Source of the DNA: Candidatus Doudnabacteria bacterium
GTDB taxonomy: Bacteria > Patescibacteriota > Doudnabacteria > UBA920
Direction of reading: 5' to 3'
DNA length: 64,000 nucleotides
Assembly: GCA_963768175.1 (NCBI GenBank)
Contig: CAVYGQ010000001.1
Location: forward strand, 766,305-830,304
Shown here: positions 1-64,000 of the stretch, piece after piece
Layout: each line of letters begins with the position of its first letter
Position numbering within the stretch: the first letter of the stretch is position 1
Translations under genes and position numbers: made by a program
The notes under the pieces: generated by a model
Told to the model about the DNA's origin: nothing
What the model saw: the letters and a program-made list of their open reading frames with translations, nothing else
The model's database searches: none

Positions 1-146
1 CTAATGACGCTTATACTTCCGCCGCAGCCGGGGTATACGTTAACGGAGCTGCAGGCGACGAGCTTTATAAAAAGGTTAGCACGTTCTATAATGCAGCGGA
101 CTTAGCTGAACAACTGCCTAAAACATTAAAACATCTACTTGCTTAA
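1..146 (+). CDS. 3' fragment (48 aa, ends ...AAAGVYVNGAAGDELYKK...LLA*) of an upstream gene; possibly a ribokinase-like/YjeF-C type carbohydrate kinase C-terminus
   Basis: Open frame from position 3 to the TAA at 144-146; the motif resembles the C-terminus of sugar-kinase/NNR-like proteins; weak hairpin at 147-166. Confidence 0.3.
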   Translation, partial: NDAYTSAAAGVYVNGAAGDELYKKVSTFYNAADLAEQLPKTLKHLLA

Positions 147-182
147 ACCGCGGCCACGGTTTTAGCAAGTACCAATAAATTT

Positions 183-2354
183 ATGATAGAATTGGAAAAA
201 GCTTATGACCACAGCAAGGTGGAAGAAAAAATTTATAAACTATGGGAGGCTTCCGGATTTTTTAACCCGGACAGTTTGCCTGACGCGGAAAAGCGTAAGC
301 CTTTTACCATTTCTCTCCCTCCGCCGAATGTAACAGGTGTTTTACATATGGGGCATGCCTTTGAATACGCCATCCAGGACAGCGTCATTCGGTATCAAAG
401 GATGCGGGGCAAAAGAGCGCTGTGGGTTCCGGGCACTGACCATGCGGCCATCGCCACACAGGCCAAATTTGAAAAGGAACATTACAAAAAAGAAAAAAAA
501 TCCCGGCACGATTACAGCCGCGAAGAATTTTTCGACATGATCAATAAATTTGCCTTAGAAAACCAGCAAGGTATACTGTCGCAACTTCACAAGCTGGGAT
601 TATCTTTGGACTGGAGCAGGTTGGCTTTTACTTTAGATAAAGACCGCGAACTCGCGGTCAGGACTGCCTTTAAAAAAATGTACGAGGCTGGACTGATTTA
701 TCGCGGAAACCGCATGGTCAACTGGGACCCCAAAGGCCAAACCACGGTTTCTGATGATGAGATTGACTGGAAAGAAGAAAAAGTGCCTCTTTATTATTTA
801 AAGTACGGCCCATTTACTATTGCTACTGCCAGACCGGAAACCAAATTCGGCGACAAATACGTAGTTGTGCATCCGGATGATAAAAGATATAAGCAATACA
901 AGCAAGGCGATAAATTAAAAGTAGAATGGATTAACGGACCAGTTACCGCAACCATAATAAAAGATCCTATTATTGATATGGAATTCGGCACCGGTGCCAT
1001 GACTATCACCCCCTGGCATGACGCTGTTGATTTTGACCTTGCCCAGCGCCATAACCTCGATAAAGAACAAATCATCGATGAACGCGGAATTTTGCTTCCT
1101 ATTGCCGGGGAGTTTGCAGGTGACCATATTAAAAAAGCCAGGCCGAAAGTCGTAGAGAAACTGCAGTCCAAAAGTTTAATAGAAAAAATTGACGAAAATT
1201 ACATCCACCGCATTGCCACCAATATGCGCGGCGGAGGAATTATTGAACCGCAAATAAAACTGCAATGGTTTATAGACGTAAACAAAAACTTTACTCTTAA
1301 AAATTCCAAAATTCCCGCAATCCCATCGGGCAGCAAAACAACCTTAAAAGATATCATGAGAAAAACCGTAGCAAGCGGGCAAATCAAGATACTGCCCCAG
1401 CGGTTTGAAAAAATTTATTACTATTGGATAGATAACTTGCGCGACTGGTGCATTAGCCGGCAAATTATTTACGGCCACCAAATTCCAGTATGGTATAAAG
1501 GCAAAGAAATTTACTGCGGGCTAAAAGCGCCCAAGGGTGAAGGCTGGACCCAAGATACTGACACGCTGGACACATGGTTTTCTTCCGGCCTGTGGACTTT
1601 TTCCACTTTGGGCTGGCCAAAAGATACGGTTGACCTCAAAACCTATCACCCCACCTCCGTAATGATGCCGGGGTATGAAATTTTGTTTTTCTGGGTGGCG
1701 CGCATGATTTTGATGAGCGGGTTTTTGCTCGGCGATATCCCCTTTTACGAAGTTTATTTGCATGGCATTGTCCGCGACAGCCAAGGCAAAAAGTTCAGCA
1801 AGTCATTAAACAACGGCATTGACCCGCTGGAAATGACCGCCAAATACGGCACGGACGCTTTGCGTATGGCAATGGTCTTTGGCGCCGCACCCGGGAATGA
1901 TGTAATTTTTGACGAACAAAAAGTCAAAGGCATGAAGCATTTTGCCAATAAATTATGGAATATAGCGCGGTATGTTTTGGCAAATCTTGAGAATAATGAG
2001 ACAGGAATTATGAATTATGAATGGAAACCAATCACTCCAGCTGATAAAAAAGTTGTGGATGCTTTAAAGTTTGCCATAGAAGAAGTAACCGAAGGATTAG
2101 AAAATTTTTATTTGCATGCCGCGGCTCAAGAGATCTATCAATTTACATGGCATAGCTTTGCGGATATTTATATAGAAACAAGCAAGCTACAACTCAAAGA
2201 TGAAAAGCTTAAAGTCAATACCCAAGCCATACTTCTTAACTCATTATTCACAATTCTAAAATTACTCCACCCCTTTATGCCCTTTGTCACCGAGGAAATT
2301 TGGTCAAAGCTTAACCAAAAAGAATTATTGATGATAGCCGAGTGGCCAGAATAA
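183..2354 (+). CDS. valS: valine--tRNA ligase (class I aaRS), compact 723-aa form lacking the long C-terminal coiled-coil
   Basis: HIGH region PPPNVTGVLHMGHA; KMSKS variant KFSKSLNN; WCISRQ motif; typical ValRS/IleRS editing and anticodon-binding layout. Confidence 0.85.
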   Translation: MIELEKAYDHSKVEEKIYKLWEASGFFNPDSLPDAEKRKPFTISLPPPNVTGVLHMGHAFEYAIQDSVIRYQRMRGKRALWVPGTDHAAIATQAKFEKEHYKKEKKSRHDYSREEFFDMINKFALENQQGILSQLHKLGLSLDWSRLAFTLDKDRELAVRTAFKKMYEAGLIYRGNRMVNWDPKGQTTVSDDEIDWKEEKVPLYYLKYGPFTIATARPETKFGDKYVVVHPDDKRYKQYKQGDKLKVEWINGPVTATIIKDPIIDMEFGTGAMTITPWHDAVDFDLAQRHNLDKEQIIDERGILLPIAGEFAGDHIKKARPKVVEKLQSKSLIEKIDENYIHRIATNMRGGGIIEPQIKLQWFIDVNKNFTLKNSKIPAIPSGSKTTLKDIMRKTVASGQIKILPQRFEKIYYYWIDNLRDWCISRQIIYGHQIPVWYKGKEIYCGLKAPKGEGWTQDTDTLDTWFSSGLWTFSTLGWPKDTVDLKTYHPTSVMMPGYEILFFWVARMILMSGFLLGDIPFYEVYLHGIVRDSQGKKFSKSLNNGIDPLEMTAKYGTDALRMAMVFGAAPGNDVIFDEQKVKGMKHFANKLWNIARYVLANLENNETGIMNYEWKPITPADKKVVDALKFAIEEVTEGLENFYLHAAAQEIYQFTWHSFADIYIETSKLQLKDEKLKVNTQAILLNSLFTILKLLHPFMPFVTEEIWSKLNQKELLMIAEWPE

Positions 2355-2369
2355 TTAATTTGTATTCTT

Positions 2370-2615
2370 ATGAAAAACAAGTCGCCAGAAATGCCTTTAC
2401 AATCCCGATCAGCCAGCGAAATTTACGACAGTCTGATGGCTAAATATGGGGACAAACCTGTGAAGATAAAAGTTGAGGGAGAACAACTGGAAGACGGTTG
2501 GGAAATTTGTGGGGCCGAGGCAGATACGGTTTATGTAACAAAAAATGTTGTAGGAAAGGGCAGAATAACAAAGAAGTTTCCTCTCAACGAATTTCTGTCT
2601 TGGCAAAAGTTATAA
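2370..2615 (+). CDS. hypothetical small protein (81 aa)
   Basis: ORF immediately after valS, followed by a hairpin terminator; no recognisable motif. Confidence 0.4.
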   Translation: MKNKSPEMPLQSRSASEIYDSLMAKYGDKPVKIKVEGEQLEDGWEICGAEADTVYVTKNVVGKGRITKKFPLNEFLSWQKL

Positions 2616-2620
2616 AAACT

Positions 2621-2652
2621 TAAACCCGCCTCTCTAAAGAAGCGGGGTTTAA
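2621..2652. terminator. bidirectional intrinsic terminator hairpin (aaacccgcc...gcggggttt) between convergent genes
   Basis: GC stem flanked by A/T runs on both strands, between the 2370..2615(+) and 2676..3875(-) stops. Confidence 0.5.
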
Positions 2653-2675
2653 GTCAGCCTAATATAAACTATCGG

Positions 2676-3875
2676 CTAATGCGATTTTAAATACGCCTTC
2701 AAACCTCTTTTTAGTACTTCTATGGCCGCGGTTAATTTTTTGCTGCTTAACACATAGGCAATGCGAATTTCGTTTTTCCCCAAACCCTTAGTGATGTAAA
2801 AATCTTCCATGGGGGTAACCATCACGGTCTGATTTTTGTAAACAAATTTGCCGATTAAAAATTTGACGAAGTTTTCGCCGTCTTTTATCGGCAAACCAAC
2901 CGCCTGGTAAAAAGCTCCTTGGGAGGGCTTAAATACCGCACCGGGAATTTTGCTTAAGCCTCTAGCGACAACTTTTTGCCGTTTTTTATACTCTTTAATT
3001 ACGCTTTTCACATACGACCGGCTGTTGCGCAGTAGCGGCACCAAAGCCAGCTGTTCCAACGTGCCGGTAGATAGCCTGGCTTGGGCAAACTTTAAAATGG
3101 TAAACATAATGTCGTTATTAAAACTGGCAATGCAGCCGATGCGCGCGCCGGGCATGGAAAACCTTTTGCTGGCGCTGTCCACAACAATGACATTTCGGCG
3201 GTAAGCTTTTTTACTAAGCAGGCAGGAAGGTTTGCCGGCAAAACGAATTTCGCGGTAGGTTTCATCGGAAATTAAAAATAGGTTGCGTTGTTTACAAATT
3301 CTCAGCACCATTCCCAGCTCGTTTTCGGTCCAAAGCTTGCCGGTGGGGTTATCCGGATTAACCACCACAATGCCGCGGGTTTTTTCGGTTATCTTTTTTT
3401 CAATTTCCGCGGCCGGCGGCGTGACGAAATTATTTTTTATGGGCAGCAGCACCGGCACGAGTTTGACACCGGTCATAACGGCAAAAGATTTATAGCTAGT
3501 ATACAGCGGCTCAAACACAATCAGCTCGTCGCCCGGATCGCAAACCGCCTGCATGGCCAGCATAATGGCTTCGGCGCAGCCCACTGTGGGAATAATATTG
3601 GTCATAGGCAACTTAACGCCAAACTGCTCGTAATACTTTTGCCAGGCGGCGGTATGGGCGGTAATTCCGGGGCTGGGGGCGTAGCTTAAAGTTTTGCCGT
3701 CATATTTGCGGATAACGTTAAAAAACTCCTTGGGCGGGACCAAGTCGGGATCGCCGACGTTTATCTTATAAACTTTTACGCCTTTTTTCTCAGCTTGGTA
3801 CACGAAAGGCAAAAACTTGCGGATGGGCGAAGCTTTAACCGCATCCCCCCTTTTGGAAACTTTTAACTTTTTCAT
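2676..3875 (-). CDS. class I/II PLP-dependent aminotransferase (aspartate/aromatic aminotransferase-like)
   Basis: PLP-lysine motif SASKRFSMPGARIG; approximately 400-aa fold-type I layout. Confidence 0.8.
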   Translation of the reverse strand: MKKLKVSKRGDAVKASPIRKFLPFVYQAEKKGVKVYKINVGDPDLVPPKEFFNVIRKYDGKTLSYAPSPGITAHTAAWQKYYEQFGVKLPMTNIIPTVGCAEAIMLAMQAVCDPGDELIVFEPLYTSYKSFAVMTGVKLVPVLLPIKNNFVTPPAAEIEKKITEKTRGIVVVNPDNPTGKLWTENELGMVLRICKQRNLFLISDETYREIRFAGKPSCLLSKKAYRRNVIVVDSASKRFSMPGARIGCIASFNNDIMFTILKFAQARLSTGTLEQLALVPLLRNSRSYVKSVIKEYKKRQKVVARGLSKIPGAVFKPSQGAFYQAVGLPIKDGENFVKFLIGKFVYKNQTVMVTPMEDFYITKGLGKNEIRIAYVLSSKKLTAAIEVLKRGLKAYLKSH

Positions 3876-4024
3876 GATTCTAGGTTTAATTTTAAAAAGT
3901 ATGATAGTATCATACTCATCTGCTGTTATTATACCCCCACACTAAATTTTCTGCAATTTTTAGTGTGGGGGTAAATCAAAAACCCCCGCCCTTTACGAGG
4001 GTAAAAGTTATTCACCAACTCCTT

Positions 4025-4051
4025 GAGTGCTTATTCGTGCGAATTAGCACT
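4025..4051. repeat. left arm of a 27-bp perfect inverted repeat bracketing the arsR-like gene; overlaps its stop codon
   Basis: gagtgcttattcgtgcgaattagcact matches the reverse complement of 4315..4341 at 27/27 positions. Confidence 0.8.
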
Positions 4052-4304
4052 GGTCAAGGATTTGTTTTAGAACCAAAGGTTTTGGATTAACTAAACTATA
4101 AAAAACCATTAAGCTCTGCTGATCGGCAAATACCATTTCCGCGGCTCTTAAAACCGCCAAATGTCGCGAGGTAGATTTAAACGAAAGTTTAATTTCTTTG
4201 GCAATGTCGCCAACCGAAGCCTTATTGACCTTGTCCAGATATTTTAAAATCTTAAGCCTTCTTGCGTTTGCCAAAGCTTTTAATTGTTTTTCTAATTCTT
4301 TCAT
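4044..4304 (-). CDS. ArsR/SmtB-family winged-HTH transcriptional regulator (86 aa)
   Basis: LANARRLKILKYL...SVGDIAKEIKLSFKSTSRHLAVL HTH signature; GGAGG Shine-Dalgarno sequence 6 nt upstream of the ATG. Confidence 0.7.
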   Translation of the reverse strand: MKELEKQLKALANARRLKILKYLDKVNKASVGDIAKEIKLSFKSTSRHLAVLRAAEMVFADQQSLMVFYSLVNPKPLVLKQILDQC

Positions 4305-4314
4305 AAATACCTCC

Positions 4315-4341
4315 GAGTGCTAATTCGCACGAATAAGCACT
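4315..4341. repeat. right arm of the 27-bp inverted repeat, lying between the promoter region and the RBS of the arsR-like gene
   Basis: Reverse complement of 4025..4051; contains an internal agtgct/agcact hairpin. Confidence 0.8.
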
Positions 4342-4353
4342 CGTCTCCATTGT

Positions 4354-7317
4354 TTAATAGCTCCACGCTAAATCGCCTTTATTGGTACTAACCTTTAACA
4401 AATCCAAACCGGTAATTGATTTTAAAATTACGCCGGTTTTGTCTATGCCGACAAGAGAAGTCTTTTTACCGTTATAAACCGCTAAAATGACATAGGTTTT
4501 CTTGGCGGCCACGTTCTGGGAAAGGAAGGTTAAATTATTGTTTTTATCATATGCCCAAACAAAAGCCAAAATGTTTTTGCTGATATCCTGTAATATTCCG
4601 CTATAACTTAAAGACTGGATGGTAGACTGCATGCTGATTTTGCGGTTCTTTTCCTTAAGCTTAATCTCCGTGTTATTCCCGGCTTGGTCGGTAAGCAAAA
4701 TGTCATTTACATTATCCAGCACGGTAACTTTGGATGTGGTGGAAATATTATCACTGCCGGTAAACTGGATGTCTTTAAGCGAAGGGTTAAATTGTATAAC
4801 CGCTTCCGGGGCGGTTTTGTCTATGGTAAAGTTGGTGGTTTGTGGCTGTTCGTTATTCCCGGCTTTGTCGGTGGAAAAGAAGCTGATTGTATGCAGGCCT
4901 TCGGAGGTAACGCTAACTGTTCCCATTCCTCCCCCTTCTAGGGGGAGGCTAGGTGGGGGTGTTAAAGTTTGCCAAACTCCTCCGTCTAAACTGTATTGTG
5001 TTTTTAGTATTCCCGATGTGGTGGAGGCATTATTGTCTACTATTGGATCTTGCGCAGCCAAAGCCACGCTAACATTGCTCCTGTAAAACCCCGGCTGTCC
5101 CATAGTACCAATAATAGTTGAAGTGGAAACGGGAGGGGTGAGATCTTGAGATTGGTCTGCGTTGATGGTACTATCAGGGGTTACCACAACAGGAGTACTG
5201 GTAGGCGTGGCCTGTAAAGTTAAAGTAGTCTGCCCATTATCCCCGCCCAAATTTACTTGGCCGGTTAAAGCGGGAGTTACCGGCAAGTTAGAAAAGACCT
5301 GGGTTTGGGTTGTGACATTCCCACTTATACTTTCGTCATCCAGAGTAAAGGTCCCTGCCGCCGTACCAGCTATATTAATATCATAATTTTGATTATTATC
5401 CGTTGGTAAAAACACATATTTTTCATCTCCCCAGACTTCATAATCCGCTCCGGGAATAGAATTCTCTATTGAACCGTCCGGCAGAAGCCCTGAATGATTG
5501 CCATCTTGGTCAACTACGTCAATTGCCAAAGGGCTATGAATTTTTAAACTTTCCCCTTTAATTTCACAAAGGTCTGGCTTATTGGCCACTTCACCTTGAG
5601 TTAATATTTTCCCGCTAGTATCCAAAGCGCCGCCCGTAAGAATGTTTACAATTTCCTGACGGGAACCGTCTGCGCTAAGCAGGTTTCCGTGGTTTATGCC
5701 CGGCGCGAAAAATGTTCTGGTCTCATCTACCGGCAAACTGTCCGCGCTGGCAAAAGGTACAGTCCCGTCTCCCGAAGTGACTTTTGGAAAATTAAATGTC
5801 GGGGCCGAATTTTCATTAATCCATTCTGTAAACTTACCCAACGTCCCTGATTTACAACCAACTATGTTATATAAATCCACACCAGCGTTTCTTAAATCGT
5901 AGTTATCAAAATCCGCGGTATGCAAATCAGTACTACTAGCCACGCCTTGATTGTTAGCATAACTAGCACCCACCAAGTTCTGCATAGTCTCGGTAAAATT
6001 TAAGTCTTTATCTAAAATAGGATTTGTTAGAGGATTATGAAGGTGAAAAAAACTTCCGGCTTGATTATAGTATTCTTGCGTCGGAGCCAAATCATAAATC
6101 ACCGGCATATTTTGGCCTATCTTTTTCATTTCTAAAGGATTAAGCTCAGGGACGCCAAAATCGTCCCCCACTACTAAAGCTTTTAAAGCCTGTGGCGCGC
6201 CCAAGTTTGGCACGCCCACAAGCACCGCTTTACCAATATGGTGGTCGGTCGGATTTTCCCTTACATATTTTTTTACCAAAAGTCCGCCTGTACTATGGGC
6301 AACAACATTAACCACACTACTCCCCGTAGTGCTAGCAATATATGCAATCTCTCCTTTTAATTGGTTAACCGTGTCTTCACTAACCCCAAACCGCCAATCG
6401 TAAGGAAAAGTAAAAAGATCCTTGCCTTCAGTGTAACCGATGTCGGGAGAAGTAAGTTGATTAATTAAGCCATCTGTATAATGAGAAATAAAACCTATCG
6501 CTCCCTTTTGTCTTATAACTGACCCTAAGGTAAGACTAGCATTAAGCGGCGTCAAATTTTGATTAAAGGCTAACGGATCCATAAAGCCATCTGAAATAAA
6601 ACTCATTTTTGGATTTGCCCATAATAAATTAGTTCCTTGATATATATCTGTTCCTAAAACCCCAGGGACAACTAAAATGGGAACTTTTTGATTGTCTGTA
6701 ACATAGTGCATTCTAAACCACATTGCATAATTGGGATAAATAAAACTCAGGTTAAATTGACCGGCGCCAAGCCATGGGACAGTATTACTGTCTGTTCCGG
6801 CGGCTTCCACATTTTTCATTCCTCCGAGAAAAAACAAGATAAATTTTTTCGTTAAGTCACAAACCGGGCCATTATTTGGATCTATATTAAATTGAAACGA
6901 AAACTCTTGAAAACTATCACTCAATTGATCTTGACTAACAGAATTAAGCGAGGTTAAGTTAGCCAAAAAGAAATCTTCGTCTTCGCCATGCTCGTTGCAT
7001 AAAACTGTCATCTGTACAGGAAAGTCTTGGCCACCAGGGAATTTTCGAAGTCTAACATCTATAGAAGATAGTTTGGCCGGTACTTGGGACAAAAGTTCCG
7101 GAGGATATTTATTATAATCAAAACTTAACATTGTTAGCCCATAACCTGGTTCTTGCACTTGGGCAACATTGCCATTATCATTAACAAACATATCTCCTGC
7201 ATAAAAAGCCGGAACAATGGTACCATCTTGCAGGCCCTGAAAATAAAAAACATCCGATGCCGAAACAAACGCCGGTATAAGTAATAATCCCGAAACAAGC
7301 ACAATGCGCTTGAACAT
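4354..7317 (-). CDS. secreted alpha/beta-hydrolase (lipase/esterase, PGAP1/LCAT-like) with C-terminal Ig-like beta-sandwich domains (987 aa)
   Basis: N-terminal signal peptide MFKRIVLVSGLLLIPAFVSA; GxSxG nucleophile elbow VVAHSTGGLL; Thr/Ser-rich C-terminal repeats; carries an in-frame GC-palindromic element (4928..4961). Confidence 0.6.
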   Translation of the reverse strand: MFKRIVLVSGLLLIPAFVSASDVFYFQGLQDGTIVPAFYAGDMFVNDNGNVAQVQEPGYGLTMLSFDYNKYPPELLSQVPAKLSSIDVRLRKFPGGQDFPVQMTVLCNEHGEDEDFFLANLTSLNSVSQDQLSDSFQEFSFQFNIDPNNGPVCDLTKKFILFFLGGMKNVEAAGTDSNTVPWLGAGQFNLSFIYPNYAMWFRMHYVTDNQKVPILVVPGVLGTDIYQGTNLLWANPKMSFISDGFMDPLAFNQNLTPLNASLTLGSVIRQKGAIGFISHYTDGLINQLTSPDIGYTEGKDLFTFPYDWRFGVSEDTVNQLKGEIAYIASTTGSSVVNVVAHSTGGLLVKKYVRENPTDHHIGKAVLVGVPNLGAPQALKALVVGDDFGVPELNPLEMKKIGQNMPVIYDLAPTQEYYNQAGSFFHLHNPLTNPILDKDLNFTETMQNLVGASYANNQGVASSTDLHTADFDNYDLRNAGVDLYNIVGCKSGTLGKFTEWINENSAPTFNFPKVTSGDGTVPFASADSLPVDETRTFFAPGINHGNLLSADGSRQEIVNILTGGALDTSGKILTQGEVANKPDLCEIKGESLKIHSPLAIDVVDQDGNHSGLLPDGSIENSIPGADYEVWGDEKYVFLPTDNNQNYDINIAGTAAGTFTLDDESISGNVTTQTQVFSNLPVTPALTGQVNLGGDNGQTTLTLQATPTSTPVVVTPDSTINADQSQDLTPPVSTSTIIGTMGQPGFYRSNVSVALAAQDPIVDNNASTTSGILKTQYSLDGGVWQTLTPPPSLPLEGGGMGTVSVTSEGLHTISFFSTDKAGNNEQPQTTNFTIDKTAPEAVIQFNPSLKDIQFTGSDNISTTSKVTVLDNVNDILLTDQAGNNTEIKLKEKNRKISMQSTIQSLSYSGILQDISKNILAFVWAYDKNNNLTFLSQNVAAKKTYVILAVYNGKKTSLVGIDKTGVILKSITGLDLLKVSTNKGDLAWSY
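4928..4961. repeat. C/G-rich palindromic element (half copy) inserted in-frame in the hydrolase gene; encodes ...TPPPSLPLEGGGMG...
   Basis: cctcccccttctagggggaggctaggtgggggtg; the tail ctaggtgggggtg is identical to the end of the 23448..23536 copy. Confidence 0.7.
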
Positions 7318-7327
7318 AAAAATAAAA

Positions 7328-7609
7328 TTAGAATGAGGTATTAATAATTATTATGGCGAAGTATAAATAAGCAAGCAGTAAAATCAATAAAATTAAAGAA
7401 AACAAAAACCAAATATGGCTTTTTTCTTTTTTTGAAATTACCGCCAGCCATGCTGTGCCAAGGATTGAAACAATTAAAAATCCCAATTTAAAATAATTTC
7501 GATAGTCCTCCAACCAATTTCCTGCAAATTCAAAAAAGTGGGTATAAAGTTGAATTAAGGCCACAGGGAGGATAACCAAAAAACAAAGCATTAATATCTT
7601 TTTTTTCAT
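7328..7609 (-). CDS. small integral membrane protein (93 aa, 3 predicted TM segments)
   Basis: Hydrophobic segments LMLCFLVILPVALI, LGFLIVSILGTAWLAVI and LFSLILLILLLAYLYFAIIII. Confidence 0.4.
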   Translation of the reverse strand: MKKKILMLCFLVILPVALIQLYTHFFEFAGNWLEDYRNYFKLGFLIVSILGTAWLAVISKKEKSHIWFLFSLILLILLLAYLYFAIIIINTSF

Positions 7610-7655
7610 ATATTTTGTTTCTTAATGATTTTACTATTGGTTAAGCATAACAAAT

Positions 7656-7685
7656 TAAAAATCCTTGTCAATAGCAAGGATTTTT
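7656..7685. terminator. hairpin terminator (aaaaatccttg-tcaatag-caaggattttt), probably ending the minus-strand R-M operon
   Basis: 11-bp perfect stem whose arms carry A/T runs. Confidence 0.45.
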
Positions 7686-7770
7686 AAAAATTTCTTATTT
7701 ATTTGGCTAAAATCCAAATGTAGGTGGATAAAAAAATCCTTATAAATAAGAAGTTTTTCAGAATTATCTT

Positions 7771-7947
7771 TTAATTATACCTGCTTGATTTATCCTTCAG
7801 CGCCTCCGCTTCGGCAAAAACCTTGGTTAAATCTTCCACAGTATTGCCTCTGCCTTGCTTCATCGCCTGGCAAATATGGCAATCGGGAAAATAATTCCAC
7901 GGCCCGCGGGTGGTTGTACGAGGTTTTGCTGATGGCTTTTTGGCCAT
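7771..7947 (-). CDS. hypothetical basic small protein (58 aa, MAKKPSAKPRTTTRGPWNYFPDCHICQAMKQG...) at the 3' end of the R-M operon
   Basis: ATG-initiated ORF not in the supplied track (under 60 aa); position after the PD-(D/E)xK gene; no family assignment. Confidence 0.25.
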   Translation of the reverse strand: MAKKPSAKPRTTTRGPWNYFPDCHICQAMKQGRGNTVEDLTKVFAEAEALKDKSSRYN

Positions 7948-7982
7948 AATTTTATTTTTTAAAATTGGTTTTTAAACTTACA

Positions 7983-8507
7983 TTATTTCGGAACTGGCAG
8001 GCCGATCTTTTTTAGTGGTAAGAACTGAAAATAATATTCACAACCCATTGAGATAACATAGTCTAAAGAGTCCTTATACCTTGGTTGCCGAAACCAATTG
8101 CTTAAAATATAAATATACTGAACTTTTATATTAAGTGGCTCCATAAGTTTTTTATATATTTTCTTTTTAAAATCGCAGGTTTGTAGCTTTTCATCAACTG
8201 AACCGGGAGTTTTTTGAAACTTTATTTCAATAACAAAAAGAGTGTTGTTTATTATAACAAACACCGCTTCGTCAGGGAGCCATTTTTTTGAAACTATTTT
8301 TTTATAATCAACTCCTTGTGATTCTAAATACTTATAAAGTGCATTTTTTCTATAACTCCTCGCAACCTCCTTGCCATTAAAAAGAATCGTGTGATCGTTA
8401 TATACTGTATAGCCTTTAGTTGTAGACAGCAACGTTAAAATATCTACCCGCTTTTCAAATTTTAGGCCTGTTTTTGTATTGGCTCCACCCTTACCTTTTT
8501 CTATCAT
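7983..8507 (-). CDS. putative PD-(D/E)xK-fold nuclease, candidate Type II restriction endonuclease
   Basis: WLPDEAVFVIINNTLFVIEIKFQK gives PD...(E)IK catalytic-motif spacing; lies in an operon with a DNA methyltransferase. Confidence 0.45.
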   Translation of the reverse strand: MIEKGKGGANTKTGLKFEKRVDILTLLSTTKGYTVYNDHTILFNGKEVARSYRKNALYKYLESQGVDYKKIVSKKWLPDEAVFVIINNTLFVIEIKFQKTPGSVDEKLQTCDFKKKIYKKLMEPLNIKVQYIYILSNWFRQPRYKDSLDYVISMGCEYYFQFLPLKKIGLPVPK

Positions 8508-8526
8508 AAATTTTTGCTGGATGTAA

Positions 8527-8961
8527 TTATAAATTATTTATAAGGTTGAGTTCAATTGAATGAGGCTTCCTATTTCGTTTTAAATACTCTCTTCCATTAT
8601 ATGCCAGCAATACAATAGCATCGTACCCGAGTTTTTTTGCTTTTTTATACATCTTAGAATCTAAACTAATTCTGCGGTTATACCAACCATCACCATCTTT
8701 TAAAGCTCCGGCATATAACTTCTTAAATTCTTTTGGAAACAAATGTTTTAAAATCCTAATTTCGGAAGTGCCACAAATTGGATTCAAAATTTTAACCTTT
8801 TCTGGGATGTCATTCGGCCTGCCGTAAAACTCGGCGTGCTTATATGTGGATGCAAGAAACTTGCCTCTCTTGTTATAAGCATTTGGATCAAGAGGGGTTA
8901 CATGCCACCATTTGGATTTATTAACTTTGTCAATAAGAATTTTTTTTAGAGAAGCTCTCAT
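8527..8961 (-). CDS. hypothetical protein (144 aa) within the R-M operon
   Basis: Start overlaps the MTase stop by 4 nt; no recognisable motif. Confidence 0.4.
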   Translation of the reverse strand: MRASLKKILIDKVNKSKWWHVTPLDPNAYNKRGKFLASTYKHAEFYGRPNDIPEKVKILNPICGTSEIRILKHLFPKEFKKLYAGALKDGDGWYNRRISLDSKMYKKAKKLGYDAIVLLAYNGREYLKRNRKPHSIELNLINNL

Positions 8962-9908
8962 AATAGTTGCCGTTGCGCTATTTTTGTAATAGCTGTAAAT
9001 TGAATTTTGGCTTTATTGTCTTTTGTATTTTGAATTCGTTTTATAGGGAGCATTATTTTATCCATTTCTCGTAGTCTTTTTATTGACAAATCCAAATACT
9101 TCTCTTCCATATCAATACCGATAAACTTTCTTTTAAAAGCGCTGGCCGCAATTCCGGTGGTGGAACTTCCGGTAAAAGGATCCAAGATCACATCTCCTTC
9201 TTTAGTACTTGCCAAAACAATTCGCTTAAGCAAATCTATGGGCTTTTGGGTTGGGTGTTTACCGAACTTTTTTTCTGACTTTCTTGGGGTCAGAATAGAC
9301 CAAACAGAGCGCATCTGCAAGCCTTCTTTCTTTAAAAAATCTTCAGGCCATTGGCCGTTCTTCATTAAATCATAATTAAAGGTGTGCTTGGCCTTTTTAT
9401 CTTTTCGCGCCCAAATAATAGTTTCATGGCTAGCGGTAAAAAAACGGCAACTTAAATTTGGTGAGGCATTTGGCTTAAACCAAGAAATATCGTTTAGAAT
9501 GTGATATCCCAAAGCCTGCAATGCATGGCCGCATTGATAAATGGAGTGGTAAGTACCGCTAACCCAAAGGCTGCCTGCCGGTTTTAAAACTCTTTTACAT
9601 GCTTCTAGCCATTTAAAATGAAATTCGTAATCGTCCTTAAAACCTTTACTTTTGTCCCAGTTCCCTTTGTTTACGCTTACCATTCTTCCTGCGTGTACAG
9701 AAAAACCTCCATTAGATAAGTTGTATGGGGGGTCGGCAAAAATCATATCTACACTATTTTCCGGAAGCTGACTTAAAATATCCAGACAGTTTGCATGATA
9801 CAAAACAAAATTATCCTTAATAAAATAAGGTTTTTGGGCGATATTGGATAATATTTTCGCTCCGTTTTCCATTTTTTTTCTTTTGTTGATTTTTCGTCTT
9901 TTTTTCAT
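8958..9908 (-). CDS. beta-class amino DNA methyltransferase (N4-cytosine or N6-adenine), motif IV DPPY preceding motif I; true start probably the internal ATG (MENGAK, about 9872)
   Basis: MIFADPPYNL (DPPY); C-terminal ILDPFTGSSTTGIAA (FxGxG-like AdoMet-binding loop); the -10 box abuts the first ATG. Confidence 0.8.
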   Translation of the reverse strand: MKKRRKINKRKKMENGAKILSNIAQKPYFIKDNFVLYHANCLDILSQLPENSVDMIFADPPYNLSNGGFSVHAGRMVSVNKGNWDKSKGFKDDYEFHFKWLEACKRVLKPAGSLWVSGTYHSIYQCGHALQALGYHILNDISWFKPNASPNLSCRFFTASHETIIWARKDKKAKHTFNYDLMKNGQWPEDFLKKEGLQMRSVWSILTPRKSEKKFGKHPTQKPIDLLKRIVLASTKEGDVILDPFTGSSTTGIAASAFKRKFIGIDMEEKYLDLSIKRLREMDKIMLPIKRIQNTKDNKAKIQFTAITKIAQRQLL

Positions 9909-9948
9909 AGTATACTATCGTTCACCTTATGTCAACCCCATTAAAAAA
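9909..9948 (-). promoter_or_regulatory. sigma70-like promoter module TTGACA-N16-TATACT with conserved spacer ggtgaacgatag; duplicated upstream of the Fic gene (34627..34666)
   Basis: Reverse complement reads ttgacataaggtgaacgatagtatact; the same 38-bp module recurs at 34628..34666. Confidence 0.5.
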
Positions 9949-10114
9949 GCTATAAAACAAGGGGGGTAAAAATATTTATCCACATTTATCTAAATACAAA
10001 AATACTTTCTAACGGGGTAAAGTGGATAACTTTTAGGCCTTTATCTACTATTATTCTAACAAAAATCCCGCGCCGATGGAAATCGGAGCAGGATTTTATA
10101 TGGGGACAAAACAT

Positions 10115-13100
10115 CTACTCTTCCCCTTCTTCCATAGCGCTGGAGGCGGCGGCTTCCAATTGCAAATTTTCTCTGGCAATTTGTTCGGTAAAACCGGTGC
10201 CGGCCGGAATAAGTTTGCCAATAATGACATTCTCTTTCAAACCGCGCAAATAATCGGTCTTGCCGGTAACAGCGGCTTCTATTAACACACGGGTTGTCTC
10301 TTGGAATGAAGCTGCGGCCAAAAAGGAATCGGTATTTAAAGATACCTTGGTAATGCCCATAAGCAGCTGTTCGGACTGAACTGGGCGTTTGCCCGCGGCT
10401 TTAAGCTCGGCGTTAATAAAACCCAGCTTGGCCTTGTCCGCGACTTCGCCTACCGTTAATTCGCTGTCGCCGGAATCGGTTACCCTGACCTTGCTGAACA
10501 TTTGCTTAACAATAATTTCAATGTGTTTGTCGTGAATGTTTTGCCCCTGGGAAACGTAAATATCCTGGACTTCCTTGACAATATATTTTTGCGCCGCTTC
10601 CACGCCGCGCAAATGCATAATTTGTCCGGGATTTAAGTTGCCTTCGGTCAGCTGCTGGCCTTTGGTAACCAAGTCGCCGTCTTTAAGCAGCAGCGACAGC
10701 GAAGCCGGAATGATATATTCTTTAACCTGGTCGCTTTCGTGAAAAATAATAATTTGGTTTTTTTCTCCGCCGGAGGCCGATCCCGCTCTGCGGGACAAAC
10801 GGACCATACCGGCGGTTTTGGCCTTAACGGCTTTGCCGCTTTCGTCTATGTATAATGTTTCCCCGGATTCAACCTTACTGCCGTCTTTAATGGTAGATTG
10901 CGCCCGGCCTAAATCGTAAGTGTCTTTGGTGGCGTCCTCACCCTGAATCCTGATAATATATTCTTTGTTATTGGGTTTGGCAATGTAAACCTGCCCGTCT
11001 ATTTCCGACACATAAGCCTGTCCTTTGGGCTCGCGGGCTTCAAACAACTCTTCCACGCGGGGCAAACCTTGGGTAATATCTTTAACCGAAGCCGAGCCTC
11101 CGGTATGGAAGGTTCTCATGGTCAGCTGGGTGCCCGGCTCGCCAATGGATTGGGCAGCCACAATTCCCACAGCCGCGCCAAGGCGGACCATATCGTTAAA
11201 GCCCAAATCGTAACCATAGCAAAGCCTGCAAACTCCCCTGGAAAGCTTGCATTTCAATACGCTTCTGCATTTTACCTCTTCAATTCCGGCGTCTACAATT
11301 TTTTTGGCCTGCAAATCGTCAATCCCGTGATTTTTTTCCACAATGACATTACCTTTTTTATCCTTTAACTCTTCGGCGGCCACCCGGCCGAATAATCTCC
11401 TGTCAAAAGGCTTGTTCATGCGCTTGCTCTCTTCCTGGGTTATCAGGTCACAGTCTAGAGTGCCGCAGTCCTCGCTGTTAACTACAATGTCCTGGGCCAC
11501 GTCCACCAGGCGGCGGGTTAAGTAGCCGGCATCGGCCGTGCGCATGGCGGTGTCGGACATGCCTTTCCGGCTGCCGTGCGTGGAAATAAAATATTCCAAA
11601 ACGTTTAAACCTTCTTTAAAACTGCCCTTAACCGGAAGCTCAATAACGTCACCAGCCGGATTAACCACCAGTCCCTTCATGCCGGACATTTGGGTAATTT
11701 GGGAAAATGACCCTCTGGCCCCCGAGGACACAAAATAATTGACGCTGCCGTATTCGGCCACGGTGCCGTTAACCGACTTGGCGATTTTTTCCGAAACGTC
11801 AGCCCAAATTTCCACCACGCGGTTATAACGTTCGTCTTCGGTCAGCAAGCCTTCCTGATATTGCTGGTAAGTGCCTTCCACTTCCCCGTCGGCGGTTTTC
11901 AGCGTCTCATATTTGCCGGCCGGAACCAACAGGTCGTCCATGCCCCAGGACAAGCCGGACTTTTTCATATAGTAAAAACCCGTGCGCTTAATTTCATCAA
12001 TCAGCTCCGCGGTCTTTTCGTTGCCGAGCAGGCGGTGCGCTTCGCGCACCAGGCCCTGTAATTTCTTTTTATCAAAATTGTCATTGCGGAAACCCAGCTC
12101 CGGAGGCACAACTTTATTAAAAATCAGCCGGCCCACGGAAGTCTCCACGATTTCGCCGTTTTCTCCGCCAGTGACGGATCCGCCTTCGGCGGACAGCCTA
12201 ACTTTAATTTTGGCCTGGATATGGACGTAGCCGTTATTGTAAGCCAAAATGGCTTCAGCGGGGGAAGAAAATATTTTGCCTTCGCCCTTCTGGCCCAAGC
12301 GAATTCTGGTAATATAATAACAACCCACCACCACGTCTTTGTCCGGAGTCATAACCGGATCTCCCGAAGCGGGCTTAAGCAAATTGTGCGCGGAAACCAT
12401 AATTTCGCGCGCTTCCTTTTGCGCTAATTCCGTCAAAGGCACGTGCACGGCCATTTGGTCGCCGTCAAAATCCGCATTAAACGCGGCGCAGACCATGGGG
12501 TGCAGCTGAATGGCCTTGCCTTCTATTAATACCGGCTGGAAGGCCTGAAAACCCAGGCGGTGCAAAGTCGGAGCGCGGTTTAATAAAACATAGTGGTCTT
12601 TGGTGACTTCTTCCAAAATGTCGTAAACTTCGGTCCTGCCCTGTTCAATCAGGCGGTTGGCGCTGCGAACGTTATGCGCGTACTCGCGGCCGATAAGCTT
12701 GCTGATAACAAAAGGCTTAAACAGCTCCAGTGCCATCATTTTTGGCAGGCCGCATTGATGCAGTTTCAGGTTGGGACCCACCACAATAACGCTGCGGCCG
12801 CTGTAATCCACGCGCTTGCCCAAAAGGTTTTGGCGGAAGCGCCCCTGCTTGCCTTTAAGCATGTCGGCCAAAGAGCGCAGCTTTCTTTTTTGGCCCGTGC
12901 TGGCGGTGACTTCCTTGCCGTGGCGGATGCTGTTGTCAATAAGCGCGTCCACCGCTTCCTGCAGCATGCGCTTTTCATTTCTGGTAATGACTTCCGGCGC
13001 CTTAATTTCCAAAAGTTTTTTTAAACGATTGTTGCGGTTAATGACGCGGCGGTATAAATCGTTTAGGTCCGAGGCCGCAAACCGGCCGCCGTCTAGCTGC

Positions 13101-14071
13101 ACCATGGGGCGCAAATCCGGCGGGATGACCGGCAACATGGAAATAAGCATCCATTCGGGCCGCAGGCCGGAGTTGATTAACGATTTTACCAGCTTCATGC
13201 GTTTTAAAATTTTTCTCTCGGCCTGGCCTTCCAAATTCGGCAAGCTGGTTTGCAAATCCGAAAGCAGCTGCTCCAGGTTGATCTCTTCCAAAAGCCCTTT
13301 TATGCCTTCGGCGCCAATACTGGCCGAAAACACCGGCCCGTATTTTAAAGACAAATCGCGATACTGGAGTTCGCTGATAATTTGCATTTTCTTGATGGAC
13401 TTCAGCTCGGCTCTGGCCTGGTCGCGGATGCTTTCTAGGGCTTGCAGTTCCTTGCTCCAGGCGTCTTTCAGCCGGGTGACTTCCGCGTCAATTTCCGCCT
13501 GAAAGATGTCCGGATCTTTTTGGGAAGATTTTTGCCCGATGCTGGATTTGGATTTGCCGATTAAAGTTTCAAATTTCTCTTCAATGACTTTCTTCTTGGC
13601 TTTAAACTCGTGTTCAATCTGCTCCAAAGTTGACATTCTGGCTTCTTCGTCCACGGAGTTGATAATGTAAGCCGCAAAATAAATAACTTTTTCCAGCTCC
13701 TGTACGCCCAAATCCAAAATCAAACCCAAACGGGAAGGCACGCCGCGCAAAAACCAGATGTGCGCGGTCGGCACGGCCAGTTTAATGTGGCCCATGCGCT
13801 CGCGCCTGACGGAGGATTTGGTGACTTCCACGCCGCACTTGTCGCAGACAATCCCCTTGTAGCGGATTCTTTTGTATTTGCCGCAATAGCACTCCCAGTC
13901 TTTTATGGGGCCGAAAATCTTTTCGTCAAAAAGCCCGTCCTTTTCCGGGCGCTGGGTGCGGTAATTAATGGTTTCCGGCTTGGTAACTTCGCCGTGCGAC
14001 CACTGCATAATGGTCTCCGGGCTGGCGAGCTTCAACCGTACGCCTTTGAAATCTTCTGTCTGTGTGAACAT
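10115..14071 (-). CDS. rpoC: DNA-directed RNA polymerase subunit beta'
   Basis: NADFDGDQMAVHVPL catalytic loop; zinc-binding CYCGKYKRIRYKGIVCDKCGVEV; 1318 aa. Confidence 0.97.
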   Translation of the reverse strand: MFTQTEDFKGVRLKLASPETIMQWSHGEVTKPETINYRTQRPEKDGLFDEKIFGPIKDWECYCGKYKRIRYKGIVCDKCGVEVTKSSVRRERMGHIKLAVPTAHIWFLRGVPSRLGLILDLGVQELEKVIYFAAYIINSVDEEARMSTLEQIEHEFKAKKKVIEEKFETLIGKSKSSIGQKSSQKDPDIFQAEIDAEVTRLKDAWSKELQALESIRDQARAELKSIKKMQIISELQYRDLSLKYGPVFSASIGAEGIKGLLEEINLEQLLSDLQTSLPNLEGQAERKILKRMKLVKSLINSGLRPEWMLISMLPVIPPDLRPMVQLDGGRFAASDLNDLYRRVINRNNRLKKLLEIKAPEVITRNEKRMLQEAVDALIDNSIRHGKEVTASTGQKRKLRSLADMLKGKQGRFRQNLLGKRVDYSGRSVIVVGPNLKLHQCGLPKMMALELFKPFVISKLIGREYAHNVRSANRLIEQGRTEVYDILEEVTKDHYVLLNRAPTLHRLGFQAFQPVLIEGKAIQLHPMVCAAFNADFDGDQMAVHVPLTELAQKEAREIMVSAHNLLKPASGDPVMTPDKDVVVGCYYITRIRLGQKGEGKIFSSPAEAILAYNNGYVHIQAKIKVRLSAEGGSVTGGENGEIVETSVGRLIFNKVVPPELGFRNDNFDKKKLQGLVREAHRLLGNEKTAELIDEIKRTGFYYMKKSGLSWGMDDLLVPAGKYETLKTADGEVEGTYQQYQEGLLTEDERYNRVVEIWADVSEKIAKSVNGTVAEYGSVNYFVSSGARGSFSQITQMSGMKGLVVNPAGDVIELPVKGSFKEGLNVLEYFISTHGSRKGMSDTAMRTADAGYLTRRLVDVAQDIVVNSEDCGTLDCDLITQEESKRMNKPFDRRLFGRVAAEELKDKKGNVIVEKNHGIDDLQAKKIVDAGIEEVKCRSVLKCKLSRGVCRLCYGYDLGFNDMVRLGAAVGIVAAQSIGEPGTQLTMRTFHTGGSASVKDITQGLPRVEELFEAREPKGQAYVSEIDGQVYIAKPNNKEYIIRIQGEDATKDTYDLGRAQSTIKDGSKVESGETLYIDESGKAVKAKTAGMVRLSRRAGSASGGEKNQIIIFHESDQVKEYIIPASLSLLLKDGDLVTKGQQLTEGNLNPGQIMHLRGVEAAQKYIVKEVQDIYVSQGQNIHDKHIEIIVKQMFSKVRVTDSGDSELTVGEVADKAKLGFINAELKAAGKRPVQSEQLLMGITKVSLNTDSFLAAASFQETTRVLIEAAVTGKTDYLRGLKENVIIGKLIPAGTGFTEQIARENLQLEAAASSAMEEGEE

Positions 14072-14078
14072 AGAGGAA

Positions 14079-14116
14079 GTGATTAGTGCTTAGTGGTTAG
14101 TGGTTAGTTTGTAGTG
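14079..14116. repeat. degenerate TAGTG-type tandem repeat immediately upstream of the rpoC start
   Basis: gtgattagtgcttagtggttagtggttagtttgtagtg. Confidence 0.7.
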
Positions 14117-14160
14117 CAGGCCATTGGCCTGCCTTGATGTAAATGAAATATTTTCTCTTC

Positions 14161-14259
14161 GGCGTCATTCTGAGGGAGTGCATCCGACCGAAGAATCTCT
14201 AACCTGCATGAGATCCTTCGCCCGCTTGCTTTTACCGATGACGGGCTCAGGATGACGCC
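14161..14259. mobile_element. MITE-like palindromic element copy 1 (99 bp) with 14-bp terminal inverted repeats GGCGTCATTCTGAG/CTCAGGATGACGCC
   Basis: Terminal inverted repeats plus internal gcatccgaccgaag/atgagatccttcg motifs shared with the copies at 25348, 27879, 29169 and 57073. Confidence 0.75.
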
Positions 14260-14345
14260 ACTAGTAGGTGCCCTTTACAACTCTCTCTCTGTGTGCTATT
14301 TTTAGCTGTCCGATTCTTTTCGGAATGCGAAGGAGGTGAATTACA

Positions 14346-14624
14346 GTGGCTAACGTCCACAGACTGCTTGAAAATGTGGGGAAGGAGCTTCGTGCCTCTC
14401 GGGCAGGAGTAGGCATGTATTACGCTGGAATGGGAGCCAGAGAGCAAGGCCAAGTGGTGGAGAAAAATATGGAAAGGACTGAAATCAGGCTGGCAAGTAT
14501 CGCTCTACGGCTGAAACAAATCCAGTACGCCGCCGACATCGGAGACCTCACCGAAATCAAGCGGCTGCTCGCCGAGGAGATCCCGGTCAATGTTCTGCAA
14601 GCCCCGCAAACCCAGCCTGCCTAA
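14346..14624 (+). CDS. hypothetical 92-aa protein (GTG start, AGGAGG RBS), GC-rich cargo of cassette unit 1
   Basis: aggaggtg RBS 8 nt upstream; higher GC than the flanks; no family match recognised. Confidence 0.35.
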   Translation: MANVHRLLENVGKELRASRAGVGMYYAGMGAREQGQVVEKNMERTEIRLASIALRLKQIQYAADIGDLTEIKRLLAEEIPVNVLQAPQTQPA

Positions 14625-14630
14625 CTCGCG

Positions 14631-14735
14631 CCCGCCGGCGCAGACCTGCTTTGGCATCCGTAGATGCCCAAGTGGCGCCGCGGCAACCCCTTTTTTGACC
14701 GTTCAATCCGGTCAGGAGGGGTAATTTTTTTGCCC
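14631..14735 (+). terminator. conserved structured 3' element (nested hairpins cggcgc...ggcatc-cgta-gatgcc...gcgccg) followed by a CCCC...GGGG hairpin and U-tract
   Basis: The copy at 15128..15232 shows compensatory changes (ggcatc/gatgcc versus gacatc/gatgtc). Confidence 0.45.
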
Positions 14736-14847
14736 ACATTTATTTACATATGTAGAGGGCAGTCCGCCATAGCCTCTTTGTCCGACGAAGCTTTAGCGTA
14801 GTCGGATTTATCGGCTTAATTTTGAAATTTGGTATTGAAAATTGTGT

Positions 14848-14930
14848 AGCCGACCCGAATCTACAAATTGTATCCGAATGTTCCGAATTCGTGTCATTCG
14901 CGTGTAATTCGTATATCCGGATCGGTTATT
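14848..14930 (+). promoter_or_regulatory. CGAAT-rich promoter-associated element containing the core GACCCGAATCTACAAA
   Basis: Core shared with 51953..51968 and 62897..62912 (reverse complement); followed by ccgaat/attcg repeats. Confidence 0.45.
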
Positions 14931-15001
14931 GCTCTTTACAAACCTCTCTCTTATGTGCTATTTTTAGCTGCCCGATTCTTTCGGAAGGTGAAGAGGGTTT
15001 A

Positions 15002-15109
15002 TGAAAAAAAACGATTGGCAAATCTTGATATTGTTGATAGTGGTAGTAATCGCGACAATCGTCACAGTTGGTGGGGTGATCCTGTCAGCCATCGCCGTCC
15101 ATCACTGAT
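15002..15109 (+). CDS. 35-aa hydrophobic (single-TM) peptide MKKNDWQILILLIVVVIATIVTVGGVILSAIAVHH
   Basis: ATG with gaagaggg RBS inside the conserved leader of unit 2; not in the track (under 60 aa). Confidence 0.35.
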
Positions 15110-15127
15110 TCGTCGCCTCCCCGCCAC

Positions 15128-15232
15128 GCCCGCCGGCGCAGACCTGTTTTGACATCCAAAGATGTCAGAGCGGCGCCGCGGCAGCCCCTATCCAGTCGTT
15201 CAAACCGACGGAACCTGGGGCTTTTCTTTTTG
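15128..15232 (+). terminator. second copy of the conserved structured 3' element plus U-tract
   Basis: cgcccgccggcgcagacctgttttgacatccaaagatgtcagagcggcgccgcgg ... ggggcttttcttttt. Confidence 0.45.
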
Positions 15233-15258
15233 TAAATTTTTTAAGGTTCTTTGTCTTA

Positions 15259-15347
15259 TCCCCCTCTTAATATAAGAGGGGGTAGGGGGTGATATTTATC
15301 TTTGCGATAATATCCCCTCCTAGCCTCCCCTTATTCTAAGGGGAGGA
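15259..15347. repeat. C/G-rich palindromic element (two hairpins: ccccctctta-ata-taagaggggg and cctcccc-ttattctaa-ggggagg), intergenic, downstream of rpoB
   Basis: Member of the same poly-C/poly-G palindrome family as 4928, 23448, 35291 and 59194. Confidence 0.65.
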
Positions 15348-15370
15348 ATATTGTACCTATGTCTTCTCCT

Positions 15371-15408
15371 ATTCACTATTCACTATTCACTATTGCCTAT
15401 TCGCTATT
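15371..15408. repeat. heptamer tandem repeat (TATTCAC)n abutting the rpoB stop codon
   Basis: attcactattcactattcactattgcctattcgctatt. Confidence 0.75.
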
Positions 15409-18400
15409 TCTTCTTCTCCTTTTTCGGCTTTTTCTTAACTTCATCATCAAACAAAGAAGTTTCGGCTAAAATCGGCACTACCGGCGGTAAATTAGGCACT
15501 ACGATTTCCGGCTCTTCCGCCGCACTGCTTACCGCACCGTCGCGGCCTAAAAGCTCTACATCCATACACAGCGACTGGAGCTCTTTTACCAATACGCGGA
15601 AAGACTCCGGGATGTTCGGCTTTTTAATAGCTTCCCCTTTTACAATGGCCTCATAAGTTTTTGAACGGCCAACCACATCATCCGATTTTATAGTCAGCAT
15701 TTCCTGCAAAGTGTGCGCCGCGCCATAGCCTTCCAGCGCCCAAACTTCCATTTCCCCAAAACGCTGGCCGCCGAACTGGGCTTTTCCGCCCAAAGGCTGC
15801 TGGGTAATTAGGCTATACGGGCCAGTACTGCGGGCGTGCATCTTGTCGTCAACAAGATGGTGAAGCTTTAAGAAATACATAACTCCCACGGTAACTTTTT
15901 CGTCAAAAGGCTCGCCGGTTTTGCCGTCGTAAAGCGTCACCTTGCCGTCTTGTGGGATGCCGGCCTTTTTAAGCTCTTCTTTAATTTTATGTTCGGGTAC
16001 CCCGTCTAAAACGGGAGTCGCCACTTTATAACCCAGGCGATGGGCGGCCATGCCCATGTGGGTTTCCAAAATTTGACCCAGGTTCATGCGGGACACAACG
16101 CCAAGCGGGTTTAAAATAATATCCACGGGAGTGCCGTCTTCCATAAACGGCAGGTCTTCCACCGGAATAATTTTGGAAATGACGCCTTTGTTGCCGTGGC
16201 GGCCAGCCATTTTGTCGCCGACCTGGACTTTGCGCAAAACCGCGACCGAGACCTGGATGCTGCGAATAACGCCGCTTTGCAGCTTGTCCCCGGCTTCGCG
16301 CGTAAACTGGCGGATGTTAACGACTTTTCCGTATTCGCCGTGCGGCAAGGTAAGGGAAGTATCTTTCACGTCCCGGGACTTTTCGCCGAAAATAACTCTC
16401 AGGAGTTTTTCTTCCGCGGTTAAATCGGTCTCACCTTTGGGCGTGATTTTGCCGACTAAAATATCGCCAGCTTTTATCTGGGCACCAATGCGGATAATGC
16501 CGTTCTCGTCCAAATCCTTTAATTTTTCCTCGCCGACATTGGGAATATCCCGCGTTACCTGCTCCGGCCCGAGTTTGGTATCGCGCACGTCTATTTTAAA
16601 ATCATCAATGTGAATGCTGCTATAACGATCCTGCTGCACCAAGCGTTCGGAAATTAAAACCGCATCTTCGTAGTTGCCTCCCTCCCAAGACATAAAGGCC
16701 ACCAGCACATTTTGGCCCAAAGCCAGCTCGCCGCGATCCGTGGAGGCGCCGTCGGCTAAAATTTCGCCTTTCTTAATAGTCTGTCCCTTATTTACGCGGG
16801 CAATTTGGTTAATAGAGGTAGCGGAATTGGTACGCAAAAATTTCAGCAAAGGGTATTCTTTCTTTTTGCCTTTTTCGCCGACCACAATAATTTTTTCTCC
16901 GGTCACGGAAGTTACGATGCCGTCTTCATCGGCCAAAACCACGGTGCCACTGTCGCGCGCGGCCTTGCCTTCCATGCCCGTGCCGACTATGGGCGCTTCG
17001 GGCTTAATGCAGGACACGGCCTGGCGCTGCATGTTACTGCCCATAAGCGCGCGGTTGGCATCGTCGTGTTCCAAAAACGGAATCAACGAAGTGGTAACGG
17101 AAATAATTTGTTTTGGGGAAACATCCAAATAGTCTATGTCGTCGGTAGAAGCCATGGTCGGCACGGCGCGCACCCGGACGCTGGCTCTTAAATCCGCAAA
17201 GTGCCCGCGGTCATCAAGGTTAATATTGCTTTGGGCGATAATCAGCCGCTCTTCTTCATAAGCGTCCAAATATCTAATTTTATCCGTAACGCGGGGCTTA
17301 ATGCGGATTTCCAAAAGCTGGTGGTTTTTTGCCACTTCTTTGGCTTTGCCTGCGGTAATGGTTTCTCCGGCGGTAACTATTACGTCGCCTTTTTCGTCTT
17401 TAATATCATAAAGGGAAATTTCGTCTGCCAGATCCTTGCCGTCGTTTTTGGCGGATTTTTTTACCACCCGGTAGGGCGTTTCAATAAATCCAAAATTATT
17501 TACCCGCGCGTAAGTGGCCAAGTGGGCTACCAGCCCGATGTTCGGTCCTTCCGGCGTGGTAATCGGGCAAAGCCGCCCGTAGTGGCTGTGGTGCACGTCG
17601 CGGACTTCAAATCCGGCGCGCTCACGGGAAAGCCCTCCCGGCCCCATGGCAGACAGCCTTCTTTTGTGCTCCAGCTCGGCCAAAGGATTAGTCTGATCCA
17701 TAAATTGCGACAGCTGCGAAGAGGAAAAAAATTCCTGCATGGTCGCCACAATCGGCCGGACATGAATAAGCTGGGCCGGAGTCACGGTATCTAAATCCGC
17801 CAAGGACATGCGGTCTTTGGCAATTCTGGCCATGCGGGCAAGGCCTACGCGGAAACGGGCCTGGATAAGTTCGCCTACGGCCCTGACGCGGCGGTTAGCC
17901 AGGTGGTCAATATCATCCGGTGTGCCTTGGGAGTTGTTTAATTTAATTATTTCGCGAACGGCTATGACCAAATCTTCTTTGGTCAAAATCTGCCTATCTC
18001 GCTCTCTTAAAGCCGAGGCGGGGCTTTCGTTACCATCAACGTGCAAACGCTGATTAAACTTATAGCGGCCGACCGCGGAAAGATCATAACGTTCGGTGTT
18101 AAAAAACATTCCGGAAATTAAAGACTTGGCATTGTCTACCGTGGCTAAATCACCGGGTCTGATTCTTTTATAAACTTCCTTATAGCCTTCGTCCGGGTTG
18201 GTAGAGGCGTCCTTTTCCAAAGTGTTTTGGATATATTTGGTGTCCGGGTCGGTATCGACATCGGCAAAAGCGGCTAATATTTCTTCATTGCTGCCTAAGC
18301 CAAAAACTCGCAGTAGCGCGGTTATGGGGATTCTTCTTTTGCGGTCGATTTTAACGCCAATCACGCCGGTGGCGTCGGTATCCAGTTCCAGCCAGGCGCC

Positions 18401-18925
18401 GCGGTTAGGAATAATTTTGGCGCCGTAAAAATTTTTGCCGCGAAAATTTTCGGCGGTAAAAAATACGCCCGGGGATTTAATAAGCTGATTTACCACCACG
18501 CGCTCCACGCCGTTGATAATAAAAGTGCCGCGGGGGGTCATTAACGGGAAATCGCCAAAATAAACGTCCTGGGTCTTTACTTTGCCGGTTTGTTTATTGA
18601 CTAATTTTGCCGAAACATAAAGGGGGGCTTCGTAAGTGGTGTTTCTTTCCCGGGAAGTGAACTCGTCGTACTTGGATTTATCAAAAAAATAATCGCCAAA
18701 AAACATCTCCAGGTTTTTCCCGGTAAAGTCACGGATGGGATTGATTTCTCCCAAAAGTTCCTTAAGACCTTTTTCCACAAACCACTTATAAGATATCAAC
18801 TGCACCTCTATTAAGTTGGGCAGGAGGGCGGTTTCGTGGCTTTGGGTAAAAAACTTGCGGGCAAGAGCCTTAGTTTCGGGGAACTTAACCATGGCGGAGC
18901 TCATGGTCTTAGATTTATTGGCCAT
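15404..18925 (-). CDS. rpoB: DNA-directed RNA polymerase subunit beta
   Basis: 1173 aa; conserved beta-subunit blocks including the Rif-cluster region [38 protein letters not shown]. Confidence 0.97.
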
Positions 18926-19321
18926 TAAACAGCTTATTCCGCCAAAAACGCACTTTTTGGCTTATTTAAAGATAACGTTTAAGCCTAAGGCTATGTTGAA
19001 CCAAGAATATTTTATGCTCTCTATCTCCCCGAAATCATGATTGAGGACGCAAAACATCCCCTTTTTCGCATACGCAAAAAAGGCCGGTCCAGAAGGGCTT
19101 ATAAGCTTATGAAATTGTGCATATTCTGATTTTAGCAGTCAAGCGGAATTTGTCAAGTCCGGCGCCAGCCGGACTTGTTCCCGAGCGAAGCCCTGAAAGG
19201 GCGAAGTCGAGGGATCAAGGCAAAAAAAATTTCATTTGTACCTTTATACTAACAGAAAAAAAGGTTAATTGCCAGCCGTCAATCCACAGGTAAATAAGGC
19301 CACAAAGCTTTAACTTATCAA

Positions 19322-19669
19322 CTATGCCGTACCGCTTTGCTTAATATAATCGCTAATCCGCTGCTGGTCTTCCCTCGCTTGCTCACCTTTAAAATACAGT
19401 TCAATAAAGACTATTTCTTTCTTGTTGGGGTGATAGGCATAAATTATCCTTAGTGTATTTTTCTTCAAAAATCGGCAAAAAAATCGCGCTTTGGCAATTT
19501 TTAACTCGCTGTTTTGGAATAAAACAGCAAAATGCTTGTCAGTTCCAAGCGGCACTTCTTCCAAAACTTTCTTGAACACTTCCAAATCTTCGGGCAGGGA
19601 AAGGTATTTTTTGCCCAGCCGTTTGCAATTTTTGGTAAATTCAGGTAATTCATTAAAGTTCATCGTCAT
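19322..19669 (-). CDS. RelE/ParE-superfamily (HigB-like) toxin; start assumed at the internal ATG (MTMNFNEL), overlapping the upstream antitoxin stop
   Basis: C-terminal RIIYAYHPNKKEIVFIELYFKGE pattern typical of RelE/ParE; 17-nt overlap with the HTH gene. Confidence 0.5.
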   Translation of the reverse strand: MTMNFNELPEFTKNCKRLGKKYLSLPEDLEVFKKVLEEVPLGTDKHFAVLFQNSELKIAKARFFCRFLKKNTLRIIYAYHPNKKEIVFIELYFKGEQAREDQQRISDYIKQSGTA

Positions 19670-20429
19670 AATTGCGGACCGAATGTTCCTGATCACGGTA
19701 AAAAACACTTTCGTAATCTATTGCTTCTCCGGGTTTATGAACCATCCAAGGTATATCTGAATGGGAATATTTGCTTAATTCCGAAGCGGATTTATCGGAA
19801 AGCCGGTTTAACACCTCGTCAATATGTGCCAATTCCCGCGCGGACAATACTGTTAAATCCGCCTCTTCTCTCGGTAAGTATTTTTTTTGCTCATACTGAA
19901 AATAGCTGCTTTTAACTTTTTCCAGTTCATTTTGCGCTTCCATTTCTTTAACCAAACTCGAAAATTCCCTGGGAGTGGGTCCAAAATGATTGCGGATATA
20001 AGTCGCGCCGGTTAATTGTTCCTCAAACTTTTCATAAAAATCAAAATCAACAAAATATAACAACTTATAAAGTGCAGTTTCACCTATGTTGGGTTTGGCG
20101 CCGACTTTCCCCAAAATATATAACAAAACACTTTTAAATTTGTCAACGTTCAACTTGGGGACATTAATTCTAACTTCATTTTCAATTTCCGATTTTTTTG
20201 CCCTATTATCTAATTTTACCTTATGCTCGATAGGCGAAATTTGCGCCAAAAAATCGTCTAAAGGCAAACCAAAAAGCTCCGCGAGTTTTTGAGCTTCAGA
20301 TACTGTTAGCTCCCTTTCCCCTTTTTCTATTTGCATATAAGTGGGGCGAGAGACATTAATTTTTTGGGACACAAAATTCTGGGAAAATTTCGCATTTTCC
20401 CTCAATTTTTTGAGATATAGTCCAGTCAT
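19653..20429 (-). CDS. XRE-family HTH antitoxin-like protein with a C-terminal roughly 170-aa domain (possibly DUF4065/Panacea-type)
   Basis: N-terminal LYLKKLRENAKFSQNFVSQKINVSRPTYMQIEKGERELTVSEAQKLAELFGL HTH_XRE; first gene of a two-gene operon behind a consensus promoter. Confidence 0.6.
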   Translation of the reverse strand: MTGLYLKKLRENAKFSQNFVSQKINVSRPTYMQIEKGERELTVSEAQKLAELFGLPLDDFLAQISPIEHKVKLDNRAKKSEIENEVRINVPKLNVDKFKSVLLYILGKVGAKPNIGETALYKLLYFVDFDFYEKFEEQLTGATYIRNHFGPTPREFSSLVKEMEAQNELEKVKSSYFQYEQKKYLPREEADLTVLSARELAHIDEVLNRLSDKSASELSKYSHSDIPWMVHKPGEAIDYESVFYRDQEHSVRNYDDEL

Positions 20430-20460
20430 AGGGCTTAATCCTTTATTATTACTTTTCTTA

Positions 20461-20488
20461 ATTATATCAAAGTTAAACTATTTGTCAA
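20461..20488 (-). promoter_or_regulatory. consensus sigma70 promoter TTGACA-16-TATAAT for the toxin-antitoxin operon
   Basis: Reverse complement reads ttgacaaatagtttaactttgatataat; about 25 nt upstream of the HTH gene start. Confidence 0.55.
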
Positions 20489-20603
20489 TAGCTATAGTAA
20501 ATAACCTTTACAAATCATCAATTCCCTGCTAAACTATAAGGTAAGGTGGAGGCCAATAACCGAAACCAAAACTAATAATTAACTTGCTATGAAAGGAGCA
20601 AAT

Positions 20604-20765
20604 ATGCCAAAGCAACATCGTCACGTTGTCGATTTTGTGGCCCACAAGAAAGTTAAGGAGCCTGTAGAAGTCACTTTTGTGACCAATAAGGGTAAAGTAG
20701 TGGATTTTCCGGCCCACAAAAAAGTCAAAGAACCTGTGGAAGTCAGGTTCAAGGCCAAAGATTAA
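20604..20765 (+). CDS. 53-aa protein with two tandem 17-aa repeats (VDFVAHKKVKEPVEVTF / VDFPAHKKVKEPVEVRF)
   Basis: aaaggagc RBS 4 nt upstream of the ATG; strong terminator immediately downstream; not in the track (under 60 aa). Confidence 0.4.
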   Translation: MPKQHRHVVDFVAHKKVKEPVEVTFVTNKGKVVDFPAHKKVKEPVEVRFKAKD

Positions 20766-20796
20766 ATTAACTTCAAAAAAATGAAATCAAAATTTT

Positions 20797-20836
20797 AAAA
20801 GGCCGCGGCCAAAATAGTCGCGGCCTTTTATTTTGT
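20797..20836. terminator. intrinsic terminator (11-bp perfect stem aaaaggccgcg/cgcggcctttt); also serves the convergent DUF262-HNH gene
   Basis: Perfect GC-rich stem with a U-tract. Confidence 0.7.
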
Positions 20837-20843
20837 ATATTTT

Positions 20844-21935
20844 TTATTTTCCGGATTTAGTTCTATTATCATCTACGCACAGCATCTGGCAATTTTCCGC
20901 CGTAGTCGCCCCTCCCTTGCTCCACGGTTTGATATGGTCGGCTTCCATTTCGGAAATATCATATTCTTTTTTACAAAACGGGCAAATGCCGTTTTGCCGC
21001 TCATACGCCTCACGCTTCATTTTGTCGGTAAAAGCACGGATTGAAAGGTATTTTTCTTGTCTCGTTAAAATATATGGGTAAATACCGGATTTTTTAGTTA
21101 CATCTTCGTCCTGCATTAACTCTTTAATTTCGGCTTCCAGTTTGCCGACATTCTGTTTCTTGTCTTTAAATTCGTTATACAGTTCGCCCCACTCTACACT
21201 ATTCATTTCCCGGCGATAATTCGTAAAAGTTTTTCGCACCCAATCAATTACTTCTTGAAAATACTCCCATAACTCATCGGCATTTTTATTATGCTGATGC
21301 TTAGCCATGTAATCTTCTATTTTGCCGTTGTTAATCCATGAAAGCGCGGTTTCCAAATATTCCTGCCGAATTGGCGAACCGCTTACCAACTGCCCGCCGT
21401 CGTTGGCCAGCAGATACGCCGCGCAATGCGTTTTGCTGAACTTTAGTTTTGCGTCACTAAGCCACGGCCCTGTGTAAACCGCGTTACGGATTTCCTGGTC
21501 GGTAAGTTTTTCGCCGGCGATGTTAATAATCCTGAACCAATCCAGCCGCTCTTTATCCGTGCCCTCGCAAAAATAAATCATCAGCTCGTAATCCAAAATC
21601 CGGTTTTGTTCTTCGTCGGTTAGATTATGAAAATACATCTCGTTAAGTGAAAAATCACCGGCAACATATTGCCCGATGCTAATGGTGCGCTGTTGGCCGT
21701 CCAAAACTTCAAAATTGCCGGAATCATTTTTCATCCAGTACATTACATTAAGCGGGAAGCCATTTTTGATGGTTTTAATAACGGCATTGCGCTGCTGCTC
21801 CTTATAAACAAACTCCCGCTGATATTTTGGCCGGATATCCAGCTTGCCGCTAAAAGCTACTACGCCCTCCTCGGCGCTGTCTTTATAACCAGCAATTACT
21901 TTTCGTATAGTGATGCGATGTAAATCTATTTTCAT
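20844..21935 (-). CDS. DUF262 (ParB/Srx-like, DGQQR motif) plus C-terminal HNH nuclease; GmrSD-like candidate restriction component
   Basis: LDGQQRTISI motif; HNH signature CPFCKKEY...ADHIKPWSKGG...NCQMLCVDDNRTK. Confidence 0.7.
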   Translation of the reverse strand: MKIDLHRITIRKVIAGYKDSAEEGVVAFSGKLDIRPKYQREFVYKEQQRNAVIKTIKNGFPLNVMYWMKNDSGNFEVLDGQQRTISIGQYVAGDFSLNEMYFHNLTDEEQNRILDYELMIYFCEGTDKERLDWFRIINIAGEKLTDQEIRNAVYTGPWLSDAKLKFSKTHCAAYLLANDGGQLVSGSPIRQEYLETALSWINNGKIEDYMAKHQHNKNADELWEYFQEVIDWVRKTFTNYRREMNSVEWGELYNEFKDKKQNVGKLEAEIKELMQDEDVTKKSGIYPYILTRQEKYLSIRAFTDKMKREAYERQNGICPFCKKEYDISEMEADHIKPWSKGGATTAENCQMLCVDDNRTKSGK

Positions 21936-21936
21936 A

Positions 21937-23004
21937 CTAATTGATTACTTTCTTATTTTTTATGATAACTCGCGCGTAAGGAACGTCAACGGCTCCATTT
22001 GTAATCATGTACAAATCACCATCAACAGCTCCTCTTTTTTGAATTTCTTTCCTGTATTTTTTGTGGTTTTCTTTATAGGGCTTAACCCCAATTTCTATTC
22101 CCGAATTGGATATTCCCAAACCGATAATCTCAAATTGCTCCGGATTATATTTATCAAGAAAGGTAATAGGCACCCCTATAGCACCATTGTAGTCTGCCGG
22201 GATTTCAGAAGTTTTATTAACGTTAATAGCATCAAAATTTTCATACTTGGGATATTCTGTGGGAGTATATTTTTTATAAAGTAAAAAATTTTCATGACGC
22301 TCTTCGTAATCAAGGTTTGTAAACCAACGCACGCCTTTAACGCGAATATACTTGTGCCCATCCGCATCAACACGATAACTTGCCGCGTTCAGAGGATAAT
22401 CATCTGGTACCTGAAATTCACGATCGCCGCTATGGATACTCGCTCCAAGCCACATATTATTTTCTTTTATTAACTTAAAACACTCTTTATAAGTAATTGC
22501 ATTTACATTTCCAATTATCAAAAATTTCTTATTGTACTCCACCAACTGCGCAATATATTCTCTTAACAAAGAAAACGGCGGGTTGGTTACCACGATGTCG
22601 GCTTCTTTCAGCAGTTCAATACACTCCTGGCTTCGGAAGTCACCGGTGCCTATCATTTTGGTCATAAAATCATGCGGGTCGGGAACACGGCTGCCCTTTT
22701 TGCCGCCGGTGTATTCCAGTTTATATGGCGGTTCGTGGGTAAAAAGGTTGGCTTCTTTGTAATGAGTGGCAATGAGTTTCTTAAGTCCCAGTTCCGCAAA
22801 ATTTATGCTAAAATATTTCACAAAATTGCTTTCTTTCGGGTCGTCGCAATTACAAAACACCACTTTACCGCGAAACTGGTCTTTGTAGTGCTTAAGCTCG
22901 TTTTCAATATCGGCAAGCTGGGTATAAAATTCGTCTTTTTTTGCCCTGCTAGCCGTATGTAGATTTTTGTTTAAAAATTTCTTTTCCATGATTATTTTTA
23001 CCAA
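21937..23004 (-). CDS. putative N6-adenine DNA methyltransferase (gamma-like motif order: DEFYTQ motif X, then NPPF motif IV)
   Basis: DIVVTNPPFSLL (NPPF); N-terminal DEFYTQL resembling the (G/D)xFYTP AdoMet-region motif; lies upstream of the DUF262-HNH gene. Confidence 0.6.
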   Translation of the reverse strand: MVKIIMEKKFLNKNLHTASRAKKDEFYTQLADIENELKHYKDQFRGKVVFCNCDDPKESNFVKYFSINFAELGLKKLIATHYKEANLFTHEPPYKLEYTGGKKGSRVPDPHDFMTKMIGTGDFRSQECIELLKEADIVVTNPPFSLLREYIAQLVEYNKKFLIIGNVNAITYKECFKLIKENNMWLGASIHSGDREFQVPDDYPLNAASYRVDADGHKYIRVKGVRWFTNLDYEERHENFLLYKKYTPTEYPKYENFDAINVNKTSEIPADYNGAIGVPITFLDKYNPEQFEIIGLGISNSGIEIGVKPYKENHKKYRKEIQKRGAVDGDLYMITNGAVDVPYARVIIKNKKVIN

Positions 23005-23104
23005 TCCCTGATTATCAACTGCTTGCCTTTGGTAGTGTATATAAAGCCATTATATCACCAACATCAGGCTTATTCAAAGGAGTTAAAAATGCTATAATGT
23101 CCCT

Positions 23105-24136
23105 ATGGACAATGTTATTGAAGTGCAAAACCTAAAAAAAGTCTACCCCTCGCCCAAAGGCAAACAGCCACTGGAAGCTTTAAAGGGTGTGTCTTTTTTT
23201 GTGGAAAAAGGCGAGGTCTTCGGCATTTTGGGACCCAACGGCGCGGGGAAGACCACGACTCTGGAAATTATAGAATGTTTAAAACCGCAGACTTCCGGGG
23301 AAGTTGCGGTTTTGGGGTTTGATAATGTTAAATCTCCCGATGATATAAAAAAACGCATCGGCGTGCAGCTGCAGTCCAGCCAATATTTGCATCATTTATC
23401 TTTAGGGGAACTGCTGGATTTGTTTGCCTCATTTTATGGAAATAAATCACCCCTCCCTAACCCTCCCCCTCCAGGGGAGGGAATAAACACCGCAATAAGT
23501 TCCTCCCCCTTGAGGGGGGAGGCTAGGTGGGGGTGGACAAAGGATGATAAAAAAAACCTATTACAGCTAGTGAGCTTAGAAGACAAAGAACATGCCGAAT
23601 TTGCCAACCTTTCCGGCGGGCAAAAGCAGCGCTTCACCATTGCCACCTCCTTGGTGCATGAGCCACAAATTTTGTTTTTGGACGAACCCACCACCGGGCT
23701 TGACCCGAAAGCGCGGCGCGACATGTGGCAACTGGTTAAGACCATTAATGCCCGCTCAATCACTATTGTCTTAACCACGCACTACATGGAAGAGGCGGAA
23801 TTTTTATGCCACCGCGTGGCCATTATGGACCAGGGGAAAATTTTGGAAATTGACGAGCCAAAAAAATTAATAGACCGCCTGTCGGAAACCACGCAGATTT
23901 CCTTTTTTACGGACAGCCGCCTTGACCAAAACTTTTTCCGCACATTGCCGGAAATAAAAAAAATCCACGCCAGCTATCCCAAAGTCATTTTGGAAATCAC
24001 TTCTTTGGATAAAATTTCCGCGGTGGTAAATTTATTAAAACAGCACAGCATAGTTTTTTATGGATTTACCGTCAAAACCGCCACTTTGGAAGACGTCTAT
24101 TTGAAACTTACGGGAAAGGAGTATGAAGAAGAATAA
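23105..24136 (+). CDS. ABC transporter ATP-binding protein with an in-frame 30-aa insertion encoded by a palindromic element
   Basis: Walker A GPNGAGKTTT; signature LSGGQKQR; Walker B ILFLDEPTTGLD; the insertion NKSPLPNPPPPGEGINTAISSSPLRGEARWGW sits between the Q-loop region and the signature. Confidence 0.9.
   Translation: MDNVIEVQNLKKVYPSPKGKQPLEALKGVSFFVEKGEVFGILGPNGAGKTTTLEIIECLKPQTSGEVAVLGFDNVKSPDDIKKRIGVQLQSSQYLHHLSLGELLDLFASFYGNKSPLPNPPPPGEGINTAISSSPLRGEARWGWTKDDKKNLLQLVSLEDKEHAEFANLSGGQKQRFTIATSLVHEPQILFLDEPTTGLDPKARRDMWQLVKTINARSITIVLTTHYMEEAEFLCHRVAIMDQGKILEIDEPKKLIDRLSETTQISFFTDSRLDQNFFRTLPEIKKIHASYPKVILEITSLDKISAVVNLLKQHSIVFYGFTVKTATLEDVYLKLTGKEYEEE
23448..23536. repeat. full-length C/G-rich palindromic element (89 bp; terminal inverted repeats cacccctccctaa / ctaggtgggggtg; two internal hairpins) inserted in-frame in the ABC ATPase gene
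   Basis: ccctcccc-ctcca-ggggaggg and cctccccc-ttga-gggggagg hairpins; GC composition far above the host gene. Confidence 0.75.
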
Positions 24137-24149
24137 TTAACCGACACCA

Positions 24150-24220
24150 ATACGCAAATTGGACGCGAATGATGCTAATTCGTATCATTAGCGTGACATT
24201 CGTAGATTAGCGTCGCCTAT
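24150..24220 (+). promoter_or_regulatory. conserved roughly 70-bp CGAAT-rich leader ending GTCGCCTATATG (start codon included); paralogous to 54450..54527
   Basis: About 85% identical to the ruvB leader; contains the palindromes acgaattcgt and gctaat-tcgtatc-attagc. Confidence 0.5.
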
Positions 24221-24964
24221 ATGAAATCTTTTATTGAATTATTCAAGGCAAATTTCAAAATGTTCTACCGGGAAAAGGAAGGCTTTTACTGGACGGTGTT
24301 AATGCCAACTTTTATTTACATCGCCCTGTCCATTTTGCCGATTGGCAAAACCATTGGCGTCAATTTAAAATACTCCAGCTACGTGCTCCCGGGCATTATT
24401 GCCATGACTATTATGCAAGGCGGCATTTACAGCCTGGCTTATTGGATGGTGGACTTAAAGTCCCGCGGCATTATTAAGCGCCTGCTGGCCACCCCGCTTA
24501 AGCAGTGGCAACTGGCCTTGAGCCTGGTTGGCGCCAGGCTGGTAGTGGTAATTTTCCAGGTAATTATTCTAACCCTGCTGGGGATTTTAATTTTTCATGC
24601 CAGCTTTGCCGGCAACGTAACATCCACGCTTGTTTTGGTGCTCTTGGGCGGCGCGATTTTTTTGCTCTGCGGCCTGCTCATTTCCACTTTCGCCAAAAGC
24701 TATGACGCCGCCGCGCCGATTACCTCGGCTATTGCCCTGCCGCTGACTTTTTTGGGAAACATTTTTTACCCCATAGAAGCACTGCCTAAGGCCTTGCAAA
24801 TTTTTGCGCGCCTTTTGCCCATTACCTATCTGGCCGACGGCCTGCGCCAGGCATACTTGTATCCGTTTAACTTTGCCGTGATTGGCAAAGATATTTTTAT
24901 TCTTGCTTTGTGGCTGATAGGGATGCTGGTTGTGACCATATCGCTATTTAGATTAAAAGAATAG
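24221..24964 (+). CDS. ABC-2 family transporter permease
   Basis: Six hydrophobic segments; follows the ABC ATPase in the same operon. Confidence 0.75.
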   Translation: MKSFIELFKANFKMFYREKEGFYWTVLMPTFIYIALSILPIGKTIGVNLKYSSYVLPGIIAMTIMQGGIYSLAYWMVDLKSRGIIKRLLATPLKQWQLALSLVGARLVVVIFQVIILTLLGILIFHASFAGNVTSTLVLVLLGGAIFLLCGLLISTFAKSYDAAAPITSAIALPLTFLGNIFYPIEALPKALQIFARLLPITYLADGLRQAYLYPFNFAVIGKDIFILALWLIGMLVVTISLFRLKE

Positions 24965-24984
24965 GCGGCCTTCAACAAGTCAAC

Positions 24985-25029
24985 AAGGGGCATCCTTGCA
25001 CAGTGCAAGGATGCCCCTTGTTTTATTTA
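24985..25029. terminator. intrinsic terminator (17-bp perfect palindrome aaggggcatccttgcac|gtgcaaggatgcccctt plus U-tract)
   Basis: Perfect hairpin followed by ttgttttattt. Confidence 0.75.
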
Positions 25030-25332
25030 CTACCTGATAACAAATTTTTCTTTAGCTACTGCTTTTATCGGCACATTCCAAGTAAAACCCAAAGCCAAAG
25101 CGTGGGTCACCCCCACGCGCACGCCGGTGTAGGAGCCGGGGCCTTTGTTGACCACGATTTTTGATATAAAATTGTGTTTTATTTTATGCGCTTTTAGAAA
25201 TTTATCCAAAAATCCCAACGTTTCATGCGACTTGTATGGATTGATTTTATAAGATCGCTTGATAATTTTCCCGCTATCAGCAACGCCAAACGTAACACTG
25301 CTAAAATCCGTTGTGTCAATGTATAGAATCAT
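25030..25332 (-). CDS. tsaB: TsaB/YeaZ-like N-terminal domain protein (about 100 aa, truncated relative to canonical TsaB); the track ORF extends into the MITE via a GTG start
   Basis: MILYIDTTDFSSVTFGVAD...NKGPGSYTGVRVGVTHA (GPGSFTGxRIG-like motif). Confidence 0.55.
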   Translation of the reverse strand: MILYIDTTDFSSVTFGVADSGKIIKRSYKINPYKSHETLGFLDKFLKAHKIKHNFISKIVVNKGPGSYTGVRVGVTHALALGFTWNVPIKAVAKEKFVIR

Positions 25333-25347
25333 AGCTACCTCTTCCAA

Positions 25348-25433
25348 GGCGTCATTCTGAGCCCGAATGCATCTGAAGGCGAAGAATCTTTTATGAGATC
25401 CTTCGGTCGGATGCACTCCCTCAGGATGACACC
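25348..25433. mobile_element. MITE-like element copy 2 (86 bp)
   Basis: ggcgtcattctgag ... ctcaggatgacacc terminal inverted repeats; internal atgagatccttcggtcggatgcac. Confidence 0.75.
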
Positions 25434-26761
25434 ATTGATGTTAGCTTCCCCAATTCTTCCCGCACCACGCTTACGTCGTCCCAGTCAATTCTCTTATTGC
25501 CCGGCAAAACCAAAAACTGCTCGCTGCCTTTACCGGTAACTAACACCAAATCGTCTTTTCCCGCAATTGATATGGCACGGCTAATAGCTTGCCTGCGATC
25601 CAAAATTGTTTTAACATTTTTCACTTTTAACTTTCCACTTTCAACTTGTCTAATCCCCTGTTCAATGTTGGCCACAATCTCCTGAGGATTGGAGTAGTAG
25701 ACATCATCGTTGGTTACTATTATTTGGTCAGCAAACTTGGCACTAATCTTACCAAACTCAAACCGTTTTGAAGTATCGCGGTGCCCGCCGGTAGACCCGA
25801 ATACGTGAATTAATTTATTATGCGGCATTGCATTAGCCGCTTCCAAAGCGGCTTTAAAACTTGCCGGCTCACAGCCATAATCCACCAAAACGGTGAAACC
25901 CAGACTGTTGGGTACGTCCTCCATTCGGCCGCGCACGCCGCGAAAACTTTTTAAAGCCTCGGCCGACTTTGACAAATCTACACCCAGCATATTGGCACAA
26001 GCAGCCGCCAAAGCAGCATTTTGCGCGTTAAAATTACCCGGCAAATTCAGCACAAAGGGTACGCTATTGACCTGAAATTCAGTCGTAATTCCCTGCTTGG
26101 TCAACAAAGCATAAAAAACTTTTTGCGCGTCTCCTCCTTCAAGACGATTAAAACTTACACCAAACTTTTTGTCGGCCGGAGAGCTTAAAAAATAGTCCGC
26201 TTCTTTATCGTCCAAATTCACGCCCACCATTTTTTGCGGAAAAAATTTCTTTTTTTGGCTTTTACCGATGCCGACGAACAGCTTGCGCTTGGCCTGCCGG
26301 TAATTCACCAAACCTCCGTGCGCTTCCAAATGCGCGCTTGAGAAATTGGTGAACACGGCCATATCAAAATTTATCCCCCAATGCCGGTTTTGGGCCAGTC
26401 CTTCCGAAGTACACTCTATAATTGCCACCTTGCATTTATTTACGGCCATGGCATGCAGCTGCCTTTGTAATTTAATTTCATTGGGCATACTAAGGCCGTG
26501 CTTGTTAACGTAATCCTCTTCACCGTCAAAAAAATTCACGGTGGTAATGTACCCGGTCTTAAACCCGGCAAAGTTTAAAATATGCGCCAGCATGGCGGTG
26601 GTGGTAGATTTCCCGGTAGTGCCCGTTATACCCACAATAATCAACCGCTCGCTGGGACGGTCAAAATAAATATTGGCGTCCCAAGCCAAAAGGCCGTGAT
26701 ACCAAGGCCGAATTGCCTTAAGCAAGCTTTCAGGAATCAACGATTTAAGAAGTTTCTTCAT
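25421..26761 (-). CDS. Mur ligase family protein (MurE/MurF-like core with a very short N-terminal domain)
   Basis: P-loop GITGTTGKSTT; MurE/F-type motif GNFNAQNAALAAACANMLGV; C-terminal GKGSEQFLVL (Mur ligase C domain). Confidence 0.7.
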   Translation of the reverse strand: MKKLLKSLIPESLLKAIRPWYHGLLAWDANIYFDRPSERLIIVGITGTTGKSTTTAMLAHILNFAGFKTGYITTVNFFDGEEDYVNKHGLSMPNEIKLQRQLHAMAVNKCKVAIIECTSEGLAQNRHWGINFDMAVFTNFSSAHLEAHGGLVNYRQAKRKLFVGIGKSQKKKFFPQKMVGVNLDDKEADYFLSSPADKKFGVSFNRLEGGDAQKVFYALLTKQGITTEFQVNSVPFVLNLPGNFNAQNAALAAACANMLGVDLSKSAEALKSFRGVRGRMEDVPNSLGFTVLVDYGCEPASFKAALEAANAMPHNKLIHVFGSTGGHRDTSKRFEFGKISAKFADQIIVTNDDVYYSNPQEIVANIEQGIRQVESGKLKVKNVKTILDRRQAISRAISIAGKDDLVLVTGKGSEQFLVLPGNKRIDWDDVSVVREELGKLTSMVSS

Positions 26762-26957
26762 GACTAACCTATTATAGCTTAAATAGCCAAAAAGCTAAAA
26801 GTGTCTTATAATAAATCCAGCACTTTCCAGCATACACTAAAATTAAACCCTAAAAATAAATGGTTTCAAAATTACTTCCTATAGGCTGAAAGCTCTATGG
26901 GAAAGTGCTGGATAAAGCAAAGGTTCCCTTTTTGATACAAAATTTCTGTTAGGGCGT

Positions 26958-27873
26958 ATGGCCGCTAAAATCAACAACAACTATTCAACCAAACCGTCGC
27001 CAACTGTCATTGGGCCATCTTTAGTTTACCAGTCCGGGAGTTCTCCCTGGGGACTGGAGGCTTTTTATGAAGGCTACCGATTGGTGTTTTCGGCAGACTT
27101 TGGCCGAGTTCGGAAGACAGCAAAAAAATGGAAAAAATTTTTTAGGTCTTTTGTAACCGCGCCGAATAAAAACCCCGGCAGCATTATTCACAACGTTGAT
27201 TTATATCACCTGTTCAGCAAGAGCGCCGAGCATGCCTGGGACAACTCATATATTTTGGCGCAAAAACGCAAAAGCCGGCTTGGAGTGGAAGATATTTTTT
27301 TGGCCCTGCTGGAGAGAGCCCTCGGTAAAAAACCTCCTGTCCCGCATTAAGGTAGACAGCCTGCAGGCCAAAAGATTTATAAATAATTATTTAAAACTTA
27401 CCCTGTCGCTAAACGATGACACGGTAAAAAAAATTCCTTTTGAGGCGTTCGCTCTGGCGGCAAAACTTCATAACCATAAAGTCGGCAGCCTAATGCTGTT
27501 GGGTGGGCTGCTTAAAGCCACTCCTCATGACAATATTTTGCAGGCGGTTTTTACCAACATCGGCCTAACCGCCGCCAAACTTGAGTTGTTTGCCGTCTGG
27601 CATTTGGACTTAGATTACGAATTTCCGCCCAACTCCACCAGCGGCAAACTGCTGTTTTGCCTAAGACAAGCCACGGGCTTGGAAGAACATTTTGGCTATT
27701 TTTTTGAACTGCCGGCTATTGAGGCCGCGGTGGATTTAAGCCAAGGGCAAACCCTAAAAGATCTACAGCATTTAAAAGCCTTGCAGCTATTGGTAAAGGC
27801 CGGCCTTTTAGCCCAGAACAAAAAGACAAAAATAATTTCTGAAAATTTGGTCAAACAGGCGGCACGAAAATAA
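26958..27873 (+). pseudogene. Clp N-terminal (Clp_N) repeat-domain protein split over two frames by a 1-nt shift in an A6 run (27327-27332). This may be a frameshifted gene, a sequencing error or programmed frameshifting
   Basis: ORF 26958..27350 ends ...GVEDIFLALLERALGKK and ORF 27196..27873 continues NLLSRIKVDSLQAKRF... (Clp_N repeats); deleting one A restores a single frame. Confidence 0.45.
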
Positions 27874-27878
27874 AAAAT

Positions 27879-27974
27879 GACGTCATCCCTTCACTTCGTT
27901 CAGGGCAGGCTCTAAGGAGCGCAGCGACGAAGGATCCCATAAAAAGATTCTTCAGATGCATTCAGAATGACGCC
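27879..27974. mobile_element. MITE-like element copy 3 (96 bp, diverged left terminal inverted repeat)
   Basis: gacgtcatccct ... ttcagaatgacgcc. Confidence 0.65.
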
Positions 27975-27982
27975 AATATAAA

Positions 27983-28016
27983 ATCTCTCTTGGGTTAGCC
28001 AAGAGAGATTTTTTTT
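27983..28016. terminator. bidirectional intrinsic terminator (atctctcttgg-gttag-ccaagagagat plus T8); the FemAB stop codon lies in its loop
   Basis: 11-bp stem plus tttttttt. Confidence 0.65.
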
Positions 28017-29152
28017 GCCATTTTATTTACTGCCCTTAAAAAACGGTAAACCCGGTAACGGGGCTTGTTGATAACAAAATCATAAGCCCCCGCATATTGG
28101 CGCTCCTTTCCACCAAACCCCAATTTAAACCGGACAAAGCCAGGAACTTCTCCCGAAGAAGTTTCTGTTCCCCAAAAATCGTAAGCTTCAAACCCCTGCG
28201 CCTGGGCATCTTTTATTGCTTGCCAGTGCAACAAATATGGTGCCATGACATTTTTGTTATTTTCGGAGGAGCCGCCAAATAAAAACGTCCTTGTTTTGCC
28301 AAAATCCATCATGATGGCTGCCGCTAAAAGTTGATTGCTTAAAATAGCCTTATAAATATGCAATTTCACTTCGCCGGAGTTTCCGATGCCATCCGCCTTC
28401 GCTAAAGCTTCCCCCTCCGCCGAGACTACGGCGGACAAGTCGGCGGATTGCCCGCTATAGTTTTCTTCAGCTAAGGCTGAAGATTTATGATTGAGGGCAA
28501 AAAAATCAACCATTTTTTTATAATAACCAACGGGAAACGTCATAAACTTTTGGCGTCTTGATGTCCCGATTATCAGCTTCAAGGTTTCTTCAAAAAACAG
28601 CCCGTGTCCGACACTAATATCAAATTCGTCTTTAATCACCACCCCGTGCTTTTGTGCCACTTTAATATTGTAGCGGGTTTTAGAGTGCATTTCGGCCAAA
28701 AGCTGCTCTTCTGGTTTTGTAAGGTCAACAAGTAATGTTTTACCGGGCTGGATGTTGTGTGACTTAGTGAGTAGTGGGTAGTGAGTAGTGAGTAATTCTG
28801 CATCTTTTGGTTCAAGACGTATAAATACCGCATCCGGAAACTTCCTTTGCAACTCCTGCAGAAATAATTGAAAATTGAAAATTGAAAATTGAAAATTCTC
28901 GCCTCCGACGAATACCGGCCCATACGGCGCATACAAATAGTAACTGCCAAGAGGCAAAAGCATTTTTATCAGCTGAATTGAAGCCGCCGGTTTCCCATTA
29001 TCATCTAAAATCTGGAGTCTGCAGACTGTTCGCCCTAAATGAATCTGCCACTCTCCCCACCCCCAGCTTTGCAAAAAACTGCCGCTTGCGCACTGGGCAA
29101 CAAAGCGGTTATAGGATTCTTTATCGGCTGATGTCAGTTCAATAAGGCTCAT
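27995..29152 (-). CDS. FemAB-family peptidoglycan interpeptide-bridge aminoacyltransferase; start set at MSLIEL (the track ORF reads through the MITE)
   Basis: FemAB (GNAT-like) fold signatures ...QSWGWGEWQ...YLYAPYGPV...; contains two in-frame tandem-repeat tracts. Confidence 0.65.
   Translation of the reverse strand: MSLIELTSADKESYNRFVAQCASGSFLQSWGWGEWQIHLGRTVCRLQILDDNGKPAASIQLIKMLLPLGSYYLYAPYGPVFVGGENFQFSIFNFQLFLQELQRKFPDAVFIRLEPKDAELLTTHYPLLTKSHNIQPGKTLLVDLTKPEEQLLAEMHSKTRYNIKVAQKHGVVIKDEFDISVGHGLFFEETLKLIIGTSRRQKFMTFPVGYYKKMVDFFALNHKSSALAEENYSGQSADLSAVVSAEGEALAKADGIGNSGEVKLHIYKAILSNQLLAAAIMMDFGKTRTFLFGGSSENNKNVMAPYLLHWQAIKDAQAQGFEAYDFWGTETSSGEVPGFVRFKLGFGGKERQYAGAYDFVINKPRYRVYRFLRAVNKMAKKISLG
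28766..28796. repeat. degenerate TAGTGAG tandem repeat inside the FemAB coding sequence
   Basis: agtgagtagtgggtagtgagtagtgagta. Confidence 0.7.
28865..28896. repeat. ATTGAAA x4.5 tandem repeat inside the FemAB coding sequence (encodes NFQFSIFNFQ)
   Basis: ataattgaaaattgaaaattgaaaattgaaaa. Confidence 0.8.
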
Positions 29153-29168
29153 AAAAATACTGCCATTT

Positions 29169-29254
29169 GGCGTCATCCTGAACGCAGTGAAGGATCTCAA
29201 TCTTATCTTAGATGAGATTCTTCGCCTCGGATGCACTCGGCTCAGAATGACGCC
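29169..29254. mobile_element. MITE-like element copy 4 (86 bp)
   Basis: ggcgtcatcctgaa ... ctcagaatgacgcc. Confidence 0.75.
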
Positions 29255-29272
29255 GGACACACTAGCTCTAAT

Positions 29273-29863
29273 TTATTTCTTCCCGAGAAGTTGCAATGCC
29301 TGCTTTAACTGTTCCCCTTGCGGTTTTGCGCTATCTATTTTATTTACCACTTCCCTGACTTCACGCTGATTATATCCAAGGGCCAGCAGCGCGTCAAAAA
29401 CTTCACTTCCCGCTCCGGCCGTTCCGCCGCCAGGCCCGACCTTGGCTTTTAACTCCACGATAATTTTTTCCGCGGTTTTAAGGCCCACGCCGGAAATTCT
29501 GGTAAACACCCCCGCGTCCTGGTTGGCTATGGCCTGCCTGACCGCCTCAACTTTGGCGGCCGACAGTATTGCCAAGGCCACTTTCGGCCCCACGCCGGAA
29601 ACGGTAATAAGCAGTTCAAAAAACTGCAGGGTAGCAAAATCCGGCAAACCGAACAGGCTCTGCCCGTCATCACTGACTTTATGATAAGTAAACAAGGCCA
29701 CGGTATCGCCAATCTTGCCTTCAAGAGTCTCGGGCGTCACAAAAACCTTATACCCTACGCCGTTATTTTCTCCGCCAGAGGCGGATGCACCTCCGGTGTA
29801 CAAAATAATATAAGTCAGCCCTTTTTCTAAAATTGTGCCTTTTAAATAAGATATCATACCCAT
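29273..29863 (-). CDS. ruvA: Holliday junction branch-migration complex subunit RuvA
   Basis: N-terminal MISYLKGTILEK...; HhH motifs (GVGPKVALAIL / ISGVGLKTAEKI); 196 aa. Confidence 0.85.
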   Translation of the reverse strand: MGMISYLKGTILEKGLTYIILYTGGASASGGENNGVGYKVFVTPETLEGKIGDTVALFTYHKVSDDGQSLFGLPDFATLQFFELLITVSGVGPKVALAILSAAKVEAVRQAIANQDAGVFTRISGVGLKTAEKIIVELKAKVGPGGGTAGAGSEVFDALLALGYNQREVREVVNKIDSAKPQGEQLKQALQLLGKK

Positions 29864-29914
29864 ATTTTATCACATTTTTGACATTTTTGGATAAAAGAAT
29901 TAAATTTAATAAAC

Positions 29915-30441
29915 TCAGGCGGCGCCTGGTGGAAAAACCCAGCCCAGGCGCTTAGCCCACCCCCTCAAACGTGAGCGAGGGGCCAATAAGGGGGGCCCAG
30001 GCCCCCCAATTGGAAAGCAAATTTGCAAAGGAACCCGGCGGCCAAGCGGCGGTTGCCCGCGGGGCACCCGCATCACAATCGGAGCAGGCCCTTGTGGTCA
30101 CGCTTCAATGGATTGCGGTAATACCTACCGCTACCGCCGGGGACAAATTTAAAGAGGAATTGGGCACACAGCCTCGCGCAGAGGTTTTGCGCCCTTGAGA
30201 CACGCCGAATACCTATCAGACCCAGCTGGTATGCAGACGACGCGCCTCCCCAAGAGGGTCACAGCACAACTACTTTTTTTCTGCATTACCGTGGCAAATG
30301 CTCCAGCGACAGAAAGCAGAGATAAGTACTTATGCCGGGAAGAGACTTTTCCCATGACCCCCAGGATATATTTTAGGCCTATTATTGGCCGCCGGATGCT
30401 ACCCCCTCCTTACCCTACCCCAGCATCCGGTTCTTTTTTTT
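29915..30441 (+). ncRNA. candidate structured ncRNA of about 500 nt, about 60% GC against a roughly 43% background, with multiple stable hairpins and an intrinsic terminator; class unresolved (rnpB, ffs and ssrA to be tested)
   Basis: GC-rich hairpins (ccccctcaaacgtgagcgagggg, gggggcccaggcccccc, ggcgcctgg...ccaggcgc); GGAAAG/AGGAACCCGG and GCGGUAA motifs; terminal ccggatgct-loop-agcatccgg plus T8; the track ORFs here are spurious. Confidence 0.35.
30392..30441 (+). terminator. intrinsic terminator closing the GC-rich RNA region
   Basis: 9-bp stem ccggatgct/agcatccgg followed by ttctttttttt. Confidence 0.6.
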
Positions 30442-30566
30442 GTTCGCGTACGGTGTTATGATATAAGTCTGAACAAGCAATAGTGTTCGAGCTTGTCGAG
30501 AACCTATTATTTGTACTAAACTAAAAAATATCTTCTCCACGGGGGTCGAAGAATATTTTTTATTAT

Positions 30567-32660
30567 ATGAACAGATTTGTCTTAAAATCCAAGTTTCGGC
30601 CTGCCGGCGACCAGCCAAAAGCCATAGAAGGCCTGCTTAAATCGCTTAAAGCCAAACGCCGCTACCAAACACTTTTAGGCGTTACCGGGAGCGGCAAGAC
30701 TTTTACCATGGCCAATATTATAGAGAAGATCCAGAAACCCACCTTAATTATTAGCCACAATAAAACTTTGGCCGCCCAACTTGCCGCGGAATTTGAGGAA
30801 TTTTTCCCCGAAAATGCCGTACACTATTTTGTTTCCTATTATGACTACTACCAGCCCGAAGCCTATATCCCCCGCTCCGACACTTACATAGAAAAAGACA
30901 CCCAAATAAACGAAGAAATAGACCGCCTTAGGAATGCGGCCACGCAGTCGCTGCTGTCGCGCAAAGACGTCTTAATTGTGGCCAGTGTCTCCTGCATTTA
31001 CGGCCTGGGCAACCCGGCCAACTATTTGGAGCTGTCCTTAAACGTCAAAAAGGGCCAAAGCTTAAAGCGCGACAAGTTGCTAAGGCGGCTAACGGATTTG
31101 CAATATCACAGAAATGATATTGATTTACAAAGAGCCACGTACCGCGTGCAGGGCGACGTGGTGGAAATTATTTTGTCTTCCGAAGACACGGTTATCCGCA
31201 TGGATTTCTTTGGCGATGTTTTGGAAAACATTGAACGGCGGGATGTGGTCACCGGCCACAAAATTGAAAATCTTGATGAATTTACCATTTTCCCGGCCAA
31301 GCATTTTGTCACGCCGGAAGAAAAGCTAAAAGAAGCCGCGGAAAATATCCGCCTGGAGCTTACCGGCAGGGTAGCGGAGCTTAAAGCCCAGGGAAAAATT
31401 TTGGAAGCCGCCAGGCTGGAGCAAAGGACAAATTTTGATTTGGAAATGCTGACCAACACGGGCTTCGTGGCCGGCATAGAAAATTATTCCCGAGTGCTGG
31501 AAGGCCGCGAGCCGGGCAGCCCGCCATCCACTCTGATTGATTATTTTCCCGACGATTTTTTGCTGTTTTTGGACGAATCGCACCAAAGTGTGCCGCAAAT
31601 CGGCGCTATGTATGAAGGCGACAAATCCCGCAAAACCACTTTGGTAGACTACGGCTTCCGCCTGCCCAGCGCCTTGGACAACCGCCCGCTGAAATTTGAC
31701 GAATTTGAAAAAAAAATCAATCAGGTAATTTTTGTGTCCGCCACGCCGGCGGAGTTTGAAATTGAAAGAAGCCTAACGCAAAAAGACACGAAATTTATAA
31801 CTAAGTCCAGACGCACCGAAACCGAGCAAAGCATAATAGACGCCAGGCCGAAATTAAAACAAATGGACCCGCCGTCCATTGTGGAGCAAATTATCCGCCC
31901 CACCGGGCTGATTGATCCCACCATTGAAATCAAGCCCATAAAAAACCAAGTGGATGACTTAATAGAGCGCATAAAACAGCGCGCTAACAAGCACCACCGT
32001 GTGTTGGTAGCCACGCTGACTAAGCGCATGGCCGAAGAGTTGGCCGAATATTTAAAAGAAGAAGGCATAAAAGTGCAGTATCTGCACTCGGACGTGGATA
32101 CTTTTGAACGTTTGGAAATTTTGCGCGATTTGCGTTTGGGGGTTTACGATGTTTTGGTAGGCATCAACCTTTTGCGCGAAGGCCTGGACTTGCCCGAAGT
32201 CAGCCTGGTGGCAATACTGGATGCCGACAAAGAAGGCTTTTTGCGCAGTGAGACATTTTTTATGCAAATGATGGGCCGGGCCGCCCGCCACATGGAAGGA
32301 CACGTGGTAATGTATGCCGACAGGATTACAGGCAGCATGAAACGGGCCATAGACGAAACCACCCGCCGTCGCGCCCTGCAGGAATCCTATAACAAAAAAC
32401 ACGGGATTACGCCCAAGTCCATCCAAAAAGCCATTGCCGATACCCGTTTGGCCGGCAGTAAGAAAGAAATTGAAGACGAAGAGGAACGCAAAATTGACCC
32501 CGCCAAAATGACTAGAGAAGAAATTAAGTTTTACGTTTCCGAACTGCAGGAACAAATGAACCTCGCCGCCCAGAACTTGGAATTCGAGTTGGCCGCCCGC
32601 CTCCGCGACCGCATTGCTGAAATAAAAAAGCTGAGCAAATTGAGAGGCAAAAAAATATAG
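30567..32660 (+). CDS. uvrB: excinuclease ABC subunit B
   Basis: Walker [16 protein letters not shown]; [10 protein letters not shown] beta-hairpin region; helicase motifs; C-terminal UVR domain. Confidence 0.95.
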
Positions 32661-32836
32661 TTACCCTCTTGCTTTTTTTGACCGTTTTTGCTAAACTCTA
32701 TCTAATGTCGCAGTATAGCAGTTTAATAATTTAGCTCCGAGGCCGTGTAATTCACTTACCGGCCGAGGAATCTATAAAGGGAAAGGATAAGCCTTGAAAA
32801 GGAAAACCGTCAAGGTTGTCCTTTTCAAAATATTTT

Positions 32837-33100
32837 ATGCCCAACACTAAATCGGCCGCCAAGGCCATGAGACAGGCCATTGTGCGCAGAGCCAGAAATA
32901 TAAAAGCCAAGGACAAATTCAAGGACGCGGTCAAGGAAGTCAGAAAACTGATTGCCGCCGGAAAAAAGTCCGATGCCGTAAAAGCCATGCAAGCCGCCTT
33001 TGCCGCTCTGGACAAAGCCGCCAAAACGCACGTCATCCACAAAAACACGGCTTCCCGCAAAAAATCCCGTTTGGCCAAAGCCATCGCAAAGATAAAATAA
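32837..33100 (+). CDS. rpsT: 30S ribosomal protein S20
   Basis: MPNTKSAAKAMRQAIVRRARN... aligns with the S20 N-terminus; 87 aa, Lys/Ala-rich. Confidence 0.85.
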   Translation: MPNTKSAAKAMRQAIVRRARNIKAKDKFKDAVKEVRKLIAAGKKSDAVKAMQAAFAALDKAAKTHVIHKNTASRKKSRLAKAIAKIK

Positions 33101-33104
33101 TACC

Positions 33105-33143
33105 AAAAATCCGCCATCAGAAAGGTGGCGGATTTTTACTTTG
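33105..33143. terminator. bidirectional intrinsic terminator (aaaaatccgcca/tggcggattttt)
   Basis: 12-bp stem plus U-tract after rpsT. Confidence 0.7.
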
Positions 33144-33161
33144 GCAGCTCGCAAACTTTTA

Positions 33162-33389
33162 CTATATTTTTTCCTTAATCACTTCCATCGCCTGGCAAAA
33201 CTCCGTTAAATGATCGGGAAAAACCGTAATGTGGTTTCTCACCGGGATTCCTTTGTCTAAACGTGTTTCCGAAACTAGCAAATACTTTCCGCCCTTTTCC
33301 CCCCTTGCCTGCTTCACATCAAAGAAGTAAGTCTTACCGCCAGCTTTCATGCTTTGAGTATATATAGGTTTTTGAAATTCTTCTGACAT
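33162..33389 (-). CDS. PUR-alpha-like ssDNA/RNA-binding protein (DUF3276 family)
   Basis: GGKTYFFDVKQARGEKGGKYLLVSETR matches the DUF3276 YFFDVK...YL.I.E core. Confidence 0.55.
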   Translation of the reverse strand: MSEEFQKPIYTQSMKAGGKTYFFDVKQARGEKGGKYLLVSETRLDKGIPVRNHITVFPDHLTEFCQAMEVIKEKI

Positions 33390-33462
33390 ATTTTTTATTT
33401 CTAACTTAATTGTGCGACCTTTGATTAATAACTCCCGCAGCTGTTCGGGAATGATTAGAAAA

Positions 33463-34518
33463 TTATTTCCTATTGATCAAGTTTACTATTAGCTTTACCA
33501 TGACATTTTTCTGTACCGATTTGCTTTCGGCTATCAATAAAGCCAGGGCTACTAAAGCGGTATCGTTGACTTTGCGTTCGCCCTTTTTGTTGTTGAGACA
33601 ATTATTTTCTATCAAGAACAGCAAAAACAGCAAACAGCCAATGCGCTTGTTGCCGTCCACAAACGGATGGTCCTTAATGGCAAAATATAAAAGGTGCGCA
33701 GCCTTTTCTTCCAAGCTCTGATACAACTCTTTGCCGGCGTAAGTTTGGTAAATGCTCCCCAAAACGGCTTCCAGCTTGCCCCCTACTTCCTGGCCGAACA
33801 GGGAGCTGACTTCTTTTTTGACGGCAAGGCGCTGTTTGAACCGCGCGATGGTTTTTTGGATTTCCCCGTGGTCCAGCGGCCGCGCGGTTTTTTTGCTGAC
33901 ATCGGTTATCCCTAATTTACCTTCGTCGTATTCATGAAGCACCGTCCACGTGTTGGCGTAGTCTACAATAATGTTCAAAAATTCCTTTTCATACCCTTCC
34001 GCGCGCCGCGCTTCTATCACGTTTTGGAACAACTTTACCGTCTGCTGGAGTTCCTTAAGCTGGCTGTTATGTTCCTGCTTTAACTGGTCCAGCCGGTTTT
34101 TATTGACCGCGTAACCCTGGAGCAAATAATCGCGCAACCTTTGCGTTGCCCAAATGCGGAATTGCGTGCCGCGTTTGGAATTAACCCGATATCCAACCGA
34201 AATAATCATATCTAAATTATAATAAGTTGTTGGCTTATCTAAGCCAATTCCAGTAAAACTGGAATTGGCTTGTTTAAGAGAAGTTTCGGCCTGATTAAGT
34301 TCATTTTCTCTATAAATATTATTGATGTGCAAAGAAATAGTTCTGAAGTCTTTCTTAAACAATTCTGACATTTGAGCTTGTGTAAGCCAAACAGTTTGTC
34401 CTTCCATTCTTACCCTTAATTCCGGCCCTTCCGGGGCTTTATAAATAATAATTTCACCTTTTCTTGTTTCTTCTGACATAAAACTCCTTTTGTTCAAGCC
34501 AATATGTACTTTCTGCAT
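33463..34518 (-). CDS. Fic/Doc-family protein (RhuM-like N-terminal domain plus Fic domain) with the variant motif HPFVDGNKRIG
   Basis: Fic motif HPFx(D/E)GN(G/K)R at DHPFVDGNKRIGCLL. Confidence 0.7.
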   Translation of the reverse strand: MQKVHIGLNKRSFMSEETRKGEIIIYKAPEGPELRVRMEGQTVWLTQAQMSELFKKDFRTISLHINNIYRENELNQAETSLKQANSSFTGIGLDKPTTYYNLDMIISVGYRVNSKRGTQFRIWATQRLRDYLLQGYAVNKNRLDQLKQEHNSQLKELQQTVKLFQNVIEARRAEGYEKEFLNIIVDYANTWTVLHEYDEGKLGITDVSKKTARPLDHGEIQKTIARFKQRLAVKKEVSSLFGQEVGGKLEAVLGSIYQTYAGKELYQSLEEKAAHLLYFAIKDHPFVDGNKRIGCLLFLLFLIENNCLNNKKGERKVNDTALVALALLIAESKSVQKNVMVKLIVNLINRK

Positions 34519-34626
34519 ATTGGCTTATTTATAAGTATTTTCAGTTATCCGGAAATTCCGGATAGTTCAACTGTTGCATTTTTTGCAACAATTTAAATCT
34601 TTAATCCTAAATCTGGTATCTATTAT

Positions 34627-34666
34627 GGTATACTATCGTTCACCCCACGTCAACACCTTTAAAAAT
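34627..34666 (-). promoter_or_regulatory. second copy of the TTGAC(G)-ggtgaacgatag-TATAC(C) promoter module, about 110 nt upstream of the Fic gene
   Basis: Reverse complement reads ttgacgtggggtgaacgatagtatacc. Confidence 0.45.
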
Positions 34667-34738
34667 AAGGTTAAGATAAAATTTTACCATAGTTATCCAC
34701 ACTGCTTCGCCAAGGCTACGCAGTGCAAGCACGCACAG

Positions 34739-35473
34739 TTAAATATCAAAATTTTTAAGCTTTTCTTTCCGCTCCACAACTTCCGCTTCCGTAATATCAC
34801 TCGACTTAATTTTGCAATGTTCAAAAATTTGCCGTTCTATTTGCCGCAATGAGTTTTCAAAATTATCACGCTCTTGAGTATCATTTTTATGATGCTCATA
34901 CCTCTTCCTTAAATCCGCAAATCTTTCTTCCAAACTTATTATCCCCTTGGGACCCACGCGATCATCCGCGTACTGGCAAATTTTTTTGCCAAAATCCGGG
35001 CTTTGTGCATTATCCGGCCCTTGATCAAAGCCCACGCAATCCACTAATTCTCTAATCCTCTGATTTACTCCCAGTTCTGCCACTATTTTTACCGTCGCGT
35101 TATGGCTGCCCGTGCCGTATTTTTTGATAAACTCCTGCTTTACATTTTCCCAAAAAATTTGATCTTCTGGTGGCTTTGCAAAAACTGCCGGATACAACTC
35201 TGCGGTTTGGTTTAAATCAAACTTAACAATATTTCCCATGTCATGCAGCAGGCAAGCGGCCACGATATCATCACGGTTAATCCGTATTATTCCCTCCCCC
35301 TTGCGGGGAGGGTTAGGGAGGGGGGTAAAATGCTCACAAATCATCTCCGCCACCGCCGCCACAGTCAGCTGGTGCTCCATTAGCTGCGGCATAATTTGGT
35401 ATTTTTTGTAGATTTCTAAAATGTTCACCCTGTTAGAAATTAATGTTAAATTTAATGCGATTCGCAAATTCAA
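34739..35473 (-). CDS. HD-domain phosphohydrolase with an in-frame palindromic-element insertion (NPPRKGEGIIRI)
   Basis: H...LLHDMGN metal-binding motif; element at 35291..35326. Confidence 0.6.
   Translation of the reverse strand: MNLRIALNLTLISNRVNILEIYKKYQIMPQLMEHQLTVAAVAEMICEHFTPLPNPPRKGEGIIRINRDDIVAACLLHDMGNIVKFDLNQTAELYPAVFAKPPEDQIFWENVKQEFIKKYGTGSHNATVKIVAELGVNQRIRELVDCVGFDQGPDNAQSPDFGKKICQYADDRVGPKGIISLEERFADLRKRYEHHKNDTQERDNFENSLRQIERQIFEHCKIKSSDITEAEVVERKEKLKNFDI
35291..35326. repeat. C/G-rich palindromic element (hairpin ccctcccc-cttgc-ggggaggg plus a terminal-inverted-repeat-like ttagggagggggg) in-frame in the HD gene
   Basis: Same family as 23448..23536. Confidence 0.7.
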
Positions 35474-35521
35474 ACACCTTTAATATTTATGCCCAAAAAA
35501 ATTTTCCATTCCTAACGGGAT

Positions 35522-36400
35522 TTATATCAATTTTATTCCCGCATAAACTATCAAGGCGGCGCCTAGAAACCTTACCACGTAAACTTTAACAGGATGATGT
35601 TCCAAAAGTTTGGGGGCAAACACGGAAAACACCAAAGCAATAACGCTGGAAATGGGGATGGAAATTATTGCCGCGGTAATGCTGACATTATAAGTATAGG
35701 CTTTGTTTGCCGCCAAGGTGGCGATTAAATCCAAAACCGCTATTAACAATAAAAGCGCCCAATCCCTGGCCAACAGATTTTTTATCTCCTTGAAAAAAAG
35801 AGGCAGGGTCAGGCAAAAAAGCAACTGGCCGATTATAAACATCCACAAGGTCGCAGGCCAAAAACCGATTTCCACGATGGACTTTTTTATAAAAACCGCC
35901 ATCAGCGCCAGCGCCAGCATATCCAGCATGGCAAAAAACCCGCCCCAGGTAAAAATGGAGCGCCACGACATTCTTTCATCCAGCGTTACCAAAATCCCTC
36001 CAAAAAACATAAAAGCTATCAATATAAATTGCAAAACGCTCAACCGTTCCGCTAAAAACAAAGCCGCCAAAATTATGGCAAACGCGGTCCGGATATTGTA
36101 TAAAGGCGAGAGTGATGAAACATCCATCCTATAAAGGGCCAAAACATATAAAATGCTGGCCAAACCCCAGAAAATTCCTGCCCAGAATACGTTTAAAAAA
36201 TGTGCGGGCAGTCCGGCTGCGTGGTAATAAATGCCAAAGGGGATAGTTAACAGCAAAGTAAAACCCATCAGGAAAAAATTTAAAAGCCAGGGGTTTTTTA
36301 TCCCATGCTTGCTCATAAATTTCGTGGTTACCACCTCCAGCGCGTAAACAATGGAGGCAAACCAAGCAAAAGTCTGAAAATTTATATGGCTGAATAACAT
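35522..36400 (-). CDS. polytopic membrane protein, EamA/DMT-type transporter-like (10 TM)
   Basis: About 10 hydrophobic helices in two 5-TM halves. Confidence 0.45.
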   Translation of the reverse strand: MLFSHINFQTFAWFASIVYALEVVTTKFMSKHGIKNPWLLNFFLMGFTLLLTIPFGIYYHAAGLPAHFLNVFWAGIFWGLASILYVLALYRMDVSSLSPLYNIRTAFAIILAALFLAERLSVLQFILIAFMFFGGILVTLDERMSWRSIFTWGGFFAMLDMLALALMAVFIKKSIVEIGFWPATLWMFIIGQLLFCLTLPLFFKEIKNLLARDWALLLLIAVLDLIATLAANKAYTYNVSITAAIISIPISSVIALVFSVFAPKLLEHHPVKVYVVRFLGAALIVYAGIKLI

Positions 36401-36430
36401 AACCTAATCATACCAAAAAACCAGCTCCAA

Positions 36431-36859
36431 CTAATAACGAATCAATATGGCGGCAACCAGTATGCCTATAACTAAACCGGCAATAACATCTGCCAATTTA
36501 TGCCCGCTAAAATCCATCAAAATTCCTTCCTTGCTTATTCTAGCCAATGCCTCATCTTTGCTGGACAAAAAATATTGCTCATATAAAACCTGGCGTTTTT
36601 TGTCTTCCAGCAAGCCGTAAATAATTATTATTGAAACAATAACGGCAAAAGCAAACAGCGGGCCAAAACCCTGAAACCAGCCGATTAAATAAACAATAGA
36701 GGCCAAAAGGGCGCTATGCACGCTTGGAAAACTTCCCAGCCAAAAAAAAGACCAAGCCAGGCCGTTGCCCACAAAATTTCTTCTTCGCCACACAAAAACC
36801 AAAAATTTAACCAAATGGGCAACTATAAGCGCTGCTAAAGGGATAAAAAGATATTGCAT
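36431..36859 (-). CDS. divergent PAP2 (DUF212/YuiD-like) membrane protein
   Basis: GSFPSVHSALLASIVY resembles the (M/F)PSSHSA motif of the divergent PAP2 family; start set at MQYLF to avoid overlapping the polA stop. Confidence 0.5.
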   Translation of the reverse strand: MQYLFIPLAALIVAHLVKFLVFVWRRRNFVGNGLAWSFFWLGSFPSVHSALLASIVYLIGWFQGFGPLFAFAVIVSIIIIYGLLEDKKRQVLYEQYFLSSKDEALARISKEGILMDFSGHKLADVIAGLVIGILVAAILIRY

Positions 36860-36864
36860 AAATC

Positions 36865-39651
36865 CTAAATCTCTAATTTTTTCATCTCTCCCCAATTATC
36901 CCCGACTTTGGCTTCCACCTGTACGGGAACGGAAAGTTGAATAGCGCTTTCCATTAAGGGAACAAGCTTTTTTGCCCAATATTCCACTTTGCCTTCGGCC
37001 ACTTCAAACACTAGTTCATCGTGCACCTGCAAGAGCATTCGACAATCGGTTGTATGTTGTAAGTTGTATGTTGTAAGTTCTTTGTGGATATTAACCATGG
37101 CGACTTTGATTACATCGGCGGCCAGGGACTGTATGGGAAAATTCACGGCCGCGCGCTCGGCTGCGGCGCGGACAAAAAATTGGGACGACTTTATTTCCGG
37201 GAACTTGCGGATGCGCCCAAGCTCATTACGCACAAAGCCTTCTTCATTAACCTGCAATTTTATCTGCTCTATATATTCTTCCACTTTCGGGTAAGCCGCA
37301 AAATATTTGGCGATAAACTCCTTGGCCTCGGCGCGGCTAACCTGCCCAATGCGCGATGAAAGCCCAAAACTGGACAGCCCGTATAAAATCCCAAAGTTAA
37401 TAGTCTTGGCATCTCGCCGCATATCGGGAGTGACTTCGCCGGCCTTCACGCCGAAAATGCTCACGGCGGTATTGGTATGGATATCTTCCCCGTTCTTGAA
37501 TACGCGGAGCATATTTTGGTCTTTGGCCAAATGCGCCACAATGCGCAGTTCAATTTGGCTGTAATCTATGGATAACAGCTTAAAGCCTTTTTCGGCCACA
37601 AAGGCCTGGCGGATTCTGCTTCCCAACCCCTGCCCGCGAATTGGAATGTTCTGTAAATTCGGATCCGTGGAGGACAGTCTTCCTGTAGCCGCAATGGTCT
37701 GGTTATAGCTGGTATGAATCCTCCCTGTTTTTTTATTGACCAATTCCGGCAACGCCAACAAATAAGTTGACTGCAGTTTGGCCAATTCGCGGTATTCCAT
37801 TATTTTAGCTATAACCGGATGCTGGCCAAGCATTTTTTCCAGCTCCCCGGCCGCGGTGGAAAGGCCGGTCTTGGTCTTGCGGTTGTTTATGGCTTCCAGC
37901 TTTAACTTATCAAACAATACCTCCTTCATCTGCTTGGGGGAATTGAGGTTAAACTCCCGACCGGCTAATTTGTAAATTTTGCTTTCCAAATCTTTAATGT
38001 CTATTTCCGCTTCCGCAGAAAGCCGATTTAAAAATTTGGCGTCCAGCTTAATGCCGTTTAGCTCCATATTGGCCAAAACTTCCACCAGCGGCATTTCAAT
38101 ATCGTAAAAAACTTTTTCCAAACCCTCTTGTTTTATTTGCGGCTCAAATAATTGCTTAAGCCGCAGCGTCATATCCACGTCTTCACAACAATACCAAGAA
38201 ACTTTTTCCGCCGGCACCCGGTCCATGGTAATCTGGGTTTTCCCTTTGCCAATTAAATCCTCAATCGGCTGCGTCTGGTAGCCCAGCTCATTAAATGCCA
38301 GCGCCTCCAAATTATGCTGGCGCGTGCCAGCGTTGAGCAAATACGAGGCAATCATGGTATCAAAATAAATAGGGTTAAGAGCTAAGTTATTTGTGCTAAG
38401 TATCTGTAAATCATACTTAATATTGTGGCCGATTTTTTTGATGTGTTGATTTTCAAAAACCTTTTTTAATTCACCCGATGCCAAAACCAAATCCGCCGTG
38501 ACATAATAAGCCTGCCCCGGTTTTACACAAAAGCCAACGCCCACCAATTTGGCATCAGTGGGGTTTAAGCTGGTGGTTTCTGTGTCTATAACAAGTTCTT
38601 TGGCGGATGATAAAATTTTTATAACTTTGTCCAGCTTATCTTGCGTGTCAATTAAATTATATTCCTGCTTAAATTTAGCTTCTACCTTAGCCGGCAGAGG
38701 TATCCCCTCTGTAGCAGAGGGGACACCTCTGCCTTCCACGCCCGCTAACTGCCCACCTTTTGGCAATTTATTAATAAGCGACCGAAACTCCAATTCCTGG
38801 AACAGCCTAACTGTACTTTGTAAATGCGCCGCGTCCAAATCATACTTAAGAATATTAATGTCCAGCGGCACGTTGCGGTCAATTACCGACAATTGGTAAG
38901 ACATGCGCGCTTGGTCTTCCTGTGCTTTGAGCAGTCCCAAAATCCGCGGTTTAATTTTATTGCCGGTTTTTTCTTTCTTTATGGCCTCGTATAATCCGTT
39001 CAGCGATTTAAATTTCTTAACCAGCTCTTCCGCGGTCTTTTCGCCAATGCCTTTGACTCCAGGAATGTTGTCGCTGGGGTCGCCGCGCAGGGCTTTATAG
39101 TCTACCATTTGGTCGGGGTTCAGCCCATAACGCGCGCGTACGGCTTTCTGGTCGTAAACCACCACGTCGGTAATGCCTTTGCGCATAGTGTAAACTTTTA
39201 TTACCTGGTTCACCAGCTGCAAAGTGTCCAAATCGCCAGTGACAATTATGACTTCGGCTTCCGGATTTTTTTTATGCAAGCTCAAGGCCAAAGTCCCCAG
39301 ACAATCGTCCGCCTCAAACCCCTGTTTTTCAAAAATCGGGATATTTAGCGCGCCTACGACTTGTTTGACGCGAGGGATTTGGTCATAAAGTTCCTGGTCG
39401 GCCTTAACCCGTGTTGCTTTGTATTCCTTATACTGCTCATGCCTAAAGGTGGGTCCGGCTAAATCAAACGTGCAGGCAATGTGCGTGGGTTTAATGTCGG
39501 CAATAGCCTTTAACAATATCAAAGTAAACCCGTAAACGGCGTTGGTCTGCTCGCCGCTTTTGGTGTTTAAAACCGGGATGGCGTGGTAGCCGCGGTGGAT
39601 TAGCGCATTACCGTCTATTAGCATGTAGCGTTCGGTTTTGGGGAAAGTCAT
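36865..39651 (-). CDS. polA: DNA polymerase I (5'-3' exonuclease, 3'-5' exonuclease-like and polymerase domains); start set at MTFPKTERYMLIDGN
   Basis: Pol A motifs ...RRDAKTINFGILYG... and QVHDELVFEV; carries in-frame repeat insertions at 37031 and 38704. Confidence 0.95.
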   Translation of the reverse strand: MTFPKTERYMLIDGNALIHRGYHAIPVLNTKSGEQTNAVYGFTLILLKAIADIKPTHIACTFDLAGPTFRHEQYKEYKATRVKADQELYDQIPRVKQVVGALNIPIFEKQGFEADDCLGTLALSLHKKNPEAEVIIVTGDLDTLQLVNQVIKVYTMRKGITDVVVYDQKAVRARYGLNPDQMVDYKALRGDPSDNIPGVKGIGEKTAEELVKKFKSLNGLYEAIKKEKTGNKIKPRILGLLKAQEDQARMSYQLSVIDRNVPLDINILKYDLDAAHLQSTVRLFQELEFRSLINKLPKGGQLAGVEGRGVPSATEGIPLPAKVEAKFKQEYNLIDTQDKLDKVIKILSSAKELVIDTETTSLNPTDAKLVGVGFCVKPGQAYYVTADLVLASGELKKVFENQHIKKIGHNIKYDLQILSTNNLALNPIYFDTMIASYLLNAGTRQHNLEALAFNELGYQTQPIEDLIGKGKTQITMDRVPAEKVSWYCCEDVDMTLRLKQLFEPQIKQEGLEKVFYDIEMPLVEVLANMELNGIKLDAKFLNRLSAEAEIDIKDLESKIYKLAGREFNLNSPKQMKEVLFDKLKLEAINNRKTKTGLSTAAGELEKMLGQHPVIAKIMEYRELAKLQSTYLLALPELVNKKTGRIHTSYNQTIAATGRLSSTDPNLQNIPIRGQGLGSRIRQAFVAEKGFKLLSIDYSQIELRIVAHLAKDQNMLRVFKNGEDIHTNTAVSIFGVKAGEVTPDMRRDAKTINFGILYGLSSFGLSSRIGQVSRAEAKEFIAKYFAAYPKVEEYIEQIKLQVNEEGFVRNELGRIRKFPEIKSSQFFVRAAAERAAVNFPIQSLAADVIKVAMVNIHKELTTYNLQHTTDCRMLLQVHDELVFEVAEGKVEYWAKKLVPLMESAIQLSVPVQVEAKVGDNWGEMKKLEI
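37031..37060. repeat. heptamer tandem repeat (TTGTATG/TTGTAAG) x4 inside the polA coding sequence (encodes LTTYNLQHTT)
   Basis: ttgtatgttgtaagttgtatgttgtaagtt. Confidence 0.75.
38704..38733. repeat. C/G palindromic element (cccctctg-tagc-agagggg) in-frame in polA (encodes GVEGRGVPSATEGIPLP)
   Basis: 7-bp perfect hairpin, GC-rich relative to polA. Confidence 0.55.
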
Positions 39652-39700
39652 ATATACATTATAGATGATATTACCCGCCGGACAAAACATCCGCCATAGC

Positions 39701-39732
39701 AAAACCCCGCCCTTTGCGAAGGGCGGGGTTGC
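39701..39732 (-). terminator. intrinsic terminator after paralog A (aaccccgccc-tttgcgaa-gggcggggtt plus U-tract on the minus strand)
   Basis: 10-bp GC stem; tttt follows on the transcribed strand. Confidence 0.65.
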
Positions 39733-39756
39733 TTAATATTAAGCTCTTTACACCTT

Positions 39757-42700
39757 TTATTTAGCCGATGAAAGCGATAAAACCGGGAACTGATAATTAA
39801 AAACTTCATCCGGATTTATCCAATAAAAATCTATATCATTAAATACCAGATTGCCGTAAGAACCGACAGGGTTGGCCTTTAACAAAGCTATATTAGCCGG
39901 ATCCCCGGTATTGTATTCCGTACCGTTAAATACATTTTGCTTAAGCCAATTATATTTTTGCTGCAAATACTGGTTGCCGGTTGCCAGTTGGCGAAAAACT
40001 TTGCCCTGCAAAACATACAAGGAAAAAGATTCGGCGAAGTCTTCATAGGGGGTATAATGGCTGGCATCCAGTTTATCTGATGTCCAACCGGTACCGTAAC
40101 TACTCACAAACTCGCTGGCCTTGGCCGAGTCTCCGCGCAACAAGGGATAGAAAGTCCAGCCGGAAGCGGTTAAAGGTTTGGTGGTGTCAAAACTAATGGA
40201 ATAAAAACCCATGGTATCAATTACCCCCCTGGATCCATAAGCAGAATCCGGCGGATAAAGGTTCTTGTCAAGGTAGTGTGCATACTCATGCATTACTGTA
40301 TTCAAAGCGTAGAAGTCGTCATGAATATCCGCGGTGTGGTTCATGGGGACGCAGCTGTCGCCCATTTCCGGATAATACACTTCCAAACATAATTTATAGT
40401 TTCCGTTTGTAATATCAAAGCCAGAAGGACCGACCTGCCCTGTTAACTGATAATAAGCATACCATTTAAAATTAGCTTCATTCCAAGTAGCCAATTTTGA
40501 GGGCAAGGCGCGGAAAGCTTTATCCAACAAGGCGGCCACGTGTTCCTTAGAAGGCGCATTTTGCGGGGCGTCGCCCATATGGGCTGGATACAAAGGAAAG
40601 TCAGCGGCAGCAATCGTATCTGCCTGCTCCACAGGAGCCAATTGGCTGTCAACTTTTAATAGTACGTCTTTAGAAATAATATCCGAGGTTGGGAAACTAT
40701 TTAACTTTTCATATTTATTCAAAAGAAAGTGCGCAACGCCGTTGGCGTTGTCAGTGGAACGGCTTGGCCCGTAACCGAGTTGCCGTATGGCCATCAAAAA
40801 ACGGTAAGCAAAAGGGCTTGTGCTGGCCGACGGAGCCCCTGCGGCCATCCCAAACGAAGTAACATCATAATTAGCCAGCGTCCCCGCCGCAATCGCCTGC
40901 GCCGTTGTATCGTCTTTCAAAAATTTACTTTTTAAGATAGAAGTATTTGAACCTCCGGTTACCGTAACCGTAAAACTCTGTGTTGCCGTGTTCCCTGAAC
41001 TGTCGCTGGCGGTAATGCTAATAGGATAGGTTCCGGCCGTAGTTGGGGTGCCGTATAGGAATATTTCATTTAACACAATAACCATCGGACAGGCTGTTTT
41101 CAAATCCTGGTTATTACAAGGAGCATAGCCAAAGTTCATACCCGGTACGCTGCCGGTTTCGGTAAAAGTATACCGGCCCATTAAGTCACCGGATGTGGGA
41201 GCGCCAGGGCCAGCATAAAAACCGATTTTTCCATAAGTGCCTTGGGTAAAATTTAACGAACCGCTAGAGGTGATGGTGATGACAGGCGAAGAGCCGGAAT
41301 TAACTATATTTATAGTCTGTCCGGCAATCGGAACCATTGGTCCAATAACTGCGCCATTTGTAGCCCAAGTACCGGTTACAGTATTTAAGATAACCAAATT
41401 TTGGTTACTTACACCTGAATTACTGTTAGTTACCCCCGACGCAACATCCGCATAAACATCAAGAATAGCCAAACTCCCAGCGGGAATAGCCATAGATCCA
41501 GTAAAAGTATAGAGGCCATTGCTTGCCACTACTGGTTGGGTAGTACCGAATTGTATATAACTTACTATATCATAATTAACGGTCTGTACTTTCATCAGGA
41601 GATTCCGGAAATTATTACTTATGGTATTTCGTGTTGCCGTCAGGGTTATGGAATTAATATTTGCGGTGCCGGCAGTATTGTTTTTAAGCTGAAAAGAAGC
41701 GATCCTTTGGTTTACTCCTCCCGAGGAAACAGAAATTGGCGAAACCACTACACTGTTTAAGCTTACCGACAAAGCTGCATTGCTTGACTGATTTACCACT
41801 ATAACTGTGAAATTCTGCGTTGCCGTATTGCCTAATTGATCCTTTACGGTAATGCTTATTGGATAAGTCCCGGCCACGGTGGGTGTGCCGTCCAAAAATA
41901 CATAATTAGGAAAAGCCGGTGGGTCCACACAGATGGTTAAACCAGGATGGTTGCAAGGACTGGCCTCAAAAACCATCCCCGGCACGTTGCCGGTTTCCGT
42001 AAAGCTATACATAGAATACACCCCGTTTGAAGACAACGGCTGGGCAACAAAATCGATTTTCCCATAGGTGCCTTGGATAAGATTTAGCGAATCGGTAGTG
42101 GTAATAGTTATGGAAGGCGGACTGCTACTTCCGGGAACGCTCGATAAATCCGCCAGGCAAGCGCTTTGTGAACTAAAAGTCTTTAAGCCTTGATACATAT
42201 AAGCGCCGCAGAACTGCTTTTGGGAAGAACAGGTAGTGTTGGTGGAGTCGTGCCACCACAAGGTATTGCAGATGGTGCCGCTACCGGAAGATGTAGAAGG
42301 CACGGCTATAGTAGTAAAGAACTTCCTTAGCAGCAGGGTGCCGGCTTTGGCGGGTTGGGTGTAGAACTCCACGCGGTAGGCGGTAGCGGGGGCTAAAGTG
42401 GCGGTCTGGGTGCCGGTTTGGCTGGCCGGGTCAACGGCCAAAAGGACTTTGGCTTTATTGGCTTTTAAGGTCACATACAAGGAACCTTGGGCATTGCGGG
42501 TTCTGCTCCAATTAAACTGGTAAGTCCACTGGTTGGCGGTGCTGTCGTAGGACAGCGGGGTAGCGGTAACCTTTAAAGAAGTGTTGGTGGCAGAGGTAAT
42601 GTAAATGGTAGGATAAGTGGCAACCCCTAAGATCTGGGGGGAAGAGGCGGTTTGGAGCTCCTGCATAGTTAAGGCTCTAGCCTTTAAGATAGGGCTAAAG

Positions 42701-42879
42701 GAGTAATTATCCGGGCTCCCGGCTACGCAGACCACGGCCGCAGCCACGGACACGGCCGCAAACAGCACAAAGGTCAAGGCAATAGCCGAGCTTACGTTGG
42801 CATGAAGCACGCACGACAAAAACGAGGGCTTTGTGGTGGCCACTTTGGCCGGAGCAACACACTTGGTATCCTTATGCAT
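39757..42879 (-). CDS. paralog A: secreted modular protein with a signal anchor, a conserved roughly 135-aa N-module, two He_PIG-like Ig domains and a C-terminal HEXXH zinc-metalloprotease domain
   Basis: N-terminal IALTFVLFAAVSVAAAVV; shared module PDNYSFSPILKARALTMQELQ...LLRKFFTT; Ig-like YGTPTTAGTYPISITASDSSGNTATQSFTVTV; NTVMHEYAHYL (HEXXH); the track start 42906 is a TTG, the first ATG is MHKDTKC. Confidence 0.7.
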   Translation of the reverse strand: MHKDTKCVAPAKVATTKPSFLSCVLHANVSSAIALTFVLFAAVSVAAAVVCVAGSPDNYSFSPILKARALTMQELQTASSPQILGVATYPTIYITSATNTSLKVTATPLSYDSTANQWTYQFNWSRTRNAQGSLYVTLKANKAKVLLAVDPASQTGTQTATLAPATAYRVEFYTQPAKAGTLLLRKFFTTIAVPSTSSGSGTICNTLWWHDSTNTTCSSQKQFCGAYMYQGLKTFSSQSACLADLSSVPGSSSPPSITITTTDSLNLIQGTYGKIDFVAQPLSSNGVYSMYSFTETGNVPGMVFEASPCNHPGLTICVDPPAFPNYVFLDGTPTVAGTYPISITVKDQLGNTATQNFTVIVVNQSSNAALSVSLNSVVVSPISVSSGGVNQRIASFQLKNNTAGTANINSITLTATRNTISNNFRNLLMKVQTVNYDIVSYIQFGTTQPVVASNGLYTFTGSMAIPAGSLAILDVYADVASGVTNSNSGVSNQNLVILNTVTGTWATNGAVIGPMVPIAGQTINIVNSGSSPVITITSSGSLNFTQGTYGKIGFYAGPGAPTSGDLMGRYTFTETGSVPGMNFGYAPCNNQDLKTACPMVIVLNEIFLYGTPTTAGTYPISITASDSSGNTATQSFTVTVTGGSNTSILKSKFLKDDTTAQAIAAGTLANYDVTSFGMAAGAPSASTSPFAYRFLMAIRQLGYGPSRSTDNANGVAHFLLNKYEKLNSFPTSDIISKDVLLKVDSQLAPVEQADTIAAADFPLYPAHMGDAPQNAPSKEHVAALLDKAFRALPSKLATWNEANFKWYAYYQLTGQVGPSGFDITNGNYKLCLEVYYPEMGDSCVPMNHTADIHDDFYALNTVMHEYAHYLDKNLYPPDSAYGSRGVIDTMGFYSISFDTTKPLTASGWTFYPLLRGDSAKASEFVSSYGTGWTSDKLDASHYTPYEDFAESFSLYVLQGKVFRQLATGNQYLQQKYNWLKQNVFNGTEYNTGDPANIALLKANPVGSYGNLVFNDIDFYWINPDEVFNYQFPVLSLSSAK

Positions 42880-42949
42880 ATATGTTAGTTCTTGCCCCCA
42901 CACCAAAACGCATTATTAAGCGTTCTAATTTAAAGGCAGTTATTTAATT
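42316..42949. repeat. 634-bp segment (5' leader plus signal peptide plus N-module of paralog A) nearly identical to 44343..44976 of paralog B
   Basis: Direct comparison finds only a few SNPs clustered in the signal-peptide codons plus one 1-nt indel. Confidence 0.85.
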
Positions 42950-43005
42950 GTTTTTACTTAATGCTAATTTTTTGCTTTTGTGGTTGCCCACTAAGAATTT
43001 AAAGG

Positions 43006-44906
43006 CTATTGCAGAGGATTATTTGCACAGTTTGCCCAAGTGCTATTTAATCGGTTAATTACATAGTTATAATTTTGCTGGTTAGCTCCGCTTGCCATGG
43101 TAAATTTATCGGCTGTTAAATTTGCCGTGCCTCCCTGCGTAACGGTGAAATCGGCGTAGGCGATATCTTGGCCGGTGTTATTATCGTGGTACGTAATCCT
43201 GTAACCCCCGAGAGGCAGATTAAATGTTTCTAGATGACGATACGCGCTAACCAAATTAACAGCAACATTACTCTCTCCATTGTTAGAAACCTGAAGAAAC
43301 CTCATTTGGGGCAAAATCGTAACATAATTGAATTTAGTGTAACTTGCAGCTAGCCCGGCGCTTACGGGAATAGAAGGAGGCTGGGACGAGCTGATAACAT
43401 AATTTATTTGATTGTTAACAACCACATAATACAGATCTTTGCCATCGGTTCTGGTTATATTAAACATTAAAGGGTCGCCGGCAAGCGAATCGCTGGCATA
43501 TAGATTGCCGTTGGTCGGGACATTGGCAATCGTTACGGTTCCGAATACCGAAGAAGCATTCGCAGTGTCAAATCCCTTATAAAGTTCTGTCCCAAAATAA
43601 TCCCCAGGCTGTAATGAAACAGCTGAATACGCGCTTTGGTTATCCAATTGCCTGAAATATGAATATACCATAGGGGGGAAATCCACGGTAACCCCAACGG
43701 GCTTGCCTTGGGCGGCGCCGAACGTGCTATTAAATACAAGCCATTGGCCGTTAATATAAGCTTGGGTGTTTGCGTGTGCTGCGCCCTGAACAGGCATGGC
43801 TATTCTTGCGGGGATGCCTGCCAGCCTGAACATGGCCGTGGTTATTACTGCGGCATCAAGGCATATCCCTGTTTTTTCGTTATAAATGTCAATTACGCTT
43901 TGCAGGTTATTCGCTGGAGTTAAGCCCGCAGGGCTACTAGAGCTAGTATCGAGTGCAAAATCGTAAGGCCTGGATTGCTCCACCCAACTGGCAATGGCAA
44001 CCGCTTTGCTCATATCGTCATTTTTTCCGGCAATTAATGTATCTACCTGATTTATTATGCCTGAATCATGCATCCAGTCGCTGTCTATTAATGGATAAAT
44101 GTTCGGCCCGAGATATTCCGCATTGTGCGGGTCATCAGTATCAGTAAAGTTGATATTGCAACTTACCAAGGAGTTTAAAGGTGGGTTGACAGTAATCGGA
44201 GGCGGGCTGCCGCTACCCGGACACGGGAGAAGCTGGCAGTTCGGGCCGGTATAGCCCACGGTGGTTTTGCCGTCCGGACACAGGACGGTAATATTAGGAC
44301 ACATTGTAATGAGGGATGGTTTAGCAGAAGAACTAAGGGTGGTAAAGAACTTCCTTAGCAGCAGGGTGCCGGCTGTGGCGGGTTGGGTGTAGAACTCCAC
44401 GCGGTAGGCGGTAGCGGGGGCTAAAGTGGCGGTCTGGGTGCCGGTTTGGCTGGCCGGGTCAACGGCCAAAAGGACTTTGGCTTTATTGGCTTTTAAGGTC
44501 ACATACAAGGAACCTTGGGCATTGCGGGTTCTGCTCCAATTAAACTGGTAAGTCCACTGGTTGGCGGTGCTGTCGTAGGACAGCGGGGTAGCGGTAACCT
44601 TTAAAGAAGTGTTGGTGGCAGAGGTAACGTAAATGGTAGGATAAGTGGCAACCCCTAAGATCTGGGGGGAAGAGGCGGTTTGGAGCTCCTGCATAGTTAA
44701 GGCTCTAGCCTTTAAGATAGGGCTAAAGGAGTAATTATCCGGCTCCCGGCTACGCAGACCACGGCCGCAGCCACGGACACGGCCGCAAACAGCACAAAGG
44801 TCAAGGCAATAACGGAGCTTATGTTGGCATGAAGGACCGACGACAAAAGCGAGGGCTTTGCGGTGGCCTCTTTTGCCGGAGCAATACACTTGGTATCCTT
44901 ATGCAT
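43006..44906 (-). CDS. paralog B: the same N-module fused to a transglutaminase-like cysteine-protease domain. In this sequence the gene is disrupted by a 1-nt deletion (GGG to GG near 44736) that separates the signal peptide (frame of ORF 44712..44933) from the body (ORF 43006..44889)
   Basis: Transglutaminase-core-like KTGICLDAAVITTAMFRLAGIPARIA ... GAAHANTQAYINGQWLVF; A reads ttatccgggctcccggc where B reads ttatccggctcccggc. Confidence 0.6.
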
Positions 44907-44976
44907 ATATGTTAGTTCTTGCCCCCACACCAAAACGCATTATTAAGCGTTCTAATTTAAAGGCAGTTATTTAATT
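44343..44976. repeat. second copy of the 634-bp near-identical segment (paralog B)
   Basis: See 42316..42949. Confidence 0.85.
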
Positions 44977-45082
44977 TTATTTTGGTTTCTCTCACCCCCC
45001 ATACTTAATTTTGGTGTGGGGGTGAATTTCAAAGGTTTCGCACTAATTTTGGCGCGAACCTAAATTTAAAACTTGTGACTAT

Positions 45083-45111
45083 ATTATAGCATAAATCAAT
45101 ACTTTCCGCAA
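45083..45111 (-). promoter_or_regulatory. promoter TTGCGG-17-TATAAT driving paralogs B and A; identical core upstream of paralog C
   Basis: Reverse complement reads ttgcggaaagtattgatttatgctataat. Confidence 0.55.
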
Positions 45112-45161
45112 GAATAAAAAATTAAATCCGCGTCGGCACTTTTGACTATTAGCCTTAGCCT

Positions 45162-45202
45162 GCAAAACGAAACCCCGCCCTGTCTAATGACGGAGCGGGG
45201 TT
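45162..45202 (-). terminator. intrinsic terminator after paralog C
   Basis: aaccccgc...gcggggtt stem; tcgttttgc on the minus strand. Confidence 0.6.
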
Positions 45203-45215
45203 AAATTTTGAAGCA

Positions 45216-48200
45216 CTAATGGCTTGCAACCCCGATGACTAAATCACTTTGGCCGGAACCATATTTATTGGTTGCGGCGTAGTTTAAACGATAGGTATAC
45301 CCGGCCTGGCAAGGCTGGATTGCAAACGGACCGCTCACTCCGTTGCTTGAATTCCCTCCCGAAGGAACAGGGCTCCAGTTGTTTTGATTCAAAGAAGGAG
45401 AGTAAAGTGTACCCATTTCAAACGGAAGCATAGCAATCACAGAAGGATCGGTTATATCCAATCCATACTTAACCGCCGGAAGATTACATCCGTCCTGAAA
45501 AACAGGGAGGCCTTTGGAATTAAGGAAGCCGTCGTAATCAAAGTAGTAAGAGGTACCTCCGGTGGAAGTCCACTTGTACCAGATATTGGTCCCGGGTGAA
45601 ACCGCAAGCGTGGAATACCACGGACCGTTTGCCCCGGCAGTGGAAGCCTGCAAGCTCGCTATAGGCGTTGCTTGCGAGGCGGGAACCACTGTCCCCGCGG
45701 GAGCGGCGTAAGCGTCAAAACTCTGCTGAGCCACCACCTGGCCTGAATATGTAAGTCCGCTGTTGGCTACAGATATCATACAATTAGGGACCTTTATCTT
45801 CATTATCATGCCCACGTACTGGTCGGAATAACACGTTTGTATGCCGCTACCTTTATTATAATAATTGTCCAAAATTATACCTGCAGGGAAGAGGACTCCG
45901 TCGCTGCGGCGGATAAAAGCTGTCGCGTCCTGACCCGCAGCTTCGCCAACAAAGTGGTCCAGTTCTAAGGTCGCTGGCGCGCTGCCTGCCTGTGTGGCCA
46001 TGAAATTAACTATTCGCAATGCTTCGTTTCCGCCTTCTTGTGTAGCTGCATACGGATATTGTCCCTGCCAGCCATTAGTCGTTTGGACAACATGGAACCA
46101 GTTCATAAATCCTGATACCGTGCCCGGTCCATATGTGCATTTATTCAGGCTGGGATTTGAGGCTTGGCTTAAGGAACCAATGAAACCGGAATAATAAGGA
46201 TTGAAGGATTCATAAAGATCTTTAGTCGTACCAGCGTAATTGTTAGTTTGAAGCACAATATTAGGCGCGCCGCTTGAGGTGGTCTGCCCACCGCCATTGC
46301 CTTCACAATGACCGGTAGGGTTAGCCGAAGAAGGACTATTCCCGCCGTAAACCGCAAGTTTTAGAGTAACGGTCGTGCCGCCTGTGGTATAGGTTAAGGC
46401 GTAAATATACCCTCCTTGGCAAGCAAGAATCGGGTAAGGCCCAGCATAACCGCTTGCGCCTGAATAGGTAAAGGGCTGTCCGCCAACCGTATAACCGGTA
46501 GTGTTACCGTTCCACGGGGTCCAGGTATTATTCGGTGTATTGCCGCAACCGTCTTTAGTAACGGTCTTACCGTTAATGTCGGTTATTGACGCGAGAGCAA
46601 AGCTGTAGTCAGAATCAGCACCGCCGCTCCAGCTATAAGTTATTTGATCGCCTCCCTTGCCAGTGGCATCACCTGCCTGGACGGAAAGGTTATCACTGTA
46701 GCTGTAGCCATTGGTTGTTTTTGCCGCAAAAGTAACTGTCGGTGTCGGATTAACTGCCGGATTAGTAGCAAGGGAAAAATTGCACGAACTAATATTTGCA
46801 TTGGGGTTAGTGCCTATGTCTGGGGAAGGGGCAGCCGAGGTGCTGGGAACCGTGCAGATAATGGTGTCGTCTACAGGCTTGCCAACAGGGTTTGCGGCAA
46901 GAAAGGTGGAAAGCGGGGCTTGGGTAAGGTCTACTGCTACCGGGGCATTAAGGTTGCCACCTTCGGACTGGTAAAGCGCTGCTCCTGCCGCATTTAAAGC
47001 CAGAGGGTAAGAGGCGTTTCCACTATTTATGCAAAGGCCTGCGTATTTACCCGTGCCAATAACCCAACTTACCTCTGTATTCTTAAGAAGAGGGCTAAAA
47101 GCTTGACTGACCACAGTAGACGCAGATACCGGAGCAAAATAATCATAGTTGGGTGCATCAATAGTACCGGTGGAATTGGGACATACTACAGTACCAGGAT
47201 TTTTATGCGCTGAAAGCGGCGGGCCATAAAAGAAAGTGTATTCGTTGTAGGTCACTTCTGGAATAAAATAAACACCCACATTAGCATTATAATCAGCAGG
47301 AGACTGGGATGTATACAAAGCAAGACTTCCCATGCTTACGGTTCCGTTGGGCCGCATATCATAGCCTTGCCTGCCGCTGAAATTCACTAACATTTGGCTG
47401 GGAACTAAGGTCAAATTAGCCGGTAGCTGGACTCCGGCGGGAATCAGGCTTTGGTAAGAAACCTTACTTACCTTTTGCTGGATAGCGTTCAAAAACGCCA
47501 GCTCATCTTGAGTCATATTAACAGCTCCGCTCGGTGTTAACGGTCTAATGTCTTCATACTCATATGTACTAGGGTTGTATGACTTTAAACTAACAGGAGT
47601 CGGGGTCGCTTGGGCAAGATCCCACCTGGATGACGCCCATTCTCCCGGAATAGGCATAGTCATGGCATCAGTACGATTCAAAGGCAGGCCGTCAAAAAAC
47701 CACGATAAGTAACCGCCGCTGCTATTAAAGTAATATTTCCCATCAGTTCCCTTATAATACAAATAACCATAATGTTCGCATGGTAAATTAGTCTGGGCTT
47801 CAAGCTTTTTTTCATCCGCAGGAAGAGTCCATCCATGGCCTGCGGTGGTATAAGTTGGCGACTGCCTGCTAAAGTACCAGTTTGTGCCGGCAATCTGGAC
47901 TATATCTGTGTCCGAAACATTCGCCAGCGGATCGTTGGTGCAGGTATAAGTTGAAGGAGGGATGGAAGGCGAACCGCCGCTGCCGGAAACAGCAGAAGAA
48001 CTTAGGGTGGTAAAGAACTTTCTTAGCAGTAAGTTACCGCCTTGGGCAGGCTGGGTGTAGAACTCTACGCGGTAGGCGGTAGAGGGAGCCAAGGTAACAA
48101 TCTGGGTACCGGTCTGGCTGGCTGGGTCAACGGTTAGTAAGACCTGGGTCTTGTCGGATTTTAGGGTGACATACAAAGAGCCTTGGGCATTGCGGGTTCT

Positions 48201-48527
48201 CTTCCAGTATATCTGGTAAGTCCACTGGTTGGCGGTGCTGTCGTAGGACAGCGGGGTAACAGTAACCAGTAAGGAAAGGTTGGTGGCAGAGGTAATGGTA
48301 ACGGTGGGGTAAGTAGTAATTCCCAAGACTTGGGGAGAAGAAGCGGCCTGGAGTTCGTCCATGGTTAAGGCTTTGGCCTTTAGGGCGGAGCCGGAAAAAC
48401 CGCTGCCGGAGGCGGTTGCAAATAAAACAAAAGCCAGCGCAATAGCTGAGCTTATTTTGGCATTGAACACCGACGACAAAAACGAAGGCCGTTTCGCCGC
48501 AGAAACACACCTAGTATTCTGATTCAT
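45216..48527 (-). CDS. paralog C: diverged copy of the N-module (about 60% identity) fused to a roughly 950-aa Gly/Thr/Ser-rich beta-repeat (adhesin-like) region
   Basis: ALKAKALTMDELQAASSPQVLG...LLRKFFTTLSSSA; repeated CQ.GY.Y.L.Y beta-strand motifs; hydrophobic N-terminal segment. Confidence 0.65.
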   Translation of the reverse strand: MNQNTRCVSAAKRPSFLSSVFNAKISSAIALAFVLFATASGSGFSGSALKAKALTMDELQAASSPQVLGITTYPTVTITSATNLSLLVTVTPLSYDSTANQWTYQIYWKRTRNAQGSLYVTLKSDKTQVLLTVDPASQTGTQIVTLAPSTAYRVEFYTQPAQGGNLLLRKFFTTLSSSAVSGSGGSPSIPPSTYTCTNDPLANVSDTDIVQIAGTNWYFSRQSPTYTTAGHGWTLPADEKKLEAQTNLPCEHYGYLYYKGTDGKYYFNSSGGYLSWFFDGLPLNRTDAMTMPIPGEWASSRWDLAQATPTPVSLKSYNPSTYEYEDIRPLTPSGAVNMTQDELAFLNAIQQKVSKVSYQSLIPAGVQLPANLTLVPSQMLVNFSGRQGYDMRPNGTVSMGSLALYTSQSPADYNANVGVYFIPEVTYNEYTFFYGPPLSAHKNPGTVVCPNSTGTIDAPNYDYFAPVSASTVVSQAFSPLLKNTEVSWVIGTGKYAGLCINSGNASYPLALNAAGAALYQSEGGNLNAPVAVDLTQAPLSTFLAANPVGKPVDDTIICTVPSTSAAPSPDIGTNPNANISSCNFSLATNPAVNPTPTVTFAAKTTNGYSYSDNLSVQAGDATGKGGDQITYSWSGGADSDYSFALASITDINGKTVTKDGCGNTPNNTWTPWNGNTTGYTVGGQPFTYSGASGYAGPYPILACQGGYIYALTYTTGGTTVTLKLAVYGGNSPSSANPTGHCEGNGGGQTTSSGAPNIVLQTNNYAGTTKDLYESFNPYYSGFIGSLSQASNPSLNKCTYGPGTVSGFMNWFHVVQTTNGWQGQYPYAATQEGGNEALRIVNFMATQAGSAPATLELDHFVGEAAGQDATAFIRRSDGVLFPAGIILDNYYNKGSGIQTCYSDQYVGMIMKIKVPNCMISVANSGLTYSGQVVAQQSFDAYAAPAGTVVPASQATPIASLQASTAGANGPWYSTLAVSPGTNIWYKWTSTGGTSYYFDYDGFLNSKGLPVFQDGCNLPAVKYGLDITDPSVIAMLPFEMGTLYSPSLNQNNWSPVPSGGNSSNGVSGPFAIQPCQAGYTYRLNYAATNKYGSGQSDLVIGVASH

Positions 48528-48766
48528 ATGTGTTATTTCTTAATGGTAATCCCTTCCCTCCTATTATATATTAAAGAAGAAAAGATGACCATTATTTAAT
48601 TGTTTTTCTTGCCCCGTTAGAAACCTCACAATTATTTTGGAAGTGGTTTCTAAAGAAGTAAGTTTGTCGTTTTTATTTCTTTTATTCACCCTAATTCCTA
48701 ACGGGGTGAGTTTCAAGGAGTCCGCACTAATTTTGATGCAAACTTAAGTTTAAAATTTGTGTAAAT

Positions 48767-48795
48767 ATTATAGCATAAAATAAGATTTTCCGCAA
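48767..48795 (-). promoter_or_regulatory. promoter TTGCGG-17-TATAAT for paralog C, followed by a roughly 235-nt leader sharing a conserved 70-nt 5' block with the paralog B leader
   Basis: Reverse complement reads ttgcggaaaatcttattttatgctataat; conserved cgcactaattttg block and a covarying hairpin. Confidence 0.55.
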
Positions 48796-48798
48796 GGA

Positions 48799-48838
48799 CG
48801 CAAAAAAATCCGGAGCCTATCCGGATTTTATTTTTTAC
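48799..48838 (-). terminator. intrinsic terminator after pilB (aaaatccgg-agcctat-ccggatttt plus U7)
   Basis: 9-bp stem with a T-run on the minus strand. Confidence 0.65.
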
Positions 48839-48854
48839 ATCAATCCATTATTCC

Positions 48855-50510
48855 TTACCCCTCCCCGGCCACGCGGAACACCTCTTCAACATCCGTCATT
48901 CCCTGCAAAGCTTTAAGCAGGCCGTCCTGAACCATGGTTATCATACCCTGGCCTACGGCCACTTTTTTAAACTCGGCCATAGAAGAATTTTCTTTTAATA
49001 TTAACGCCTGAATAGCTTCGGTGTTTTCCAAAACTTCATAAATGCCGACGCGGCCGTTGTAGCCTAAAGTGTGGCACTGGGGGCAGCCAGTAGAATGATA
49101 AAAAATCAGCTCCTTAGTCAGTTCCACTTTGGCAACTTTCGGGATTTGTTTTAAAATGTATTGGATTTTCTCCAAAACCGTGGGAGAAAGCTTGGCCGGC
49201 TTTTTACAATTTTGGCACAACCGGCGAACCAGGCGTTGGGCTAATACGACCGAAAGCGCCGGCGCCGCCACAAAAGGTTTTATGCCCATGTTCAGCAAGC
49301 GCGGAATGGCGCCGGCGGCATCATTGGTATGCAGCGTGGAAAAAACCAAGTGGCCCGTTAGCGCCGCCTGCAGCGCCGTCTCTGCGGTTTCCTGGTCGCG
49401 GATTTCGCCGACCATAACAATATCCGGATCCTGCCGTAGAATGGCGCGCAGACCTTTGGCAAAATCAAAATCGTGATTATGGTCAATCGGGGTTTGTACT
49501 ATGCCCTCCAGCTTGTATTCCACGGGGTCTTCCAAAGTAATTATTTTTACCCCAGGCTTATTCAATTCGTTTAAAAACGCATAAAGCGAGGTGGTTTTGC
49601 CGCTGCCAGTAGGGCCGGTGGTTATAACCATGCCATTGGGTTTTTGCAGCTGCCTTTCCACCACTTCCAAAGCTTGGGCGGAAAAACCCAAATCTTTTAA
49701 CTTTAACGTGCTGGCTCCCGTGCCCAAAAGGCGCATAACAATTTCCTCACCGTAGGCGGAAGGCAATACCGACACGCGCACGTCTATGGGTTTTTGCAAA
49801 TAATAAAAAGTAATACGCCCGTCCTGCGGCAGGTCTTCCACGTTGAGTTTCAGTTTGGATAAAATTTTTATTCTGGTAGTAATGGAGCGCTGGAGGTCTT
49901 TGCTTAAATGCAGCATGTCCTGCAGCACACCGTCTACGCGGAACCGCAACTTAAAAAAATGCTCCTCCGGCTCCAAATGGATGTCCGAAGATTTATAAAA
50001 CATGCCGGCGCCAAAAATAATTTCCAAAAGCTGGCTGGCATTTTTTTTCTTTTGCTCTGGCTCCTGTTGCATCAGCTTAAGCATCTCACCATAGTCTTCC
50101 TCCTTTTCCACGCGCAAAACTTCCTCGGTAACCGCTTTAGGGCGCAAAACTTTGCTGTAAAATTTCAGCGTCTGCTCCAGTCCCTTTTTGGAAATAAAAT
50201 ATAACGTGACTTTATTTTTTGCGGACAACTCCTTTATTTTTTCCAAAAGCAGCGGATGTTTGGGCTGTGTGGTACCAATGCGCAAATCGGTTAAATCCTT
50301 ATAAAACGGAACCGCGCACATTTCCCGGGCTTCGGCTTCCGTAAACATGCCCAAAACGCTTAAATCCACGGGAAAATTGTGCAAATCTATGTACGGCAAC
50401 CCTAAAGAACCGGCCTGGGCCTGGGCTTCTTCTTCCTGCATTTTACGGTTTAGCTCATCCAGGCTCCCCTGCAATTCCTGTGGAGTGCTGGATAAAAATT
50501 TATTGGCCAT
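48855..50510 (-). CDS. pilB: type IV pilus / type II secretion assembly ATPase (PilB/GspE family); start set at MANKFL (the track start is a TTG)
   Basis: Walker A TGPTGSGKTTSLYA; Asp box; His box; C-terminal tetracysteine CPQCHTLGYNGR. Confidence 0.9.
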   Translation of the reverse strand: MANKFLSSTPQELQGSLDELNRKMQEEEAQAQAGSLGLPYIDLHNFPVDLSVLGMFTEAEAREMCAVPFYKDLTDLRIGTTQPKHPLLLEKIKELSAKNKVTLYFISKKGLEQTLKFYSKVLRPKAVTEEVLRVEKEEDYGEMLKLMQQEPEQKKKNASQLLEIIFGAGMFYKSSDIHLEPEEHFFKLRFRVDGVLQDMLHLSKDLQRSITTRIKILSKLKLNVEDLPQDGRITFYYLQKPIDVRVSVLPSAYGEEIVMRLLGTGASTLKLKDLGFSAQALEVVERQLQKPNGMVITTGPTGSGKTTSLYAFLNELNKPGVKIITLEDPVEYKLEGIVQTPIDHNHDFDFAKGLRAILRQDPDIVMVGEIRDQETAETALQAALTGHLVFSTLHTNDAAGAIPRLLNMGIKPFVAAPALSVVLAQRLVRRLCQNCKKPAKLSPTVLEKIQYILKQIPKVAKVELTKELIFYHSTGCPQCHTLGYNGRVGIYEVLENTEAIQALILKENSSMAEFKKVAVGQGMITMVQDGLLKALQGMTDVEEVFRVAGEG

Positions 50511-50535
50511 TGTTGGATTGAACAAGAATTAAAAG

Positions 50536-50566
50536 ATTGACACGATTGACACGATTGACACGATTA
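50536..50566. repeat. 3.4 x 9-bp direct repeat GATTGACAC between a TATAAT element and the pilB start codon
   Basis: gattgacacgattgacacgattgacacgatt; each unit contains TTGACA. Confidence 0.8.
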
Positions 50567-50670
50567 TACTGCGGTTAATTTTTGTCATTCTTGTCAATAA
50601 TATTATAACATCTGTGCCGGAATAATAAAACTCCCTTTTTTCGGGAGTTTGATAGTAGCTCTAGCGAAAG

Positions 50671-51813
50671 TTATTTTAAAACTTCCAAGAGCCGTGCTTC
50701 CAAACTTTCCAAACTTTCATTTTCAAAATGCTGCTGGATAATTTTATAGTTGCCCAGGTCCTGATCTAAAATTTTTGCCCCCTGGCCTAAGTTTGACACC
50801 AATTTTTCCGCCGGGACTTGTTCATGTACCGCAACTAGCAGGCGGGGCGAATTTCTTGTGGGCTCGGCCAACAAGGCAATAATTTTATAACCGCTAATGT
50901 TGTCCGTAAATTCCGCCAAAACCGGCAAAATCTCGCCCTCTCCGGCCCCGGCTTTTTCAAAGTCCCCGGAATTCAAAACCGAATAAATTATTTTTTCATC
51001 TTCCAAAATTTTCATCCTAGCCAGCGCCCGGCCCCAAAGCTTAAGCAGCGGTAAAGATTTGGTTTTGTAAATATTCTTGATAATTTCCTGCTGGCGGGCG
51101 CCCAAAGCCACCAGTTCACTGGCTTTCAAAAAAGCCCTGGGCGTGGTTTGTACGTGCTGGAAACTGCGAGTGGAAAAAATTATCCCGAGCAACAAACAGG
51201 TAGCAATATCTTGGTCTATTAATTGCTCCTCGTATTTTTGTAAGACCTCCGCCAATATTTCGGCTACCGAACTTACGGTGATATCAACCAAATTTAGCTG
51301 GCCAAAATATTCATTATCCGGGTGGTTATCTATGTTAATTTTCGGCGTTTCAAAAAATAAATCGGTATTGTCCTCATAAAGCTTGCCCAAATCTTCCAGT
51401 GACGCGCTGCCCAAAACAAAAATTAAATCAACCGGGAATCTTTCGGTAGAAAAGCTTAACTCTTGGGGCGTAAACTCTTCACCTTTGGCTTTTAAATAAA
51501 TTTGCGCTTTGACCTCCGTAGTCTGATAACTAATTTCTTCCAATTTTTTTACCGTCGTGTCAACCGTGACCACCAGGCTTTTGCCGGCGCTTACCTGGTT
51601 TTTAAGCTCGTTAGCTCCGGGCAAAAATTTTAAACTTTCCGGCACCTGACCCGAGCTGGCCACCAAAGTGTCCTTTTGCAGCTTATTTAAAAACAGACGC
51701 AGACCCAACGCGCTGGACAAGCTATCCGCCAAAGCGTTTTGGGGCAAGAAAATCAGAATCTTATTGCTTTTCCTGATTTGTTCAAAAATTTGTTGTTCAA
51801 TCGGAAGATCCAT
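50671..51813 (-). CDS. DHH/DHHA1-family (NrnA-like) protein whose catalytic DHH motifs appear degenerate (HxNPDGDAxGS becomes LPQNALADSLSS)
   Basis: Overall NrnA-like layout of 380 aa; C-terminal DHHA1-like region; no His/Asp at the canonical motif positions. Confidence 0.4.
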   Translation of the reverse strand: MDLPIEQQIFEQIRKSNKILIFLPQNALADSLSSALGLRLFLNKLQKDTLVASSGQVPESLKFLPGANELKNQVSAGKSLVVTVDTTVKKLEEISYQTTEVKAQIYLKAKGEEFTPQELSFSTERFPVDLIFVLGSASLEDLGKLYEDNTDLFFETPKINIDNHPDNEYFGQLNLVDITVSSVAEILAEVLQKYEEQLIDQDIATCLLLGIIFSTRSFQHVQTTPRAFLKASELVALGARQQEIIKNIYKTKSLPLLKLWGRALARMKILEDEKIIYSVLNSGDFEKAGAGEGEILPVLAEFTDNISGYKIIALLAEPTRNSPRLLVAVHEQVPAEKLVSNLGQGAKILDQDLGNYKIIQQHFENESLESLEARLLEVLK

Positions 51814-51949
51814 GGGAATTAACTAATAACTAATAATTGATAACCCATAACCCTACAAGTCAGGTTATAAATTATTAATTATCTATTATTTGTTGATTTT
51901 TTAGTATATTCTTTTTTGCCGAAGACGTCAATGCAGTGTAAAATAAGAT

Positions 51950-52044
51950 AGCGACCCGAATCTACGAATGCCATCCGAATTATCCGAATGGGTCTAATTA
52001 GGATTATTCGGGTATAATTCGTCAAATTCGGGTCGGCCAACCAG
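51950..52044 (+). promoter_or_regulatory. CGAAT-rich promoter-associated element with core GACCCGAATCTACGAA immediately upstream of tsaE
   Basis: gcgacccgaatctacgaatgccatccgaattatccgaatggg... Confidence 0.5.
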
Positions 52045-52045
52045 T

Positions 52046-52513
52046 ATGGGAAAAAATGTCAAAATTACCCTAAGCCAAATACCGCAAAAAGCCAAAGAAA
52101 TCGCCCAAAAACTAAAAAGCGGGGAAATTTTTGCCCTGGTCGGCCCTTTGGGCAGCGGCAAAACCACTTTTGTCCAAGCTTTGGGTAAGGAGTTAAAAAT
52201 TAAGCAAAAAATTACCAGTCCAACATTCATTCTGCTGCAGGCTTTTCCGTTTAAACTTAACCCCGCTAAAAATCGAACGGCTAAAGGCGCCCGCTGGCGC
52301 GATGCGCGCCTGACTTCTAACGGAATAAAGAACAAAAAAGAAATTTGGCTTTATCACTTGGACTTATACCGCACTAAAAACTTTAACGAAATCAAGGCCT
52401 TGGGGCTTTTGGAAGTCTGGGGCAGGCCGGATACCGTAACGCTAATTGAATGGGCCGACAAAATTAAAAAATATCTGCCGAAAAAAAGTAAAATTATCAG
52501 ATTCAAAAATTAA
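52046..52513 (+). CDS. tsaE: tRNA threonylcarbamoyladenosine biosynthesis ATPase TsaE (YjeE) with a GC-rich in-frame insertion of about 25 aa
   Basis: P-loop GPLGSGKTTF; SPTFIL; YHLDLYR; IEW; insertion LNPAKNRTAKGARWRDARLTSNGIK encoded by the palindrome ggcgcccgctggcgcgatgcgcgcc. Confidence 0.75.
   Translation: MGKNVKITLSQIPQKAKEIAQKLKSGEIFALVGPLGSGKTTFVQALGKELKIKQKITSPTFILLQAFPFKLNPAKNRTAKGARWRDARLTSNGIKNKKEIWLYHLDLYRTKNFNEIKALGLLEVWGRPDTVTLIEWADKIKKYLPKKSKIIRFKN
52286..52310. repeat. GC-rich palindromic insertion core within tsaE
   Basis: ggcgcccgctggcgcgatgcgcgcc (about 80% GC) inside an AT-rich gene, at a loop position relative to TsaE homologs. Confidence 0.55.
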
Positions 52514-53721
52514 TGAAAAAGGTTTGTTTAACAATTTTTTTACTGCTCACTTTCGCCCCGGCTAAGAACGCTTTTGCCGATGCCTTGAACAACGGTTTTA
52601 CTTTTACTTTTGGCCAGCAGACATTCGCTGTCCCAGCAGAGACCGTTGCTTCCTGGGAAGGCCAACAAATCGTAACACCAAATCCGGCTTTAAACCCGCC
52701 AGCGACTAATTTCCAAAGTTACCTGCTTAATTTTTTGGGCCAACTAGCGCCTGCACAAAATTCCACACTTACCTATAACTACGATTTGGGCGCAATCTAT
52801 AATTACATCCAAACTTTATCAATCCAGATTAATATAAAATCGCAGGAACCGGAACTGGTTATACAAAACAACCGCGCCACCAGTTTTACCCCGCCGCAAA
52901 CCGGCATGGAAGTGGATATTTACCAAAGCTCGCTTAACGCCTCGGCGGCGCTGGCAACGGGAAAAAATTCCAGCGAACTCACGGTATACCAAACCCCGCC
53001 AGAAACTTCTCTGACCCAAACCAATAATCTAGGAATCAACCAGCTTATTGGCGAAGGCGTTTCCAGTTTTGCCGGCAGCCCAAATAACCGCCGCCACAAC
53101 ATTGCCGCGGGCATTGAAAAATTCAAAGGCCTCCTAATTGTTCCTGGCGCGACTTTTAGTTTTGACGACAACTTGGGGGCGGTTACGGCGGAGGCCGGAT
53201 TTTTGCCGGAACTGGTAATTAAAGGCAGTGAAGGCACGATTCCCGAATTAGGCGGCGGACTATGCCAGGTGTCCACTACTACTTTCCGCGCCGCGATGCA
53301 CACCGGCCTGCCGATTACCGAACGCCGCAACCACGCCTACGCCGTGCAGTATTACTCGCCGCAGGGCACGGACGCGACCATCTACCCGGGCTCCGCGGAT
53401 TTAAGATTCATTAACGACACCCCGGGCACTATTTTAATTTGGCCTTACGAAAAAGACAAAAACACTTTGGTATTTGACTTTTACGGGACAGATGATGGCC
53501 GGCAGGTTACTTTAGAAAGGCCCGTGGTCTACGACCGCCAGAGCGACGGCAGTATGAAGGCTACTTGGACCAGGATAGTGGTAAAAGACGGCGAAACCTC
53601 CACCAGTACTTTTAAATCCATTTACCTATCTCCCGCACTATTCCACAAAACCGAAAGCTTTATTTCCGCCACCGGCACACCGATTAGCGGCCTAAAAATG
53701 CCAACCGCAAAAACTCAATAA
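52513..53721 (+). CDS. secreted VanW-family protein
   Basis: Signal peptide MKKVCLTIFLLLTFAPAKNAFA; VanW core GGGLCQVSTTTFRAAMHTGLPITERRNHAY...GTDATIYPGSADLRFIND; the start overlaps the tsaE stop (TAATG). Confidence 0.75.
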   Translation: MKKVCLTIFLLLTFAPAKNAFADALNNGFTFTFGQQTFAVPAETVASWEGQQIVTPNPALNPPATNFQSYLLNFLGQLAPAQNSTLTYNYDLGAIYNYIQTLSIQINIKSQEPELVIQNNRATSFTPPQTGMEVDIYQSSLNASAALATGKNSSELTVYQTPPETSLTQTNNLGINQLIGEGVSSFAGSPNNRRHNIAAGIEKFKGLLIVPGATFSFDDNLGAVTAEAGFLPELVIKGSEGTIPELGGGLCQVSTTTFRAAMHTGLPITERRNHAYAVQYYSPQGTDATIYPGSADLRFINDTPGTILIWPYEKDKNTLVFDFYGTDDGRQVTLERPVVYDRQSDGSMKATWTRIVVKDGETSTSTFKSIYLSPALFHKTESFISATGTPISGLKMPTAKTQ

Positions 53722-53725
53722 CCCT

Positions 53726-53760
53726 AATGTCAAAGGTCTCCTTTGACATTCCTTTACTAT
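53726..53760 (+). terminator. hairpin terminator after the VanW gene (aatgtcaaagg-tctc-ctttgacatt)
   Basis: 10-bp stem and a T-rich tail. Confidence 0.45.
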
Positions 53761-53812
53761 TGACATTGTAATACAATATGTTACAATTAAGTATATTATT
53801 AAACTTTAATTT

Positions 53813-54028
53813 ATGCGAGCCATTATAAACATTTCCGTGCCCCAAGAAGTCAAAAAAGAAATGGAAACCGCGGTCAAACAGGGCGGTTTTGCCACCAAAA
53901 GTGAATTTGTGAGGGACTTGATGCGGCTATGGAAACAAGAACAAATACTCAAAGAGTTACGACAGAGCCAACAGGAATTCGCCAGGGGAAAAGGCAAGCT
54001 TTTAAAATCTTTAAAGGACTTAAGATAG
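53813..54028 (+). CDS. ribbon-helix-helix antitoxin, ParD/CopG family
   Basis: INISVPQEVKKEMETAVKQGGFATKSEFVRDLMRLWKQEQ matches the ParD RHH pattern (...SEvvReaLRlle...). Confidence 0.7.
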   Translation: MRAIINISVPQEVKKEMETAVKQGGFATKSEFVRDLMRLWKQEQILKELRQSQQEFARGKGKLLKSLKDLR

Positions 54029-54033
54029 CCTTA

Positions 54034-54291
54034 ATGAAGATATTTTACTCGCCAAAATTCAGGCGCCAATACAAAAAACTGCCCCGCGAAATTCAAACAC
54101 TTGCGGAAAAAAGAGAACAAATATTCCGTAAAAACCCTTTCCACCCAACCTTAAAAACCCACAAGCTCCAAGGCAATCTGGAAAAATTTTGGGCGTTTTC
54201 CATAGACTACAAATACCGGATTATCTTTGAATTCATGCCCGACAAAACCGTCCACTTCCATTCCGTCGGCGACCATGATATTTACGATTAA
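54034..54291 (+). CDS. RelE/ParE-family toxin (85 aa) partnered with the upstream RHH antitoxin
   Basis: MKIFYSPKFRRQYKKLP...KYRIIFEFMPDKTVHFHSVGDHDIYD; start 6 nt after the antitoxin stop; the track ORF 53929..54291 is an upstream read-through extension. Confidence 0.7.
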   Translation: MKIFYSPKFRRQYKKLPREIQTLAEKREQIFRKNPFHPTLKTHKLQGNLEKFWAFSIDYKYRIIFEFMPDKTVHFHSVGDHDIYD

Positions 54292-54449
54292 AAGACATCT
54301 CTTACAAGGGCTGTCTTTTTTAAAAAACCGAAAGCTTTATCAGCGCTACCGGCACCCCGATTAGCGGGCTAAAAATGCCGTCCGTTAAAACCCAATAAAT
54401 TAAGATGCAATTAGCTAAGCGGCTGCCAATATAGTAAAATAACAATACC

Positions 54450-54527
54450 GATACAAATATACGAATTGGACGCGAATAATACGAATTCGTATCATTAGTG
54501 TGGCATTCGTGTATTAGTGTCGCCAAT
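54450..54527 (+). promoter_or_regulatory. conserved leader ending GTCGCCAATATG, paralogous to 24150..24220, directly upstream of ruvB
   Basis: See 24150..24220; the track ORF start 54498 is upstream read-through. Confidence 0.5.
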
Positions 54528-55568
54528 ATGATCACATCTAACCAACAACAAACTGCCCCCCTCTCCGCCCAGCCGGAGGATCGGGAAGAAATAATTATAG
54601 AGCAGACTTTGCGGCCGCAAAGCCTACTTGAGTATGTGGGGCAAACGGGGATAAAAAATAACCTGAAAATTATAATGCAGGCCGCCAAGCAGCGCGGCGA
54701 GGTTTTGGAACATCTTTTATTTTACGGCCCGCCGGGCTTGGGCAAAACCACGCTGGCCTTTATTGTCGCGCGTGAAATGGGCGGCAACATTAAAGTCACT
54801 TCCGGCCCGGCCATCGAACGCGCCGGCGATTTAGCCAGCCTGCTTACCAATTTAAGCGAGGGCGACGTGTTGTTTATAGATGAAATCCACCGCCTGAACA
54901 AAGCCGTGGAAGAAGTCTTGTATCCTGTCATGGAAGACTATGTTTTGGATATAGTTTTAGGCAAAGGCCCGGGCGCGCGCAGCATAAGAATGGATTTGCC
55001 AAAATTTACGCTCATTGGCGCCACCACCAGAATCGGCCTTTTATCTAGCCCCCTGCGCGACCGCTTTGGCGCCACCTACCGTTTGGAGTATTACCCGGAA
55101 GAAGATTTGCAAACCATCATTAGCCGCAACAGCAAAATATTGCAGGCAAAAATTGCCGATGACGCGGCAAAGGAACTTTCCCGGCGCTCGCGCTTTACCC
55201 CGCGCATTGCCAACCGCCTGCTCAAGCGGGTAAGGGATTTTGCCCAAGTCCGCGGCCATGATACAATTAATTTACAAACGGCGAAAGCTGCCTTAGAACT
55301 ATTGGAAATAGACAGCCAAGGGCTGGACAAGAACGACCGCCGGATTTTGGAAACTTTAATCCATAAGTTCTCCGGCAAGCCCGTGGGCCTAAATACCCTG
55401 GCGGCGGCCACGGGCGAAGAAGAAGACACCATAACCGACGTCTATGAACCTTTCTTAATCCGCATGGGAATGATTGCCAAAACTCCAAAGGGCCGCCAAG
55501 CCACGGAAGCGGCATACAGGCATTTGGGGGTAACACCTCCAACTCAAGGGCAACAAACCATCCTTTAA
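54528..55568 (+). CDS. ruvB: Holliday junction branch-migration ATPase RuvB
   Basis: Walker [15 protein letters not shown]; DEIHRL; sensor and arginine-finger motifs; start ATG inside the conserved leader. Confidence 0.92.
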
Positions 55569-55569
55569 C

Positions 55570-55710
55570 AAATCCGAAACACGAAATACGAAATTCGAAA
55601 CAAATCCGAATTTCTAAATTCAAATGTTTTAAGCCCAGGTTTTGAATCTCTGATTTATAATTTAGATATTGTTTCGGATTTCGATATTTGGATTTCGGAT
55701 TTAAATCTAT
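55570..55710. repeat. nested imperfect palindrome (about 45-bp arms of AAATCCGAA/TTCGGATTT-type repeats around an inner ttcaaa...tttgaa palindrome)
   Basis: aaatccgaaacacgaaatacgaaattcgaaacaaatccgaattt ... tgtttcggatttcgatatttggatttcggattt. Confidence 0.6.
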
Positions 55711-55918
55711 GAACTCCACCCCAGCCAATTTACTCATCTCTGGCATCTACTACGTAGTTGTCGGTTTAATAAGCTTTCTGTCTTTGTTCGGCGTCTATAT
55801 TTTACTCCGCTACGGGAAATCCGTAATTTTTTCTTTGGCTTTGGCAATTTTATACGCGATATTTTTTTTGCAAATTTTAGCCGAAACCTACACAACCCTC
55901 CATACATTAATAAGCTGA
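55709..55918 (+). CDS. small membrane protein (69 aa, 2 TM)
   Basis: MNSTPANLLISGIYYVVVGLISFLSLFGVYILL...; two hydrophobic helices. Confidence 0.3.
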   Translation: MNSTPANLLISGIYYVVVGLISFLSLFGVYILLRYGKSVIFSLALAILYAIFFLQILAETYTTLHTLIS

Positions 55919-55920
55919 TA

Positions 55921-56030
55921 CCGATATACCAATTCATACGGATGAGACTGATAATACGGATTACTGGCACCAAAGTGTATCAGTATTATCCGTATCGTCA
56001 GTATTACAATCCGTATATCAGTATCATAAA
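55921..56030. repeat. CCGTAT/ATACGG and CAGTAT short-motif repeat region with inverted copies
   Basis: catacggatgagactgataatacggattactg ... cagtattatccgtatcgtcagtattacaatccgtatatcagtatcat. Confidence 0.55.
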
Positions 56031-56033
56031 ACA

Positions 56034-56588
56034 ATGCCACACAAACTTTTTCCCAGCCAGCAAAGCGACGAAACAATCTATTTGGTGGTGCGCGAGCACT
56101 GGGTGCACTTACTATTAAAAGTTTTGGTCTGGGTTTTTTTCGCCGCGATTTTAGTGGTATTTAACCACTTCTCCCAATCTACCTTTCCCGCCTTAACCCA
56201 AGGGGTAATAGGCCAGGGAGTTTTACTGATTACCCAAATTTACACCATGCTTTTGGTTTTGAGCCTGTTTTTAATTTTTGTTTTTTGGTACCTGAATATC
56301 CAAATAATAACTAGCATCCGCGTGGTAGATGTAAGCCAGGAGGGGCTGTTTGACCACGTTGTTTCCGAACTGCATATAGATAAAATTGAGGATGCCACCA
56401 GCCAGACCGCCGGCATTTTGGGCACAATTTTTAACTACGGAAATGTTTTTGTCCAAACGGCGGGCACGGTGGAGCGTTTTGAATTCCACCACGTGCCGGA
56501 CCCGGCGGCCATAGAAAAAATGGTTCTGGACCTCTACGAAAAAAATTCCAATCTTGCCAAATCAGCGGCGGCGGGGGCGCAAAGTTAG
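56034..56588 (+). CDS. membrane-anchored bacterial PH-domain protein (bPH_2 / YdbS-like)
   Basis: ETIYLVVREHWVHLL motif followed by two TM helices and a PH-like domain. Confidence 0.45.
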   Translation: MPHKLFPSQQSDETIYLVVREHWVHLLLKVLVWVFFAAILVVFNHFSQSTFPALTQGVIGQGVLLITQIYTMLLVLSLFLIFVFWYLNIQIITSIRVVDVSQEGLFDHVVSELHIDKIEDATSQTAGILGTIFNYGNVFVQTAGTVERFEFHHVPDPAAIEKMVLDLYEKNSNLAKSAAAGAQS

Positions 56589-56611
56589 TTATCAATTAAC
56601 AATTATCAATT

Positions 56612-57064
56612 ATGACGACCGTAGCAATTTCCGGCGGGTTTGACCCCATCCACGTCGGCCATATTGAATTGATGCAGGAAGCCAAGGCCCTTGGCGACCG
56701 CTTGGTTGTGATTTTAAACAACAATAACTGGCTGATGAAAAAAAAGGGCTTTGTGTTTATGGACGAAAAAGAGCGGGCGGCTATTATAAAAGCCGTAAAG
56801 TATGTTGATGATGTGTTAATTACCAGTCATCCGGAAAATCCCGATGATATGTCGGTTAGCAGCGAGTTAGAGAAACTCAAACCCGATATTTTTGCCAATG
56901 GTGGCGATAGAAACGAAGCAGACGCGGCAAACCCACAATCATCGCTCTATAAAGATATTAAAACTTGCGAACGCATAGGAATTAAGATAGTCTACAATGT
57001 CGGCAAAAGCGGCAAAATCCAAAGCTCCAGCGATTTGGTAAAACGGGTAAGAGAAAACAAATAA
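56612..57064 (+). CDS. cytidylyltransferase-like nucleotidyltransferase (TagD / RfaE domain II type, HxGH motif)
   Basis: ISGGFDPIHVGHIELM (HxGH); 150 aa. Confidence 0.7.
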   Translation: MTTVAISGGFDPIHVGHIELMQEAKALGDRLVVILNNNNWLMKKKGFVFMDEKERAAIIKAVKYVDDVLITSHPENPDDMSVSSELEKLKPDIFANGGDRNEADAANPQSSLYKDIKTCERIGIKIVYNVGKSGKIQSSSDLVKRVRENK

Positions 57065-57072
57065 TCCTGTTG

Positions 57073-57110
57073 GCGTCATTCTGATCCGCCGGAGGCGGAG
57101 AAGAATCTCA
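57073..57110. mobile_element. truncated MITE-like copy (left terminal inverted repeat plus gaagaatctc)
   Basis: ggcgtcattctga...gaagaatctc. Confidence 0.55.
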
Positions 57111-57120
57111 AAAAAATCAA

Positions 57121-57153
57121 GGCCGGGAAGCGCGCAAGCGCCCCGGCCTTTTG
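57121..57153. terminator. bidirectional intrinsic terminator (ggccggg-aagcgcgcaagcg-ccccggcc plus U-tract)
   Basis: GC stem with T-runs on both sides. Confidence 0.6.
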
Positions 57154-57179
57154 CTACTTTTGTCATGGCATCCTCCTTT

Positions 57180-58298
57180 TTACCACGGCAGATGGAATTG
57201 CGGTTTGAACCCCAAACCCTCCAGCCATGGCACGCCTTCTTTAAAAGAGAGTGTGTAGACAGGAAATTGGGGTTGTCCGCCGATTGATGTATACCCGCCG
57301 ACCGCTGTGGAACAATCAAGGGTAAACAGACAGCCGCCGCCGCGCGCGCAGTGGGCGGAACGGTCAAAGTGTTCGCGCGTGGAAAACCAAACCAACGAAC
57401 CTGGTAGTGCCAAGAAATACAAAGCACCAACAAGTTCGTACTCGTCATCCACATAAGGAACAGCATTGATCTGAGTGTTCGGCCCCGGCTTCCATCGAGG
57501 CATCCCGAATATCACATTTGCGCCATACTCATTGGAGAGATACTGCGCGTGCTCAATGGTTGCCAGTGCTTCAAACCGCCAGTCCGCTAATCCTCCTAAA
57601 AAAGCGAGACCGACAGTCTTGATACCGCCCTGAAGTGCTCTGTCATGAGCGTCGAGACGATATTCAAAGTTGGATTTGGGTCCGCAGGGATGTTTTTCGC
57701 GATAAACTTCTGGCAGGTAAGTTTCTTGCCAAACAATCGCAAAGGTACAACCTGCGGCTTCAAGTTGGCGGTAGTCTTTCGCCTCCTGAAGCGGGAAGAA
57801 ATTGATGCCGACATTTTTCGTCCCAGCATCATTTACCGCCTGCACGAACTGGGCGGCCCTTTCCGCCTTCAGTAGTTCCGAGTCAGTTGCAGCAACTAAC
57901 TCAATATCACCGTAACCGAGACTAAGAAGGTGTTGGGCTTCGGCCCTGGTTTCTTCAACCGTTAGCCGCCGAACCTGCTCTGTTGGAACATTCCTGTTCC
58001 GCCAAGGACAGTAGACACAATGGTCAAGGCAGCCACCGCGCTTGGGGTCGCCGCCGCTGATGTAAAGTGGCGGCATCAAAAATAACCTACCGCCCCACTT
58101 TTTGGTTCGCCGGGCTACTGCCTCCTCAATAATCCGATACCGAAGCATAGGATTTGAAAAAGCCGCAACCAGTGCCGCAACCTGTCGCAATAACAGGTCG
58201 GGTTCACCAAGAATCTCTTCTACCTCCATCGAGTTGGGTACAGACCGATGCAGAAGAGAAAAGATTGAACCCGGATCAAAAACCTTGCTAAACATCAT
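57180..58298 (-). CDS. radical SAM protein (CxxxCxYC motif, BioB/ThiH-like) in a GC-rich island
   Basis: GGCLDHCVYCPW; about 55% GC against a roughly 43% background. Confidence 0.65.
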   Translation of the reverse strand: MMFSKVFDPGSIFSLLHRSVPNSMEVEEILGEPDLLLRQVAALVAAFSNPMLRYRIIEEAVARRTKKWGGRLFLMPPLYISGGDPKRGGCLDHCVYCPWRNRNVPTEQVRRLTVEETRAEAQHLLSLGYGDIELVAATDSELLKAERAAQFVQAVNDAGTKNVGINFFPLQEAKDYRQLEAAGCTFAIVWQETYLPEVYREKHPCGPKSNFEYRLDAHDRALQGGIKTVGLAFLGGLADWRFEALATIEHAQYLSNEYGANVIFGMPRWKPGPNTQINAVPYVDDEYELVGALYFLALPGSLVWFSTREHFDRSAHCARGGGCLFTLDCSTAVGGYTSIGGQPQFPVYTLSFKEGVPWLEGLGFKPQFHLPW

Positions 58299-59050
58299 CC
58301 TCTCCTGTAAAGCCCTGCGAGCATGCGAAGGTCGTCGTAGTTAGCGGTTACCACCTCTTCAAACCATGCATGCGTCATACGCCTATGAAGCTGGTCTGGA
58401 GTTGGTTTGTAAGAGACGAGGAGATCCTCGCCTTCACAGGCTATGTGCATCGTGGCAGTCTGATCATCATACCAGACACAGATGTTGCCGGCGTCCACCT
58501 TATGCCCGCTTTGCGAAAGCAATTCAAACACTGGCGGGATAAGATAAGAATCAAACATTCGGTCGTGTGGCTGTTCAACGGTTAGGAGAAACAAGTCTTC
58601 TTTTTCCATCACCTGATAAGTGTTCTCATCCATCTGATGATTAGAAAAAATAACGCCGTTTGCCACGAGAATAATCAGCACCGGCCCGCCAGCTTCCATC
58701 GCTAATCTGATGAGACCACAAGGAATCTCAACATCTTTTGCGATGGCCAAAAAATCTACATTCGGGTATTGAACTTGCAGATTCTGACGCGACCGTTCAA
58801 CGACCCCTGGAACGATATCATTGAGTACATATTCCTGAATTCCGGGTATGGCGTTCACGATGGCGGGCACTTCCCGCCCCGTGGAGCTGGCCAGATGCAG
58901 CACGCTCAGTATTCTGGGAACATAGGCGGCTACGGCTGGCAGAAAGCGTATTAAGGCAGCGAGTTCGCGCTGCCCCAAATCATACTTAGGGTGGCCGGCA
59001 ATCGCCTGCCAAAGACCATCTTTATACAACAATTTTGTCTGCATTGTCAC
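58295..59050 (-). CDS. hypothetical protein, possibly EgtD-like (Methyltransf_33) SAM-dependent methyltransferase; 4-nt overlap with the radical SAM gene
   Basis: Weak resemblance (RELAALIRF...LSVLHLASSTGREV against the EgtD ...ELGSGSS... block); GC-rich like its neighbour. Confidence 0.3.
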   Translation of the reverse strand: MTMQTKLLYKDGLWQAIAGHPKYDLGQRELAALIRFLPAVAAYVPRILSVLHLASSTGREVPAIVNAIPGIQEYVLNDIVPGVVERSRQNLQVQYPNVDFLAIAKDVEIPCGLIRLAMEAGGPVLIILVANGVIFSNHQMDENTYQVMEKEDLFLLTVEQPHDRMFDSYLIPPVFELLSQSGHKVDAGNICVWYDDQTATMHIACEGEDLLVSYKPTPDQLHRRMTHAWFEEVVTANYDDLRMLAGLYRRG

Positions 59051-59193
59051 TCCTTTAAATTGACCAATAAATATACTTCATTTGTCAATAATTATCTTAT
59101 GATTGGGTTAAAAATTGACTTTTTGCCAAATTTAAGCTATAATATAACCATAAATCATCATAATTTTTTGACGATAATAGACAATTCATTATT

Positions 59194-59240
59194 TCTCTCC
59201 TCCTTTGGGGGAGATGCCCCGCCAAAGGCGGGGCAGAGAG
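59194..59240. repeat. C/G palindromic element (gccccgcc-aaag-gcggggc hairpin) immediately upstream of the TrmB-like gene start
   Basis: tctcctcctttgggggagatgccccgccaaaggcggggcagagaggg. Confidence 0.55.
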
Positions 59241-59246
59241 GGTTTT

Positions 59247-60017
59247 ATGGTTAACGATAATCAAATCCAGCCCATTTTAGCCGGCCTTGGGCTGGATCAG
59301 CTGGAAATTAACTGCTATCTAGGCCTGCTTAAAAAAAGCCCGCAACGGGCTTCGGAGCTAGCCAAAAAATTTGAGGCCCCGAAGGCTACGGTTTTGGTGG
59401 CGCTTTACCGACTTAGCGATCGCTTTGGCATTATCAGGCGCACCAAACAAAAAAACAGCTTCCTGTTTTGGGTGGAAGATGTAAACGACTTATTGAATTA
59501 TGCCAGCAGGCAGGAGCAAAAATTATCAGAAAATAAAAAAACCATTGGGCGGCTATTGCCGGAGCTGCGCGCGATGATGAATTTGGACGCGGTCAAACCG
59601 CAAATTTCCTATTATGAAGGCAAGGAAGGATTAAAAAAAGCTTTTGAGTCGGTTTTGGAAGAAGCTGATGAAATTATTGGCTATGGCAGTAACGAGGACG
59701 ACATAAAATATCTGCCCGATCTTTACCCAAACTATTACGAACGAAGGGTCAAAAGGAAAATTCCAGTTAAGGCGATTATTCCCGCCACGGATTTTAATGT
59801 TAAAATTTTTTCCAATAACATTAAAGAATTAAGAAACGCGCATCTGATACCAAAGGAGTTTAATTACCCAATCCAAGTCAACATTTACAAACACACCGCC
59901 GTATTTTATTCCTTTGAAGAAAGTTTCGCGCTCATAATAAAAAGCCGGCCCATTGCCGACTGCCTGAAAAAAATATTTGAATTGGCTTTTGACAAAGCCG
60001 GGGAAACAAAAAATTAA
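59247..60017 (+). CDS. TrmB-family transcriptional regulator (N-terminal wHTH plus C-terminal effector domain); start at MVNDNQ
   Basis: LGLDQLEINCYLGLLKKSPQRASELAKKFEAPKATVLVALYRL resembles the TrmB HTH. Confidence 0.5.
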   Translation: MVNDNQIQPILAGLGLDQLEINCYLGLLKKSPQRASELAKKFEAPKATVLVALYRLSDRFGIIRRTKQKNSFLFWVEDVNDLLNYASRQEQKLSENKKTIGRLLPELRAMMNLDAVKPQISYYEGKEGLKKAFESVLEEADEIIGYGSNEDDIKYLPDLYPNYYERRVKRKIPVKAIIPATDFNVKIFSNNIKELRNAHLIPKEFNYPIQVNIYKHTAVFYSFEESFALIIKSRPIADCLKKIFELAFDKAGETKN

Positions 60018-60021
60018 AACC

Positions 60022-60747
60022 TTAACGGATAACTTTCCACTCTTCGTCCGCGGAGCGGTTTAGAAAAACCAGCGAGAGCCAGTTGGCGGTCCATTGCCAC
60101 AAAAGTTTTGGCCAGCCTATGGCATGAGGCCTCCGACCAGTATGATAAAGAAGAAGTTTGGGGTCGGTCTTGGTGCGGCCGACTTTGGCCAGGCGGCGTG
60201 GCAAATCCTGGTCTTCATCCACAGCAAGATCTTCGCGATAGCCGCCGACTTTGTTAAAATCCGCCCTGCGCATCATCGCAAACTCGCCACAGCCGGCGCC
60301 GGTCTTTAAAATATTATTGTATAACACCAATGACCAGTTGGTTAAAATGCCGTAACCGATTTTATCACCCAGCGTTTCCATTCCCTTAAACACCTTTAGC
60401 CAACCACTTAAGGCCGCAAGTTTTTGATCGGCTTCAAAGTGCTTAACGGCTCGGGTAAAAAATCTGTCCGGCTCCGGTACATAAATATCGGCGTCCAAAA
60501 ATACCAAAAATTCCCCTAAGGCTTGCCTTGCCCCTAAATTTTTGGCCTGTCCGATGGTCTGCCGCTTTTGACCATCATAAATCACTATTTTGTCCGTATA
60601 GCGCTGCGCTATTTGCGCGGTTTGGTCTTTGCTTCCGCCATCGGAAACTATAATTTCATAATCAAAAGCGATTATGGTTTTTAAATTTTTCAGCAACTTT
60701 TCTATAACTTTTTCTTCCTGCAATGTCGGAATAACAAAAGATATCAT
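60022..60747 (-). CDS. family 2 glycosyltransferase (polyprenyl-phosphate sugar transferase-like)
   Basis: FVIPTLQEE...YEIIVSDGGSKD...FLDADIY (GT-A DxD). Confidence 0.75.
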   Translation of the reverse strand: MISFVIPTLQEEKVIEKLLKNLKTIIAFDYEIIVSDGGSKDQTAQIAQRYTDKIVIYDGQKRQTIGQAKNLGARQALGEFLVFLDADIYVPEPDRFFTRAVKHFEADQKLAALSGWLKVFKGMETLGDKIGYGILTNWSLVLYNNILKTGAGCGEFAMMRRADFNKVGGYREDLAVDEDQDLPRRLAKVGRTKTDPKLLLYHTGRRPHAIGWPKLLWQWTANWLSLVFLNRSADEEWKVIR

Positions 60748-61352
60748 ATTTTGCTTTTTAGTAATAATGTCTTAAAGTACCGCCCGCCGCCGTAAATCAA
60801 CCCCATCATCAAAACCACCAAGCCGACGATAAACACAACCTTAAAGCCTTTATTTAACACCGCATAGAGATTGCCGAAAAAATATCCCAAAGACAGCAAA
60901 ATACCGGTCCAAATAAACCCGCCCAAAAGATTAAACAGCGCGTACCGCCTAAACGGTATGCGGACAATCCCCGCGGTAAGCAGGGTAGCTACGGCAAAGC
61001 CAAGCCCCATAGTAATTTTGGAAATAAACAAAATTTTATCCTGGTGCTTATGAAAAAAAATTTCCAGCTTTTCCAACACTTCCGGCGTCAGACTAAAATA
61101 TCTTCCAAAGCGGTCCACAAAGCGCCGCCCGCCGTAAAAGCCGACCCAATACCAAACCAAGTCCGCGACAAAATCCCCGAACATTAAAGACAAATATATC
61201 GGCCAAAAATAAAAAAAGTTCAGCCGCAATAAAATGCCGCTGGCCACCATAACCATGGGTCCCTCAACAATGGCTAATACAAAAGTCAGCAAGTAGCGGT
61301 AATACGCCAGGCCGGCGAGAAAATTTTGAAAAGCCCCAAATACAAAATTCAT
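60744..61352 (-). CDS. DedA/SNARE-associated family membrane protein
   Basis: VWYWVGFYGGRRFV...; 4-5 TM segments. Confidence 0.65.
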   Translation of the reverse strand: MNFVFGAFQNFLAGLAYYRYLLTFVLAIVEGPMVMVASGILLRLNFFYFWPIYLSLMFGDFVADLVWYWVGFYGGRRFVDRFGRYFSLTPEVLEKLEIFFHKHQDKILFISKITMGLGFAVATLLTAGIVRIPFRRYALFNLLGGFIWTGILLSLGYFFGNLYAVLNKGFKVVFIVGLVVLMMGLIYGGGRYFKTLLLKSKI

Positions 61353-61362
61353 AATTTAAAAA

Positions 61363-61710
61363 CTACATTTCCACGTAAATCGCGTAGACCGCCCGCTGGC
61401 CCAAAACCTCGTTTAGCGCCGTAATTATCCGTTCTGCCATTAGCTTTATTTTATAAGCTGTCTCGCGCGACAGACAGGCAACAGTTAAAACACCTCTATT
61501 AAAATCCACCGCTTGGGTTTGACTTTGGGCTTCTTCTACGAAACCGGAAATAACTTTCTGCCAACATTGCAACACTTTATGGCGATAAAAGGCATTTTCT
61601 AAATGATACTCCCTGGCGGTATTTTTTAAAAGCCTGCCTATTGGTATAAACCCGCCTTGCCTGATGGCAGTCGAGGCGGGGCCTTTGTGGAAATTTTGTT
61701 TCGTAACCAT
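61363..61710 (-). CDS. DUF721 (DciA-like) protein, typical recF neighbour
   Basis: ...QCWQKVISGFVE...GVLTVACLSRETAYKIKLMAERIITALNEVLG... Confidence 0.6.
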   Translation of the reverse strand: MVTKQNFHKGPASTAIRQGGFIPIGRLLKNTAREYHLENAFYRHKVLQCWQKVISGFVEEAQSQTQAVDFNRGVLTVACLSRETAYKIKLMAERIITALNEVLGQRAVYAIYVEM

Positions 61711-61730
61711 TTTAATATTGGCCAGGTTTT

Positions 61731-62825
61731 TTAATTTGTTTCCACTTCCTCTTCTTCCAGCGCAGGAGTTAAGGTTATATGCTGGGCAGGCATTTCCAAG
61801 GGATAAGTGGTAGTAATAAACGTCTGAAATTTGCCTTGCAAATATTTAAGCAAAAATGTGCGCCGGGTTTCGTCCAGTTCGGAAAGCACGTCGTCTAAAA
61901 GTAAAACCGGCTTTTCTTCCCCACGGCTTAAAAATTCCAACTCCAAAATTTTTAAAGCCAGCACTTGGCTGCGCAATTCGCCCCGGGAAGAAAATGGGGA
62001 CAAAAACAGGCCGTCGCTTTTTAAGGAAAAATCGTCGCGGTGGGGGCCAACCAGGCAAGTAGCCAAAAACGCCTCTTTTTTGGCGAAAGTTGCCAGCTTC
62101 TCTCTGAAACTTTGGGTTATTTCTTCCGAAGTGTCCCCTGATAGGGTATCATAAGCCACTTCCACGGGCCGATGGAAACCAGAAATGGTAGTGTAAATTT
62201 CCGCCATACTGGTATTTAAAAAGCTAATAAGCTTTTTTCGCTCCAAAATTATGCCGCTGCCAAGAGCAATTAGCTGTTCGTTCCATTCCGCCAAATCTTC
62301 CCCTTGGCTCCTCCCAGCTTTTATATCCTGCAAAAGGCGGGTTTTTTGGAATAAGGCTTTTTTATATTTTCCCAGCGCGTCCAAGTATTCCAAATTCTTT
62401 TGAGCTAACACCATATTTAAATACTTGCGGCGCGATTCTGGCGGTTTGTTAAACATGTCCACGTCCGTAGGGTCAAATATTACCACGCTTAAAAAGCCCT
62501 GGGCATCACGGCGTTTCTTTTTTATTCCGTCAATTAAAAAATTGGCGTAAATTTTGTCCCGCCTTTCCAAATAAATGGCCAAAGAGTGAGTTTGACCTTC
62601 CTTTTCCAAAACCAATTTCAGTTCAAGGCTGGCCGCATCCTTTAAAAAAATAAATTCCGTGTCGTCGCGAAAAGACTTAAACAAGGAGGCAAAATATACT
62701 GACTCTAGCAAATTGGTTTTCCCTACTGCGTTTGGACCTGTTAGTACTACAATGTCGCTCTTTATTTCTATGTTTAATTCTGGATAATTACGGAAGTTCT
62801 TTATCTCAATATTTTTTATTCTCAT
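61731..62825 (-). CDS. recF: DNA replication and repair protein RecF
   Basis: Walker A VLTGPNAVGKTNLLES; SMC-like signature; Walker B LLLDDVLSELD. Confidence 0.92.
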   Translation of the reverse strand: MRIKNIEIKNFRNYPELNIEIKSDIVVLTGPNAVGKTNLLESVYFASLFKSFRDDTEFIFLKDAASLELKLVLEKEGQTHSLAIYLERRDKIYANFLIDGIKKKRRDAQGFLSVVIFDPTDVDMFNKPPESRRKYLNMVLAQKNLEYLDALGKYKKALFQKTRLLQDIKAGRSQGEDLAEWNEQLIALGSGIILERKKLISFLNTSMAEIYTTISGFHRPVEVAYDTLSGDTSEEITQSFREKLATFAKKEAFLATCLVGPHRDDFSLKSDGLFLSPFSSRGELRSQVLALKILELEFLSRGEEKPVLLLDDVLSELDETRRTFLLKYLQGKFQTFITTTYPLEMPAQHITLTPALEEEEVETN

Positions 62826-62912
62826 ATAGCGGCCCTAATAACCGAATACATCCGAATGCCCCGACTTGGGCCCATTTCGGGTCGTTCGGGCACCGTTCGT
62901 AGATTCGGGTCA
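62826..62912 (-). promoter_or_regulatory. CGAAT-rich promoter-associated element with core GACCCGAATCTACGAA (minus-strand sense) upstream of recF
   Basis: Reverse complement of caccgttcgtagattcgggtcag; ends ...ccgctatATG. Confidence 0.5.
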
Positions 62913-62914
62913 GT

Positions 62915-64000
62915 TTAACTTTTTATTGGCATTACTAAATAAATATAATCTTTCTTGCCCTCGGGCACAACCAGGCTTGGAGAATTATCGTCAGTCATTT
63001 TTATAATCACGCCTTTTGAGTCAATACTGCTCAAACAATCCAATAAATAATGATAATTTAGCACCAAAGAACCCCCTTTACCCTCAATCTTTGCCGGGAG
63101 CTCGACCGAGCTCTTCCCCAAATCCGGCGACTCAGCTGTTAAAACCATCTGCTGTTTTTCTTCGGAAAAACCCACATTAACACTATTACTGTTTTGCCCA
63201 AACACGGCGGCTGCCCGGAGGGCATTAACAAGCGGGGTCTTTTCGGTGACCGATGTAGTAATAAAGCTTGTGGGAATAATTTGCTGGTAATCTGGATACT
63301 GCCCGTCCACCAAACGGCTTATAATCTGGGTTTCGTTAAAATTAATGGCGGCTTGTGTCCCCGAAAATCGCATTTCCACCTCCCCTTTCTGGTTTCCGAT
63401 TATCCGGGAAAGTTCCACACAAGTTTTTTGGGGGATTATGGCTTCGATAATGCGCCCTAGGTTTTTAGACACCAAAATCCTTTTTTCTGCCAAGCGGTAG
63501 CGGTCAGTAGCCGCGATCCTTAAACCGTTTTCTTCGCACACAAAAAGTATTCCGGAAATTTCCGGCTGTGTTTGGTTGGTTGCTGCTGCAAACACCACTT
63601 GGTCTAAAGCGGTCTTTAGTTCTTGAGAGTTTATATTTAGTGTGTTCAGCCCCTCGACCTCGGGGATTAGCGGAAATTCGTCCGCTGGTAGGGTTTTTAT
63701 GTTTGTGTGGTAATTTTCCACCTCAACAAACAAGGTGTTTTCTTTTGTTTGAATGTTTATGTTTTTGTTTGGTAGATTATTAACCAACTCAACTAGTGTT
63801 TTGCTGGAAACGGTAACTGCGCCTTCTTCCTCAACCTTGCACCTAATATTATTAGTAATGGCAATTTCTAAGTTTGTCGCAGAAACTTTTAGCAACCCCC
63901 CCTCGTTTTTTAAAAGGAGGTTATTTAATATTGGGAGGGTGTTGGAGTTGGATATTATTCTCCCCACAACAGCGAGGCCGTTTTTTAGGTTTTCTTGTGT
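62915..64000 (-). CDS. dnaN: DNA polymerase III beta sliding clamp, 5'-truncated by the window edge
   Basis: ...TLPILNNLLLKNEGGLLKVSATNLEIAI... aligns to DnaN residues of about 20 onward; the frame stays open to position 64000. Confidence 0.9.
   Translation of the reverse strand, partial: TQENLKNGLAVVGRIISNSNTLPILNNLLLKNEGGLLKVSATNLEIAITNNIRCKVEEEGAVTVSSKTLVELVNNLPNKNINIQTKENTLFVEVENYHTNIKTLPADEFPLIPEVEGLNTLNINSQELKTALDQVVFAAATNQTQPEISGILFVCEENGLRIAATDRYRLAEKRILVSKNLGRIIEAIIPQKTCVELSRIIGNQKGEVEMRFSGTQAAINFNETQIISRLVDGQYPDYQQIIPTSFITTSVTEKTPLVNALRAAAVFGQNSNSVNVGFSEEKQQMVLTAESPDLGKSSVELPAKIEGKGGSLVLNYHYLLDCLSSIDSKGVIIKMTDDNSPSLVVPEGKKDYIYLVMPIKS

Follow-up and report, generated by a model that had tools for sequence, protein, structure and literature searches.

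A candidate slot for exchangeable small genes between rpoB and rpoC in a subgroup of Doudnabacteria

The rpoB–rpoC adjacency is among the most conserved bacterial gene pairs. In a subgroup of Doudnabacteria the two genes are separated by antisense units, each of which encodes a small ORF. We conjecture, with about even confidence for and against, that this spacer serves as a locus-specific slot for accessory genes that can be exchanged, resembling the promoter-early stem-loop (PeSL) cassettes of phages. The slot would hold a self-contained unit opposing rpoBC, made of a strong promoter, a hairpin leader, a Shine-Dalgarno site, an ORF of 35–92 codons, and a strong terminator. The small protein varies between relatives and the control sequences stay; the coding insert may be fast-evolving or replaced outright. 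A reduced-genome CPR lineage here tolerates, and apparently maintains, an antisense unit predicted to be independently expressed inside the rpoBC operon. If the conserved ends mediate exchange, they would offer very small genomes a simple, integrase-free means of sampling ORFans at a fixed, highly transcribed site.

The window, the whole stretch of DNA that was analysed, comprises 64,000 nt of Candidatus Doudnabacteria (Patescibacteria; GCA_963768175.1, CAVYGQ010000001.1:766,305–830,304, forward). Its rpoB and rpoC lie on the same strand, but the canonical spacing of up to ~200 bp does not hold; 1332 bp (14072–15403) part them, as a preliminary description of this DNA had stated and as the NCBIfam gene identities and the conserved rpoC start (ATG at 14071, the MFTQ start kept in relatives) confirm. 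Distant relatives from an RpoC scan of genome contigs, all at ≤62% identity among the matches listed, served as an outgroup. Among these listed matches, 76 of the 77 with both genes have rpoB–rpoC spacers of −17 to 210 bp; the value for the 77th (L017) is spurious and stems from a cross-hit. Close relatives were gathered by protein search and contig look-ups, giving 13 sampled lineages (12 relatives and the window's own).

Repeat-rich regions often misassemble and the window genome is metagenome-derived, so an assembly or binning chimera of truly adjacent rpoB and rpoC has to be considered. However, the independent Logan contig L081 (run ERR10755942) bridges rpoC, gap, and rpoB and matches window positions 13968–15725 at 100% identity; the gap is therefore no assembly artefact. 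Like architecture also occurs in five to six further lineages, which come from different samples and were built with different assemblers, and we regard the chance of a chimera as negligible. The repeat-rich spacer probably breaks assemblies, as the contigs that contain it are mostly 0.4–2.5 kb long.

Table 1. Predicted and annotated features of the rpoB–rpoC gap and its borders (window coordinates)
Feature	Position	Strand	Remarks
rpoC (beta' subunit)	10115–14071	−	1318 aa; NCBIfam TIGR02386, 1622 bits
rpoC leader heptamer array AGTGGTT ×4.4	14078–14108	−	TRF period 7; (AACCACT)n in rpoC sense
Perfect hairpin GCAGGCC-ATT-GGCCTGC	14116–14132		Just upstream of rpoC leader; from sequence
MITE-like element, 99 bp	14161–14259		14-nt terminal inverted repeats GGCGTCATYCTGAG, 93% complementary
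Cassette 1 promoter	14274–14302	+	TTTACA, 17 nt, TG-n-TATTTT (extended −10); predicted; kept in relatives
Cassette 1 leader	14303–14345	+	5′ hairpin UCCGA/UCGGA 14309–14324; Shine-Dalgarno GAAGGAGG
Cassette 1 ORF, 92 aa	14346–14624	+	GTG start, MANV...
Cassette 1 63-nt GC-rich 3′ hairpin	14629–14691	+	z = −3.7
Cassette 1 intrinsic terminator	14686–14731	+	13-bp stem then T7; dG −20 kcal/mol
Inter-cassette filler	14762–14806		Short, hairpin-forming (TCCGAC...GTCGGA); from sequence
CGAAT-rich palindromic repeat	14847–14928		Repeat families D4/D5; inverted repeat I1
Cassette 2 promoter	14935–14964	+	TTTACA, 18 nt, TG-n-TATTTT; predicted
Cassette 2 leader	14965–15000	+	Same family as cassette 1 leader; Shine-Dalgarno GAAGAGGG
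Cassette 2 ORF, 35-aa peptide MKKNDWQILILLIVVVIATIVTVGGVILSAIAVHH	15001–15108	+	Predicted single membrane helix
Cassette 2 copy of 63-nt 3′ hairpin	15127–15189	+	z = −3.9
Cassette 2 intrinsic terminator	15183–15232	+	Interrupted stem then TTTTCTTTTT; dG −16.5 kcal/mol
Conserved junction (TTTTAAGGTTC) and double C/G-rich palindromic element	15236–15349		70% over 145 aligned columns to L083
Heptamer array CTATTCA ×5.7	15369–15408	−	TRF; (TGAATAG)n in rpoB sense; begins at rpoB stop
rpoB (beta subunit)	15404–18925	−	1173 aa; NCBIfam TIGR02013, 1582 bits
Cassette leader motif			TATTTTTAGCTGYCCGATTC

The gap contains two complete predicted transcription units on the plus strand, antisense to rpoBC (Table 1). 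Each runs from a sigma-70-type promoter with an extended −10 through a hairpin leader, a Shine-Dalgarno site, and a small ORF to a GC-rich 3′ hairpin and an intrinsic terminator. The preliminary description had recognized two cassette-like small-ORF units but overlooked that these are complete opposite-strand genes with promoters and terminators of their own. It had also placed a promoter-like element in the CGAAT-rich repeat between them; the repeat is there, but the promoters are found at the 5′ ends of the cassettes instead, and the gap has no other promoter-like sites. The spacer of the cassette 1 promoter contains a (CT)n tract. The cassettes are 86% identical over 90 columns of their 5′ regions and 86% identical in the 63-nt 3′ element, where the base changes between them preserve the pairing of the inner stem. 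Neither region occurs elsewhere in the 64-kb window.

The outermost parts of the gap are older than the cassettes, judging from their counterparts in relatives. Upstream of rpoC, the heptamer array is followed by CACTTCCTCT-ATG, and the gene lacks a Shine-Dalgarno site, by which gene callers were misled; the deposited RpoC is 21 residues short. The preliminary description had read the tandem repeat near rpoC as a 5-nt TAGTG unit, which TRF corrects to the 7-nt AGTGGTT. It had also credited rpoC with a repeat-containing leader of its own. The repeat is present, but the ACTAAYC...CACTTCC leader of rpoC is found in relatives with and without the insert, including those with spacers of 52–134 bp, which places the heptamers in the ancestral spacer and outside the insert. 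The cassette-free 134-bp spacer of L094 likewise contains CAGGCCACTGGCCTG, so the hairpin upstream of the rpoC leader is ancestral too. At the other end, the heptamer array supplies stop codons in all three frames, and the 52-bp spacer of L089 has related CGATAAG-GCAATAG heptamers after its rpoB stop; by this comparison the array at the rpoB stop also belongs to the ancestral spacer. The heptamer blocks beside rpoB and rpoC would thus be the split remains of an ancestral spacer of ~50–130 bp. These observations support the earlier view of the gap as an insertion, relative to a short ancestral spacer, built of repeats and two cassette-like units.

Palindromic and MITE-like repeats, which are common in the window genome, would pad the remainder of the gap. 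The MITE copy named in the preliminary description is present; it is short, non-coding, bounded by terminal inverted repeats, and multicopy, with paired copies at 25348–25433 and 29169–29254 and 10 matches to its terminus motif in the window vs 1.45 expected. The CGAAT-rich repeat has related copies at 24140, 51952, and 54447, and a CGAAT-type element likewise stands upstream of the cassette in L084. The C/G palindromes (15260–15282 and 15324–15346) and the heptamer repeat abutting the rpoB stop were both described correctly. The palindromic element shows synteny to the rpoB-proximal stretch of the L083 spacer, and one half of it falls in a repeat family of the window (D9). At the Rfam gathering threshold the whole window gave no match, and no tRNA or tmRNA was found; relaxing the search to E ≤ 1 over the gap yielded only a spurious miRNA-hairpin match to a palindrome.

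The abundance of MITE-like and palindromic repeats in the gap might suggest that the units are decaying mobile-element remnants in a tolerant intergenic site, with largely spurious ORFs and a conservation due only to recent common descent. For only one of the six distinct slot ORFs was a homologue or family match detected, and the spacer-bearing contigs are often short, as expected of repeat-rich DNA. Against decay, seven of seven units have kept every part, from promoter and leader through the Shine-Dalgarno site and an intact ORF to the terminator, even though the rpoB/rpoC DNA of these lineages is only 79–89% identical. The 92-aa protein of cassette 1 (ORF92), moreover, has relatives that are conserved at full length, with the hydrophobic pattern kept at ~40% identity. 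We therefore consider decay improbable.

The preliminary description held that co-transcription of the RNA polymerase core subunits is probably interrupted or remodelled. In the rpoBC sense, the gap has neither a predicted intrinsic terminator nor a predicted sigma-70-like promoter, so an interruption finds no support in the sequence. Since the predicted terminators act on the cassette strand only, transcripts from rpoB most likely read through the insert and still cover rpoC. Were the conserved ends to mediate exchange, the rpoBC slot would also be a natural test case for head-on transcription within an essential operon.

Comparison of the rpoBC junction across related genomes, which had been proposed earlier, reveals a unit that is common to several lineages, absent from others, and different in content. 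One antisense unit occupies the rpoB–rpoC spacer in six related lineages, with spacers of 690–929 bp where measurable. These are L083 (RpoC 94% identical, spacer 929 bp), L084/85/86 (93%, 724 bp), L087 (87%, 690 bp), L092, L098/99, and the P0007 contig, in which the antisense ORF lies 132 bp upstream of rpoC. Five lineages (L094, L088, L096, L089, and L090) lack the unit and have spacers of 52–215 bp, and one relative lineage carries a sense-strand gene of 190 aa between rpoB and rpoC. The unit is thus a patchy lineage feature at a single site. Lineages lacking it stand at similar RpoC distance to lineages having it; the RpoC neighbour-joining tree of the sampled lineages does not resolve well enough to tell losses of an ancestral unit from repeated gains.

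Where the unit is present, its ends are conserved and its coding insert is not. Promoter and leader are 88–91% identical between the window and L084/L092, compared with 84–86% for rpoB/rpoC DNA, and between the ORFs there is no alignment at all. In all seven units compared, Shine-Dalgarno site and start codon keep a constant position. The −35/−10 spacing ranges from 17 to 19 nt among lineages by way of the (CT)n tract in the promoter spacer. A leader 20-mer matched two contigs in JGI metagenomes, in rpoBC spacers only; it was not found in IMG/VR, nor outside rpoBC spacers in 1.16 Mb of fetched loci. The single IMG/VR match of a 3′ 20-mer lies inside a coding region and was judged to be chance.

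This conservation could also be read as regulatory: a strong convergent promoter would tune rpoC against rpoB by head-on interference or antisense RNA, and the ORFs would be incidental cargo. No part of the unit is better conserved than promoter and leader, the orientation is antisense in eight of eight units seen, the location is always the rpoB–rpoC spacer, and the variable (CT)n tract, with its 17–19 nt spacing, could modulate promoter strength. Such a role does not account for the strong Shine-Dalgarno site, start codon, and open frame of every unit, nor for a predicted terminator that ends the transcript before rpoB. ORF92 is conserved as a protein across lineages. The unit is missing in related lineages, at similar RpoC distance, and hence is not needed for rpoBC expression. 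We consider a purely regulatory unit unlikely.

Among the small proteins of the slot, ORF92 is the most informative. A word-indexed search returned only the query itself, but an exhaustive HMMER search found five homologues, all full length and 38–43% identical, and one of these occupies the same rpoB–rpoC slot in a lineage with 82% identity at the RpoC N-terminus. By these alignments ORF92 belongs to a real gene family. Its predicted structure is a helical hairpin, after which comes an ankyrin-like AAxxGDLxxxxxLL motif (AF2 model, pLDDT 84); a fold search of this model against the PDB returned nothing below E = 3. The HMMER search also matched an Ig-repeat protein of 3386 aa and an ankyrin-repeat protein; these matches owe no more than the ankyrin-like C-terminal motif to ORF92 and are functionally uninformative. 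The 35-aa ORF has no homologues and no significant family match, so the case for its being coding consists of its Shine-Dalgarno site and its position. Searches of six slot ORFs against Pfam, PHROGs, and PADLOC gave nothing significant, and profile tests uncovered no homology of the other slot ORFs to the ORF92 family. Some slot ORF pairs may nonetheless be extremely diverged orthologues. L084, L085, and L086 are mutually identical and so provide no polymorphism for a dN/dS test. As for a phage origin, tblastn of three slot ORFs found no match among GenBank phages, and the leader is absent from IMG/VR. We infer that the small proteins have an accessory role, probably a conflict-related one.

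An alternative reading casts the units as addiction modules similar to type I toxin–antitoxin systems (hok/sok, tisB/istR, fst/RNAII). Each unit would then encode a small toxic peptide, such as that of the 35-aa ORF, and antisense RNA from rpoBC read-through would counter its mRNA. By its composition the 35-aa ORF could be such a peptide, being short and hydrophobic with a single predicted membrane helix, like many type I toxins; the cassette mRNAs have predicted structured 3′ regions, and the units are intergenic. If read-through occurs, antisense rpoBC transcription overlaps the entire unit, and toxin–antitoxin modules flank rpoBC. The slot nevertheless differs from these systems in that the minus strand of the gap has no predicted promoter for a dedicated antisense sRNA, the ORFs match no known toxin family, and the predicted fold of the cassette 1 leader does not sequester its Shine-Dalgarno site. 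Most slot ORFs (92, 82, 56, 69, and 90 aa) look soluble and are not hydrophobic peptides. An addiction module of this kind seems very unlikely.

The flanks of the two window cassettes suggest how a slot of exchangeable genes might work. The upstream flank of cassette 1 (MITE) resembles L083 and that of cassette 2 (CGAAT) resembles L084, as though one unit were on its upstream side an L083-type and the other an L084-type allele; the downstream flank of cassette 2 (AAGGTTC and palindrome) again resembles L083. From this mosaic similarity we infer recombination at the conserved ends, which would serve as homology arms both when genes are replaced by recombination and when exchange is unequal. In the window genome, unequal exchange would have produced the two tandem units with unrelated ORFs. 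The 63-nt 3′ hairpin occurs in both window cassettes and in no relative, so duplication or gene conversion within the genome fits better than a joining of foreign alleles.

T4-type phages have PeSLs as regulatory cassettes within their hyperplastic regions, and shuffling is proposed to proceed by recombination between these motifs (Arbiol et al. 2010, PMC2839356; Comeau et al. 2014, PMC4122927). As in PeSLs, a strong sigma-70-like promoter and a stem-loop terminator (both predicted here) border small ORFan genes, and ORFs are inserted, deleted, or replaced between conserved motifs in close relatives; the change in number, here, is from one unit in relatives to two in the window. Unlike PeSLs, which have many dispersed copies in a phage, the slot has two in 64 kb, both in the gap, and the host is a cellular CPR bacterium that has just one, fixed locus, within the rpoBC operon. 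The PeSL is a composite terminator–promoter motif, whereas promoter–leader and terminator here surround the ORF. There is no sequence similarity, and neither mini-circles nor direct evidence of exchange were seen here.

A stronger version of the exchangeable slot would make it a working gene-exchange platform, the bacterial counterpart of PeSLs, with frequent recombinational swapping, duplication, and possibly excision of ORFans via the ends, combined with tuning of beta′:beta by head-on interference. Slippage in the (CT)n tract would then alter the −35/−10 spacing of the convergent promoter, and accessory-gene expression would be coupled to RNA polymerase synthesis. We hold this fuller version to be decidedly unlikely.

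The slot also invites comparison with integrons, in which an intI tyrosine-recombinase gene adjoins attI and promoterless cassettes share a common Pc promoter, with an attC bearing inverted core sites R″ (RYYYAAC) and R′ (GTTRRRY) at each cassette boundary. Both have variable small ORFs on a fixed platform, a structured imperfect-palindrome 3′ element, and possible tandem arrangement, but each slot unit has its own predicted promoter. A regex search of 14072–15403 found no GTTRRRY and one RYYYAAC, vs 2.6 expected by shuffling, and no integrase was found among ten neighbouring ORFs scanned with Pfam. The absence of attC core sites led us to reject integron cassettes. Morons and variable islands beside core genes are similar in being patchy, autonomous promoter–gene–terminator modules between conserved, normally adjacent genes. 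The slot modules differ in sharing homologous regulatory ends around unrelated ORFs, and their host locus is the bacterial RNA polymerase core operon. The surroundings of that operon are themselves variable, with defence and toxin–antitoxin genes flanking rpoBC on both sides in the window and in relatives alike.

In the window, rpoB and rpoC are separated by 1332 bp (14072-15403), and the gap holds two promoter-ORF-terminator modules, cassettes 1 and 2. The preliminary description of an insertion built of repeats and cassettes is borne out: every component that it listed is present, the repeats and both units can be located, and some relatives retain a short ancestral spacer. By its RpoC the window belongs to Candidatus Doudnabacteria (Patescibacteria), and it lies on a contig of 949 kb. 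The junction recurs in a Logan contig (run ERR10755942) identical to window 13968-15725, which rules out a binning or assembly chimera; an assembly artefact is further excluded by the relatives' loci. The terminus motif of the MITE-like element has 10 matches in the window versus 1.45 expected. Copies of a C/G-rich hairpin repeat (TTCCTCCCCC...GGGGGAGGCTAGG...) stand at 4926-4961, 23500-23535, 35290-35325 and 15309-15346, some of them within the long ORFs 4354-7317 and 23105-24136.

Features of the rpoB-rpoC gap and its surroundings (window coordinates)
Feature	Position	Strand	Details
N6/N4 DNA methylase	8958-9908		downstream of rpoBC, with two unknown ORFs
rpoC	10115-14071	-	TIGR02386, 1622 bits
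Heptamer array AGTGGTT x4.4	14078-14108		7-nt unit
MITE-like element	14161-14259		99 bp, 14-nt terminal inverted repeats
Cassette 1 promoter	14274-14302	+	TTTACA, 17 or 18 nt, TATTTT with preceding TG
ORF92 (cassette 1)	14346-14624	+	92 aa
CGAAT-rich palindromic repeat	14847-14928		related copies at 24140, 51952, 54447
Cassette 2 promoter	14935-14964	+	TTTACA, 17 or 18 nt, TATTTT with preceding TG
ORF35 (cassette 2)	15001-15108	+	35-aa single-helix membrane peptide (predicted)
C/G-rich palindromes	15260-15346
Heptamer array CTATTCA x5.7	15369-15408		7-nt unit
rpoB	15404-18925	-	TIGR02013, 1582 bits
HTH-Panacea (SocA-like) antitoxin	19653-20429		upstream of rpoBC, with 128-aa partner
GmrSD/HNH nuclease	20844-21935		upstream of rpoBC
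EcoRI-type methylase	21937-23004		upstream of rpoBC

Both units lie on the + strand, antisense to rpoB and rpoC, and share a 5′ block and a 63-nt 3′ block, each 86% identical between the two and, within the window, confined to them. Their promoters are the sole promoter-like sites detected in the gap. Each leader of ∼40 nt contains a small hairpin and a Shine-Dalgarno site (GAAGGAGG or GAAGAGGG). The 63-nt block 3′ of each ORF folds into a GC-rich hairpin, with z scores of -3.7 and -3.9 relative to shuffled sequence, in which substitutions between the copies preserve inner-stem pairing (GGCAUC/GAUGCC versus GACAUC/GAUGUC), and each unit ends in a predicted intrinsic terminator. A hairpin-plus-U-run scan of the gap found strong cassette-strand terminators at 14725 and 15222 and none on the rpoBC-sense strand. 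Unlike integron cassettes, which were considered and excluded, the units lack attC core sites and are self-promoted. Most cassette promoters carry a (CT)4-7 tract between -35 and -10 (window 14280-14296 and 14941-14958; L087, L092 and L098), with spacing of 17 to 19 nt between lineages; slippage in this tract could make cassette expression phase-variable.

Comparison of the rpoBC junction indicates that the long spacer is not universal: some lineages hold an antisense unit and others a short spacer. Small antisense ORFs in window-like architecture occur in L083 (82 aa; RpoC 94% identical; spacer 929 bp), L084/85/86 (56 aa with a CxxC motif; 93%; 724 bp), L087 (69 aa; 87%; 690 bp), L092 (90 aa; a 1.26-kb JGI contig) and L098/L099 (87 aa; RpoC N-terminus 82% identical). 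On the contig encoding P0007 (RpoC 88%), judged by ORF position only, an antisense ORF lies ahead of rpoC at a distance of 132 bp. The unit is missing from L094 (RpoC 87%, spacer 134 bp), L088 (86%, 215 bp), L096 (86%, 84 bp), L089 (84%, 52 bp) and L090 (80%, 88 bp). Since these non-carriers stand at an RpoC distance similar to that of the carriers, which are not monophyletic in a crude, poorly resolved RpoC tree, the antisense unit is a patchy lineage feature, neither private to the window genome nor universal. Among the distant relatives listed as matches (other Patescibacteria, Chloroflexi and Actinobacteria), 76 of the 77 with both genes found have spacers of -17 to 210 bp; the remaining value (L017) is spurious, arising from a cross-hit. 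L091, a Doudnabacteria relative at greater distance (RpoC 77%), lacks the antisense unit and carries a 190-aa gene without a Pfam match in the spacer (5419-5991), oriented like rpoB and rpoC; insertion into this spacer thus seems to be recurrent.

The cassette-free loci suggest what preceded the insertion. The L089 spacer has CGATAAG-GCAATAG-type heptamers after the rpoB stop and CACTAAT heptamers ahead of rpoC, and that of L094 has a CAGGCC...GGCCTG hairpin and an ACTAA-rich leader, CACTTCCTC-ATG, without a Shine-Dalgarno site. By this content, both heptamer arrays of the window, together with its hairpin at 14116-14132, are the two halves of the ancestral spacer, leaving an insert proper of roughly 14135-15368. 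In L083, the closest relative, a 45-nt, 98% complementary inverted repeat (2422-2466/3210-3254) brackets the 743-nt insert as a whole, from MITE through cassette to palindrome. This repeat may delimit a segment that inverts or folds back, or may be two palindromic-repeat copies; the window has no comparable bracketing repeat.

A word-indexed search with ORF92 returned only itself; an exhaustive HMMER search found five proteins of 83–121 aa, 38–43% identical over the full length. Their shared MAN... N-terminus confirms the GTG start. One homologue, P0125, is encoded in the same antisense slot between rpoC and rpoB, in a unit with a window-type promoter and (CT)n spacer, hairpin leader, Shine-Dalgarno site and terminator. 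ORF92 is therefore a genuine, fast-evolving gene. Its AlphaFold2 model (pLDDT 84) consists of a helical hairpin and one further short helix, with an ankyrin-like AAxxGDLxxxxxLL motif, and has no significant fold match in the PDB. Searches for relatives and family matches of the other slot ORFs, including ORF35, detected none; their putative coding status rests on a Shine-Dalgarno site, a start codon and a terminator frame that are conserved. To read the units as type I toxin-antitoxin modules would suit ORF35, but it fits no other slot ORF, and no promoter antisense to the cassettes is predicted in the gap. The other ORF92-family members (P0122, P0124, P0125, P0126 and P0128) all lie on contigs of 412–2465 bp, which suggests that assemblies routinely break in the repeat-rich spacer; assembled genomes thus probably show the slot less often than it occurs.

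The ends of the units are conserved and the ORFs mostly are not. Compared with L084 or L092, the window is 88–91% identical in promoter and leader and 84–86% identical in flanking rpoB/rpoC coding DNA; the ORFs do not align as DNA or protein, and the ORF92-family profile matches no other slot ORF. The flanks are mosaic: the MITE upstream of cassette 1 and the TTTTAAGGTTC plus CCCCCTCTTAATATAAGAGGGGG palindrome downstream of cassette 2 recur in L083, the CGAAT element upstream of cassette 2 in L084, and sequence similar to that past the cassette 1 terminator (TTTTTTTGCCCACA...) in L087. The 63-nt hairpin, present in both window units and none of the relatives, points to duplication or gene conversion inside the window lineage. 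In JGI metagenomes, the leader 20-mer occurs on two contigs only, both rpoBC spacers; it is absent from IMG/VR and from every other site in the fetched loci, which total 1.16 Mb. Within the reach of these data, the unit is therefore tied to the rpoBC locus and is not a dispersed mobile element. Lineages 79–89% identical in rpoB/rpoC DNA preserve the full set of functional signals, which contradicts a reading of the units as neutral junk with spurious ORFs. What this CPR bacterium carries at a fixed place in its RNA polymerase operon is an ORFan module that is autonomous and has conserved regulatory flanks. With roughly even confidence, we propose that the spacer is a locus-specific accessory-gene slot, whose conserved regulatory ends would let the coding insert be replaced or unequally exchanged, the tandem pair in the window being one outcome. 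Among described systems, the nearest parallel is the PeSL regulatory cassette of T4-type phages, where ORFans are bordered by strong early promoters and stem-loop terminators, and these elements mediate the shuffling of modules (PMC2839356, PMC4122927). We found no published description of an rpoB-rpoC slot in the searchable literature.

The suggestion that rpoBC co-transcription is interrupted finds no support: rpoC is probably still co-transcribed with rpoB, because neither terminator nor promoter is predicted on the sense strand of the window gap. In relatives' gaps the only candidates on that strand are weak and non-conserved. Sequence upstream of rpoC differs from carrier to carrier, which makes it less likely that rpoC has gained a conserved promoter of its own. 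Alternatively, the convergent promoter may itself be selected, tuning rpoC by interference. Its conservation, fixed orientation and (CT)n tract with 17–19 nt spacing favour such a role. Against it stand translation signals that are intact throughout, the terminators, the conservation of ORF92 as a protein and the existence of sister lineages without a cassette. The rpoC gene itself lacks a Shine-Dalgarno site; C/U-rich CACTTCCTCT precedes its ATG in the window, and several close relatives have a similar CACTTCC... sequence there. Counted from its conserved MFTQ start (14071), the rpoC ORF is 21 residues longer (window 14009-14071) than the RpoC deposited for this genome (P0002, 1297 aa); the missing Shine-Dalgarno site probably misled the gene caller.

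The accessory-gene slot reading also fits the setting of rpoBC, which in these genomes lies among variable defence and toxin-antitoxin genes; relatives have different genes at the corresponding positions (e.g., DpnI and DndB, a methylase with Vsr, or BrnT/CopG). In the window, rpoBC does not adjoin rplJL and is flanked instead by accessory genes (7983-9908, 19322-23004). Elsewhere, at 42311-48805, three long - strand ORFs (39757-42906, 43006-44889 and 45216-48527) have in common 300-nt and 83–242-nt repeats of 76–99% identity, and resemble a tandem array of large paralogues.

Follow-up and report, generated by a model that had tools for sequence, protein, structure and literature searches.

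The palindromic repeats dispersed through the window, that is, the whole 64,000-nucleotide (64-kb) stretch of Candidatus Doudnabacteria DNA analysed here, are probably hairpins of the CGTC-tagged REP super-family, paired as heterodimers with their tags outward in the manner of REPINs and BIMEs and spread through the handling of single-stranded DNA hairpins in trans, a reading to which we assign a probability of about 0.7. The initial annotation had described four palindromic elements of 86–99 bp and one partial copy as a MITE-like family with 14-bp terminal inverted repeats (TIRs). The four palindromes are real, and each consists of two inverted units with the tags outward (head–head); the true repeat is a hairpin unit of 25–55 nt rather than the palindrome of about 90 bp. 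The supposed partial copy at 57073–57110 does belong to the family, but it is a complete, untruncated single unit. The copies in the window are as follows.

14161–14259, head–head dimer 1: T-type unit at 14161–14199 (+), inner sequence GGAGTGCATCCGACC; spacer 14200–14209; C-type unit at 14210–14259 (−), inner sequence CCCGTCATCGGTAAAAGCAAGCGGG
25348–25433, head–head dimer 2: T-type unit at 25348–25390 (+); C-type unit at 25395–25433 (−), with a TGTC tag
27879–27974, head–head dimer 3: divergent C-type unit at 27879–27938 (+), GTCATCCCTTCACTT...CGAAGGATCCC; T-type unit at 27944–27974 (−)
29169–29254, head–head dimer 4: C-type unit at 29169–29198 (+), loop CGCAG (minimal form), closing pair A-T; T-type unit at 29214–29254 (−)
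57072–57109 (+), single complete unit: T-type, inner hairpin CCGCC-GGA-GGCGG

Anatomy of the unit and of the dimer

The 14-mer GGCGTCATTCTGAG, with up to two mismatches, occurs at eight sites in the window, where chance would give 0.22. It lies at both ends of dimers 1, 2 and 4, at the right end of dimer 3 and at 57072; the left end of dimer 3 is a divergent variant, GACGTCATCCCTTC, which matches the 14-mer at 9/14 positions. The pattern TCATYCTGA-N(3-33)-GAAGRATC was likewise found eight times (0.00 expected), and a fuzzy scan of the window that admitted degenerate copies returned no additional ones. The unit reads GGC-GTC / ATYCT / GA / G-(inner hairpin)-C / GA / AGRAT / CTC, the first G of the tag being optional. 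Its tag, CGTC or in some cases TGTC, is unpaired; the 5-bp stem ATYCT/AGRAT comes next, and the tandem G·A/A·G and a closing G-C pair lead up to an inner hairpin that can be exchanged, with CTC as the tail. What had been taken for the TIRs of an element is the tag plus the 5′ stem arm of this independent unit, which also occurs alone.

The tag is CGTC in eight cases and TGTC in one case in the window; C precedes GTC in 83/90 distinct flanks of the related CPR loci, and TGTC prevails in units on viral contigs. The 5′ flank is poor in G, with C or T preceding GGC in 77/90 cases. The first stem position is A-T in 183/187 units and the second T-A in 186/187, and the CTC tail is reflected in a TC after ATC in 63/83 CPR units and, among the matches listed, in 180/231 viral units. 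The inner inserts measure 7–45 nt in the window copies, and CPR-lineage units are 34–55 nt long as a whole.

The third stem position covaries. In all eight exact units of the window, the Y of the 5′ arm is complementary to the R of the 3′ arm. In a set of 322 units drawn from the window, 42 Patescibacteria loci and 120 viral contigs (the viral part being among the matches listed), this position is T-A in 169, C-G in 148 and discordant in only 5, so that 317/322 units carry a Watson–Crick pair (Fisher p = 5e-86). Since the search patterns admitted all four Y/R combinations, ascertainment does not account for the concordance. Relaxing the patterns gave T-A in 89, C-G in 87 and G-C in 6 units at position 3, and T-A in 169 and C-G in 15 at position 5. 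The pair adjoining the tandem G·A is also Watson–Crick in 203/215 distinct units, as G-C, A-T, C-G or T-A. Covariation extends in the CPR sub-family to the arms on either side of the inner core GAGTGCATCCGA, with 110/129 pairs Watson–Crick in 36 distinct arm combinations (for example GCC/GGC, CCC/GGG, TCC/GGA, CCG/CGG and TCAT/ATGA). Identical inner arms occur in this sub-family with T-type and C-type clamps alike, and the window units 14164–14197 and 25397–25430 differ solely in the covarying pair; linkage of two old sub-families thus cannot explain the concordance. The hairpin of each unit is kept by compensatory change.

Among the five-nucleotide minimal loops, CGNAG is the commonest (45/60), giving GCGNAGC flanked by GA/GA. 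From work ascribed to Hirao and Yoshizawa, GCGNAGC is reportedly the classic, unusually stable DNA mini-hairpin with a GNA triloop and sheared G·A pairs. By analogy, the minimal-loop unit may be such a stable GNA-triloop mini-hairpin; under the DNA parameters of ViennaRNA, single units fold no better than their shuffles (z = +0.3 to +1.6 for two units). The minimal 27-mers have eight stem positions and a 5-nt loop, provided that the tandem G·A is counted as stem. A hammerhead or K-turn reading of CUGA...GAAG was rejected on inspection for want of a CUGANGA core and a 3-nt bulge, and integron attC sites, dif/Xer sites and CRISPR were set aside because neither their end motifs nor their arrangement fits.

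Dimers of the CPR lineage follow a heterodimer rule. Within 309 kb of CPR loci, there were 32 head–head dimers and neither tail–tail nor head–tail dimers, with spacers mainly of 14–18 nt, and T-type units were combined with C-type units in 30/32 of these dimers and in 4/4 in the window. This pairing leaves the stem of each unit perfect while introducing G·T and A·C into the long hairpin of the dimer, so that a long perfect palindrome is spoiled. Dimers on viral contigs are more mixed (25 head–head, 25 head–tail and 6 tail–tail among the matches listed), and single units number one in the window and at least 142 in viral contigs. An alignment of dimers from seven unrelated loci has sharp ends, running exactly from GGCGTCAT to ATGACGCC, between unrelated flanks.

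According to the MITE interpretation, the elements would be deletion derivatives of a DDE-type insertion sequence (IS), with 14-bp TIRs recognized as double-stranded DNA and insertion accompanied by target-site duplication. In its favour, the elements measure 86–99 bp, end in nearly perfect 14-bp inverted repeats and are dispersed between genes, traits shared with MITEs such as Correia elements. However, the duplication proposed as a check is absent: at the true dimer boundary, the two flanks share 0 nt in 31/35 dimers, 1 nt in 3/35 and 2 nt in 1/35. Furthermore, the 'TIR' and its partner box form an independent unit found singly and in many genomes, compensatory changes within a unit are unexpected for TIRs, the two 'TIRs' differ systematically as T-type and C-type in nearly all CPR dimers, and neither a parental IS with matching ends nor any transposase was found in the window and the 309 kb of CPR loci. 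We therefore consider the MITE label highly improbable.

Relation to known REP systems

The assignment to the CGTC-tagged REPs is based on the text of Di Nocera, De Gregorio and Rocco (2013; PMC3733652) and the peptides in its supplement. As given in that text, these REPs have an unpaired CGTC tag with TGTC or CCTC as allowed variants, A-T residues at the first and second stem positions, a stem of 8–9 bp with a loop of 4–5 nt (other loop lengths occurring in some families) and an unpaired 3-nt tail with the consensus CCA. Head–head dimers predominate, tail–tail dimers are rare, head–tail dimers are negligible and heterodimers are common. The repeats lie between unidirectional or convergent ORFs, sometimes over gene ends, and have no flanking or dedicated transposase. 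Judged against this description, the window family agrees in the tag, the start of the stem, the predominance of head–head dimers, the common heterodimers, the gene setting and, within the partial genome sample searched, the lack of a flanking transposase. It comes near in stem and loop, which fit in the minimal 27-mers if the tandem G·A is counted but are altered by the inner inserts of the window copies, and in the tail, which is conserved but reads CTC. The five host phyla given in the same text do not include Patescibacteria, and our literature search for REPs or MITEs in CPR returned no earlier report; the CGTC-tagged REP super-family is here extended to Patescibacteria. Searching the literature with the raw sequence brought up nothing beyond coincidental primer matches.

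Among the families treated in PMC3733652, CGTC-2 resembles the window family in the tag, the A-T/T-A start of the stem, a minimal form of eight stem positions, counting the tandem G·A, with a 5-nt loop, and a tail of 3 nt. The two are also alike in the dominance of head–head dimers, common heterodimers, the setting between unidirectional or convergent genes, the occasional overlap with gene ends and the lack of a known flanking transposase. The Sulfurovum CGTC-2 peptide RHSELVSGS in the supplement back-translates to CGTCATTCTGAG...CTCAGGATC, and its 5′ arm CGTCATTCTGAG is the same as that found here. The 3′ arm differs, reading CGAAGRAT here and CTCAGRAT in CGTC-2, and the replacement of CTCAG by CGAAG turns two Watson–Crick pairs of CGTC-2, as reconstructed from that peptide, into the conserved tandem G·A/A·G. 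The tail differs too, being CTC here against the consensus CCA of the paper's text, and the loop described there is replaced here by the long, lineage-specific inner hairpins.

Other systems are more distant. The REPINs of the REPIN–RAYT system (Bertels and Rainey, 2011; PMC3116915) are likewise made up of a pair of inverted REPs that, together with the short spacer between them, act as one unit; they are intergenic and long-lived, lack target-site duplications and are inherited vertically, but their tag is GTAG instead of CGTC, and no RAYT was found in the CPR sequence searched. Escherichia coli BIMEs also pair two REP sub-types, Y and Z, obligatorily and in inverted orientation, as T-type and C-type units are paired here, whereas the sequences are unrelated and the tag orientation and linker motifs differ. 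According to the text of PMC3733652, Rickettsia RPE-4 and RPE-6 correspond to CGTC-4 and CGTC-1, respectively, and Neisseria dRS3 also belongs to the CGTC super-family. These elements can be absorbed into coding sequence, as here, but their stems are of the ATTCCC...GGGAAT type, unlike the stems in the window. Moreover, RPEs often lie inside genes, whereas the window copies affect a gene end only.

Genomic setting, transcription and age of the copies

Pfam searches identified the neighbours of the copies as TsaB-like, FemAB, RuvA, cytidylyltransferase-like and radical-SAM proteins, with rpoB and rpoC flanking dimer 1. Dimer 1 lies within a repeat-rich rpoB–rpoC spacer of 1.3 kb, 90 nt upstream of the rpoC start. 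Dimer 2 occupies the entire spacer between a Mur ligase gene and tsaB, whose ribosome-binding site (RBS) and ATG (25332) come directly after it. Dimer 3 is located between convergent genes beside a separate hairpin with a T-run at about 27981–28017. Dimer 4 sits in a small co-directional spacer bounded by the stop of ruvA (29273) and the start of FemAB (29152), so that FemAB is, as had been noted, bracketed by two copies. The single unit starts 8 nt past the stop of the cytidylyltransferase-like gene, between convergent genes; downstream of it, at 57119–57153, comes a separate hairpin that is rich in GC and has a T-rich tail. The earlier statement that all copies are intergenic holds for most of them, but the Mur ligase ORF 25421–26761 (−) ends within dimer 2, its stop (25421–25423) being the TGA of a CTGA box.

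The rpoB–rpoC spacer (14072–15403) contains, besides dimer 1, a duplicated cassette on the opposite strand. Promoter-like sites of the form TTTACA-17/18-TATTTT with a TG lie at 14274–14302 and 14935–14964, and an RBS with a small ORF comes after each of them, one ORF being at 14346–14624 (92 aa) and the other, hydrophobic and of about 35 aa, running from about 15001. After the small ORFs comes a 63-nt structured repeat, at 14629–14691 and 15127–15189, the two copies being 86% identical. Tandem heptamer repeats edge the spacer, TTAGTGG-like at 14082–14115 just upstream of rpoC and CTATTCA-like at 15365–15410 by the rpoB stop.

The setting of the copies invites an explanation at the RNA level, in which an intercistronic or 3′-UTR hairpin would be selected for mRNA stabilization, processing or translational coupling, and the family would reflect function rather than mobility. 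All five window copies lie in places that are necessarily transcribed, within operons or just past stops, the dimers fold as RNA with −39 to −47 kcal/mol (z = −4.9 to −7.2), the copies are old and their sites are conserved across species. In the stems of the CPR sub-family, G·T exceeds A·C by 11:1, largely owing to one inherited variant; the broad set, however, has no wobble bias (G·T:A·C 15:15), and at the covarying pair U·G-type combinations are as rare as C·A (3 vs 2 of 322). Any transcript across a dimer contains the unit in both orientations, GNA triloops of the DNA type are favoured as minimal loops over GNRA or UUCG, and the family is tied to no particular genes. Rfam gave no match at the gathering score over the whole window and only chance-level matches at E up to 5 over 25200–29400. 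Furthermore, units were found among the structural genes of a phage and on plasmids from unrelated phyla. We consider it unlikely that the family is primarily an RNA-level element.

The terminator or attenuator function suggested in the initial annotation fares worse. The copies are strong palindromes downstream of genes, but none is followed by a T-run, and the terminator scan reported none. Two copies lie within operons directly before an RBS, and two others precede a separate hairpin with a T-rich tail, which we read as a terminator. Because of the lack of a T-run, rho-independent termination is rejected as extremely improbable.

Comparison of insertion sites had been proposed as a further check, and some sites proved to be filled in certain relatives and empty in others. 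The closest genome among GTDB representatives, CAZQFQ01 (L144), with about 80% DNA identity over genes, has dimers 2 and 4 at the same positions, and a Ca. Doudnabacteria MAG (L148) likewise contains dimer 2. The syntenic metagenome contigs L164 and L166 contain no units in 22 kb and have unrelated sequence at the sites of dimers 2 and 4. Where the dimer 2 site is filled, the Mur ligase ends in ...KLTSMVSS*, ...KLTSSASS* or ...KLTSASS*, the stop being the TGA within the CTGA box, and relatives with an empty site end in ...GKLV* or ...KMEIKGN*. Dimer 2 has replaced the stop codon of the Mur ligase, a case of gene-end capture. At this site, the ligase-adjacent unit is kept in all three genomes, and the inner module of the other unit differs in each.

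Copy identity reaches at most 89% within one related genome and 91% at the highest between genomes, and some element sites are conserved between species with only about 70–80% DNA identity. There is thus no sign of recent movement, and a functional element maintained by the host would fit the data equally well. The repeat population is old and structurally constrained, undergoes turnover and bears no sign of a recent burst.

Alternatively, some conserved protein with which the host handles its DNA (a recombinase, for instance, or a factor resembling gyrase or IHF) might bind the units, which would have spread by gene conversion rather than transposition. Binding by gyrase or IHF-like factors has been proposed for E. 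coli BIMEs. The near identity of the box sequences across phyla and the turnover of one unit at an orthologous site next to a retained neighbour are in keeping with such a role, as is the lack of a known dedicated transposase for CGTC repeats in the text of PMC3733652. Conversely, related lineages do without the elements at these sites and elsewhere in 22 kb, the covariation implies an extruded hairpin rather than duplex recognition, and the same text argues that the uneven distribution of CGTC repeats excludes a general chromosomal role. We regard this origin as improbable. A role in RNA or in protein binding may nevertheless coexist with a REP origin.

Further differences between these genomes were observed around dimer 3. 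A segment of 1.2 kb at 26771–27989, which includes an ORF at 27196–27873, dimer 3 and the adjacent putative terminator hairpin, is missing in CAZQFQ01 (L144 6096–6118), where the Mur ligase and FemAB genes abut. Since the segment is present in L148, L164 and L166, it was deleted in CAZQFQ01, with one end of the deletion beside the REP dimer. At the site of dimer 3, L166 has a different palindromic repeat at about 6190–6270, which starts with GTAGGGGC and looks like a GTAG-type REP. Different kinds of REP appear to occupy one convergent-gene spacer in the window and in L166.

Distribution, possible mobilization and other features of the window

A pattern specific to the sub-family matched 42 stretches in more than 10 related MAGs, nearly all classified as Ca. 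Doudnabacteria, 'Ca. Saccharibacteria' or Patescibacteria. The fact that 24/42 of these stretches lie on 19 contigs of one MAG indicates that the family is genome-wide in the CPR lineage and that the window is not a local duplication; together with the sharp boundaries in unrelated flanks, this bears out the earlier suggestion of an abundant, dispersed, non-coding family. The generic unit is distributed more widely. It occurs in at least 120 IMG/VR stretches, one of them on a contig that is a true phage (terminase, portal and capsid genes) with at least six units, and on plasmids of Hymenobacter, Calothrix, Planktothrix, Oscillatoria, Aquicella and Granulicella, with Cyanobacteria, Bacteroidota and Acidobacteriota among the phyla. 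The plasmid of Calothrix sp. PCC 7716 (L170) has a head–head dimer at 2500–2590 that combines a T-type unit with a G-C-pair unit (GTCATGCTGA...GAAGCATCTC), and stem position 3 thus adopts its third Watson–Crick state in a cyanobacterium. A BLAST search of the unit against cultured-phage genomes gave no significant match.

The 64-kb window and the 309 kb of related CPR loci yielded neither a Y1/RAYT nor any other transposase, and no IS with matching ends was present among the 8-kb stretches that made up the related-genome sample. A phmmer search with the E. coli RAYT (checked against 4ER8) and an approximate IS608 TnpA query, run on 10,264 stop-to-stop ORFs of at least 60 aa from 170 loci plus the window, hit nothing in CPR sequence; its sole Y1_Tnp match was on the viral contig L056, where it is flanked by a different repeat, and none was found close to the units of viral contigs. 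Pfam detected no transposase among 39 ORFs (30 from the window and 9 from the phage contig L035), and clustering of the ORFs near elements in CPR loci revealed no recurrent multi-copy gene. The text of PMC3733652 likewise treats CGTC repeats as 'orphans'.

Considering these results, we propose the following scenario for CGTC-type REPs in the window. A hairpin-specific enzyme acting in trans would handle the units as hairpins of single-stranded DNA and so spread them, or would formerly have done so; by analogy with RAYT/IS200, an HUH/Y1 transposase of the RAYT or IS200 type is our default guess, which we put forward only tentatively. Copies would persist by landing in the very small spacers that separate co-directional or convergent genes, where they would be co-transcribed and would form very stable RNA hairpins able to change mRNA 3′-end stability and gene ends. 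Judging from E. coli REPs, an effect on 3′-end stability and, where the stop lies inside the hairpin, on termination of the upstream cistron is likely.

A different scenario, which we consider unlikely, takes the unit as a pan-bacterial 'clamp' hairpin without a transposase of its own, with the inner hairpins as cargo. It would be carried between phyla by phages and selected for its structure even in CPR genomes of about 1 Mb. Either a conserved function in replication or repair or an unrecognized class of enzyme, other than a RAYT, would copy or maintain it. If so, CGTC repeats would be a separate kind of mobile or functional DNA and not a variant of REPs. What copies these repeats is left as an open question in the text of PMC3733652, and the clean covariation, the rule of T/C heterodimers and a clamp common to several phyla and a phage offer a good data set for addressing it.

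The repeats also matter for annotation, as they corrupt gene models in CPR MAGs: naive ORF calls extend tsaB and FemAB into them with false N-termini, as had been pointed out before, and the stop of the Mur ligase has been captured. A Logan contig of 1.9 kb ends inside one copy, suggesting that the repeats probably break assemblies. Patescibacteria have gene-dense genomes of about 1 Mb, which makes a density of about nine units per 64 kb, as in the window, plus at least two other palindromic repeat families, notable.

One of these, intergenic, rich in CGAAT/ATTCG, about 50–85 nt long and with copies 68–84% alike, is unrelated to the CGTC units. The other consists of CCCCTCC...GGGGAGG palindromes (TTCCTCCCCCTT..GGGGGAGGCTAGGTGGGGGTG) and also occurs in the element-free relative L164 (about 8690–8740). 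Their copies in the window are given below.

14847–14933, CGAAT/ATTCG family
24138–24224, CGAAT/ATTCG family
51951–52022, CGAAT/ATTCG family
54447–54531, CGAAT/ATTCG family
55570–55702, CGAAT/ATTCG family
62876–62924, CGAAT/ATTCG family
4926–4961, CCCCTCC...GGGGAGG family
15262–15350, CCCCTCC...GGGGAGG family
23450–23535, CCCCTCC...GGGGAGG family
35287–35325, CCCCTCC...GGGGAGG family

Several other features of the window were recorded. A perfect 27-nt inverted repeat (GAGTGCTTATTCGTGCGAATTAGCACT) at 4025–4051 and 4316–4342 exactly brackets a small ArsR-family HTH gene at 4044–4304 (−). The window is dense in defence-type genes. Those at 7983–9908 and 19653–23004 include genes for an N6_N4 DNA methylase, for an EcoRI-type methylase beside a GmrSD/HNH nuclease and for an HTH protein resembling SocA/Panacea antitoxins; a Fic/RhuM protein is encoded at 33463–34518. 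Three large paralogous ORFs (1049, 627 and 1103 aa) at 39757–48527, in which 300-nt blocks at 42311, 44339 and 48007 are 82–99% identical, adjoin a gene for a T2SSE/PilB-type ATPase at 48855–50525. At the right edge, 61731–63967 (−) contains a recF-type gene (SMC_N/AAA in Pfam) and a putative dnaN ORF, and most of the window has a negative GC skew, which turns positive at 40–48 kb, suggesting that the window starts beside the replication origin and lies on one replichore.

Follow-up and report, generated by a model that had tools for sequence, protein, structure and literature searches.

The spacer between rpoB and rpoC in this genome of Doudnabacteria, a lineage of the CPR, is 1.33 kb long and is occupied by two small units that lie on the strand opposite to that of the two RNA polymerase genes. 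In the window (the whole 64,000-nucleotide stretch of DNA that was analysed) they extend from 14274 to 15232 on the plus strand as two tandem monocistronic units, each composed, in this order, of a sigma-70-type promoter, a 5' stem-loop, a Shine-Dalgarno (SD) sequence, an ORF, a 63-nt hairpin and a terminator made of a second hairpin and a U-tract; promoters and terminators alike are predicted from consensus. Our preferred reading, to which we assign a probability of about 0.6, is that the spacer would be a clade-specific antisense slot for autonomously expressed small-protein genes, in which the cargo is replaced by recombination and which holds two units in tandem in this genome. Few genes in bacteria are as stably linked as rpoB and rpoC, which are usually transcribed together. 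The features of the locus are the following, with L005, L006 and L009 standing for contigs of relatives that are described below:

10115..14071, minus strand: rpoC (RNA polymerase beta'), 1318-aa ORF, flank of the slot, with its start codon end facing the unit 1 promoter
14161..14259, no strand: REP-like palindrome (GGCGTCATTCTGAG...CTCAGGATGACGCC) that separates the rpoC start from the unit 1 promoter
14274..14302, plus strand: unit 1 predicted promoter, -35 TTTACA, 17-nt spacer with (CT)5, extended -10 TGcTATTTT
14303..14345, plus strand: unit 1 5' UTR, with the stem-loop UCCGA-UUCUUU-UCGGA (14309-14324) and the Shine-Dalgarno AGGAGG (14331-14336)
14346..14624, plus strand: unit 1 ORF, 92 aa, GTG start, AGGAGG 9 nt upstream
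14629..14691, plus strand: unit 1 63-nt 3' element, a two-part hairpin with a 9-pair GC outer stem, an AGACC internal loop and an inner stem
14689..14731, plus strand: unit 1 predicted intrinsic terminator, 13-pair hairpin and T7, the positional equivalent of the relatives' single terminator
14732..14934, no strand: inter-unit junction, a GTCCGCCATAGC... hairpin (downstream of the terminator in L005) followed by a CGAAT-rich element (upstream of the promoter in L006)
14935..14964, plus strand: unit 2 predicted promoter, -35 TTTACA, 18-nt spacer with (CT)4, extended -10 TGcTATTTT
14965..15000, plus strand: unit 2 5' UTR, with a stem-loop and a weaker Shine-Dalgarno GAAGAGGG (14990-14997)
15001..15108, plus strand: unit 2 ORF, 35-aa single transmembrane peptide MKKNDWQILILLIVVVIATIVTVGGVILSAIAVHH
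15127..15189, plus strand: unit 2 63-nt 3' element, with a continuous inner stem of 12 pairs and the outer stem of unit 1 unchanged
15183..15232, plus strand: unit 2 predicted intrinsic terminator, hairpin and UUUUCUUUUU, then a conserved AATTTTAAGGTTCT flank common to the relatives
15257..15349, no strand: hairpin cluster of three in tandem, which lies between the rpoB stop codon and the slot and is conserved in L005, L006 and L009
15404..18925, minus strand: rpoB (RNA polymerase beta), identified from its ORF and the Pfam architecture of the orthologues, its 3' end facing the unit terminators (convergent)

The rpoC product matches an NCBI protein from a 949-kb contig at 100%, and is 94% and 93% identical to the metagenomic RpoC proteins P0003 and P0004 and 86% and 80% identical to its matches under the name Candidatus Doudnabacteria. 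An assembly artefact is an unlikely source of the tandem arrangement, because an independent Logan contig of 1758 bp (L004) is identical over both units. Within about 10 kb the neighbourhood contains, besides rpoB and rpoC, a restriction-modification pair, an LCAT-like protein, an HTH-SocA antitoxin, a GmrSD/HNH protein and an EcoRI-type methylase, and no recombinase was found among the genes examined there. The REP-like palindrome is filler that lies outside the repeated shell. A search of the whole window against Rfam gave no match at gathering thresholds; with the spacer alone and E<=10, the search returned only sub-threshold miRNA-like matches, which fall on the hairpin cluster.

The original prediction had described two cassettes with a conserved leader and a covarying 3' hairpin. 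The leader, TGTGCTATTTTTAGCTGNCCGATTCTTT, does occur in exactly two copies in the 64-kb window (14292-14319 and 14954-14981, against 0 expected from shuffles), but it is mostly promoter, since it contains the extended -10 element with the -35 element 17 or 18 nt upstream. The (CT)n tract in the spacer between the -35 and -10 elements varies from 4 to 8 repeats across genomes, with spacers of 17-19 nt. In unit 2 the predicted fold of the 5' UTR pairs the GCCC at its 5' end with part of the SD sequence (GGGU).

The 63-nt 3' elements of the two units are 86% identical, and CGCCCGCCGGCGCAGACCTG occurs twice against 0.01 expected. Both fold as a two-part hairpin followed by the second hairpin and U-tract, with z-scores of -3.5 and -4.0 for the whole 3' regions. 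Among the 21 pairs of the stems, one differs between the units by a two-sided compensatory change (G-C to A-U), three by one-sided wobble changes and one is broken, and the 9-pair outer stem is invariant; the compensatory pair lies in the stem that reads ggcatc/gatgcc in unit 1 and gacatc/gatgtc in unit 2. The structure, the stem change and the kept outer stem are thus as first described, but covariation is not demonstrated by one compensatory pair in two sequences, which is not statistically distinguishable from shuffles (266/500), and we treat it as suggestive only. A selected role of this hairpin is likewise only suggested, by two sequences and with relatives that do not have the element. 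A covariance model run with filters off recovered only the two copies in the window and none in 11 related loci, and three matches in species-representative genomes were all due to chance (GC-rich genomes, different spacing). The 63-nt hairpin is therefore an addition to the units of this window that is lineage-specific; as to the concern that it might be a generic terminator common to unrelated genes, the model recovered it beside no unrelated gene of the window, while the equivalent 3' hairpin of the relatives is a plain intrinsic terminator of the unit.

The proposed search for further copies had a divided outcome: the leader recurs in the rpoB-rpoC spacers of relatives and the 63-nt element was found nowhere else in the searches just described. 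A leader scan of metagenome contigs returned two matches, both in rpoB-rpoC spacers of relatives, and none was found in viral contigs. As judged from the window, about 5-10 kb around the relatives and the contig scans, the locus appears to be a single one, and the units do not seem to form a family of dispersed cassettes. One such unit stands between rpoB and rpoC in at least six related contigs of Doudnabacteria with DNA sequence, with the same promoter type, a 5' hairpin and a long terminator hairpin. Their slots hold the following:

L005: cargo of 82 aa
L006/L007: cargo of 56 aa
L008: cargo of 69 aa
L009: cargo of 90 aa
L011: cargo of 60 aa with two transmembrane helices
L017: cargo of 83 aa from the unit 1 family, in a basal lineage
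L016: 412-bp fragment that ends before any U-run, with a homologue of unit 1 inside the same shell

The contig of P0007 has an 80-aa antisense ORF that is not counted among the cargos read from DNA. Seven different cargos were read in that way from the window and six relatives, taking the two members of the unit 1 family as one. Four further relatives (L012-L015) have no unit and spacers of 47-215 bp, and no transposase or integrase was found in the spacers. The 5' hairpin is kept across the relatives in spite of differing sequences, and all of the 3' ends consist of a hairpin of about 18-23 pairs followed by 6-7 U, save that the L016 contig stops short of a U-run. In a neighbor-joining tree of RpoC, which has no support values, L017 is basal and the lineages with and without a unit are interleaved; a clade with 93-95% RpoC identity contains four different cargos.

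The cargos are unrelated to one another. The coding DNA of units 1 and 2 has no similarity beyond chance, as the original prediction had stated, an all-against-all blastp search of the slot cargos gave nothing, and blastn matches between the spacers are confined to the shell and flanks. The rpoB/rpoC flanks are 88-90% (L005) and 81-88% (L006) identical to the window in DNA sequence, the rpo DNA around the slot is 76-90% identical across the genomes that keep the shell, the shell and flanks together range from 76 to 92% identity, and even weakly constrained spacer DNA can still be aligned at about 70%. Given flanks of 81-90% and a spacer alignable at about 70%, the lack of similarity between the cargos indicates replacement. 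The earlier description of the locus as a modular expression cassette is borne out in this sense, for both units combine a shared shell with unrelated cargo and the relatives have the shell at the same locus with other cargos.

We consider the slot ORFs to be real on the evidence of the sequences: in all seven units (7/7) the SD-proximal start opens a frame that nearly reaches the terminator, with a combined P of about 10^-8.8. None of the cargos has a match above curated thresholds in Pfam, PHROGs, PADLOC or NCBIfam, and a tblastn search of phage genomes with four of them gave nothing significant. For the six other cargos, a pooled and concatenated homologue search found no match, though it likewise failed to recover proteins that the database does contain.

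The unit 1 ORF proved to be as first described (92 aa, GTG start, AGGAGG ribosome binding site). Its product belongs to a small family of proteins of about 85 aa; it is modelled as a helical hairpin and has an ankyrin-like motif at its C-terminus. It looked like an orphan in a word-index search that returned only the protein itself, but an exhaustive HMMER search found the family, with homologues of 37-44% identity and co-linear N-termini. AF2 models the protein as a long helical hairpin, for which a Foldseek search of the PDB gave no match with E<=0.001, and the protein has no Pfam match at E<=0.1. Ankyrin-repeat proteins consist of tandem 33-residue helix-turn-helix-loop repeats and match the Pfam Ank models. 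We rejected this assignment for unit 1, in view of the missing Pfam match, an AF2 model that is not an ANK stack and a short motif only, the PDB profile matches to DARPins being dependent on 24-28 residues with the motif AAxxGxLxxVxxLL. A possible homology with the L009 cargo (blastp E=0.023 in a tiny database) was also discarded, being overruled by an hhalign comparison of the unit 1 family, which gave a probability of 0.5%. Because one member sits in the same slot of the basal relative L017, the slot was probably occupied ancestrally by the unit 1 family; as a guess, its protein may be a protein-binding adaptor.

The unit 2 ORF also agrees with the earlier description (35 aa, single transmembrane helix). 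The length of the ORF alone is not significant (P=0.26), and the peptide, which has a charged N-terminus followed by a 27-residue hydrophobic helix, has a hydrophobicity that was matched by none of 20,000 shuffles (0/20,000) and 54% T at codon position 2. By these measures it appears to be a strongly non-random, genuine-looking transmembrane helix, and our guess is that it could be a small membrane modulator or be toxin-like; no toxin match was found in Pfam, PADLOC or NCBIfam.

The shell comprises a predicted near-consensus extended -10 promoter, a 5'-terminal stem-loop, a strong SD, an ORF running up to a C-rich 3' UTR, one or more long hairpins and a U-tract. Under the preferred reading, the promoter, 5' hairpin and terminator would be under selection and would provide high and insulated expression, and the terminator of the unit would keep the convergent transcription out of rpoB. 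The pattern suggests that the cargo is exchanged by recombination and not by divergence in place, with the shell and the rpoB/rpoC flanks serving as homology arms; the conservation of shell and flanks (76-92%) against the lack of any cargo similarity leads us to infer homologous recombination in the flanks as the route. The tandem pair may have arisen by unequal or illegitimate recombination between two slot alleles, because the junction consists of 'downstream-flank' followed by 'upstream-flank' sequence. Any transcript reading through from rpoB to rpoC would be fully complementary to the unit mRNAs, and therefore expression of the units and read-through into rpoC would likely be antagonistic.

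The searchable literature contains nothing relevant on an antisense gene between rpoB and rpoC or on small proteins of Doudnabacteria, and in agreement with the original prediction we found no description of such a system there. Our best reading is that the slot is moron-like or minimal-mobile-element-like and has been duplicated in this genome. Phage morons are inserted units, each with an autonomous promoter, ORF and terminator, that interrupt a conserved operon between two of its genes. The slot unit resembles them in being self-contained, with a predicted promoter and intrinsic terminator, in lying between genes that are adjacent in relatives (47-215 bp in L012-L015), in being present or absent among close relatives and in carrying cargo that has no known function. 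It differs in that it lies in a bacterial chromosome, where it separates rpoB from rpoC and occupies the strand opposite to theirs, and in that one shell serves different ORFs, while morons as a rule vary as complete units; searches of phage and viral collections gave no match, and the flanks are the chromosomal rpoB and rpoC. The minimal mobile elements of Neisseria (Saunders & Snyder 2002, cited in PMC1538595) share with the slot a fixed site between two conserved genes, different genes in different strains, no mobility genes and a pattern compatible with homologous recombination in conserved flanks. The conserved arms of the slot include the promoter, 5' UTR and terminator, so that only the ORF would be exchanged, and here its cargo is just 0.1-0.3 kb and the host is an uncultivated CPR bacterium.

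An alternative that we hold to be unlikely is that regulatory antisense transcription is the main function of the locus, with the RNA or the interference opposing rpoB-to-rpoC read-through, so that the beta'/beta ratio would be controlled by convergent interference or in the manner of an excludon, and with the ORFs as passengers. It would account for the better conservation of the promoter, 5' hairpin and terminator relative to the sequence between them, and it agrees with the unit being fully antisense to any rpoB-rpoC cotranscript, with the failure to find, on the minus strand of the window and of L006, a sigma-70-like promoter for rpoC, and with unit terminators that lose this character when read in the direction of rpoBC, as an A-run followed by a hairpin. 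Passenger ORFs would however not be expected to keep a strong SD and an insert-spanning frame in every unit, at the combined P given above, and the unit 1 family is conserved as a protein across lineages. The four relatives that have no unit indicate that it is not needed for rpoBC expression, and L017 has a weak divergent promoter-like site. The excludon of Listeria is defined by an observed long antisense RNA that is also the mRNA of a neighbouring divergent gene (PMC4179725). The geometry of the slot is compatible with this, with an opposite-strand gene inside what is normally a single transcription unit, where rpoC read-through would be antisense and expression mutually exclusive, but its conserved features are those of a small gene and not those of a long antisense promoter.

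A further reading, which we consider improbable, would make the slot a contingency locus tied to the expression of the RNA polymerase genes, where fast-turnover effectors are gated by head-on rpoB-to-rpoC transcription. Such effectors might include toxins acting against phage or in abortive infection, and modulators with RNA polymerase or host-cell partners as their binding targets; a drop in rpoBC transcription, as in phage takeover or starvation, would de-repress the antisense unit, and slippage of the (CT)n tract, which sets the spacing between -35 and -10, could further tune expression.

We give equally little credence to a type I toxin-antitoxin-like or abortive-infection module, in which the 35-aa peptide and the 60-aa L011 cargo with its two transmembrane helices would be membrane toxins restrained by antisense RNA from rpoBC read-through or by the unit 1 protein acting as immunity. 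Type I systems combine a small hydrophobic membrane toxin with an antisense or divergent sRNA antitoxin that has its own promoter and pairs with the toxin mRNA. Unit 2 resembles Hok/Sok, TisB/IstR and Fst in its 35-aa single-transmembrane cargo, its own promoter, structured 5' UTR and terminator hairpin; its short peptide with a charged N-terminus and hydrophobic helix and the predicted pairing of GCCC with part of the SD would fit such a role, as would the abundance of defence and toxin-antitoxin genes nearby. Yet no dedicated antisense sRNA promoter was found for the slot, the region 13900-15600 containing no minus-strand promoter-like site and none overlapping unit 2, and the family searches already mentioned gave no toxin match. 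In addition, 5/7 cargos are soluble and unrelated, the relatives have a single gene and not a pair, and the unit 1 family occurs alone in L017 and hence is not a dedicated immunity partner.

It is similarly doubtful that the pair is a plain tandem duplication followed by decay or de novo ORF emergence in one copy, with no exchange of cargo. Two shells about 86% identical in one genome and a junction resembling a duplication joint would be expected from such a history, and short hydrophobic ORFs arise easily in T-rich sequence, in line with the P of 0.26 for the unit 2 length. The cargos, however, retain no residual DNA similarity despite the 86% shells, unit 2 has a strong codon-position structure and extreme hydrophobicity, the upstream flanks resemble different alleles (unit 1 L005-type, unit 2 L006-type), and the comparison of genomes shows that the cargo of this locus is as a rule replaced.

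Finally, the integron-like array first suggested, or another site-specific cassette array with the 63-nt element as attC analogue, is very improbable. An integron array has an adjacent intI tyrosine recombinase, an attI site, a Pc promoter and promoterless cassettes that end in attC (RYYYAAC...GTTRRRY), and one type of recombination site goes with many different cassettes. The slot has in common with it tandem unrelated ORFs that are each followed by a structured, imperfect palindrome, but each unit has its own promoter, no GTTRRRY/RYYYAAC core was seen by eye at the boundaries of the 63-nt element, no recombinase lies among the neighbours examined (about 10 kb), the element has no further copies in the window and is missing from the relatives that carry different cargos, and the leader was confined to rpoB-rpoC spacers in the metagenome scan.

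Returning to the preferred reading, the spacer is, as far as these sequence comparisons indicate, a gene slot with fast-changing content. A conserved antisense unit between rpoB and rpoC would mean that the rpoBC operon is either split in this CPR clade or that it tolerates, or exploits, head-on transcription. The locus would offer a clear natural case in which the expression shell stays fixed while close relatives differ by swaps of the ORF inside it, and may be useful for studying the turnover of small accessory genes in reduced CPR genomes, for studying possible recombination-based gene exchange in uncultivated bacteria, and as a source of conservation-validated expression parts for CPR organisms.

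On sequence grounds, the spacer between rpoC and rpoB holds two small-gene expression units that are independent of each other, carry strong consensus signals, sit at a conserved antisense position and have exchangeable ORFs. The 1.33-kb spacer contains both units on the strand opposite to rpoB and rpoC, with the promoter of unit 1 directed away from the rpoC start and rpoB convergent with both units. An independent Logan assembly contig is identical across the two units, and all the sequence statements of the original prediction, which described them as a tandem pair, hold. The features are:

10115-14071, minus strand: rpoC
14274-15232, plus strand: units 1 and 2
14292-14319 and 14954-14981, plus strand: two copies of a 28-nt leader
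14346-14624, plus strand: unit 1 ORF (92 aa, GTG start)
14629-14691 and 15127-15189, plus strand: two copies of a 63-nt structured 3' element
15001-15108, plus strand: unit 2 ORF (35 aa, single TM)
15404-18925, minus strand: rpoB

The leader was correctly described as common to both units: its two copies in the 64-kb window, the only ones there, compare with a chance expectation of none. A consensus scan placed its start within a predicted sigma-70-type promoter, which in both units consists of TTTACA, a spacer of 17 nt (unit 1) or 18 nt (unit 2) and TATTTT after TG, an extended -10. The full promoter pattern is found at three sites in the whole window, two of them being the promoters of unit 1 and unit 2. 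Downstream of the -10 the 5' UTR contains first a small stem-loop (UCCGA-UUCUUU-UCGGA) and next the Shine-Dalgarno (SD) sequence, which is AGGAGG in unit 1 vs GAAGAGGG in unit 2; the start codon follows. The sole leader difference is GUCCG in unit 1 vs GCCCG in unit 2 (window 14971-14997); with GCCCG and the altered SD GAGGGU, the 5' end of unit 2 is predicted to pair with its SD (fold of -8.2 kcal/mol), a weak hint that translation may be masked in unit 2 only.

By its RpoC matches the organism, whose source contig is 949 kb long, belongs with Candidatus Doudnabacteria (Patescibacteria/CPR). The rpoB-rpoC spacers of relatives were retrieved via their RpoC proteins, except for L009, which was found by the leader pattern.

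Antisense units in the rpoB-rpoC spacer of related loci
L005: RpoC identity 95%; one antisense unit; cargo ORF of 82 aa
L006/L007: RpoC identity 94%; one antisense unit; cargo of 56 aa with a CPFC zinc-ribbon-like end
L011: RpoC identity 93%; one antisense unit; cargo of 60 aa with two TM helices
P0007 contig: RpoC identity 89%; 80-aa antisense ORF, not read from DNA
L008: RpoC identity 87%; one antisense unit; cargo of 69 aa
L009: 1.26-kb contig; one antisense unit; cargo of 90 aa
L017: RpoC identity 80%; one antisense unit; cargo of 83 aa

Four relatives at 87% RpoC identity (L012-L015) have no unit in their spacers of 47-215 bp; an aminotransferase gene directly follows rpoC in unit-less relatives. 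The units share a common plan, in which a shell of promoter, 5' hairpin, SD and terminator encloses the cargo. The -35 is TTTACA (TTGACA in L009), a (CT)n run lies in the -35/-10 spacer of most units, and the extended -10 reads TGnTAT(T/C)(T/C)T. The 5' stem-loop is kept in structure while its sequence depends on the lineage (UCCGA/UCGGA; GUCCA/UGGAC; UCGCA/UGCGA; GCC/GGC), and the SD is of the AGGAGG type in most units and weaker in unit 2 and L011. After the ORF come a C-rich, G-poor 3' UTR and, in the relatives, a predicted terminator of one hairpin with roughly 18-23 pairs and 6-7 U directly after it; the 412-bp L016 contig stops before any U-run. A AATTTTAAGGTTCT flank is kept in most units with downstream sequence, being variant in L006 and absent in L008 and L017. 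The C-rich, G-poor tract between stop codon and terminator hairpin (e.g. CCAUCCCCGCCCACCCCGCUCAACCCC) has a rut-like composition and was noted at window 15109-15130 and in L006, L011, L016 and L017.

The (CT)n run occupies 14281-14290 in unit 1 and 14944-14951 in unit 2, the only tracts of at least four CT in the 64-kb window. It is (CT)5 in unit 1 and L009, (CT)4 in unit 2 and L011, (CT)6 in L008, (CT)8 in L017 and at least 5 repeats in L016; L005 and L006 are without it. Its length differs between genomes, giving spacers of 17 to 19 nt. The promoter may be slippage-tunable (phase-variable).

In all 7 of the 7 units read from DNA, the SD-adjacent start opens a frame nearly reaching the terminator, for which the shuffle probability is 0.02-0.26 per unit and about 10^-8.8 combined; judged by their reading frames, the cargos are real genes. 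The unit 2 peptide does not have the length to reach significance in the open-frame test by itself (P=0.26); 0 of 20,000 shuffles equalled its hydrophobic helix, and its codon positions are strongly structured (T = 54% at position 2). An all-against-all blastp found no cargo-cargo homology, a marginal pair of unit 1 and the L009 cargo being ruled out by profile comparison, and the cargos of units 1 and 2, which had been called unrelated, have no DNA similarity above chance. Blastn matches between spacers are limited to the start of rpoC, the promoter/leader, the region of the terminator and hairpins, and the end of rpoB. Because the flanking rpoB/rpoC DNA is 88-90% (L005) and 81-88% (L006) identical to the window, and poorly constrained spacer DNA is still alignable at about 70%, the lack of similarity among cargos argues for replacement and not drift. 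The idea of modular expression units is thus borne out, the shell being common to relatives and the cargos unrelated.

No cargo passed the threshold for a match in Pfam, PHROGs, PADLOC or NCBIfam. A word-index search with unit 1 returned itself alone; its status as an orphan was ruled out by an exhaustive HMMER search, which matched 5 small proteins (83-121 aa, 37-44% identity, co-linear ends). One of these, P0135, is the occupant of the antisense slot (the rpoB-rpoC spacer site) in L017. Another, P0126, is on a 412-bp contig that shares the CT-rich remnant of the promoter, the 5' hairpin, AGGAGG and a long hairpin at the 3' end. AlphaFold, given the family alignment, predicted with confidence (pLDDT 84) a helical hairpin (helices 2-29 and 32-64) and a short third helix; Foldseek found no significant match for this model. 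Matches of unit 1 to ankyrin/DARPin proteins in the PDB and databases depend on one C-terminal AAxxGxLxxVxxLL motif.

The two copies of the 63-nt element in the window are 86% identical, and both 3' regions are predicted to fold into a two-part hairpin of 63 nt and a second hairpin with a U-tract (z -3.5 and -4.0). Aligning the two copies gives 21 pairs, of which the outer 9 are unchanged; the inner stem shows one compensatory change on both sides (G-C to A-U), 3 wobble changes and one broken pair. The claim of a covarying hairpin has this one compensatory pair behind it; with two sequences the covariation is indistinguishable from shuffles (266/500), so it is suggestive of a selected RNA structure and not proof. 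In the MAFFT alignment the relatives' terminator corresponds to the second hairpin of both window units, which makes the 63-nt element an additional hairpin confined to the lineage of the window. A search with its covariance model found only the 2 copies in the window, with filters off, and 0 in 11 related loci.

The locus is best read as a slot of variable gene content or a unit of the moron kind. Among the closest concepts are phage morons, which like the slot units are self-contained inserts of promoter, gene and terminator. Another is the minimal mobile elements of Neisseria, in which the genes between two fixed neighbours vary and mobility genes are lacking (PMC1538595). In its geometry the locus also resembles the excludon (PMC4179725). 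Literature searches found no description of this rpoB-rpoC locus. A type I toxin-antitoxin identity is unproven: the 35-aa peptide has the look of such a toxin, but the search for an antisense promoter gave none, and soluble proteins make up most of the other cargos. The integron-like reading fails, as each unit has its own promoter, no attC core sites were seen on reading the 63-nt elements, the neighbours examined include no recombinase and the 3' element does not occur with other cargos.

Other elements lie in and near the spacer. Between the unit 2 terminator and the rpoB stop (15257-15349) are three tandem perfect hairpins, CCCCCTCTTAATATAAGAGGGGG; GGGGGTGATA...TATCCCCTCC; and CCTCCCCTTATTCTAAGGGGAGG (-50.7 kcal/mol, z=-6.4), with no U-tract on either strand and with equivalents in L005, L006 and L009 whose arms are changed yet complementary; rpoB 3'-end processing or stability, or insulation, are possible roles. 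A REP-like palindromic element (GGCGTCATTCTGAG...CTCAGGATGACGCC) is present at 14161-14259, 25351-25430 and 29172-29251 and in the L005 and L011 spacers; the same spacer position holds CGAAT-rich filler in L006 (also window 14860-14930) and CAAAT/TTCAAAT-rich sequence in L008 and L009. The rpoC start has no purine-rich SD (14072-14110, minus, directly upstream of ATG) and follows a leader of CACTAA/CCACTAA repeats free of G. Most unit-bearing relatives keep this leader (L005, L006, L008 and L009); L017 has a related G-poor repeat, and L011 has none. NCBI gives RpoC 1297 aa, 21 aa fewer than the 1318-aa ORF supported by homologues.

The rpoBC flanks carry variable defence/addiction genes (window 7983-9908 and 19322-23004; L005 7522-10176; L008 9083-11464; L015 7098-9897). 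Those of the window are a PD-(D/E)XK-like protein with an N4/N6 methylase, HTH-SocA/Panacea with a 128-aa partner, GmrSD-HNH and an EcoRI-type methylase; the same positions in relatives hold DpnI+DndB, Dcm+Vsr, an SLFN-like helicase or BrnT/CopG. The window has one more autonomous small unit, the third (20507-20830, plus), which is oriented divergently to the gene of the HTH-SocA/Panacea antitoxin, with promoter TTTACA-N17-TGcTAAACT, SD GAAAGGAG, a GC hairpin terminator and an ORF of 53-58 aa with an internal duplication (VDFxAHKKVKEPVEVxF twice).

In a neighbour-joining tree of RpoC (no support values), L017, with its unit 1 family gene, is basal, lineages with and without a unit are interleaved, and the tight clade at 93-95% identity has four different cargos. 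The simplest reading is an ancestral unit with a unit 1 family gene, several unit losses and several ORF replacements in a retained shell. The junction between units 1 and 2 combines a GTCCGCCATAGC hairpin, found downstream of the terminator in relatives such as L005, with a CGAAT-rich element, found upstream of the promoter in relatives such as L006. This composition fits an origin of the tandem pair by unequal or illegitimate recombination between two slot alleles, which we infer.

Homologous recombination through shell and flanks would exchange the ORFs, and selection for expression and insulation would maintain the shell. Stem-loops at the 5' end are known to stabilise mRNA, and by analogy the 5' hairpin may do so here; the long hairpins would end transcription ahead of rpoB. 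In the rpoBC sense the unit terminators read as an A-run followed by a hairpin and so would not terminate, and a read-through transcript from rpoB to rpoC would be complementary to the unit mRNAs, making mutual interference likely. For rpoC, the window and L006 showed no sigma-70-like promoter, and L017 showed a weak one. What is unusual is the site, within the rpoB-rpoC pair and antisense to both genes, and that the conserved arm is the regulatory shell itself, which leaves the ORF alone to change.
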